Shown one piece after another: positions 1-16,143 of a DNA stretch of 16,143 nucleotides. The stretch lies in IMG/VR virus record IMGVR_UViG_3300029373_000400, positions 1 through 16,143 of that record. One strand, 5' to 3'. The first letter of the stretch is position 1, and each line of letters begins with the position of its first letter. The notes under the pieces were generated by a model. It was not told the DNA's origin and searched no databases. It worked only from the letters and a program-made list of their open reading frames with translations. The position numbers and the translations under genes were made by a program. Origin of the DNA: a virus.

Positions 1-20
1 TTGCATAAATAAAAGAAAAA

Positions 21-293
21 ATGATATTTTCATACCATTTTTTACCCATTTCTATGTTAGAAGAACCTAAAAATGCAGTATTTACAAAAGGGTATTCAAC
101 AGGAGCAACCAAAAGAAGTATCAGAGGTGAAACACGTGATAGCGGATTCACATATGCAGAAGGACCATCAACACATTATGCACCTTATGTTGAATTTGGA
201 ACACGTTTTATGGACGCACAACCTTTTGTTAGGCCTGCGTTTAAACAACAAGTACCAATATTCAAGTCAGATATGAAAAAGCTAGTTAAGTAG
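21..293 (+). CDS. HK97 gp10-family head-tail joining (neck) protein, N-terminus atypical or short
   Basis: The C-terminal part (STHYAPYVEFGTRFMDAQPFVRPAF) matches the recalled hallmark of HK97 gp10-like neck proteins. It sits directly upstream of the tail genes. An in-frame TAA at 6-8 limits the ORF to a start at 21, with no clear SD. Confidence 0.55.
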   Translation: MIFSYHFLPISMLEEPKNAVFTKGYSTGATKRSIRGETRDSGFTYAEGPSTHYAPYVEFGTRFMDAQPFVRPAFKQQVPIFKSDMKKLVK

Positions 294-301
294 GTGATGA
301 T

Positions 302-712
302 ATGGATTCACAACAAGAGTTATTCATTGCACTAAAAGTGCAATTAGAAAAAGCGTTAAAAAGTAAAGGTGTTAATGTATATGACACGTTTCTTCCAAGT
401 GAAGGGACACCATATCCATATGTATACATTGGTTCAAGTCAATTGGTAGACGATTACGGAAATAAAACAATGATTTTAGGCAATATTACGCAAGTTGTGG
501 ATGTTTGGCACAACAATCCTAGGAAGCGTGGAGAATTGTCTGAAATTATGCAAACCATTAAGAAAGTGGCTAGACAAATTAACCACACAAACAACTTTGC
601 TTTTATGATCCAAAATATCAACCAACGGATATTGTCGGATTCAAGTACAGGAGCACCATTGATGCATGGTGTTCTAGAGTTGGATTTTAGAATTACAGGA
701 GGAATAAAATAA
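302..712 (+). CDS. tail terminator / tail completion protein (DUF3168-like)
   Basis: 136-aa ORF with SD AGGTGA upstream, located between the neck protein and the major tail protein. The pattern VNVYDTFLP...PYPYVYIG...VDVWH resembles DUF3168-type tail completion proteins. Its stop overlaps the next start (TAATG at 710-714). Confidence 0.5.
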   Translation: MDSQQELFIALKVQLEKALKSKGVNVYDTFLPSEGTPYPYVYIGSSQLVDDYGNKTMILGNITQVVDVWHNNPRKRGELSEIMQTIKKVARQINHTNNFAFMIQNINQRILSDSSTGAPLMHGVLELDFRITGGIK

Positions 713-1248
713 TGAAATTTGATTTACAAATGTTCGCAGAAGCAATGAAAGAATCAGTTGCAGGTAAACAGTTGATCTATCTTTTCAGAGTTGCAGAGGA
801 TGCAAAAAAAGAAGATGCTAGTGCAATTGCATTCCCAACAGAAAACGAACGAAATGTAACAAAAGATGCAGATACAACTGCTACAAAAGATGGAACCATT
901 CGTACACCATCAGTGGCAGAAATTGAAATCACATCAACATCTGTTTTGGCTAAAGGTGATGCGATTATCGACAAATTAGAGAAAGCTATGTTGGCAGATA
1001 AGTTAGTCGAATGTTGGGAAGTAAACCTAGCAGAAGAAGGAACTGAAACAAATGTCGGCAAGTTTAAATCTAAATACTACCAAGGATATTTGACTGAATG
1101 CTCAATTTCATCAGAAGCAGAAGGAGTTGTTGAAGTTGATTTAACATTCGGAGCAAATGGAAATGGTGCAGATGGATATGCAACAGTCACAAAAGAGCAA
1201 CAGGAAGTAGCATCTTACGTTTATAAGGATGTAACTAAGGAAGCGTAA
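712..1248 (+). CDS. major tail protein (phi13 / TP901-1-like family)
   Basis: 178 aa with SD AGGAGGA upstream. The N-terminal MKFDLQMFAE motif is common in Gram-positive phage structural proteins. Pattern GKQLIYLFR...TKDG...ECWEVNL...YYQGYLTE...VDLTFGANG fits phi13-family major tail proteins. It lies immediately before the chaperone pair and is followed by a terminator. Confidence 0.75.
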   Translation: MKFDLQMFAEAMKESVAGKQLIYLFRVAEDAKKEDASAIAFPTENERNVTKDADTTATKDGTIRTPSVAEIEITSTSVLAKGDAIIDKLEKAMLADKLVECWEVNLAEEGTETNVGKFKSKYYQGYLTECSISSEAEGVVEVDLTFGANGNGADGYATVTKEQQEVASYVYKDVTKEA

Positions 1249-1257
1249 TAAACGCAT

Positions 1258-1284
1258 GAGGGGCAGAGATTGCCCCTTTTATAT
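1258..1284 (+). terminator. rho-independent terminator after the major tail gene
   Basis: Stem GGGGCA (1260-1265) pairs with TGCCCC (1271-1276), with a 5-nt loop GAGAT, followed by TTTT. Confidence 0.6.
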
Positions 1285-1310
1285 TTGTATTTAGAAAGTG
1301 AGGACTTTAA

Positions 1311-1694
1311 ATGAGTAAAAACATGGAAATTGAAGTAAATGGTGAAACATATCAACTAGTAGCAGGGTTTGGATTTTTACATGAAGTCAATAAAAGAGTG
1401 ACTGTAGATGTACCAAACACTAAAAACAAAAAAGAAGTAGGTTTGAAGTTTATGGTCGCAAGCATCATGGATGGAGATATTGATGCATTAGTTGATTGTA
1501 TCTTCTGTATGAATATTGGACAAACACCACGTTTAAAGAAAGCAGACATTGAAAGATATTTAGAAGATGTTGAAGATATTGACAAAGTTTTTGATGACGT
1601 AATCAATTTTTTATCTCAAGCGAATGCGTGCAAGAAAGAAGTGAAATCACTGATGACGAGCATGCAGGAAGAAGAGAAAAAAGAGAAGAAATAG
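1311..1694 (+). CDS. tail assembly chaperone (gpG analogue)
   Basis: 127-aa acidic ORF with SD GTGAGGA, between the major tail protein and the tape measure. It ends in a lysine/glutamate-rich A-run that overlaps an ORF in the -1 frame. Confidence 0.75.
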   Translation: MSKNMEIEVNGETYQLVAGFGFLHEVNKRVTVDVPNTKNKKEVGLKFMVASIMDGDIDALVDCIFCMNIGQTPRLKKADIERYLEDVEDIDKVFDDVINFLSQANACKKEVKSLMTSMQEEEKKEKK

Positions 1695-2038
1695 ACGAAA
1701 CATTTGATGAAATGTATGAACGTGTCGCTTTGACTTGTTTTAGATATCTAGACTTCAAAAGTTTGGATCAGGTAAATAATCTTACCCCTTATGAATATCG
1801 TCTTTTAATGAAGTCCAAAGAGCTACAAATGGTAGATGATCAGTATTATCTGCATTTGCAAGCGTACCTAAATATGACTGCACAAGCTAAAAAGCAAGTG
1901 GGCAAGAAACAGAAAATGGTATACACGAAATTTAGCAAGTTCTTTGACTATCAGAAAGAGTTGGATCGTGTCATGGGGATAAAGAAACAAAGCAAGTTTG
2001 ATAAGTTGGCAGAGTTCATAAATAAAAAGGAGGGATAA
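1311..2038 (+). CDS. tail assembly chaperone frameshift fusion product (gpGT analogue), via -1 slip near 1676-1682
   Basis: ORF 1628..2038 is in the -1 frame relative to 1311..1694 and has no SD of its own. The two overlap across GAG AAA AAA GAG. This is the conserved arrangement upstream of tape measure genes in long-tailed phages. Confidence 0.6.
1676..1682 (+). promoter_or_regulatory. candidate -1 programmed ribosomal frameshift slippery run (G AAA AAA)
   Basis: The zero-frame codons are AAA(1677-79) AAA(1680-82). A -1 slip reads GAA AAA AGA GAA GAA ATA GAC, which is the frame of ORF 1628..2038. The zero-frame stop is 10 nt downstream, at 1692-1694. Confidence 0.5.
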
Positions 2039-2040
2039 CA

Positions 2041-4863
2041 ATGGCAGAAAGTTTTAGTGTTGAAGCCATACTAACGGCAACCGATAAGAATATGACCTCA
2101 ACCATGAACAAAGCTATAGGAGCGTGTCAGTCGTTTGGTGATAGAGTTAAATCTATCGTTGCAGGTGTTGGTATAACTAAAGCTATTGGTGCAACGATGA
2201 ACGTTCTTAGCTCATCCTTTGATGGTGCTATTAATAGATTTGATACCATGCAATCCTATCCAAAAGTTATGAAGTCTTTGGGATTTTCAATTGAACAATC
2301 TCAAAAGAGTGTTGCAAAGTTAAATCAGTCAGTACAAGGCTTACCAACAAACTTGGCAGATGTTGTAACAACATCTAAGTCGTTGGCTGCCGTTACAAGT
2401 AATATTGATAAGGCAACTGATACTACAATTGCATTAAATCATGCGTTTTTAGCAAGTGGATCTAGTTCCGAAGATGCATCACGTGGCTTACAACAGTATT
2501 CACAGATGCTCGCTAAAGGGTCAGTAGATATGCAATCATGGAGAACCTTACAAGAAACAATGGCACCTGCATTGACTAAAGTATCTAAGAAACTAGGTAT
2601 TGCAAGTGGAGATGCAAACGAATTATATGAGGCCTTAAAGAATGGAACGATTACATTCGACCAATTCAATGATGCAATGATTGAATGTGATACAGAAACT
2701 GGTGGATTCGCAGAAACTGCATTAGAAGCTTCCAAAGGAATCAAAACATCTATGACTAACATCAAGAGTGCAGTACAAAACTTAGAACAAGGGTTCTTGT
2801 CTGCAATGAATAACATGTTGAAGTCAAAAGCCATGGGTGGATTAGTTGATAATCTAGAAAAGATTAAATCTAAAATCTATGAGTTTAGAAATTCAATCAT
2901 GGAAACCAAAGATGATGGATTAACATGGGATTTCAAGCCAGGAGTTATGGAAAATGTATCAAAAGCTATGGATTGGCTTGCAGATAGAGCAAACAATGCT
3001 AAAGCTATGGTCCAACAATTCTATGATGGATTTATGAAGACAGATGCAGTACAAAACGCAATTACATTGTTCGACAAAGTCAAAGATGCTATTGGAAATG
3101 TAATGGATAAGTTGCAAGACAGTAAAGTCTTTGAGCAGTTAGGAGAAGATATTGGAAATATCATTGCAAAAGTAGAAGATGTAACTGGCAAAATTGCAGA
3201 TTTCATAGCAAATCTTAAAACGGAAGATGTTAAGAGATTTGCAAGTGCAGTCAAATTATTGGCAGGAGCATTTGTTGCAATCAAAGTCGGTAGCAAAGTA
3301 TCTACTATGATTAGTGGTGTCGTTGGCACGGCTAAAGGTGGATATTCAAAGTTAAAATCAATTATTGACAAAATCAGAGGATTAGGAGAAAAACCAACTC
3401 AAGAAATACCTGGACAATTACCACAAAATGGTACTCCAAGTGACGGTATTGGTGATGCAACAATGCGAACTGCTCAGAAAACATCTAAAGCTGCACAGAT
3501 TATTAATTCTGCATTTGAAGGGATTTCAAATGTTATTTCTTCAGTATGTGAAGGTGTAAAGGGAATCATCACAGGTCTAGGAGAAGCCATCAGCACTGCA
3601 TTTCAAGGTATCGGACAAGGCATTAAATCGGCTTTAGAAGGAGTCGGTACAGTTATTGAATCGTTTGGTACTGCAATCAGTACGGTAGCACAAGGTATTG
3701 GACAAGGTTTAGCAACTGCATTTACAGGATTAGGAACTGCAATTGCAATGGTGCCACCTACTACATGGCTTGCGTTGGCAGCAGCTATTCTTGCGACTGG
3801 TGCTGCAATGGCATTGGTTGGATCACAAGGTGAAGGCTTGCAAATGGTTCTTCAGGGTGTTGCAGATGTTGTTTCTGCGTTTGGACCTGTTATCAAAGAA
3901 GTGTTTGAAGGTATCAGTGGTGTAATTACATCATTTGGTGAAACAGTAAGTGGAATCTTAAACTCAGTATCAGGAGTGATTAAATCTATTGGACAATCTG
4001 CTTTGAATGCTGGTAAAGGATTTAAAGAATTAGCTAAAGGTATTCAGATTATTACTGGTTTAAATTTGTTTGATATGGGAGCTAGCTTAGCTGCAGTTGC
4101 AACAGGTATAGGAGCTATATCTGCAGCTTCTGTAGGCATAGGAAGCGCTGGTACTCAGATGATGGCTCTTGTAACTGCTATAAGTATGGTAGGTACTACA
4201 TTTGCCAGTACATCGGCTACAGTGACAAACTCATGCAATAACATTATCAGTGCAATGTCTGCAGCAGAAGCTAGGGCTTCGAGTTCAGGAACTGCAATGG
4301 GTACTAAGTTTACATCAGGACTAAAAGGTAGTTTATCAAGAAGTGTGTCAATAGCACGATCTTCATGCAATAACATAATCAGTGCATTCAATGCGTGTCA
4401 GTCAAAAGCACAATATTGTGGTCAGATGATTGGTCAAGGATTGGCAAATGGTTTAAGAGCTAGTGAAGGTGCTGTTAGAGCAGCGGCCGCTAGTTTAGCA
4501 GCTGCTGCGGATGCCGCAATTCAAGCTAAAGCGAAAATCGGTTCTCCGTCTAAAGTTACTAAGAAAGATGGTATGTGGACTGGAAAAGGCTATGTTCTAG
4601 GTCTTGAATCCATGTATTCTGACGTAAAAAGAGCTGCAGAGAAGTTATTATACCTTCCACTAATGAGCACTCCTAAAATGGCTTTTGGAGGTGTTGTGAG
4701 TGATATGAATGCAGAATACGATTACACTAGCAACGCTCAATTAACGGTTGAAACACCACTTTACATTAATGATCGTGAATTTGCACGTGCAACATATAGA
4801 GCAAATCAGAATGAGATTAACAGAAACTCAAAGCTTAACGAGAGATTGCGAGGTAACAGATAA
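2041..4863 (+). CDS. tail tape measure protein
   Basis: 940 aa with a strong SD (AAGGAGGG) and the position after the chaperone pair. It has a long helical N-terminal half, a Gly/Ala-rich hydrophobic repeat region (GIGQG.. motifs) and an internal duplicated module. Its stop overlaps the next start (TAATG). Confidence 0.9.
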   Translation: MAESFSVEAILTATDKNMTSTMNKAIGACQSFGDRVKSIVAGVGITKAIGATMNVLSSSFDGAINRFDTMQSYPKVMKSLGFSIEQSQKSVAKLNQSVQGLPTNLADVVTTSKSLAAVTSNIDKATDTTIALNHAFLASGSSSEDASRGLQQYSQMLAKGSVDMQSWRTLQETMAPALTKVSKKLGIASGDANELYEALKNGTITFDQFNDAMIECDTETGGFAETALEASKGIKTSMTNIKSAVQNLEQGFLSAMNNMLKSKAMGGLVDNLEKIKSKIYEFRNSIMETKDDGLTWDFKPGVMENVSKAMDWLADRANNAKAMVQQFYDGFMKTDAVQNAITLFDKVKDAIGNVMDKLQDSKVFEQLGEDIGNIIAKVEDVTGKIADFIANLKTEDVKRFASAVKLLAGAFVAIKVGSKVSTMISGVVGTAKGGYSKLKSIIDKIRGLGEKPTQEIPGQLPQNGTPSDGIGDATMRTAQKTSKAAQIINSAFEGISNVISSVCEGVKGIITGLGEAISTAFQGIGQGIKSALEGVGTVIESFGTAISTVAQGIGQGLATAFTGLGTAIAMVPPTTWLALAAAILATGAAMALVGSQGEGLQMVLQGVADVVSAFGPVIKEVFEGISGVITSFGETVSGILNSVSGVIKSIGQSALNAGKGFKELAKGIQIITGLNLFDMGASLAAVATGIGAISAASVGIGSAGTQMMALVTAISMVGTTFASTSATVTNSCNNIISAMSAAEARASSSGTAMGTKFTSGLKGSLSRSVSIARSSCNNIISAFNACQSKAQYCGQMIGQGLANGLRASEGAVRAAAASLAAAADAAIQAKAKIGSPSKVTKKDGMWTGKGYVLGLESMYSDVKRAAEKLLYLPLMSTPKMAFGGVVSDMNAEYDYTSNAQLTVETPLYINDREFARATYRANQNEINRNSKLNERLRGNR

Positions 4864-6389
4864 TGTATGCATTCGTAAATACAGTAAATAGTGGCATCGT
4901 CGGTACTAATCTACCGACAGAAGCCATGTCATATAATGGCGTATATTTAGAAAATGAAATAGATGGATATCGTACACTTTCTGTAACAGGACGTGAGTTG
5001 ATGGAATCAGAAGTAAAACATACTGAAATTGATGGAATGGATGGTTCTTATTACAGATATAAAACAACTCCTGCAAGAACGATTACTGTTAAATATCAGT
5101 TGAGAGCTAGAGGAAGCAGAGAATTTCGAGACGCGTATAACAAGATGAATAAATTGTTGAGTGGCGAACAAGTAAAAGTCATTTTTAATGATGAAAGCGA
5201 CAAGTATTTCATTGGAACTAAGACATCTAACACACAAGTTGATGGCGGAAGTAATAACGTGATCGGTGAAATCGAAATCTATTGCTCAGACCCATGCAAA
5301 TATTCAACCACAGAAAAAGAATTTACTGATACTGATGGAGTGTTAAACATTGTCAATGAAGGAACTGTACCTGTAAGTATTGATTATGAGGTTCAGACAA
5401 CATCTGAAACCGGATATATTGGTATCGTATCAACTGAAGGTGTCATGCAGTATGGCAAAATTGAAGAATTAGATGGCGAAACATATCAGAACAGTGAATG
5501 TTTAGCTACAATCGATAGTTTTTATAATTGCGCAGATGATAAAAGTGGAACAGATATAATGCATCCACAGTACGGCGCTAATGGAACTTGTGCTAAAAAA
5601 AGTTGGTTTGGTCAAAACTTTCTAGGCTTTGGAACAGTCGGAACAAAAAAGGGGGATGCTAGTGGTGGATTAAGAACGCTAGTAATACCTGCAGATTCAA
5701 ATGGAGATTCAAGTGGTGCACAGAACTTCTATTGTTATTTTCATTTGTTGTTTTATGCAGGACTTATGGGTCAGACTGGTGAAATGTGCATCAACTTCTT
5801 GACTGCAGATAACAAATTGATTTGTGGATGTAACTTTTATAAAACAGATACAGTCGGAAATACAGGTCACTATGAAATATGGGCGAATGGCAAGATGTTG
5901 AGAAATTGGAACTATACTACTTCTCATTTACAATCTCAAAATCCATGGTATTGGAATTGGGGACATTGCGATATCTTGAAAGAAGGCGGAAATATCCGCT
6001 TCTTCTATTACGGAGGATATTACAATTATTACATTCCAGAGATTTCAAATATGAAGTGTGCCAAGATTCAAGTTGCTTTCAAACAATGGGGTAATCGAGG
6101 TGGAAATCAATTGATGTCTATGATGGGATTTGATGTAATCAATTATTTCAAAAATAATGTATCAAAATGGAGAAACATCCCCAACAGATATCCTAATGGT
6201 ACAAAAATCACGATTGATGGCAAGTCATCTCATGTTTATGTGAATGGTATGGCTAGACCTCAAGATGAGGTGCTAGGAACTAAGTATTTTAAAGCACCAG
6301 TAGGAACTACAGAGATAAAGACTACGTGCTCAAGTTGGTCAAAATCGAAGCCGATAGTGAAAGCTAGAATAAGGGAGGCATGGTTATAA
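4863..6389 (+). CDS. distal tail protein (Dit), enlarged form with a C-terminal extension
   Basis: The N-terminal ~150 aa (YNGVYLENEIDGYRTLSVTGRE...ITVKYQL...KVIFNDESDKYFIG...IEIYCSDPCKYS) fit the siphovirus tail component / Dit fold pattern. The gene follows the tape measure. At 508 aa it is about twice the classical Dit length. Confidence 0.7.
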   Translation: MYAFVNTVNSGIVGTNLPTEAMSYNGVYLENEIDGYRTLSVTGRELMESEVKHTEIDGMDGSYYRYKTTPARTITVKYQLRARGSREFRDAYNKMNKLLSGEQVKVIFNDESDKYFIGTKTSNTQVDGGSNNVIGEIEIYCSDPCKYSTTEKEFTDTDGVLNIVNEGTVPVSIDYEVQTTSETGYIGIVSTEGVMQYGKIEELDGETYQNSECLATIDSFYNCADDKSGTDIMHPQYGANGTCAKKSWFGQNFLGFGTVGTKKGDASGGLRTLVIPADSNGDSSGAQNFYCYFHLLFYAGLMGQTGEMCINFLTADNKLICGCNFYKTDTVGNTGHYEIWANGKMLRNWNYTTSHLQSQNPWYWNWGHCDILKEGGNIRFFYYGGYYNYYIPEISNMKCAKIQVAFKQWGNRGGNQLMSMMGFDVINYFKNNVSKWRNIPNRYPNGTKITIDGKSSHVYVNGMARPQDEVLGTKYFKAPVGTTEIKTTCSSWSKSKPIVKARIREAWL

Positions 6390-9300
6390 TGGAAAATACA
6401 AGAATCGCAGTATTAACTCCTTATGACAAAGTTCTAACGTTTCTAGACAACACAGTAACTAGTTGTATGCATTATTTTGATGAAACATTGCATACATACT
6501 TGAAAGGCTCAGCATATACATTTGAATTCACTACATTGACTGCACATGATGATGCAGCCTTTTTAGTTGAGGGCAATAAATTAAGCTTTACTAGAAAGAA
6601 CAAAGGCTATTATTTAACGATTATGAATGTTGAAAAAGGTGGTGACACAACAAATGTTACCGCCTACGGCCTTTGCCTTGAATTAACGAATGAATATGTA
6701 GATGCATATAAAGCGCCTAGAGCGATGTCATTTGCAGAATATGTTAATGCGTATGGATTTGAACAATCGTTCGTAATTGGCAAGAATGAAGTATCAGACA
6801 AACGTATCACACATGAGTGGACTGGAAGTGATACTGTACTAGCTCGATTGTATTCAATCGCAAATGTATTTGATGCAGAATTAGAGTTCGTAACTCAATT
6901 GAATGACGATTATTCTTTGAAGAACTTTGTGTTGAATATTTACAGAGCTCATTCAGATTCCGTTCAAGGAATGGGAAGTGATAAGCGTAGCACGATCTTA
7001 AGATATCCTAATGATGTTTACGGAATCACTAAAACAAGTGATATTACAGAGTTGTATACAGGTATCAGACCTACGGGTAATAATGGGTTACAACTTAACT
7101 CGATTAGTGGCCGTGTTGTAAAAGATTCAAATGGAAATATTTTGTATAAAGTTCAAGGTAACAATATACTTGCACCTCAATCTAGAGATAGATTTCCTAG
7201 TACGTTATTAACAAATCATTCAAACGATATGTATGCAGTGCTAGTGTGGTCTTATGAAACTGAAAACGTTGAGACATTATACGGTCAAGCATTGGCTCAG
7301 TTGAAAAAGAATTGTGTTCCTAAAGTTACGTATGATGTAGATGCATATATTGATGCAGATATCGGTGATACGTTTACTATCGAAGATGCAGAATATAGTC
7401 CTACATTGTATTTAGAAGCACGAATAACGGAACAAGAGATTTGTTTCACGGATTCCGAGAAGTGCAAGACTATTTTTGACAACTTTGAAGAAAAGCAATC
7501 ACAGATTAGTTCAGCTCTGATCAGCGAAATGAACAAGATGATTGAATTGAAAAAAGTTTATGAAGGTTCAATCGTATCTTCAAATGGAGTTCTTTTTAAG
7601 ACAGATTCAGATTCAACCAAATTAACTGCATTGGTAAAGGATGATGGTGTTGATATTACATCTAAGTATTCAATTATTTGGTACAAAGACGATGTGCAAA
7701 TATCAACAAATCAAACTATCACAATTAGTGCATCAGACGTATCAGAAAAGGCCGTATATCGATTTAAAGCTTTGAGTGGTGAAATACTTAAAGCAAGTGC
7801 AGAAGTCACTGTAATGCGATTGCAAGATGGTCAGAATGGAACGAGTGCATATGTGCATATTGCCTATGCCAACAGTTCAGATGGGCAAGTTGATTTTAGT
7901 TTGACGGATTCAAATCGTAAATTTATTGGTCAGTATTCTGACTCAAAGCAATATGGTTCTTATGACCCAACCAAATACAGATGGTCGGCAATTAAAGGGG
8001 AAGATGGTCAGTCATTTGTGAGCGCCGAGGAACAGTTCTATTATTCTACATCTCAAACTGAATTAATCGGTGGTGAGTGGTTTGTTGGAAATGTGGTTTA
8101 TCAATCAGATAAGTTCTTATGGAAACGTTGGAAATGTACGTATGCCAATCCAAGTGAAATCAAGTACACGAAAGCTATTTTTGACAACACTTGGAATGAA
8201 ATTGATGCGAAAATCGGTGAGATTCACACTCAAGTGTCTCAAGCAAATGTGCAATCAAAAGAAGCAGTTGAAAAAGCAACACAAGCTCAGATAGATGCAA
8301 GTAAAGCAAATGAATTGGCAAATACCGCTAACACTCAATCAAGCGAGGCTAAGCAACTAGCACAAGATGCGAATACTAGCACTGGTAAAGCACAAGAACA
8401 GATTGATGCGATTAAAGGAGATATCAATGATTCAAAGCAACAGATTCAAGATGCAGTGGATAAAGCCAACGCAAACGCAAGTGAAATCGATACAGTAAAA
8501 GAAACATACGCTACAAAAGTTGATTTAACTACTGAATCAAAATCTATTCATGCAGATGTTACAACAGAAATTGAAAAGAAAGTTGGTGAATTGTCGACTA
8601 CTGTATCAGAAACTTATGCTTCTAAGAGTGATTTAACAAGCATTGAAGGTAGTTTAAATACCAAGATTAAACAAAATGCCGATTCAATCACGACTCAAGC
8701 AAGCTCGATTGAAAAGCTGCAGTCTGATACAACTCAAGCTAAGAAAGATATTACTGATGCGACTAAAAAAGCAACGGATGCTCAAACTCAAGCGGATAAA
8801 GCTTTAGGTAATGCTCAGAGTGCTCAAACTTTAGCAGACCAAGCTAAAAAAAAGGCAGACAGTGCACAATCAAATTTAGATAGCGCTAATAAAGAGTTGG
8901 CAGATGCAAAAGCTAATCTAGAAGCAGTGACTGGTAGAGTTGATGCGACTGAGAGCGAAATCACAAAAGCTCAAACACGTTTAACAAACGCAGAATCTGC
9001 AGTACAGAAAGCTCAGTCTGATGCAACTAAGGCTCAAGGTAACGCAACTACGGCAATCAATAATGCAAAGGCAGCTCAAGGAGTGGCGGATAATGCAAAG
9101 CAGAAAGCAGAACAAGCTCAAAAGGATTTGAACGCATTGACTAATCGAGTTACTACTGCAGAAACAACTATTAAGCAGAATAGTGATTCTATCAAATTAC
9201 AAGCAACTCAAATTACTGATACAGGCAAAAAGATTGATGATCTAAAAATTGGTGGAAGAAATTTACTATTACAATCCGGTCATTGGCAAAGCAAACCAAC

Positions 9301-10258
9301 TTGGTGGCGTGATAATGGCGGTGGATTAGAATTAGATACTGCAGTTAAATATAATGGATACAACACGATAAAAACAGTTGCCGGGAACGGTATTGTAGGG
9401 AATAATGGTAATTTTTTAGAAGTTGATATGAAAAAAACATATACATATTCTGCGTTGGTTAAAGTAGTTGAATCTGATTTTACTGAAGGGAATGTATTCT
9501 ATCCTTTGCATTTTCAAAGCAGCGATACTGCCGATGGTAAAACTTTTAGTTCTGATGTAACTTCTATATCTTATAGTCAAAACGCAAAAAAGGGTGAATG
9601 GACTTTAATATATACAACATTTATACCTAAGCATAAATATATCAGACCATTTGTATGGTTTGGAAGTAAAGATAGGACTTTTAATATTGCCTATCTAAAG
9701 CTTGAAGAAGGAAATAAGCCAACCGATTGGACTCCAGCTCCTGAAGATGTAGATGAAGCAATAAATACAGAACGTACTGAGCGACAGTCCGCAATTGAGA
9801 CTAAGGCAAATGAAATTACTTCAAAGGTTAGTGAAACTTACGTATCAAATTCGGCTTTGAATCATTATAAAGAAGAAGTATCTACTCAGTTTAGCCAAAC
9901 TAAGAGCGATTTTACGTGGTCAATTAATCGAAGCGTGACCGATGCTAAAAATGAAATGAATGGTCAAATCAGCAGTGTGAATGGTAGATTGGATGGTTTA
10001 AAACAAACTGCAGATAACGTAAATAGTTATATGTCTTTTGATAACGATGCATTGACTTTAGGTAAATCAGACAGTGCATTTAAAACTAAGATTACAAACC
10101 AAGAATGGTCGATTCAAAAGAATGGTGCAAAGGTAACATATATAAACGATCAAACAATGTACATTACAGATGGACAATTTACGCAGTCTTTAAAAGTTGG
10201 TGCATTTGGATTCGTTCCAAGAGCTAATGGCTCTTTAGATTTCAAGAAAGTAGGGTGA
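6389..10258 (+). CDS. tail-associated tip protein (Tal-like minor structural protein) with coiled coil and CBM-like module
   Basis: The ORF is open from ATG 6380, but GGAGG at 6374-6378 is better spaced for ATG 6389, which overlaps the Dit stop as TAATG. The N-terminal ~380 aa resemble the phage minor structural protein / prophage tail endopeptidase N-terminal region. The motif YVHIAYANSSDGQVDFS is present, followed by a long Ala/Gln/Lys-rich coiled coil. The module ending LKLEEGNKPTDWTPAPEDV is typical of Gram-positive phage tail tips. Confidence 0.75.
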   Translation: MENTRIAVLTPYDKVLTFLDNTVTSCMHYFDETLHTYLKGSAYTFEFTTLTAHDDAAFLVEGNKLSFTRKNKGYYLTIMNVEKGGDTTNVTAYGLCLELTNEYVDAYKAPRAMSFAEYVNAYGFEQSFVIGKNEVSDKRITHEWTGSDTVLARLYSIANVFDAELEFVTQLNDDYSLKNFVLNIYRAHSDSVQGMGSDKRSTILRYPNDVYGITKTSDITELYTGIRPTGNNGLQLNSISGRVVKDSNGNILYKVQGNNILAPQSRDRFPSTLLTNHSNDMYAVLVWSYETENVETLYGQALAQLKKNCVPKVTYDVDAYIDADIGDTFTIEDAEYSPTLYLEARITEQEICFTDSEKCKTIFDNFEEKQSQISSALISEMNKMIELKKVYEGSIVSSNGVLFKTDSDSTKLTALVKDDGVDITSKYSIIWYKDDVQISTNQTITISASDVSEKAVYRFKALSGEILKASAEVTVMRLQDGQNGTSAYVHIAYANSSDGQVDFSLTDSNRKFIGQYSDSKQYGSYDPTKYRWSAIKGEDGQSFVSAEEQFYYSTSQTELIGGEWFVGNVVYQSDKFLWKRWKCTYANPSEIKYTKAIFDNTWNEIDAKIGEIHTQVSQANVQSKEAVEKATQAQIDASKANELANTANTQSSEAKQLAQDANTSTGKAQEQIDAIKGDINDSKQQIQDAVDKANANASEIDTVKETYATKVDLTTESKSIHADVTTEIEKKVGELSTTVSETYASKSDLTSIEGSLNTKIKQNADSITTQASSIEKLQSDTTQAKKDITDATKKATDAQTQADKALGNAQSAQTLADQAKKKADSAQSNLDSANKELADAKANLEAVTGRVDATESEITKAQTRLTNAESAVQKAQSDATKAQGNATTAINNAKAAQGVADNAKQKAEQAQKDLNALTNRVTTAETTIKQNSDSIKLQATQITDTGKKIDDLKIGGRNLLLQSGHWQSKPTWWRDNGGGLELDTAVKYNGYNTIKTVAGNGIVGNNGNFLEVDMKKTYTYSALVKVVESDFTEGNVFYPLHFQSSDTADGKTFSSDVTSISYSQNAKKGEWTLIYTTFIPKHKYIRPFVWFGSKDRTFNIAYLKLEEGNKPTDWTPAPEDVDEAINTERTERQSAIETKANEITSKVSETYVSNSALNHYKEEVSTQFSQTKSDFTWSINRSVTDAKNEMNGQISSVNGRLDGLKQTADNVNSYMSFDNDALTLGKSDSAFKTKITNQEWSIQKNGAKVTYINDQTMYITDGQFTQSLKVGAFGFVPRANGSLDFKKVG

Positions 10259-10262
10259 TTGA

Positions 10263-12122
10263 ATGGCAGAATTTAGTGGAAGTATACAAATCACAAGTGG
10301 TGAATGGGGAAAATATTCCATCATATTAAGATGCTCGGAAGATTCTTACTCAATAGAAAATAACACTTCTCGTGTATATTGGTGGGTTGGTATCCGTTCA
10401 AATACTCAATATCACAATCACCAAGGATTGAGCGAACACTATAAAGTGGTAGTGAATGGTTCAACAGTACACGATGCTAACCATACAGTTTCGTGTGGTA
10501 GTGGCAAAACTGTTGGAATCGCAGATGGATATACAACAGTATCGCACAATGCAGATGGTTCTAAATCAATCAGTGCTAGTGCATCATTTAGTTGTGGCAA
10601 TACAAGTTATTACGCACCTCGAACTGGTTCTTGCAGTGGTACAGTTAAATTGACAACTATTCCAAGAGCATCAAGCATATCTATTGATAGCCCTAGTATT
10701 GAATGTGGTAACACTATTAATATTAATGGTTCGAGTGCTTCAAAGAACTTTACGCATAAAATCTATGCAACATGGAATGGTAAAACAAGTGAATTAACAA
10801 CGATAAGTGGGACATTAACACCCACTTTTTCTTATACGATTCCTACCGCATGGGAAAAGGATTTGCCTAACTCGACAAGTGGAATTGTTACTTTTACATT
10901 AGAGACATTCAGTGGTTCAACATCGGTCGGTTCTAAGTCGGTAAATGCGACTATCAAAGTCAGAAGCAGTGTTGTTCCTTCGATTGACAGTATCAAAGTA
11001 ACAGATGCAAACTCAGTATGTGCAGGCATTGGTCAAATAGTTCAGTCACAGTCTAGACTGAAGTTTGCAATAACTTACAGTGGTGCGCAAGGTTCAACTG
11101 TTACATCTGTATCAACCAAATTTGAAGGACAAACATACAATGGTAGTTCATTTACAACTGGTATTGTACGAGGCAGTGGTAGCATTACCTATACAACAAC
11201 GATCTATGATTCACGTGGTAGAAGTTCACAAATTAGTGGCAAAGTAACTGTATCTGCATATAGTTCACCTAGCTTAACGAATGTGACTGCAAGACGTGCT
11301 AACTCAAGTTATACAGTTGATGAAGCAAGTGGAACGTATGCGTTATTGCACTTCAAAGTAGGATTTACTAGTTTAACTGGTAAGAATGTGACGTCATTCT
11401 ATATCCAATATCGAGCTAGTGGAGCTAGTTCATGGACGAAAATAAATTCATGGGATAACAACTATACTCTTGAGCAAGACTACAAAGCAGGTAATTTATT
11501 TACATCCGCAACAAATTCTTATGAAGTGGCATTCGGTGTTAAGGATAAGTTCATGAATGACTACTCATGGCAAATCTTTACTGTAGCACCTACTTACTCG
11601 TTAATTAACTTTGGTAAAGATGGAAGATCATTAACGTTCTTTGGTCAAGATGCTAATCAAAAAGATACGCTAACAGTATTAGGTGATATTGTAGCTCCTA
11701 TTTTCTTGAACAAGATATTTCCAGTTGGTGCGGTATATATTACATATGACAACAACAATCCAGGCAACTTCTTAGGTGGTACATGGGAGCAGTTTGGACA
11801 AGGTCGAACTTTGGTCGGAGAAGGTACTGGAAACGATGGTAGTACAAGTATGTCCTTTACAACCGAATCTACGGGTGGAGAGTATAGGCACAAGTTATCA
11901 ACAGATGAGATGCCTAGCCATAATCACAGAATACCAGACCAAGCTGATGACAATAGTTCTTTTAAAACATACGATTGGGGAGATCCTATGCTTCTAGGAA
12001 CTAAAAGAGCAACTAAAAACAAAGGCTATTGGTGGTCTATAACCGAATATGTGGGAGGTAGTAAATCACACAATAACTTACAGCCTTATGTTGTCACTTA
12101 TTTTTGGAGGCGTGTTAATTAA
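10263..12122 (+). CDS. tail fibre / baseplate receptor-binding protein, currently fused to C-terminal variant A
   Basis: 619 aa, the last structural gene. The N-terminal part has repeated beta-rich Ser/Thr modules reminiscent of DUF859-type siphovirus proteins (from memory, needs an HMM search). The C-terminus (FPVGAVYITY...GGTWEQFGQGRTLVG...GGEYRHKLSTDEMPSHNH...HNNLQPYVVTYFWRRVN) matches the Firmicute phage baseplate-protein / tail-collar-like tip domain. Confidence 0.75.
   Translation: MAEFSGSIQITSGEWGKYSIILRCSEDSYSIENNTSRVYWWVGIRSNTQYHNHQGLSEHYKVVVNGSTVHDANHTVSCGSGKTVGIADGYTTVSHNADGSKSISASASFSCGNTSYYAPRTGSCSGTVKLTTIPRASSISIDSPSIECGNTININGSSASKNFTHKIYATWNGKTSELTTISGTLTPTFSYTIPTAWEKDLPNSTSGIVTFTLETFSGSTSVGSKSVNATIKVRSSVVPSIDSIKVTDANSVCAGIGQIVQSQSRLKFAITYSGAQGSTVTSVSTKFEGQTYNGSSFTTGIVRGSGSITYTTTIYDSRGRSSQISGKVTVSAYSSPSLTNVTARRANSSYTVDEASGTYALLHFKVGFTSLTGKNVTSFYIQYRASGASSWTKINSWDNNYTLEQDYKAGNLFTSATNSYEVAFGVKDKFMNDYSWQIFTVAPTYSLINFGKDGRSLTFFGQDANQKDTLTVLGDIVAPIFLNKIFPVGAVYITYDNNNPGNFLGGTWEQFGQGRTLVGEGTGNDGSTSMSFTTESTGGEYRHKLSTDEMPSHNHRIPDQADDNSSFKTYDWGDPMLLGTKRATKNKGYWWSITEYVGGSKSHNNLQPYVVTYFWRRVN
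11848..11860 (+). repeat. crossover core A (GTATGTCCTTTAC) inside the fibre gene
   Basis: Read directly from the sequence. It spans codons S-M-S-F-T (aGT ATG TCC TTT ACa) of the 619-aa ORF and is identical to core D on the opposite strand. Confidence 0.7.
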
Positions 12123-12435
12123 TCCTCTTCCAAAGATATACGACAATATAAGGTTGTGTAATATCGAAAGACTTATTTCCACCATTTGATGTTATACGCC
12201 ATCCATACTGCGTCGTAGAATCATCTCCTACAAATCTATTTTCTGAATAAGGTTTTATTCCATATTTATCTTTTGAAACAACTCCAATGGCATCTCCGTA
12301 AAGTCCATTGTTATCCCAAAGATAATGGTTCGTTGGAACAATGGCAGGCATCATGCCGATAATATAATTTGGAATGTTTTCTCTTGATAAACATTTCTTA
12401 TAAAAACCGCCTGTTTGCTTGGCAGTATATGACAT
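12115..12435 (-). CDS. silent fibre C-terminal cassette B (106 codons, no SD or promoter)
   Basis: It begins MSYTAKQTGGFYKK, which aligns with MSFTTESTGGEYRHK of the fibre, and ends QPYIVVYLWKRIN versus QPYVVTYFWRRVN. It is convergent with the fibre gene end and overlaps it by 8 bp. No usable SD lies upstream. Confidence 0.7.
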   Translation of the reverse strand: MSYTAKQTGGFYKKCLSRENIPNYIIGMMPAIVPTNHYLWDNNGLYGDAIGVVSKDKYGIKPYSENRFVGDDSTTQYGWRITSNGGNKSFDITQPYIVVYLWKRIN

Positions 12436-12437
12436 AC
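12425..12437 (-). repeat. crossover core B (reads GTATGTCATATAC on the - strand)
   Basis: Read directly; 11 of 13 bases are identical to core A. Its ATG is the first codon of cassette B, in the same phase as in core A. Confidence 0.6.
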
Positions 12438-12454
12438 CTTTATATTTAGCTTAT

Positions 12455-12467
12455 GTATGTCTTTTAC
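12455..12467 (+). repeat. crossover core C (GTATGTCTTTTAC)
   Basis: Read directly; 12 of 13 bases are identical to core A. Its ATG is the first codon of cassette C, in the same phase. Confidence 0.65.
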
Positions 12468-12735
12468 GGCCACTAATACATATGGAAAATACAAGCACCT
12501 ACATAGTTCAGGTTCACTAGGAGTGCCAGCAACTTCTATTGCTGGTGGAGGAGGATTTGATTATATTGAAGTGAATACCGGACTAGGTGACTACAATACG
12601 AGTCATAGATTAAATGCTTCTATAAGTAAAACATCAGGCAAGCATACTGTAAGAATGCCTGTTGACGGAAACACTTATACTAGTAGCTCATTACAACCTT
12701 GCATATGTGTTTATTTTTGGAAAAGAATTAAATGA
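12457..12735 (+). CDS. silent fibre C-terminal cassette C (92 codons, no SD or promoter)
   Basis: It begins MSFTATNTYGKYKH and ends LQPCICVYFWKRIK. Its start lies within core C and there is no SD upstream. Confidence 0.7.
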   Translation: MSFTATNTYGKYKHLHSSGSLGVPATSIAGGGGFDYIEVNTGLGDYNTSHRLNASISKTSGKHTVRMPVDGNTYTSSSLQPCICVYFWKRIK

Positions 12736-13021
12736 TTCTCCGCCAAAAGAATACACATATCGATGGTTGTAATGTACTAGCATTTCCTAAATCACCGATA
12801 ATACCAGCTCCATATTCTGTATCACTAGCTGTATAGGATTTGTTTTTTGCACCGCCCACAAACCAATCGGGCTTCCAATAGTGATTTGTGTATTTAGGTT
12901 TAATGGCTATACCAGTACTATCCAAAGCTGCACAATAAAGATAATTTACTTGTGCAATTAAATCTCCAACACTATGCGTATGTGTATACTTTCCGTAATG
13001 TTCGTTTGAAGTAAAGGACAT
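12728..13021 (-). CDS. silent fibre C-terminal cassette D (97 codons from the core ATG)
   Basis: From the core ATG (13021-13019 on the - strand) it reads MSFTSNEHYGKYTHTH...LQPSICVFFWRRII. The 11 extra N-terminal codons in the ORF track (from 13054) run into the recombinase gene and are taken as an ORF-calling artefact. Confidence 0.7.
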   Translation of the reverse strand: MSFTSNEHYGKYTHTHSVGDLIAQVNYLYCAALDSTGIAIKPKYTNHYWKPDWFVGGAKNKSYTASDTEYGAGIIGDLGNASTLQPSICVFFWRRII

Positions 13022-13023
13022 AC
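13011..13023 (-). repeat. crossover core D (reads GTATGTCCTTTAC on the - strand)
   Basis: Read directly; all 13 bases are identical to core A in inverted orientation. It lies 2 bp from the recombinase stop codon (13026-13028). Confidence 0.7.
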
Positions 13024-13025
13024 AT

Positions 13026-13919
13026 TTACTTGTAATATTCACAAAGTAGCTCAACGCATTTTCTTTTCAATTCCATTTGTGGGTGGACATAAATATTCAT
13101 GGTTATCGACACGTTTGAGTGACCAAGTAACTCACTCAGCGATTTGTAGTCACATCCGCATTCAATACATCTTGTAGCGAATGTGTGACGGAGTGCGTGG
13201 AATTTACGATGTGGAAGCTCAAGGTCTTTCAATATTCGGTTGTAGTAAAGCCTATATTTATTAGGCTCTATCGGTTTATCTCGATTTGTTAATACATAGT
13301 TATTTTCTTCGCCTTGAAGAAGTATTGCATAGTGCATTATCCAACTATTGAGTGGAATCATCCGAGTACTAGAGCGTGATTTAGGTGGAGTAATGTGTAA
13401 TTGGCTACCATCTTCTTTGGTGTATGTTCGTATCATGGTTTTATCTATTTTTAACAATTTGGTTTGAGTGTTTATATCAGACCATTTCAAAGCGCATAGT
13501 TCACCTATGCGTATTCCAGTGTGGATGCATAAAAGGATTCCAAAGTTTTTACAGTTTATCTCAGATTGGAGGTGATTAATTAATGAAACTTGATGCTCTT
13601 TTTCAAAAATCTCTACCGCCGTAGGAGGATGGTAAGGTAACTGAACATCGACTTTGAACGGAAGTGTAAATTTAAGAATTTGGATAATGTCTTTGGCATA
13701 TTTAAACGATATGCCACCTTTTCCATCTTTACGACCATTTTCAAGTTTTTGAAGAATCATTTCCTGAAGAATATCATTGTTCAGTTCCTCGATTTGATAA
13801 CTGCCAAGTGATGGCAGTATGTGATTGTGGATCACATTACAATAATTTGTGTAAGTGCTGTATTTTAGATAGATTTTCTTTTCTTTTAACCAAGAATGTA
13901 ATTTGTCAGAATATAGCAT
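13026..13919 (-). CDS. tyrosine site-specific recombinase (XerC/D-sized, phage integrase family), candidate shufflon invertase
   Basis: 297 aa with an N-terminal SAM-like core-binding pattern. The catalytic signature is visible: TGIRIGEL (Arg I), PKSRSSTRMIPL (Lys hairpin), HALRHTFAT (His-x-x-Arg) and LGHSNVSITMNIYVH (His/Tyr nucleophile). SD GAGGT lies upstream on the - strand. Confidence 0.9.
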   Translation of the reverse strand: MLYSDKLHSWLKEKKIYLKYSTYTNYCNVIHNHILPSLGSYQIEELNNDILQEMILQKLENGRKDGKGGISFKYAKDIIQILKFTLPFKVDVQLPYHPPTAVEIFEKEHQVSLINHLQSEINCKNFGILLCIHTGIRIGELCALKWSDINTQTKLLKIDKTMIRTYTKEDGSQLHITPPKSRSSTRMIPLNSWIMHYAILLQGEENNYVLTNRDKPIEPNKYRLYYNRILKDLELPHRKFHALRHTFATRCIECGCDYKSLSELLGHSNVSITMNIYVHPQMELKRKCVELLCEYYK

Positions 13920-13957
13920 TTTTGTTTACCTCGCTTTTTTTATATTAATAGGAGGAT

Positions 13958-13985
13958 TTTATATGACTAAGGTTCATGAAATCAA
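13958..13985 (-). promoter_or_regulatory. possible sigma-A type promoter for the recombinase gene
   Basis: The - strand reads TTGATT, then 16 nt, then TATAAA, roughly 40 nt upstream of the recombinase ATG. This is a by-eye match only. Confidence 0.25.
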
Positions 13986-14211
13986 TTTAAATACAAAGTT
14001 ATGGAATTTCTTTACGGAACATGACTTTATTATTCTTGATTTGACAGATAAACAAATCAATGAACAAGATTACGTGTTATTCAAACAAGTGTCTTTAGAT
14101 GAAGGAAAAGAAACTGATACAGGTTTGTTTAGAATGACACAAATTCGTAGCATCACAACTAACGATGGTTTCAAAGATGGTTATGTGATGTTAAACGTAA
14201 CTAAATTATAG
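13963..14211 (+). CDS. small hypothetical protein, possibly ASCH/DUF3850-like
   Basis: AGGAGGA at 13950-13956 is correctly spaced for ATG 13963, so the 13903 start in the ORF track (which overlaps the recombinase start) is unlikely. The pattern HEINLNTKLW.F......FIILDL....QDYVLFKQ...TG....MTQIRSI....GFKDGYVMLNV loosely recalls DUF3850. Confidence 0.4.
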   Translation: MTKVHEINLNTKLWNFFTEHDFIILDLTDKQINEQDYVLFKQVSLDEGKETDTGLFRMTQIRSITTNDGFKDGYVMLNVTKL

Positions 14212-14218
14212 ATATTGC

Positions 14219-14244
14219 GGAGTCTAGAAATAGGCTCTTTTTTA
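14219..14244 (+). terminator. rho-independent terminator
   Basis: Stem GGAGTCTA (14219-14226) pairs with TAGGCTCT (14231-14238), including G-U pairs. The loop is GAAA and a T-run follows. Confidence 0.5.
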
Positions 14245-14267
14245 ATAAGTCTAATAGGAGGATCAAT

Positions 14268-14540
14268 ATGAATTTAGATTTTACACAAGTTACAAATTAT
14301 TTTGTTTTAGTTGTTTTGGTAGCGTGCTTAGTTGTCGGATATATTTTAAAAACATCATTTACAAGTTTCCCTAATAAATATATTCCAACAGTGCTTGCTT
14401 TAATTGGAATGACATTAAATCTAGCGGTATCAGGTCTTTCAATTGAAAGTGCCGTATATGGAGCGGTGATGGGATTGGCATCTACCGGACTGCATCAGGC
14501 ATTTACACGTTTCATTGAAGGCAAACACGAAGATGAATAG
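14268..14540 (+). CDS. holin (Hol44 / phage_holin_5-like)
   Basis: 90 aa with SD AGGAGG, hydrophobic helices and a charged C-terminal tail (KHEDE). The NKYIPTVLALIGM motif is recalled from Hol44-type holins. It lies upstream of the endolysin. Confidence 0.75.
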   Translation: MNLDFTQVTNYFVLVVLVACLVVGYILKTSFTSFPNKYIPTVLALIGMTLNLAVSGLSIESAVYGAVMGLASTGLHQAFTRFIEGKHEDE

Positions 14541-14551
14541 GGTGTTGGATT

Positions 14552-14950
14552 GTGGAAGAAGTAATTAGATCAATCCAACTATTCTTAGTAATATGTGGTG
14601 GTGTTATCACAATCGGTGGTGCTTATAAGGTATTTCAAGATTGGCAAAAACCAAATAAAGATTTAAAAGCGATGGTTCTAAGACATGACGAATTGTTAAA
14701 ACAAGACAACGATAGAATTAAAAATATCGAAAAGTTAGTCATTTCACAAGAAGGTTTAAGTAATAAGCTAAATGAACACACTCGCATTTTATCTGAACAC
14801 GATAATCGTCTTGATGAAGATAAAGAAAGAAGTAATTTATTGCTTAAAGCAAATATTGCAATCTTGAATGGTCTGTTATCAGATGCAGATAAAGAAAAGC
14901 TAGTCGAAACTAGAAATGAAATTCAAGATTTTTTAGTAGAAAAAAATTAG
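14552..14950 (+). CDS. membrane-anchored coiled-coil protein of the lysis cassette (function unknown)
   Basis: GTG start with a weak SD (GGGTG). It has one N-terminal transmembrane helix (IQLFLVICGGVITIGGAY) followed by a charged helical region, and sits between the holin and the endolysin. Confidence 0.5.
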   Translation: MEEVIRSIQLFLVICGGVITIGGAYKVFQDWQKPNKDLKAMVLRHDELLKQDNDRIKNIEKLVISQEGLSNKLNEHTRILSEHDNRLDEDKERSNLLLKANIAILNGLLSDADKEKLVETRNEIQDFLVEKN

Positions 14951-15048
14951 GAGGAAAGAAATATAGAAGAAAAAGAAGTAAAATTTGAAGAATTATCAGA
15001 AGAAGCTCAAACAGAATTGAGTAATGGTAAAGAAGAAGGTGAAGAAGA

Positions 15049-16143
15049 ATGTCATATTCAAGCTTAGCAAATAAATATATTCCTGCTAGTGCAGATAACT
15101 ATATGCGTGGTCGTGGAGGATATAAGATTTGTAAAATCACACCTCATCACATGGCTTGCAAATGGACCGCAGAACGATGCGCTCAGTCATTCCAAGTAAG
15201 CGGAAGAATGGCTAGCGCAAACTATTGTATTGGTTCAGATGGTACTATCGTTGCAAATGTTGACGAAGAGAATCGTGCATGGACATCATCAAACTACTAC
15301 AACGATTGCCAATCAATTACAATTGAAATTGCTAATGATAATACAGATACGTGGACAATCTCACCAAAAGCATGGAATGCATTAGTAAATCTATGCGTGG
15401 ATGTATGTAAACGATATGGATTCAGATTGAATTATACTGGTGACTCAACGGGTAGTTTAACAGAGCATAGAATGTTCGCAGCTACATCTTGCCCAGGCCC
15501 TTATTTACATTCGAAAATGCCTCAATTAGCACAAGAAGTAAATGCTAGATTGGATGGTCAAACTGTAGCACCAAGTGCTCCAAGTACTCCAAACACTCCA
15601 AGTGATGAGAAGTATTCAGTCGGTATACCTATCTGCACAAATACATTAAGCGTTAACTGCTACGGAACTTCTAAAATTGTAAAAGGTGATTGGAGTGGTT
15701 CTATTGGCAGAGTCATTAAAGGTGCTAAATATCCGTATCGAGTAGACCGTAATGGTGTAGCGATTGGATGGACTAATGATGCTGGTATTGATACAGACCC
15801 TCACACACCAGTTGGAGCAACACAGTCTAGTGCAGAAGCTATCGACCAAATCTTGCATGAAGGTAGCTATGTTACATCTGTGCATATGAAGATTGGTAAT
15901 CAAGGCTTGAAAAAGATTGGTGATGATTTATGTGCTTATCTTGCTCAATTAGGCGGTTGGTTTCCAATTCGTTTAGTCGACAAAGTACCTAATTCAGATG
16001 GATATAATGACAATGTATTGCATACCACAAATGCAGTAGTCTATGTATCTCGAATCAGAGTCGATGCAGTGAATGCTCAAAAGAATATTGTTAAAATTGG
16101 CGGTATTTGGGTTGACCCAACACCATTAACAGAAATTGCATAA
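15049..16143 (+). CDS. endolysin: N-acetylmuramoyl-L-alanine amidase (Amidase_2/PGRP fold) with a C-terminal wall-binding region
   Basis: The N-terminal ~165 aa carry ITPHHMA, ANYCIGSDG, EENRAWTSS and TEHRMFAATSCPGPY (the zinc-ligand His/His/Cys pattern of Amidase_2). A Pro/Ser/Thr linker (APSAPSTPNTPS) precedes a ~180-aa beta-rich C-terminal region. The ORF ends with TAA at the window end. Confidence 0.9.
   Translation: MSYSSLANKYIPASADNYMRGRGGYKICKITPHHMACKWTAERCAQSFQVSGRMASANYCIGSDGTIVANVDEENRAWTSSNYYNDCQSITIEIANDNTDTWTISPKAWNALVNLCVDVCKRYGFRLNYTGDSTGSLTEHRMFAATSCPGPYLHSKMPQLAQEVNARLDGQTVAPSAPSTPNTPSDEKYSVGIPICTNTLSVNCYGTSKIVKGDWSGSIGRVIKGAKYPYRVDRNGVAIGWTNDAGIDTDPHTPVGATQSSAEAIDQILHEGSYVTSVHMKIGNQGLKKIGDDLCAYLAQLGGWFPIRLVDKVPNSDGYNDNVLHTTNAVVYVSRIRVDAVNAQKNIVKIGGIWVDPTPLTEIA

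Follow-up and report, generated by a model that had tools for sequence, protein, structure and literature searches.

A probable tail-fibre tip shufflon with an adjacent tyrosine recombinase gene in a temperate siphovirus of gut Erysipelotrichaceae

Introduction

Among the closest described systems is the Rin shufflon, reported in the Bifidobacterium prophages Bb423phi1 and Bl157phi1 (Mavrich et al. 2018, PMC6109161) and in clade-1 prophages of Eggerthella lenta (PMC8778435), which is exactly a multi-cassette tyrosine-recombinase shufflon of a receptor-binding protein (RBP) in siphoviruses of Gram-positive hosts. The locus described here lies in a 16,143-nt stretch of viral DNA (the window; IMG/VR record IMGVR_UViG_3300029373_000400), from a temperate siphovirus whose host belongs to the gut Erysipelotrichaceae (Holdemanella/Faecalitalea group). 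It resembles Rin in its setting, a temperate siphovirus that infects Gram-positive gut bacteria; in a constant N-terminal RBP gene followed by several promoterless C-terminal cassettes; in a short asymmetric crossover site that occurs inside this gene and heads every cassette; and in a flanking tyrosine recombinase without an arm-binding domain, separate from the prophage integrase. It differs from Rin in host phylum (Bacillota rather than Actinobacteria), in its tip (T4 gp10-type C-terminal rather than TP901-1-like or H-type lectin), in its site (GTAAA-N-GTATGTC-N-TTTAC rather than the 11-bp TTCCCTAACCC) and in its convergent cassette pairs with overlapping stops. Isoforms are seen in Rin as well, there between prophage and virion genomes; for Rin, a change in adsorption is a prediction (PMC6109161). 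The initial annotation, which saw in this locus a combination not known from textbook systems, overstated its novelty, since fibre or RBP inversion by a tyrosine recombinase was already published for Rin (PMC6109161; PMC8778435) and phiCh1; what is new with respect to Rin is the Bacillota phages, the T4 gp10-type tip and the different site.

Halovirus phiCh1 is an earlier case of fibre inversion by a tyrosine recombinase. Its recombinase gene sits within the invertible region. Int1 of phiCh1 is reported to invert the tail-fibre genes ORF34/ORF36 (Rossler et al. 2004, via PMC8371274; relatives in PMC6471424), so that, as proposed here, DNA lying between fibre genes that converge is inverted by a tyrosine recombinase of the virus itself and C-termini are swapped; unlike our phage, phiCh1 is an archaeal myovirus, with two full genes and repeat clusters in place of headed cassettes. 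A tail-fibre shufflon has also been described in BV01-like phages of Phocaeicola vulgatus, where, according to a 2026 preprint (PMC13596623), a multi-cassette segment with a flanking recombinase overlaps the tail-fibre gene's distal end in a temperate gut phage, as in our case, and reads showed all configurations; these phages differ in that their host belongs to the Bacteroidota, their motif is the 10-bp TGGGAGAACT and their three cassettes are non-homologous.

Outside phages, the shufflon of R64 and IncI plasmids, in which Rci acts on pilV, shares with our locus a tyrosine recombinase with a gene just outside the segment, multiple inversions among several sites, and alternative C-termini on a constant N-terminal part (of an adhesin gene in R64). 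Exchange at the R64 sfx sites occurs in a 7-bp spacer, and the exchange region here is likewise 7 bp. However, the R64 target is a plasmid conjugative-pilus adhesin and not a phage fibre, and in sfx the right arm is conserved and the left is not, whereas both arms here are short inverted repeats. Similarity to Rci was not detected, as judged indirectly by tblastn against 72,556 plasmids, where none of the ten commonest genera was an IncI-plasmid genus. In Gin (Mu), Cin (P1), Pin (e14) and Min (p15B), DNA inversion also exchanges the C-terminal part of a tail fibre, with a mixed virion population as the outcome, and Min is a multi-cassette shufflon as well. These are, in contrast, serine invertases dependent on an enhancer and Fis, and their invertible segments also hold a tail-fibre assembly gene; neither a tail-fibre assembly gene, nor an enhancer, nor a serine recombinase is present in the window.

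Results

Organization of the locus and its recombination sites

When ORFs were called anew, the coordinates agreed with the layout given by the initial annotation, namely, the fibre gene, ORF fragments on the -, + and - strands, and the recombinase gene. The cassettes converge in pairs, A+ with B- and C+ with D-, and the recombinase gene is located between fibre and holin, away from the prophage ends:

10263-12122, + strand: fibre gene, ORF of 619 aa
10263..11849, + strand: constant fibre part, residues 1-529, made up of DUF859 and the initial third of a C-terminal domain of T4 gp10 type
11850..12122, + strand: tip A, 90 aa, expressed in the window
12079..12158, + strand: RNA hairpin at the convergent 3' ends of A and B, with the fibre stop codon inside
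12115..12435, - strand: tip B, silent, intact ORF of 106 aa
12457..12735, + strand: tip C, 92 aa, silent in the window
12728..13021, - strand: tip D, 97 aa counted from the core ATG, silent in the window
13026..13919, - strand: shufflon tyrosine recombinase, 297 aa

Four matches to the pattern GTATGTCNTWTAC were found in the window, at 11848(+), 12425(-), 12455(+) and 13011(-), where 0.01 were expected and none of 200 shuffles gave at least four; the alternating orientation first proposed is thus borne out. The corresponding sites are the following:

11842..11860, + strand: s1, inside the fibre gene, GTACAA-GTATGTC-CTTTAC (7-bp overlap 11848-11854)
12425..12443, - strand: s2, head of B, ATAAAG-GTATGTC-ATATAC
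12449..12467, + strand: s3, head of C, GCTTAT-GTATGTC-TTTTAC
13011..13029, - strand: s4, head of D, GTAAAT-GTATGTC-CTTTAC

All copies of GTATGTC-NTWTAC share one codon phase, GT-ATG-TCN-TWT-AC, which encodes M-S-F/Y-T and is open to a stop. The 13-bp core of the initial annotation therefore stands as to its in-phase copies in the fibre and at the cassette heads, but not as to its extent: only the 7 bp GTATGTC are identical across the four copies (positions 8 and 10 differ), and a better description of the site is GTAAA-N-GTATGTC-N-TTTAC, some 19 bp long, in which strands are exchanged within the 7 bp. A logo of 64 silent-side sites has a conserved non-coding left arm (G73 T79 A62 A64 A100) that mirrors the coding right arm TTTAC, and the right arm of s2, ATATAC, deviates from the family consensus NTTTAC. 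As had been claimed, the recombinase gene lies directly outside the last core, ending 2 nt from it, and the left arm of s4 overlaps its stop codon (AAG-TAA-AT).

Tip cassettes on a conserved fibre

Pairwise BLASTP among tips A-D (E = 2e-13 to 2e-4, identity 24-42%) confirmed the cassettes as paralogues of the last 90 aa of the fibre. The N-terminal motif attributed to them is present in all four, and the C-terminal motif is exact in C and D, with T for V in A and TQP for LQP in B. No Shine-Dalgarno sequence is visible by eye upstream of the cassette ATGs, in line with the first half of the claim that the cassettes lack such a sequence or a promoter; promoter-like hexamers do occur, for example at 12419-12446, just 5' of cassette C, at a frequency (10 found, 11.9 expected from shuffled sequence) that shows no enrichment in the region. 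The stops of B and A overlap within the palindrome TTAATTAA, and the hairpin formed there folds at -38.6 kcal/mol (z = -6.7; equalled by 0/200 shuffles) and may act as a terminator or mRNA stabiliser. Convergent cassette tails are imperfect inverted repeats of 45-56 nt. As ORFs, 59 of 62 silent cassettes are intact, 57 by motif search plus two B copies that this search overlooked and that are intact by eye.

The fibre matches PF05895 (1.9e-41) and, over residues 482-618, PF21939 (6e-24). Its constant part is 83-100% identical among 51 homologues, and column identity drops from ~100% to 8-56% directly past residue 533, where the site ends. The T4 gp10-type domain is the extreme C-terminus of this fibre-like protein, and the variable share is its distal two thirds. 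Tip A aligns with the C-terminal domain of T4 gp10 (PDB 2fkk, E = 1e-4) and contains a GGEY..MPSHNH motif and the closing strand LQPYVVTYFWRRVN; the H-x-H motif is absent from tip B. AlphaFold2 gave pLDDT <50 for fibre residues 443-619, so that it is the sequence homology to T4 gp10 that carries the structural argument. A tail-tip-like protein of 1292 aa, encoded upstream of the fibre, matches PHROG entries for 'host specificity' and is another candidate, besides the fibre, for the main receptor-binding protein.

The recombinase and a separate integrase

The profile check suggested for the product of 13026-13919 returned PF00589 (4e-28), together with PF14659. This 297-aa recombinase consists of a SAM-like core-binding domain and a catalytic domain with all six catalytic residues (R137 K180 H241 R244 H267 Y277); a separate arm-binding domain was not detected in it, and a GAGGT Shine-Dalgarno sequence precedes its ATG by 9 nt. 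Its nearest non-shufflon relatives (33-38% identity) are flanked by perfect 24-29-bp inverted repeats and look like invertases.

A different integrase, of 319 aa and 27% identical to the shufflon recombinase, is encoded in prophage remnant L006, and in prophage remnants it adjoins host rnhB. An 81% homologue is encoded at one end of the intact phage contig IMGVR_UViG_3300045988_082439, the other end of which stops 22 nt beyond s1. One prophage remnant of roughly 6 kb retains the shufflon and lysis genes.

Natural isoforms

Isoforms were read from assembled metagenome contigs of different samples carrying the same recombinase (99.9-100% nt). Four of the eight possible arrangements were seen, with tip A, C or D joined to the constant part (N; rec, recombinase), in support of the inversion reading of the initial annotation:

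N-A+B-.C+D--rec: the window; L073
N-A+B-.D+C--rec: L005/L070, L071, L078
N-C+D-.A+B--rec: L003
N-D+C-.B+A--rec: L077, L079

Four left and four right flanks recombine exactly across GTATGTC: the base 5' of it travels with the left flank, and the tip keeps the variable bases 3' of it. It is at precisely these 7 bp that the fibre-side flank of s1 meets tip A, C or D. Tip C is in the expressed position in L003 and L007, and tip D in L077 and L079. The protein collection contains, as P0007, an exact match to the 621-aa protein obtained in silico by joining residues 1-529 to C, and in its P0077 the constant part (94% identity) is joined to D (97% identity). Tip B was at the fibre junction in 0 of 16 instances, and an exact N+B fusion was not found in that collection. 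The left flanks of s2 and s4 are swapped in L002 and L003, and s2 therefore does recombine. To the extent that assembled contigs record it, these junctions show that recombination occurs in nature exactly at the four sites, within the 7 bp.

In several samples ...GTATGTC is the exact end point of contigs, a point where assembly graphs branch; L008, L010 and L011 stop there on the recombinase side, and L024, L029 and L047 on the fibre side. L073 holds tip D twice, with the junctions of two isoforms, and a single IMG/VR contig combines junctions of N to X, N to Y and rec to X. Such contig ends and chimeric contigs suggest mixtures of isoforms within samples. Two-cassette contigs, L002 and L007, match what deletion between direct sites is predicted to give: they may be short-cuts of the assembly, or else the enzyme does not carry out inversion exclusively.

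Related loci

The tip shufflon is real and common in gut metagenomes. In 46 related viral loci, with recombinases 64-95% identical in amino acids, there are 2-8 cassettes each, and in all 46 the first site lies 5-25 nt past the recombinase stop. The overlap is uniform within each locus, either GTATGTC or GTATGAC (0/46 mixed), and GTATGAC is found in two clades, one of 92% and one of 65%; the overlap change is therefore concerted. The linkage of recombinase and shufflon is kept down to 61% recombinase identity, across different host genera.

Proposed mechanism and alternative explanations

We propose, with a probability of about 0.86, that a multiple-inversion shufflon in the phage tail module swaps fibre tips, as the initial annotation had it; natural isoforms, crossover at the 7-bp overlap, its concerted change and the separate integrase on a phage contig all favour this reading. 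The constant part of 529 codons ends in the 19-bp site encoding an in-frame M-S-F-T. The short inverted arms are most likely where the adjacent recombinase binds; it would pair two opposite-oriented sites and exchange strands within the asymmetric GTATGTC via Tyr277, whereby the intervening DNA would be inverted. Exchange of s1 with s2, or s3 with s4, would flip a single pair, and that of s1 with s4 the whole segment, reversing pair order; each of the eight arrangements would place one tip in frame and leave three silent. Each tip is predicted to provide the variable two thirds of the T4 gp10-type domain; since the first and last strands of the tips are conserved, any cassette could finish the fold that starts in the constant part. 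The recombinase would be biased to inversion over deletion. A lysogen population would therefore be a mix of prophage isoforms, and the virions released on induction would differ in their tips and presumably also in receptor specificity.

It is hardly credible that the recombinase serves instead as the integrase of the prophage, with attP x attB elsewhere as its substrate, and that the cassettes arose by duplication of the fibre 3' end and are in decay. Its PHROGs class is indeed 'integrase' (phrog_1) and its closest solved relative the Tn1549 integrase (6emy, E = 1e-16), but a role limited to such integration is contradicted by the different integrase encoded on a phage contig at the end opposite s1 and by isoforms recombined at the four sites; the position between fibre and holin, the integrase beside rnhB and the largely intact silent cassettes also oppose it. 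Assembly artefacts, or general (RecA-type) homologous recombination between conserved cassette ends, are very unlikely to explain the rearrangements. The evidence comes wholly from assemblies, and the cassettes have common 5' and 3' ends, including the inverted-repeat tails; however, identical reciprocal junctions are seen again and again, in samples independent of each other and whichever of several assemblers was used (ENA, Logan, JGI); exchange is limited to 7 bp within a shared sequence of 13-15 bp, far under what homologous recombination needs, and neither the concerted overlaps nor the conserved non-coding left arms fit this explanation.

Real inversions could also be catalysed in trans by a host-encoded invertase, the adjacent recombinase doing another job, as Mpi of Bacteroides is a trans-acting invertase and a second Bifidobacterium phage inversion lacks a flanking recombinase (PMC6109161). 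We regard this as quite improbable given the constant 5-25-nt spacing, the s4 arm overlapping the recombinase stop codon and the linkage across host genera; strict adjacency and co-occurrence suggest that the adjacent recombinase catalyses inversion. Somewhat less improbable, though still unlikely, is a working shufflon whose tips serve as a secondary adhesin, in host or immune evasion, or in the lysogen, without setting host range: the role of the fibre, a DUF859 protein, is a putative one, the 1292-aa protein has the 'host specificity' matches, and the ~6-kb remnant has kept its shufflon. Yet to our knowledge the characterised analogues, Gin, Cin and Min, all change adsorption specificity. 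The variation here, moreover, falls in the distal two thirds of a gp10_C domain at the C-terminal extreme of the fibre, and we counted 80 distinct tips on the 83-100% conserved shaft, a pattern consistent with tips that alter adsorption or host range.

Gene content of the window and layout of the fibre locus

The window spans a siphovirus module for tail and lysis functions, with the features listed here.

Features of the window
first in gene order: tail completion protein, tail terminator and major tail protein (712-1248)
1311-1694 and 1628-2038: two overlapping tail-chaperone ORFs
2041-4863: tape measure protein
4863-6389: distal tail protein Dit
6380-10258: tail-tip-like protein, 1292 aa
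10263-12122: fibre, 619 aa, DUF859 and T4 gp10-type C-terminal domain
12115-12435, minus strand: tip cassette B, 106 aa
12457-12735, plus strand: tip cassette C, 92 aa
12728-13021, minus strand: tip cassette D, 97 aa
13026-13919, minus strand: shufflon tyrosine recombinase, PF14659 and PF00589, 297 aa
13963-14211: 82-aa ORF without a family match, divergent from the recombinase gene, with a 43-nt intergenic region between them
14268-14540: holin
between holin and amidase endolysin: 132-aa ORF
15049 to window end: amidase endolysin

The initial annotation had proposed that the fibre gene belongs to a tip shufflon driven by a tyrosine recombinase, with one expressed and three silent C-terminal cassettes. 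The finding is real and the mechanistic reading is supported. Cassettes B, C and D are paralogues of the last 90 fibre residues, here called tip A (pairwise BLASTP E from 2e-13 to 2e-4), and all four tips, the expressed one and the three silent ones, are intact; the cassettes are promoterless. The invertible segments hold only tips of 90-106 aa and no other ORF, and so no tail-fibre assembly (chaperone) gene.

The two tail-chaperone ORFs (1311-2038) show the usual programmed-frameshift layout upstream of the tape measure gene. The region had no megablast match among 50,697 phage records, and scans for consensus promoters and terminators were uninformative in this AT-rich DNA. The 82-aa ORF is present in all close relatives; in loci whose recombinase is 61-73% identical, a 233-260-aa ORF takes its place, and therefore the recombinase can probably do without it as a partner.

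A short asymmetric site heads every tip

Four copies of the pattern GTATGTCNTWTAC are present, at 11848 (+), 12425 (-), 12455 (+) and 13011 (-), against an expectation of 0.01; the first copy (s1) lies inside the fibre gene and the others (s2 to s4) head tips B, C and D. All four share one codon phase, reading M-S-F/Y-T, and the left arm of s4 contains the stop codon of the recombinase gene, which confirms both the in-phase cores and the position of a PF00589 enzyme just outside the last of them. The 13-bp core as initially drawn held in copy number and phase, but only 7 of its 13 bases are strictly invariant, and the C-terminal motif ascribed to the tips is present, albeit slightly looser than written.

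When the junctions were aligned, namely, four left flanks (fibre side, recombinase side and the two sides of a 17-bp spacer) and four right flanks (one per tip), left and right flanks were found to reassort exactly across the 7-bp GTATGTC. The base 5' of it is always inherited with the left flank, and the tip always keeps the variable bases 3' of it (C, A or T, then TT or TA). Given this exact reassortment, strand exchange is confined to 7 bp, the size of a tyrosine-recombinase overlap region.

The logo of 64 silent-side sites from related loci extends the site to 19 bp, GTAAA-N-GTATGTC-N-TTTAC, in which two 5-bp inverted arms enclose a 7-bp spacer that is asymmetric. Although it codes for nothing at silent cassettes, the left arm shows moderate conservation, mirroring the right arm, with A at -2 in 100% of the 64 sites. 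The right arm of s2, at the head of B, is deviant (ATATAC); s2 does recombine, since its left flank has been exchanged in two contigs (L002 and L003).

Natural arrangements of the locus

Isoforms were sought in contigs from many human-gut samples that encode the exact recombinase or the exact cassette B, onto which segments of the window were aligned by BLAST; the evidence thus consists of assembled contigs, not reads. Four of the eight possible arrangements were found, and these are the products expected from inversion between oppositely oriented sites.

Natural arrangements (N, constant fibre part, residues 1-529; rec, recombinase; L-numbers, contigs)
N-A+B-.C+D--rec: window; L073
N-A+B-.D+C--rec: L005/L070, L071, L078; s3 x s4 away from the window
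N-C+D-.A+B--rec: L003; three steps from the window
N-D+C-.B+A--rec: L077, L079; s1 x s4 away from the window

Tips A, C and D were found fused to the constant part. Residues 1-529 joined in silico to tip C have an exact match in the protein collection (P0007), and a further protein (P0077) combines the constant part (94% identity) with D (97% identity). The fusion of N with B was not found, and none of 16 instances of B lies at the fibre junction. The four arrangements, the reassortment of flanks at 7 bp and the exact fusion of N with C support the initial reading of the locus as a DNA-inversion switch.

When two isoforms coexist, the de Bruijn graph of an assembly branches at the overlap. Contigs ending exactly at ...GTATGTC were encountered on the recombinase side (L008, L010, L011) and on the fibre side (L024, L029, L047), two others (L054, L062) end at ...GTATGTCCTTTAC, and 9 of the 24 IMG/VR contigs with a fibre junction end at most ~92 nt from the core. 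Such assembly ends would be traces of isoform mixtures within samples. One contig of the first arrangement (L073) has tip D twice, with junctions from two arrangements, and one IMG/VR contig (L066) combines two different junctions of the constant part with a tip, N|X and N|Y, and a rec|X junction. A simple fold-back at the contig end was dropped as an explanation of L066, which we read as a chimera of two isoforms because the contig runs on and holds the rec|X junction. Two further layouts correspond to deletion products, of s2 x s4 (N-A+B--rec, L002) and of s1 x s3 (N-C+D--rec, L007), and may be either real deletions or assembly short-cuts. In practical terms, metagenome assemblies break at these loci, exactly at the overlap, and one reference arrangement under-reports the tip repertoire of a phage.

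Related loci and concerted change of the overlap

Using the fibre-side junction sequence as query we recovered 45 further contigs, and a protein-guided scan gave 52 viral loci, of which the 46 with a recombinase 64-95% identical were examined. A site lies 5-25 nt past the recombinase stop in 46 of 46, and cassettes number from 2 to 8 per locus, in both convergent and tandem layouts. Silent cassettes are intact as ORFs in 59 of 62 cases, and 80 distinct tip sequences were counted. Two closely related phage strains (L039 and L061) have arrangements one inversion apart. Many loci retain tandem sites in direct orientation, and because of this the enzyme would have to favour inversion over deletion.

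The overlap is identical among all sites within each locus, with no mixed locus among the 46. It is GTATGTC in most of the loci and GTATGAC in L108, L114, L126, L128, L129, L130 and L132, as well as in the isolate genome Firmicutes bacterium M10-2 (L015). Since GTATGAC is present in both the 92% and the 65% clade of the recombinase, the partner sites have all changed together. Such concerted change is what a requirement for overlap identity predicts, and it argues strongly against both chance and general homologous recombination. With its 5-bp inverted arms and concertedly changing 7-bp overlap, the site is unusually well defined by comparative data for an uncultured system, and the 19-bp sequence is a ready substrate for biochemistry.

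Close recombinase homologues in metagenome-assembled genomes come from Holdemanella (92%), Floccifex (73%) and Erysipelotrichaceae, and a fibre homologue is labelled Faecalitalea cylindroides.

The recombinase and its relatives

The 297-residue recombinase consists of a SAM-like core-binding domain and a catalytic domain, with no separate arm-binding domain detected. Aligned with the Tn1549 integrase, it has the full R-K-H-R-H/W-Y catalytic set (R137, K180, H241, R244, H267 and Y277). The adjacent recombinase would be the catalyst of inversion, and the tips would affect host range. NCBIfam gave no family above cut-off for either the fibre or the recombinase.

The role of prophage integrase falls to another enzyme. 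In prophage remnants flanked by host dprA and rnhB, the far end encodes an integrase of 319 aa, which is 27% identical to the shufflon recombinase. An 81% homologue of this integrase is encoded at one end of an IMG/VR contig of 37.9 kb, the other end of which is 22 nt past s1. The shufflon recombinase is thus not the prophage integrase.

The nearest non-shufflon relatives, 33-38% identical, are found in human faecal 'Bacteriophage sp.' records. In three loci (L067 1576-2996, L068 1063-2502, L069 5578-6988) the recombinase lies between perfect 24-29-bp inverted repeats ~1.4 kb apart, and therefore the recombinase gene itself would be invertible; the L067 element is directly upstream of a Tad/Flp pilus operon. 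A Bacteroidales relative, 37% identical (L018, 5568-8092, 2364-10981), lies between inverted duplicate genes for 245-aa proteins and outer-membrane-like proteins of ~950-1050 aa, suggesting that here a cell-surface operon contains an invertible locus of its own. Judged from context alone, these relatives look like invertases, which would fit the shufflon reading.

Prophage remnants and a probably locked fibre

The remnants, of ~6 kb, occur in at least three samples (L001 ~9700-14100, L006 ~1200-5900, also L072, L075 and L076) and hold the integrase, a 171-aa ORF, tips A, B, D and C, the shufflon recombinase, holin and amidase, whereas all DNA between the vicinity of the integrase and the fibre core is gone. 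The breakpoint of the deletion coincides exactly with s1, there reading GTGTGTC, and tip A follows an unrelated leader of 52 codons in a fused ORF of 142 aa. Homology with related phages stops ~120 nt past the integrase gene; with a recombinase-mediated deletion at a pseudo-site close to the integrase in mind, the left flank was sought and found to be absent from IMG/VR and from the integrase-proximal DNA of related phages. In another locus (L004 3755-5524; P0018, 589 aa), the constant part runs into the interior of tip D; the point of fusion is a pseudo-site, GTAT|AGCC, and the sequence before it, TAGTACTG, is similar to TAGTACAA. The core and the H-x-H motif are among the 37 codons lost in this fusion, which is still in frame; the fibre is probably locked and possibly defective.

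It is tempting, if improbable, to speculate that the recombinase could also carry tip cassettes from phage to phage, whether co-resident or superinfecting, as in an integron-like, population-wide tip pool, and that off-target events at pseudo-sites could drive prophage decay. Cassette traffic between phages would be possible because many related Erysipelotrichaceae prophages share the site and the overlap, and the hints for off-target events are the remnant junction exactly at the core and the locked fusion at GTAT|AGCC. If true, the pool would comprise 80 distinct tips in ~70 loci, with 2-8 cassettes per phage.

Comparison with known systems

The novelty that the initial annotation saw in the concept did not survive, since Rin (2018, PMC6109161) is already a tyrosine-recombinase shufflon of this kind. 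Found in Bifidobacterium prophages, it was called the first phage-encoded tyrosine DNA invertase (PMC6109161), and Rin also occurs in Eggerthella prophages (PMC8778435). The present locus has the same features, namely, a constant N-terminal fibre gene with at least two promoterless C-terminal cassettes; a short asymmetric in-frame site inside the gene and heading every cassette; a flanking tyrosine recombinase, without arm-binding domain and distinct from the prophage integrase; and natural alternative arrangements, seen in assemblies, with breakpoints at the sites. The bias to inversion over deletion that the present loci would require has been noted for Rin as well. The published Rin site rix, TTCCCTAACCC, is unlike GTATGTC-NTTTAC, and therefore at least the site differs.

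Rci is known for the same bias to inversion. The Rci/sfx shufflon, however, targets the pilV adhesin of a type IV conjugative pilus, whereas the target here is a phage fibre (DUF859 and gp10_C) in a module with the tape measure, distal tail and tail-tip proteins. Its sites have a 7-bp spacer with a conserved right and a variable left arm; an invariant 7-bp overlap is present here too, but with a moderately conserved left arm. In tblastn against 72,556 plasmids, the best match to the recombinase was from Phocaeicola (39%), and the ten most frequent genera included no IncI-plasmid genus (Escherichia, Salmonella), indirectly suggesting that the recombinase is not an Rci homologue.

The Gin, Cin, Pin and Min switches use a serine recombinase and carry a tail-fibre assembly gene with each tip, unlike the present segments. 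The only recombinase in the ORFs scanned was the PF00589 tyrosine enzyme, the scan covering seven of the nine ORFs from 6380 on against Pfam and PHROGs, and the seven upstream ORFs (21-6389) against PHROGs only. The concept of a fibre switch dates, for serine enzymes, from Mu Gin, and it is left unchanged by this locus, having been established for tyrosine enzymes since Rin. What is extended is its range, as tyrosine-recombinase fibre shufflons now reach from Actinobacteria phages to Bacillota phages, those of Erysipelotrichaceae, which are common in the human gut.

As for other reports, phiCh1 is cited in PMC8371274, a tail-fibre shufflon is known from BV01-like Phocaeicola phages (PMC13596623), an Enterobacter phage has a Gin-driven shufflon (PMC13418256), and a systematic survey lists phage tail proteins among inversion targets (PMC9881135). 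Our literature search found no description of this Erysipelotrichaceae system, and a prior one may still exist.

The fibre and its exchangeable tips

The T4 gp10-type C-terminal domain (PF21939) was detected on the fibre at residues 482-618 (86 bits versus a Pfam gathering cut-off of 27), and it aligns with PDB 2fkk at E = 1e-4. Taken alone, neither C nor D gave a match, and B scored 21.5 bits, short of the cut-off. The crossover falls about one third into this domain. Among 51 homologues, fibre identity is 83-100% up to residue 533, after which columns drop to 8-56%. An AlphaFold2 monomer of the full fibre, built with these 51 homologues, was good in its N-terminal part and had pLDDT below 50 at residues 443-619; the model being unusable for the tip, the structural argument is made from sequence alone. 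The tip start (MSFT..GG.Y.H) is conserved, as is the last strand (QPY..V.FW.R), which matches NIQPYITVYRWIRI of T4 gp10. Both probably dock onto the constant third of the domain, leaving the middle of the tip free to vary. For swaps of receptor-binding tips in engineered phages, nature here offers a template, the modular join (M-S-F-T ... QPY..V.FW.R). The fibre family as a whole, with more than 3,600 homologues at E <= 1e-20 in the protein collection, combines a shaft that is conserved with tips of great diversity.

Paired cassettes converge at their 3' ends, where the stop codons lie in an 8-bp overlap (TTAATTAA in the case of A and B). These ends form a long hairpin in the fibre mRNA (window 12079-12158, -38.6 kcal/mol, z = -6.7), with a similar one around 12684-12779, and whichever tip is expressed, the transcript would finish in such a hairpin.

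A short tip of 66-68 aa (MSFTAN..GG.Y.H...YYGALLNSNGNQMGVH), without the H-x-H motif, is the recombinase-adjacent cassette in many related phages (first after the recombinase in L097, L099, L100, L104, L109-L111, L115, L116, L118, L121 and L135). It occupies the expressed position in L030, L041 and L056, and is therefore a usable tip.

Lastly, the fibre of L002 (11212-12999; P0123, 595 aa) has 24 codons deleted in frame from the constant part, at window codons ~183-206, in a phage otherwise identical to that of the window, which points to a repeat-prone stretch in the fibre shaft.

Follow-up and report, generated by a model that had tools for sequence, protein, structure and literature searches.

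A probable shufflon in the tail protein gene of a gut Erysipelotrichaceae prophage, with the exchange point placed within a 7-bp sequence

IMGVR_UViG_3300029373_000400 is a viral sequence record of 16,143 nt, and the whole of it (positions 1–16,143) is referred to here as the window. The host is a gut member of the Erysipelotrichaceae, and the phage is a prophage with a siphovirus tail protein. The open reading frame at positions 10263–12122 displays similarities to Pfam DUF859 (1.9e-41), to Gp10_C over residues 482–618 (6.2e-24), to the PHROG 372 tail protein family (5e-78) and to T4 gp10 (PDB 2FKK, E = 1.7e-4). The 3′ end of this gene lies in an array of small open reading frames and short repeated sequences, and a tyrosine recombinase gene follows the array. 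The features are:

10263–11847, + strand: constant part of the tail (receptor-binding) protein gene, codons 1–528 and the first two bases of codon 529
11842–11860, + strand: site A, the expressed site (left arm GTACAA 11842–11847, spacer GTATGTC 11848–11854, right arm CTTTAC 11855–11860)
11848–13023, no strand: whole rearranging region, two convergent cassette pairs (11848–12437 and 12455–13023), each bounded by inverted cores
11850–12122, + strand: cassette A, 90 aa, at present fused to the constant part (expressed form)
12115–12435, − strand: cassette B, 106 aa, silent, converging on cassette A
12425–12443, − strand: site B (right arm 12425–12430, spacer 12431–12437, degenerate left arm 12438–12443, ATAAAG as read on the − strand)
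12438–12454, no strand: head-to-head spacer of 17 bp that contains the left arms of sites B and C
12449–12467, + strand: site C (degenerate left arm GCTTAT 12449–12454, spacer 12455–12461, right arm TTTTAC 12462–12467)
12457–12735, + strand: cassette C, 92 aa, silent in the window
12728–13021, − strand: cassette D, 97 aa from the core ATG, silent in the window
13011–13029, − strand: site D (right arm 13011–13016, spacer 13017–13023, perfect left arm GTAAAT 13024–13029)
13026–13919, − strand: tyrosine recombinase of 297 aa, the presumed invertase (Pfam Phage_integrase 4e-28, Phage_int_SAM_3 3e-11)

The array is thus formed by a constant part, one expressed cassette and three silent C-terminal cassettes, with the sites oriented +, −, +, −. 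The constant part takes in the N-terminal third of a head domain of the T4 gp10 C-terminal type, and the part exchanged is the C-terminal two-thirds of this receptor-binding head domain. The stop codons of cassettes A and B lie within an 8-bp overlap, and the last 35 residues of cassette B show a weak match to Gp10_C.

The 13-bp core pattern GTATGTCNNNTAC has four exact matches in the window, at 11848–11860 (+), 12425–12437 (−), 12455–12467 (+) and 13011–13023 (−), and an exact search of the whole 16,143 nt shows none elsewhere. The chance expectation is 0.02 matches, and four were reached in 0 of 200 shuffles. A preliminary description of this DNA had listed these four cores at the same positions, with cores A and D identical, and the search agrees with it in positions and sequences. 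It had also described the ATG at core positions 3–5 as codon-aligned, and the open reading frames bear this out at all four cores: the ATG is codon 530 of ORF 10263–12122 at core A, the first codon of ORF 12115–12435 (−) at core B and of ORF 12457–12735 (+) at core C, and is in frame with ORF 12728–13054 (−) at core D. The translations at cores A, B, C and D are GSTS|MSFT, MSYT, MSFT and MSFT, respectively.

The 297-aa recombinase combines a catalytic domain with a SAM-like domain for core binding, and lacks both an arm-binding domain and a C-terminal extension. Its best structural match is Tn1549 Int (PDB 6EMY, 1.1e-16). On alignment with this protein, which extends to residue 291, all catalytic residues are intact (R137, K180, H241, R244, H267 and Y277), and 20 residues follow the catalytic tyrosine (residue 277 of 297). 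The stop codon of the gene is 2 nt from core D, and the left arm of site D overlaps its last codon and stop codon. The lysogeny integrase is a different gene: a separate 319-aa integrase is found at the prophage end, adjoining host rnhB. The cell also contains this second tyrosine recombinase and the host Xer proteins, which counts against a firm assignment of the sites to the 297-aa enzyme. A protein search gave at least 120 recombinases with ≥70% identity, nearly all from metagenome assemblies. A megablast search of GenBank phages with the locus gave no match. The best GenBank phage recombinases are only 36%–38% identical, and theirs are not tail shufflons; in these the recombinase gene itself lies between perfect inverted repeats of 24–29 bp.

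The anatomy of the sites was taken from a family logo of related loci. There are 149 sites in 68 related sources, with the consensus GTAWAD | GTATGTC | HTWTAC. The 7-mer is invariant, the cassette-side arm HTWTAC is near-invariant, and the outer arm GTAWAD is degenerate. Each site can accordingly be read as about 19 bp, with an invariant asymmetric 7-bp spacer between two inverted arms of 6 bp. Site D reads GTAAAT GTATGTC CTTTAC, so its left arm is perfect. In the silent sites of relatives, 28 distinct left flanks give the counts G 20, T 23, A 18, A 14 and A 28, followed by a position that is never C, and this mirrors the right arm. The mirror symmetry is centred on GTATGTC: the A at −2, present in 4/4 window sites and 28/28 of these flanks, pairs with the T at +9, and the “not C” at −1 pairs with the “not G” at +8.

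The statement in the preliminary description that similarity disappears immediately on both flanks does not hold. On the outer side there is the A at −2 and a tendency to GTAA at positions −6 to −3. On the cassette side a weak similarity goes on past the core (MSFT..GG.Y.H.S ... LQPY.V.YFWRRI, 28%–40% identity), because the cassettes are homologous proteins. The alignment of related loci that it had proposed has served to define the arms GTAWAD and HTWTAC from 68 loci, and the proposed search for further copies gave 143 occurrences of the motif in 580 kb of related loci, every one within a shufflon and none outside.

Related loci have 2–8 sites each and 1–8 cassettes, with the same head-to-head arrangement of 17–18 bp, and tandem direct cassettes are kept in many of them. 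In every related locus of sufficient extent the recombinase gene stands directly after the last site, and the sites are associated exclusively with this gene. Two single-site loci (L012 and L040) have lost the silent cassettes, and in these the recombinase is cut to its first 68 residues. Some related phages differ by clean inversions bounded by cores (L027 versus L029; L010 versus L038 and L058).

Rearranged natural forms are present in public contigs of the same phage, i.e. contigs with an identical recombinase protein and 99.6%–100% DNA identity. In L073 the segment 12455–13023 (C to D) is inverted, and in L071 both segments are permuted (99.6%–100% identity); here the 17-bp spacer 12438–12454, which moves and flips as a unit, is inverted between the two segments. 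With L and R standing for the left flank and the cassette side of a site, the recombined junctions in these contigs are LA-RC, LA-RD, LB-RA, LC-RD, LD-RC and LD-RB, and LA is found joined to RA, RC and RD. Cassette C is in the expressed position (LA-TTT-RC, giving a 621-aa tail protein) in L071 and L076, and cassette D (LA-CTT-RD) in L100. Cassette A is a silent stand-alone frame behind LB in L071, L081, L083, L084 and L091, and cassette B is behind LD in L070, L071, L075, L085, L091 and L092. Tail proteins of 619 and 621 aa are called in the same-phage contigs, with cassette A or C fused. The in-frame fusions foreseen in the preliminary description thus occur in nature as LA-RC and LA-RD.

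These junctions also place the exchange point. The bases at core positions 8–10 are CTT with RA, ATA with RB, TTT with RC and CTT with RD, regardless of the left flank. In 10/10 L-R junction types, positions 8–13 stay with the cassette and the left flank is swapped. The five informative recombinant types all agree (LA-TTT-RC, LD-TTT-RC, LC-CTT-RD, LB-CTT-RA and LD-ATA-RB). Since positions 8–10 follow the cassette, the exchange takes place between −1 and +8, inside GTATGTC. Recombinant junctions had been proposed earlier as the means of placing the exchange within the core, and the public contigs have provided them; GTATGTC, suggested then as the overlap region, agrees both with the travel of positions 8–13 and with the mirrored 6-bp arms.

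Several contig ends fall at the same place. L077 and L078 end after GTATGTC, exactly at 13017, the boundary of spacer and right arm in site D; L084–L086 and L103 begin at G1 of a core; and a MAG has a 10-N gap directly after a core. L107 (571 bp) and L108 (569 bp) consist of the C to D segment alone, L108 being 12455–13023 exactly, in 5 samples, and L107 the same with 2 additional nt. Of the 67 IMG/VR stretches, 18 end 13/14, 55 or 99 nt past a core start; such ends would be consistent with assembly break points and are used as support only. One sample (ERZ27301849) contains two states, LD-RB (L085) and LD-RC (L104). A metagenome scan with LD plus the spacer yielded one contig, which was already known. 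As these are short-read contigs, the long-range order of cassettes may be a chimeric walk through a mixed population, and only the junctions are safe, because the k-mers that span them exceed the 13-bp core in length. A junction shared by different samples may go back to a few old events and need not mean that switching is frequent.

The four cores are, with high probability, the crossover sites of a shufflon (a multiple-inversion system) by which the C-terminal ends of a siphovirus tail protein are exchanged. The general features of a shufflon are found here: at least three short sites in both orientations, an adjoining tyrosine recombinase gene, a constant 5′ part with alternative 3′ cassettes in frame, and rearranged forms with breakpoints at the sites. 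A point against the reading is the size of the conserved arms, since 6 bp is little for a tyrosine recombinase. In the proposed mechanism the 297-aa recombinase would bind to both arms, cut the DNA where they meet the spacer and swap strands within the spacer, and recombination of two oppositely oriented sites would invert the DNA between them. As the spacer is in codon phase (xGT ATG TCx), every inversion involving site A would join the constant part to another cassette with the reading frame preserved (...GSTS|MSFT...). Cassettes oriented like site A would be reached through successive inversions. A lysogen population and the phage released from it would then carry a mixture of up to four tail tips, presumably of different receptor specificities, and host range may change with them.

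Other explanations of the sites can be weighed against these data. The exchange region might be shifted to the right, with GTA and TAC as inner arm ends and TGTCNTT (core positions 4–10) as the overlap. There is indeed a small dyad GTA...TAC around seven bases of the 13-mer, and among the relatives at large the base at position 8 does not follow the cassette (it differs in 46% of pairs of the same cassette). In the 68 related sources this base is linked neither to cassette nor to locus (within-locus similarity test 1921/5000), so that it gave an ambiguous placement of the crossover and the same-phage contigs decided instead. This uncoupling is unexpected over long times if the crossover lies strictly to the left of position 8, unless the base drifts. 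However, sites that differ at positions 8 and 10 (CTT, ATA and TTT) do recombine, and their products keep the cassette partner's positions 8–10 without exception, whereas inclusion of these bases in the overlap would give heteroduplex and mixed outcomes or block the exchange. With the flank symmetry centred on GTATGTC as well, the register GTA | TGTCNTT | TAC is rejected as highly improbable. Still less credible, to the point of being nearly negligible, is conservation of the 13-mer solely for the MSFT peptide of paralogous cassettes, with the rearrangements put down to general homologous recombination or to long-standing differences between strains. Homology among the cassettes and a conserved peptide encoded by the core speak for it. 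But even synonymous positions do not vary (TTC never replaces TTT, and G never occurs at position 8), and both the GT that precedes the ATG and the A at −2 persist even in sites with a non-coding left flank. All breakpoints are in the same 7 bp, 13 bp is below the needs of RecA-type exchange, and in every locus of sufficient length a recombinase gene borders the terminal site. It is somewhat easier to conceive, though very unlikely, that the sites are real but serve a trans-acting enzyme, either the 319-aa prophage integrase or a recombinase of the host, and that the 297-aa protein has some other role. Invertases acting in trans are described (Mpi in Bacteroides, and a second locus in PMC6109161), and the prophage does have a second tyrosine recombinase. 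Against this, the 297-aa gene directly adjoins the terminal site and has its stop codon inside the best left arm, the catalytic residues of the protein are all intact, and the loci with a truncated gene are those without silent cassettes.

The enzyme may not be specific for inversion: direct sites may also be its substrates, with excision and perhaps integration of the cassette pairs between them. Two-cassette forms and the varying number of cassettes would then be accounted for, and this is a possibility to be kept in mind although the balance is against it. L070, L075 (with 11 similar contigs) and L076 read LA-[A..B]-LD and LA-[C..D]-LD, relatives have 2–8 sites, and the enzyme has no counterpart of the C-terminal domain that is credited with the inversion bias of Rci. 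But both two-cassette contig types are also exactly what bubble-popping would yield if the window and L071 states were mixed, and tandem direct cassettes persist in many relatives. L070, L075 and L076 are therefore withdrawn as direct-site deletions. A wider version, in which the 19-bp site and a Cre-sized recombinase also excise and re-insert cassette pairs both within a genome and between co-resident phage genomes, giving an integron-like pool shared across lineages, is rather improbable. Cassettes with 90%–98% identity are found on tail genes whose constant parts are only about 55%–60% identical, and prophage remnants show a deletion endpoint exactly at core A, there with the hybrid spacer GTGTGTC; a search for a native partner of this remnant junction found none. 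These two observations, the 1–8 cassettes per locus and the two-cassette contigs are consistent with a shared pool.

Under the shufflon reading, the closest known system in kind, which the preliminary description had not named, is the Rin shufflon of Bifidobacterium (and Eggerthella) prophages (Mavrich et al. 2018, PMC6109161; PMC8778435). Both are systems of temperate siphoviruses of gut bacteria, with a receptor-binding protein gene that has a constant N-terminal part, several promoterless C-terminal cassettes in both orientations, and a short asymmetric repeat heading each cassette. Both have an arm-less, XerD-sized tyrosine recombinase that flanks the array and is distinct from the lysogeny integrase (PMC6109161), the same layout (constant part Rc, variable cassettes Rv, then the invertase), and rearranged forms between related genomes. 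They differ in host (Bacillota, Erysipelotrichaceae, here versus Actinomycetota), in site (GTATGTCNTTTAC here versus rix TTCCCTAACCC) and in domain (T4 gp10 C-terminal type on a DUF859 protein versus TP901-1/1358-like or H-type lectin); the likeness is one of layout and kind. A search for rix TTCCCTAACCC at ≤1 mismatch gave 0 matches. The kind of system is thus already known, and what this example adds is the mapping of the exchange point to 7 bp from public metagenome sequence alone; such a mapping, with definition of the dyad arms, was not found for rix in the passages of the Rin literature consulted.

The R64/IncI shufflon (Rci, sfx) is likewise a tyrosine-recombinase multiple-inversion system with a conserved 7-bp spacer, a conserved cassette-side arm and a variable other arm, and a choice among C-terminal ends of an adhesin-like protein (PMC11852207). 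The sfx site has a 12-bp variable left arm, the 7-bp spacer and a 12-bp conserved right arm, and Rci has an additional C-terminal domain credited with the inversion bias (PMC11852207). The resemblance to sfx proposed in the preliminary description therefore stands for the 7-bp spacer and the one conserved arm (PMC11852207); the other arm here is degenerate yet mirrored, and not unconserved. The present system also differs in its conserved arms of 6 bp (12 bp in R64), in its 297-aa enzyme without an Rci-type extra C-terminal domain, and in its target, a siphovirus tail protein rather than the PilV pilin (pilV) of a conjugative type IV pilus. Compared with the inversion-only behaviour of R64, two-cassette contigs are seen here, which are explicable as collapsed assembly bubbles.

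The phage-borne inversions of Gin (Mu), Cin (P1), Min (p15B) and Pin (e14) also swap the C-terminal part of a tail fibre and so the receptor specificity, and Min acts on a multi-segment shufflon too. These enzymes are serine invertases with sites of about 26 bp, a 2-bp crossover and a Fis-dependent enhancer. In contrast, the recombinase beside the present array is of the tyrosine type only, and a scan of the surrounding ORFs found no serine recombinase gene. The hsdS shufflons of type I restriction-modification systems (for example in Streptococcus pneumoniae, SpnD39III, and Mycoplasma pulmonis) use a tyrosine recombinase. They share with the present locus the Bacillota setting and a small tyrosine recombinase gene beside inverted repeats in coding sequence, with in-frame exchange of specificity domains. 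What they vary is the specificity subunit of a methylase and not part of the virion, and their repeats are usually longer shared coding stretches, compared with the 13-bp island here (for context see PMC9881135).

Programmed host-range switching may be common in the phages of gut Erysipelotrichaceae, a little-studied group of phages, because at least 120 recombinases are ≥70% identical and the site with its left flank is found in 67 viral contig stretches. With a small site (7-bp spacer, 6-bp arms) and a 297-aa enzyme without the Rci C-terminal domain, the system would be a compact candidate for synthetic shuffling and barcoding, in which Rci homologues have been used so far (PMC11852207). Short-read assemblies break exactly at the core, and this affects the reconstruction and annotation of such phage genomes and their tail genes.

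The window spans the part of a siphovirus that encodes tail and lysis functions. Genes for a tape measure, a distal tail protein and a 1292-aa tail-associated protein are followed by the open reading frame 10263–12122, and holin and endolysin genes lie beyond a tyrosine recombinase gene. An exact search of the 16,143-bp window finds GTATGTCNNNTAC four times (chance expectation 0.02; none of 200 shuffles gives four copies). The four cores agree in sequence with those listed in the preliminary description, and its observation that the ATG at core positions 3–5 is always codon-aligned is confirmed, as this ATG is in frame in 4/4 open reading frames:

11848 (+), core A; its ATG is codon 530 of the 619-aa open reading frame 10263–12122
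12425 (-), core B; its ATG is the first codon of open reading frame 12115–12435 (-)
12455 (+), core C; its ATG is the first codon of open reading frame 12457–12735 (+)
13011 (-), core D; its ATG is in frame with open reading frame 12728–13054 (-)
12115–12122, stop-codon overlap of cassettes A and B (TTAATTAA)
12728–12735, stop-codon overlap of cassettes C and D
13026–13919 (-), 297-aa tyrosine recombinase, adjoining core D, with its stop codon 2 nt from the core

The 10263–12122 open reading frame has the Pfam domains DUF859 and Gp10_C, the latter at residues 482–618, and its C-terminus matches the T4 gp10 C-terminal domain (2FKK, E = 1.7e-4). Core A is situated about one third of the way into this gp10-type domain. 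Each of the open reading frames that start at core B, C or D encodes a diverged homologue of the final 90 tail-protein residues. These cassettes show 28%–40% identity and are conserved at both ends (MSFT..GG.Y.H.S and LQPY.V.YFWRRI). The coding sequence of the conserved C-terminus (YFWRRI) accounts for the long imperfect inverted repeats I1 and I2. The cassettes form two convergent pairs, A/B and C/D, with an 8-bp stop-codon overlap in each, and thus each invertible unit is a tightly packed pair of ~570–590 bp.

Contigs of the same phage were collected with the recombinase protein, which is recorded exactly in 58 blocks of public assemblies, and with the cassette open reading frames. These are 99.6%–100% identical to the window and display other arrangements. 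In contig L073 the segment 12455–13023 is inverted relative to the window. In contig L071 both segments are exchanged and the internal spacer is flipped, a state three inversions away from that of the window. Sites were classed by their 20-nt left flank (L) and 30-nt right flank (R), such that LA-RC denotes the left flank of site A joined to the right flank of site C. Ten junction types were found: LA-RA, LA-RC, LA-RD, LB-RB, LB-RA, LC-RC, LC-RD, LD-RD, LD-RC and LD-RB. Core positions 8–10 follow the right flank without exception (RA CTT, RB ATA, RC TTT, RD CTT), and the final base of the left flank also varies between sites. The exchange point therefore lies inside GTATGTC, to which it is confined at the finest resolution that sequence comparison gives. 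The 7-mer had been proposed as the overlap region of a tyrosine recombinase, and the placement of the exchange from these ten junction types supports that proposal.

It should be noted that in short-read assemblies the junctions alone are safe, as the order of cassettes over distances above ~500 bp may be chimeric. Two-cassette contigs are also present: L070, L075 (with 11 similar ones) and L076 read LA-[A..B]-LD and LA-[C..D]-LD. They may reflect deletion between direct sites but do not count as proof of it, because they match both bubble-popping paths predicted from a mixture of the window and L071 states.

Different junctions are also found within one sample, e.g. LD-RB (L085) and LD-RC (L104) are both present in ERZ27301849. 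Several contigs break exactly at the cores. L077 and L078 stop at window position 13017, i.e. after LD and GTATGTC, while L084–L086 and L103 start at G1 of a core. L108, a 569-bp contig identical in 5 samples, is exactly 12455–13023, and L107 is the same with 2 additional nt. Among the 67 IMG/VR stretches described below, 18 stop 13/14, 55 or 99 nt past the core start, among other short distances. The single genome match, an Erysipelotrichaceae MAG, shows a scaffold gap of 10 N immediately past the core. Such breaks would be expected where reads join one flank to several partners, and may reflect frequent switching or a mixture of strains. The title of this one MAG points to Erysipelotrichaceae as the host. 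In the prophage contigs L069 and L074, the element sits between the host genes dprA-topA-trmFO and rnhB-ylqF-lepB-rplS.

The 297-aa recombinase shows a Pfam Phage_integrase match (4e-28) and an N-terminal SAM-like domain. Among solved structures, the best match is to Tn1549 Int (1.1e-16; alignment up to residue 291), and the catalytic residues are R137, K180, H241, R244, H267 and Y277. It has neither an arm-binding domain nor a C-terminal extension. In every related locus that extends far enough, the last site is in minus orientation and is followed by the recombinase gene. Loci L012 and L040 have one site each, and their recombinase is reduced to the first 68 residues. The 297-aa enzyme probably acts on the sites. 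The prophage carries a separate 319-aa integrase beside rnhB (L069, L074), and thus the 297-aa enzyme is not the lysogeny integrase. The closest GenBank relatives, 36%–38% identical, are encoded on the human faecal phage scaffolds L097 (MT835594.1) and L098 (MT837341.1). There the recombinase gene itself lies between perfect 24–29-bp inverted repeats (L097 1576–2996, L098 1063–2502) with no adjoining tail cassettes, as if it were the passenger of an invertible or mobile segment.

A DNA-level search of GenBank phages gave no similar locus. IMG/VR was scanned with the constant flank and core (GGTAGTACAAGTATGTCNNNTAC), which returned 67 stretches, and across these the flank/core junction leads into many different cassettes. 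In all, 149 sites were found in 68 sources, with up to 8 sites per locus; the cassettes are 66–108 aa long and form 47 clusters at 85% amino acid identity. One and the same cassette can be silent or expressed, depending on the contig. Exact reciprocal states are seen in L027 versus L029, and in L010 versus L038 and L058, where the core-to-core DNA is inverted and the flanks are collinear. Copies of the motif without cassettes would speak against the proposed role of the cores; in 580 kb of related loci all 143 copies are within shufflons and 0 are outside, so that no such evidence against the interpretation was found.

In silent sites the 7-mer GTATGTC is invariant. Position 8 is C, A or T and never G. 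T is invariant at position 9 and only rarely replaced, by A, at position 10; at position 12, A rarely gives way to G. On their left, silent sites are flanked by sequences of unrelated origin, i.e. the recombinase gene end, a preceding cassette's stop codon, or a 17–18-bp head-to-head spacer. Base preferences are present nonetheless in 28 distinct left flanks: G at -6 (20/28), T at -5 (23/28), A at -4 (18/28), A or T at -3 (14/28 and 12/28) and A at -2 (28/28), with C never found at -1. The right arm read toward the spacer is G, T, A, A, A, “never C”. From these preferences the site is GTAWAD, GTATGTC, HTWTAC, an asymmetric 7-bp spacer between two 6-bp inverted arms; the arm toward the cassette is near-perfect and its counterpart degenerate. 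The outer fixed sites of the window have good left arms (A, GTACAA; D, GTAAAT) and the internal-spacer sites have poor ones (B, ATAAAG; C, GCTTAT). Across the wider family, same-cassette pairs differ at position 8 in 46% of cases, compared with 12% at other third-codon positions.

This asymmetric site resembles the arm-spacer-arm layout of R64 sfx, as had been suggested in the preliminary description; sfx sites consist of a variable left arm of 12 bp, a spacer of 7 bp and a conserved right arm of 12 bp (PMC11852207). However, the inversion bias in R64 is credited to the C-terminal domain of Rci, and the 297-aa enzyme has no such domain. The system thus works like the R64 shufflon but is outside that family. 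The Rin shufflon, described from Bifidobacterium prophages by Mavrich et al. 2018 (PMC6109161), combines a constant part of a receptor-binding-protein gene with variable cassettes for the C-terminus. Its rix sites are 11 bp long (TTCCCTAACCC), and its tyrosine invertase is arm-less and separate from the integrase. This architecture is common to both systems, but the site differs (a search of the present system for rix gave no match), as do the receptor-binding domain and the host phylum. A similar locus is reported in Eggerthella lenta prophages (PMC8778435). A non-exhaustive literature search found no account of the present system in Bacillota phages. This kind of system is already known, and the present shufflon is a new example. 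It is of interest for how often it occurs in gut metagenomes, for the compactness of both site and enzyme, and because public sequences placed its crossover with unusual directness.

In L072 and L099 (one contig, ERR12454753) the constant part continues through GTAT of core A and is then fused to AGCCATTAAACC, which lies 99 nt into cassette D, i.e. window position 11851 is joined to about 12910 (-). At this junction cassette D reads TAGTACTGGTAT followed by AGCC, and site A reads TAGTACAAGTAT followed by GTCC. The product is an in-frame tail protein of 589 aa in which the first ~33 cassette residues are missing. This has the appearance of a secondary-site exchange. L069, L074 and L082 are prophage remnants with most of the phage absent (the region lies at about 4760–4835 on the reverse complement of L069). 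Their homology to the window begins exactly at core A (11848); in the remnants this core is GTGTGTCCTTTAC, preceded by an unrelated flank close to the 319-aa integrase. The remnants may represent a deletion between core A and a pseudo-site; a search for the partner site of this junction did not find one.

Some silent cassettes have variant cores with TGC for TAC (MSFA or MSYA): L015 487-, L042 841+, L046 487-, L066 596-, and L034 and L060 631-. These may be decaying sites. In L066, where the variant is the sole second site, a recombinase homologue was looked for within 12 kb and not found.

Loci L015, L034 and L060 have cassettes 90%–98% identical to those of L044, L026 and L049, whereas the upstream 870 nt are only ~55%–60% identical. 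The similarity starts ~150 nt before the expressed core, where the gp10-type head domain begins, and thus the head domain together with its cassettes appears to be exchanged between different tail-protein stalks. In L070, ~72 nt are absent relative to window 10811–10872, an in-frame 24-aa deletion in the constant part that gives a tail protein of 595 aa versus 619 aa in a phage otherwise 99.9% identical. In L071, an IS110-family transposase gene (133–1347) lies just past the endolysin gene, at the prophage end, in one sample.
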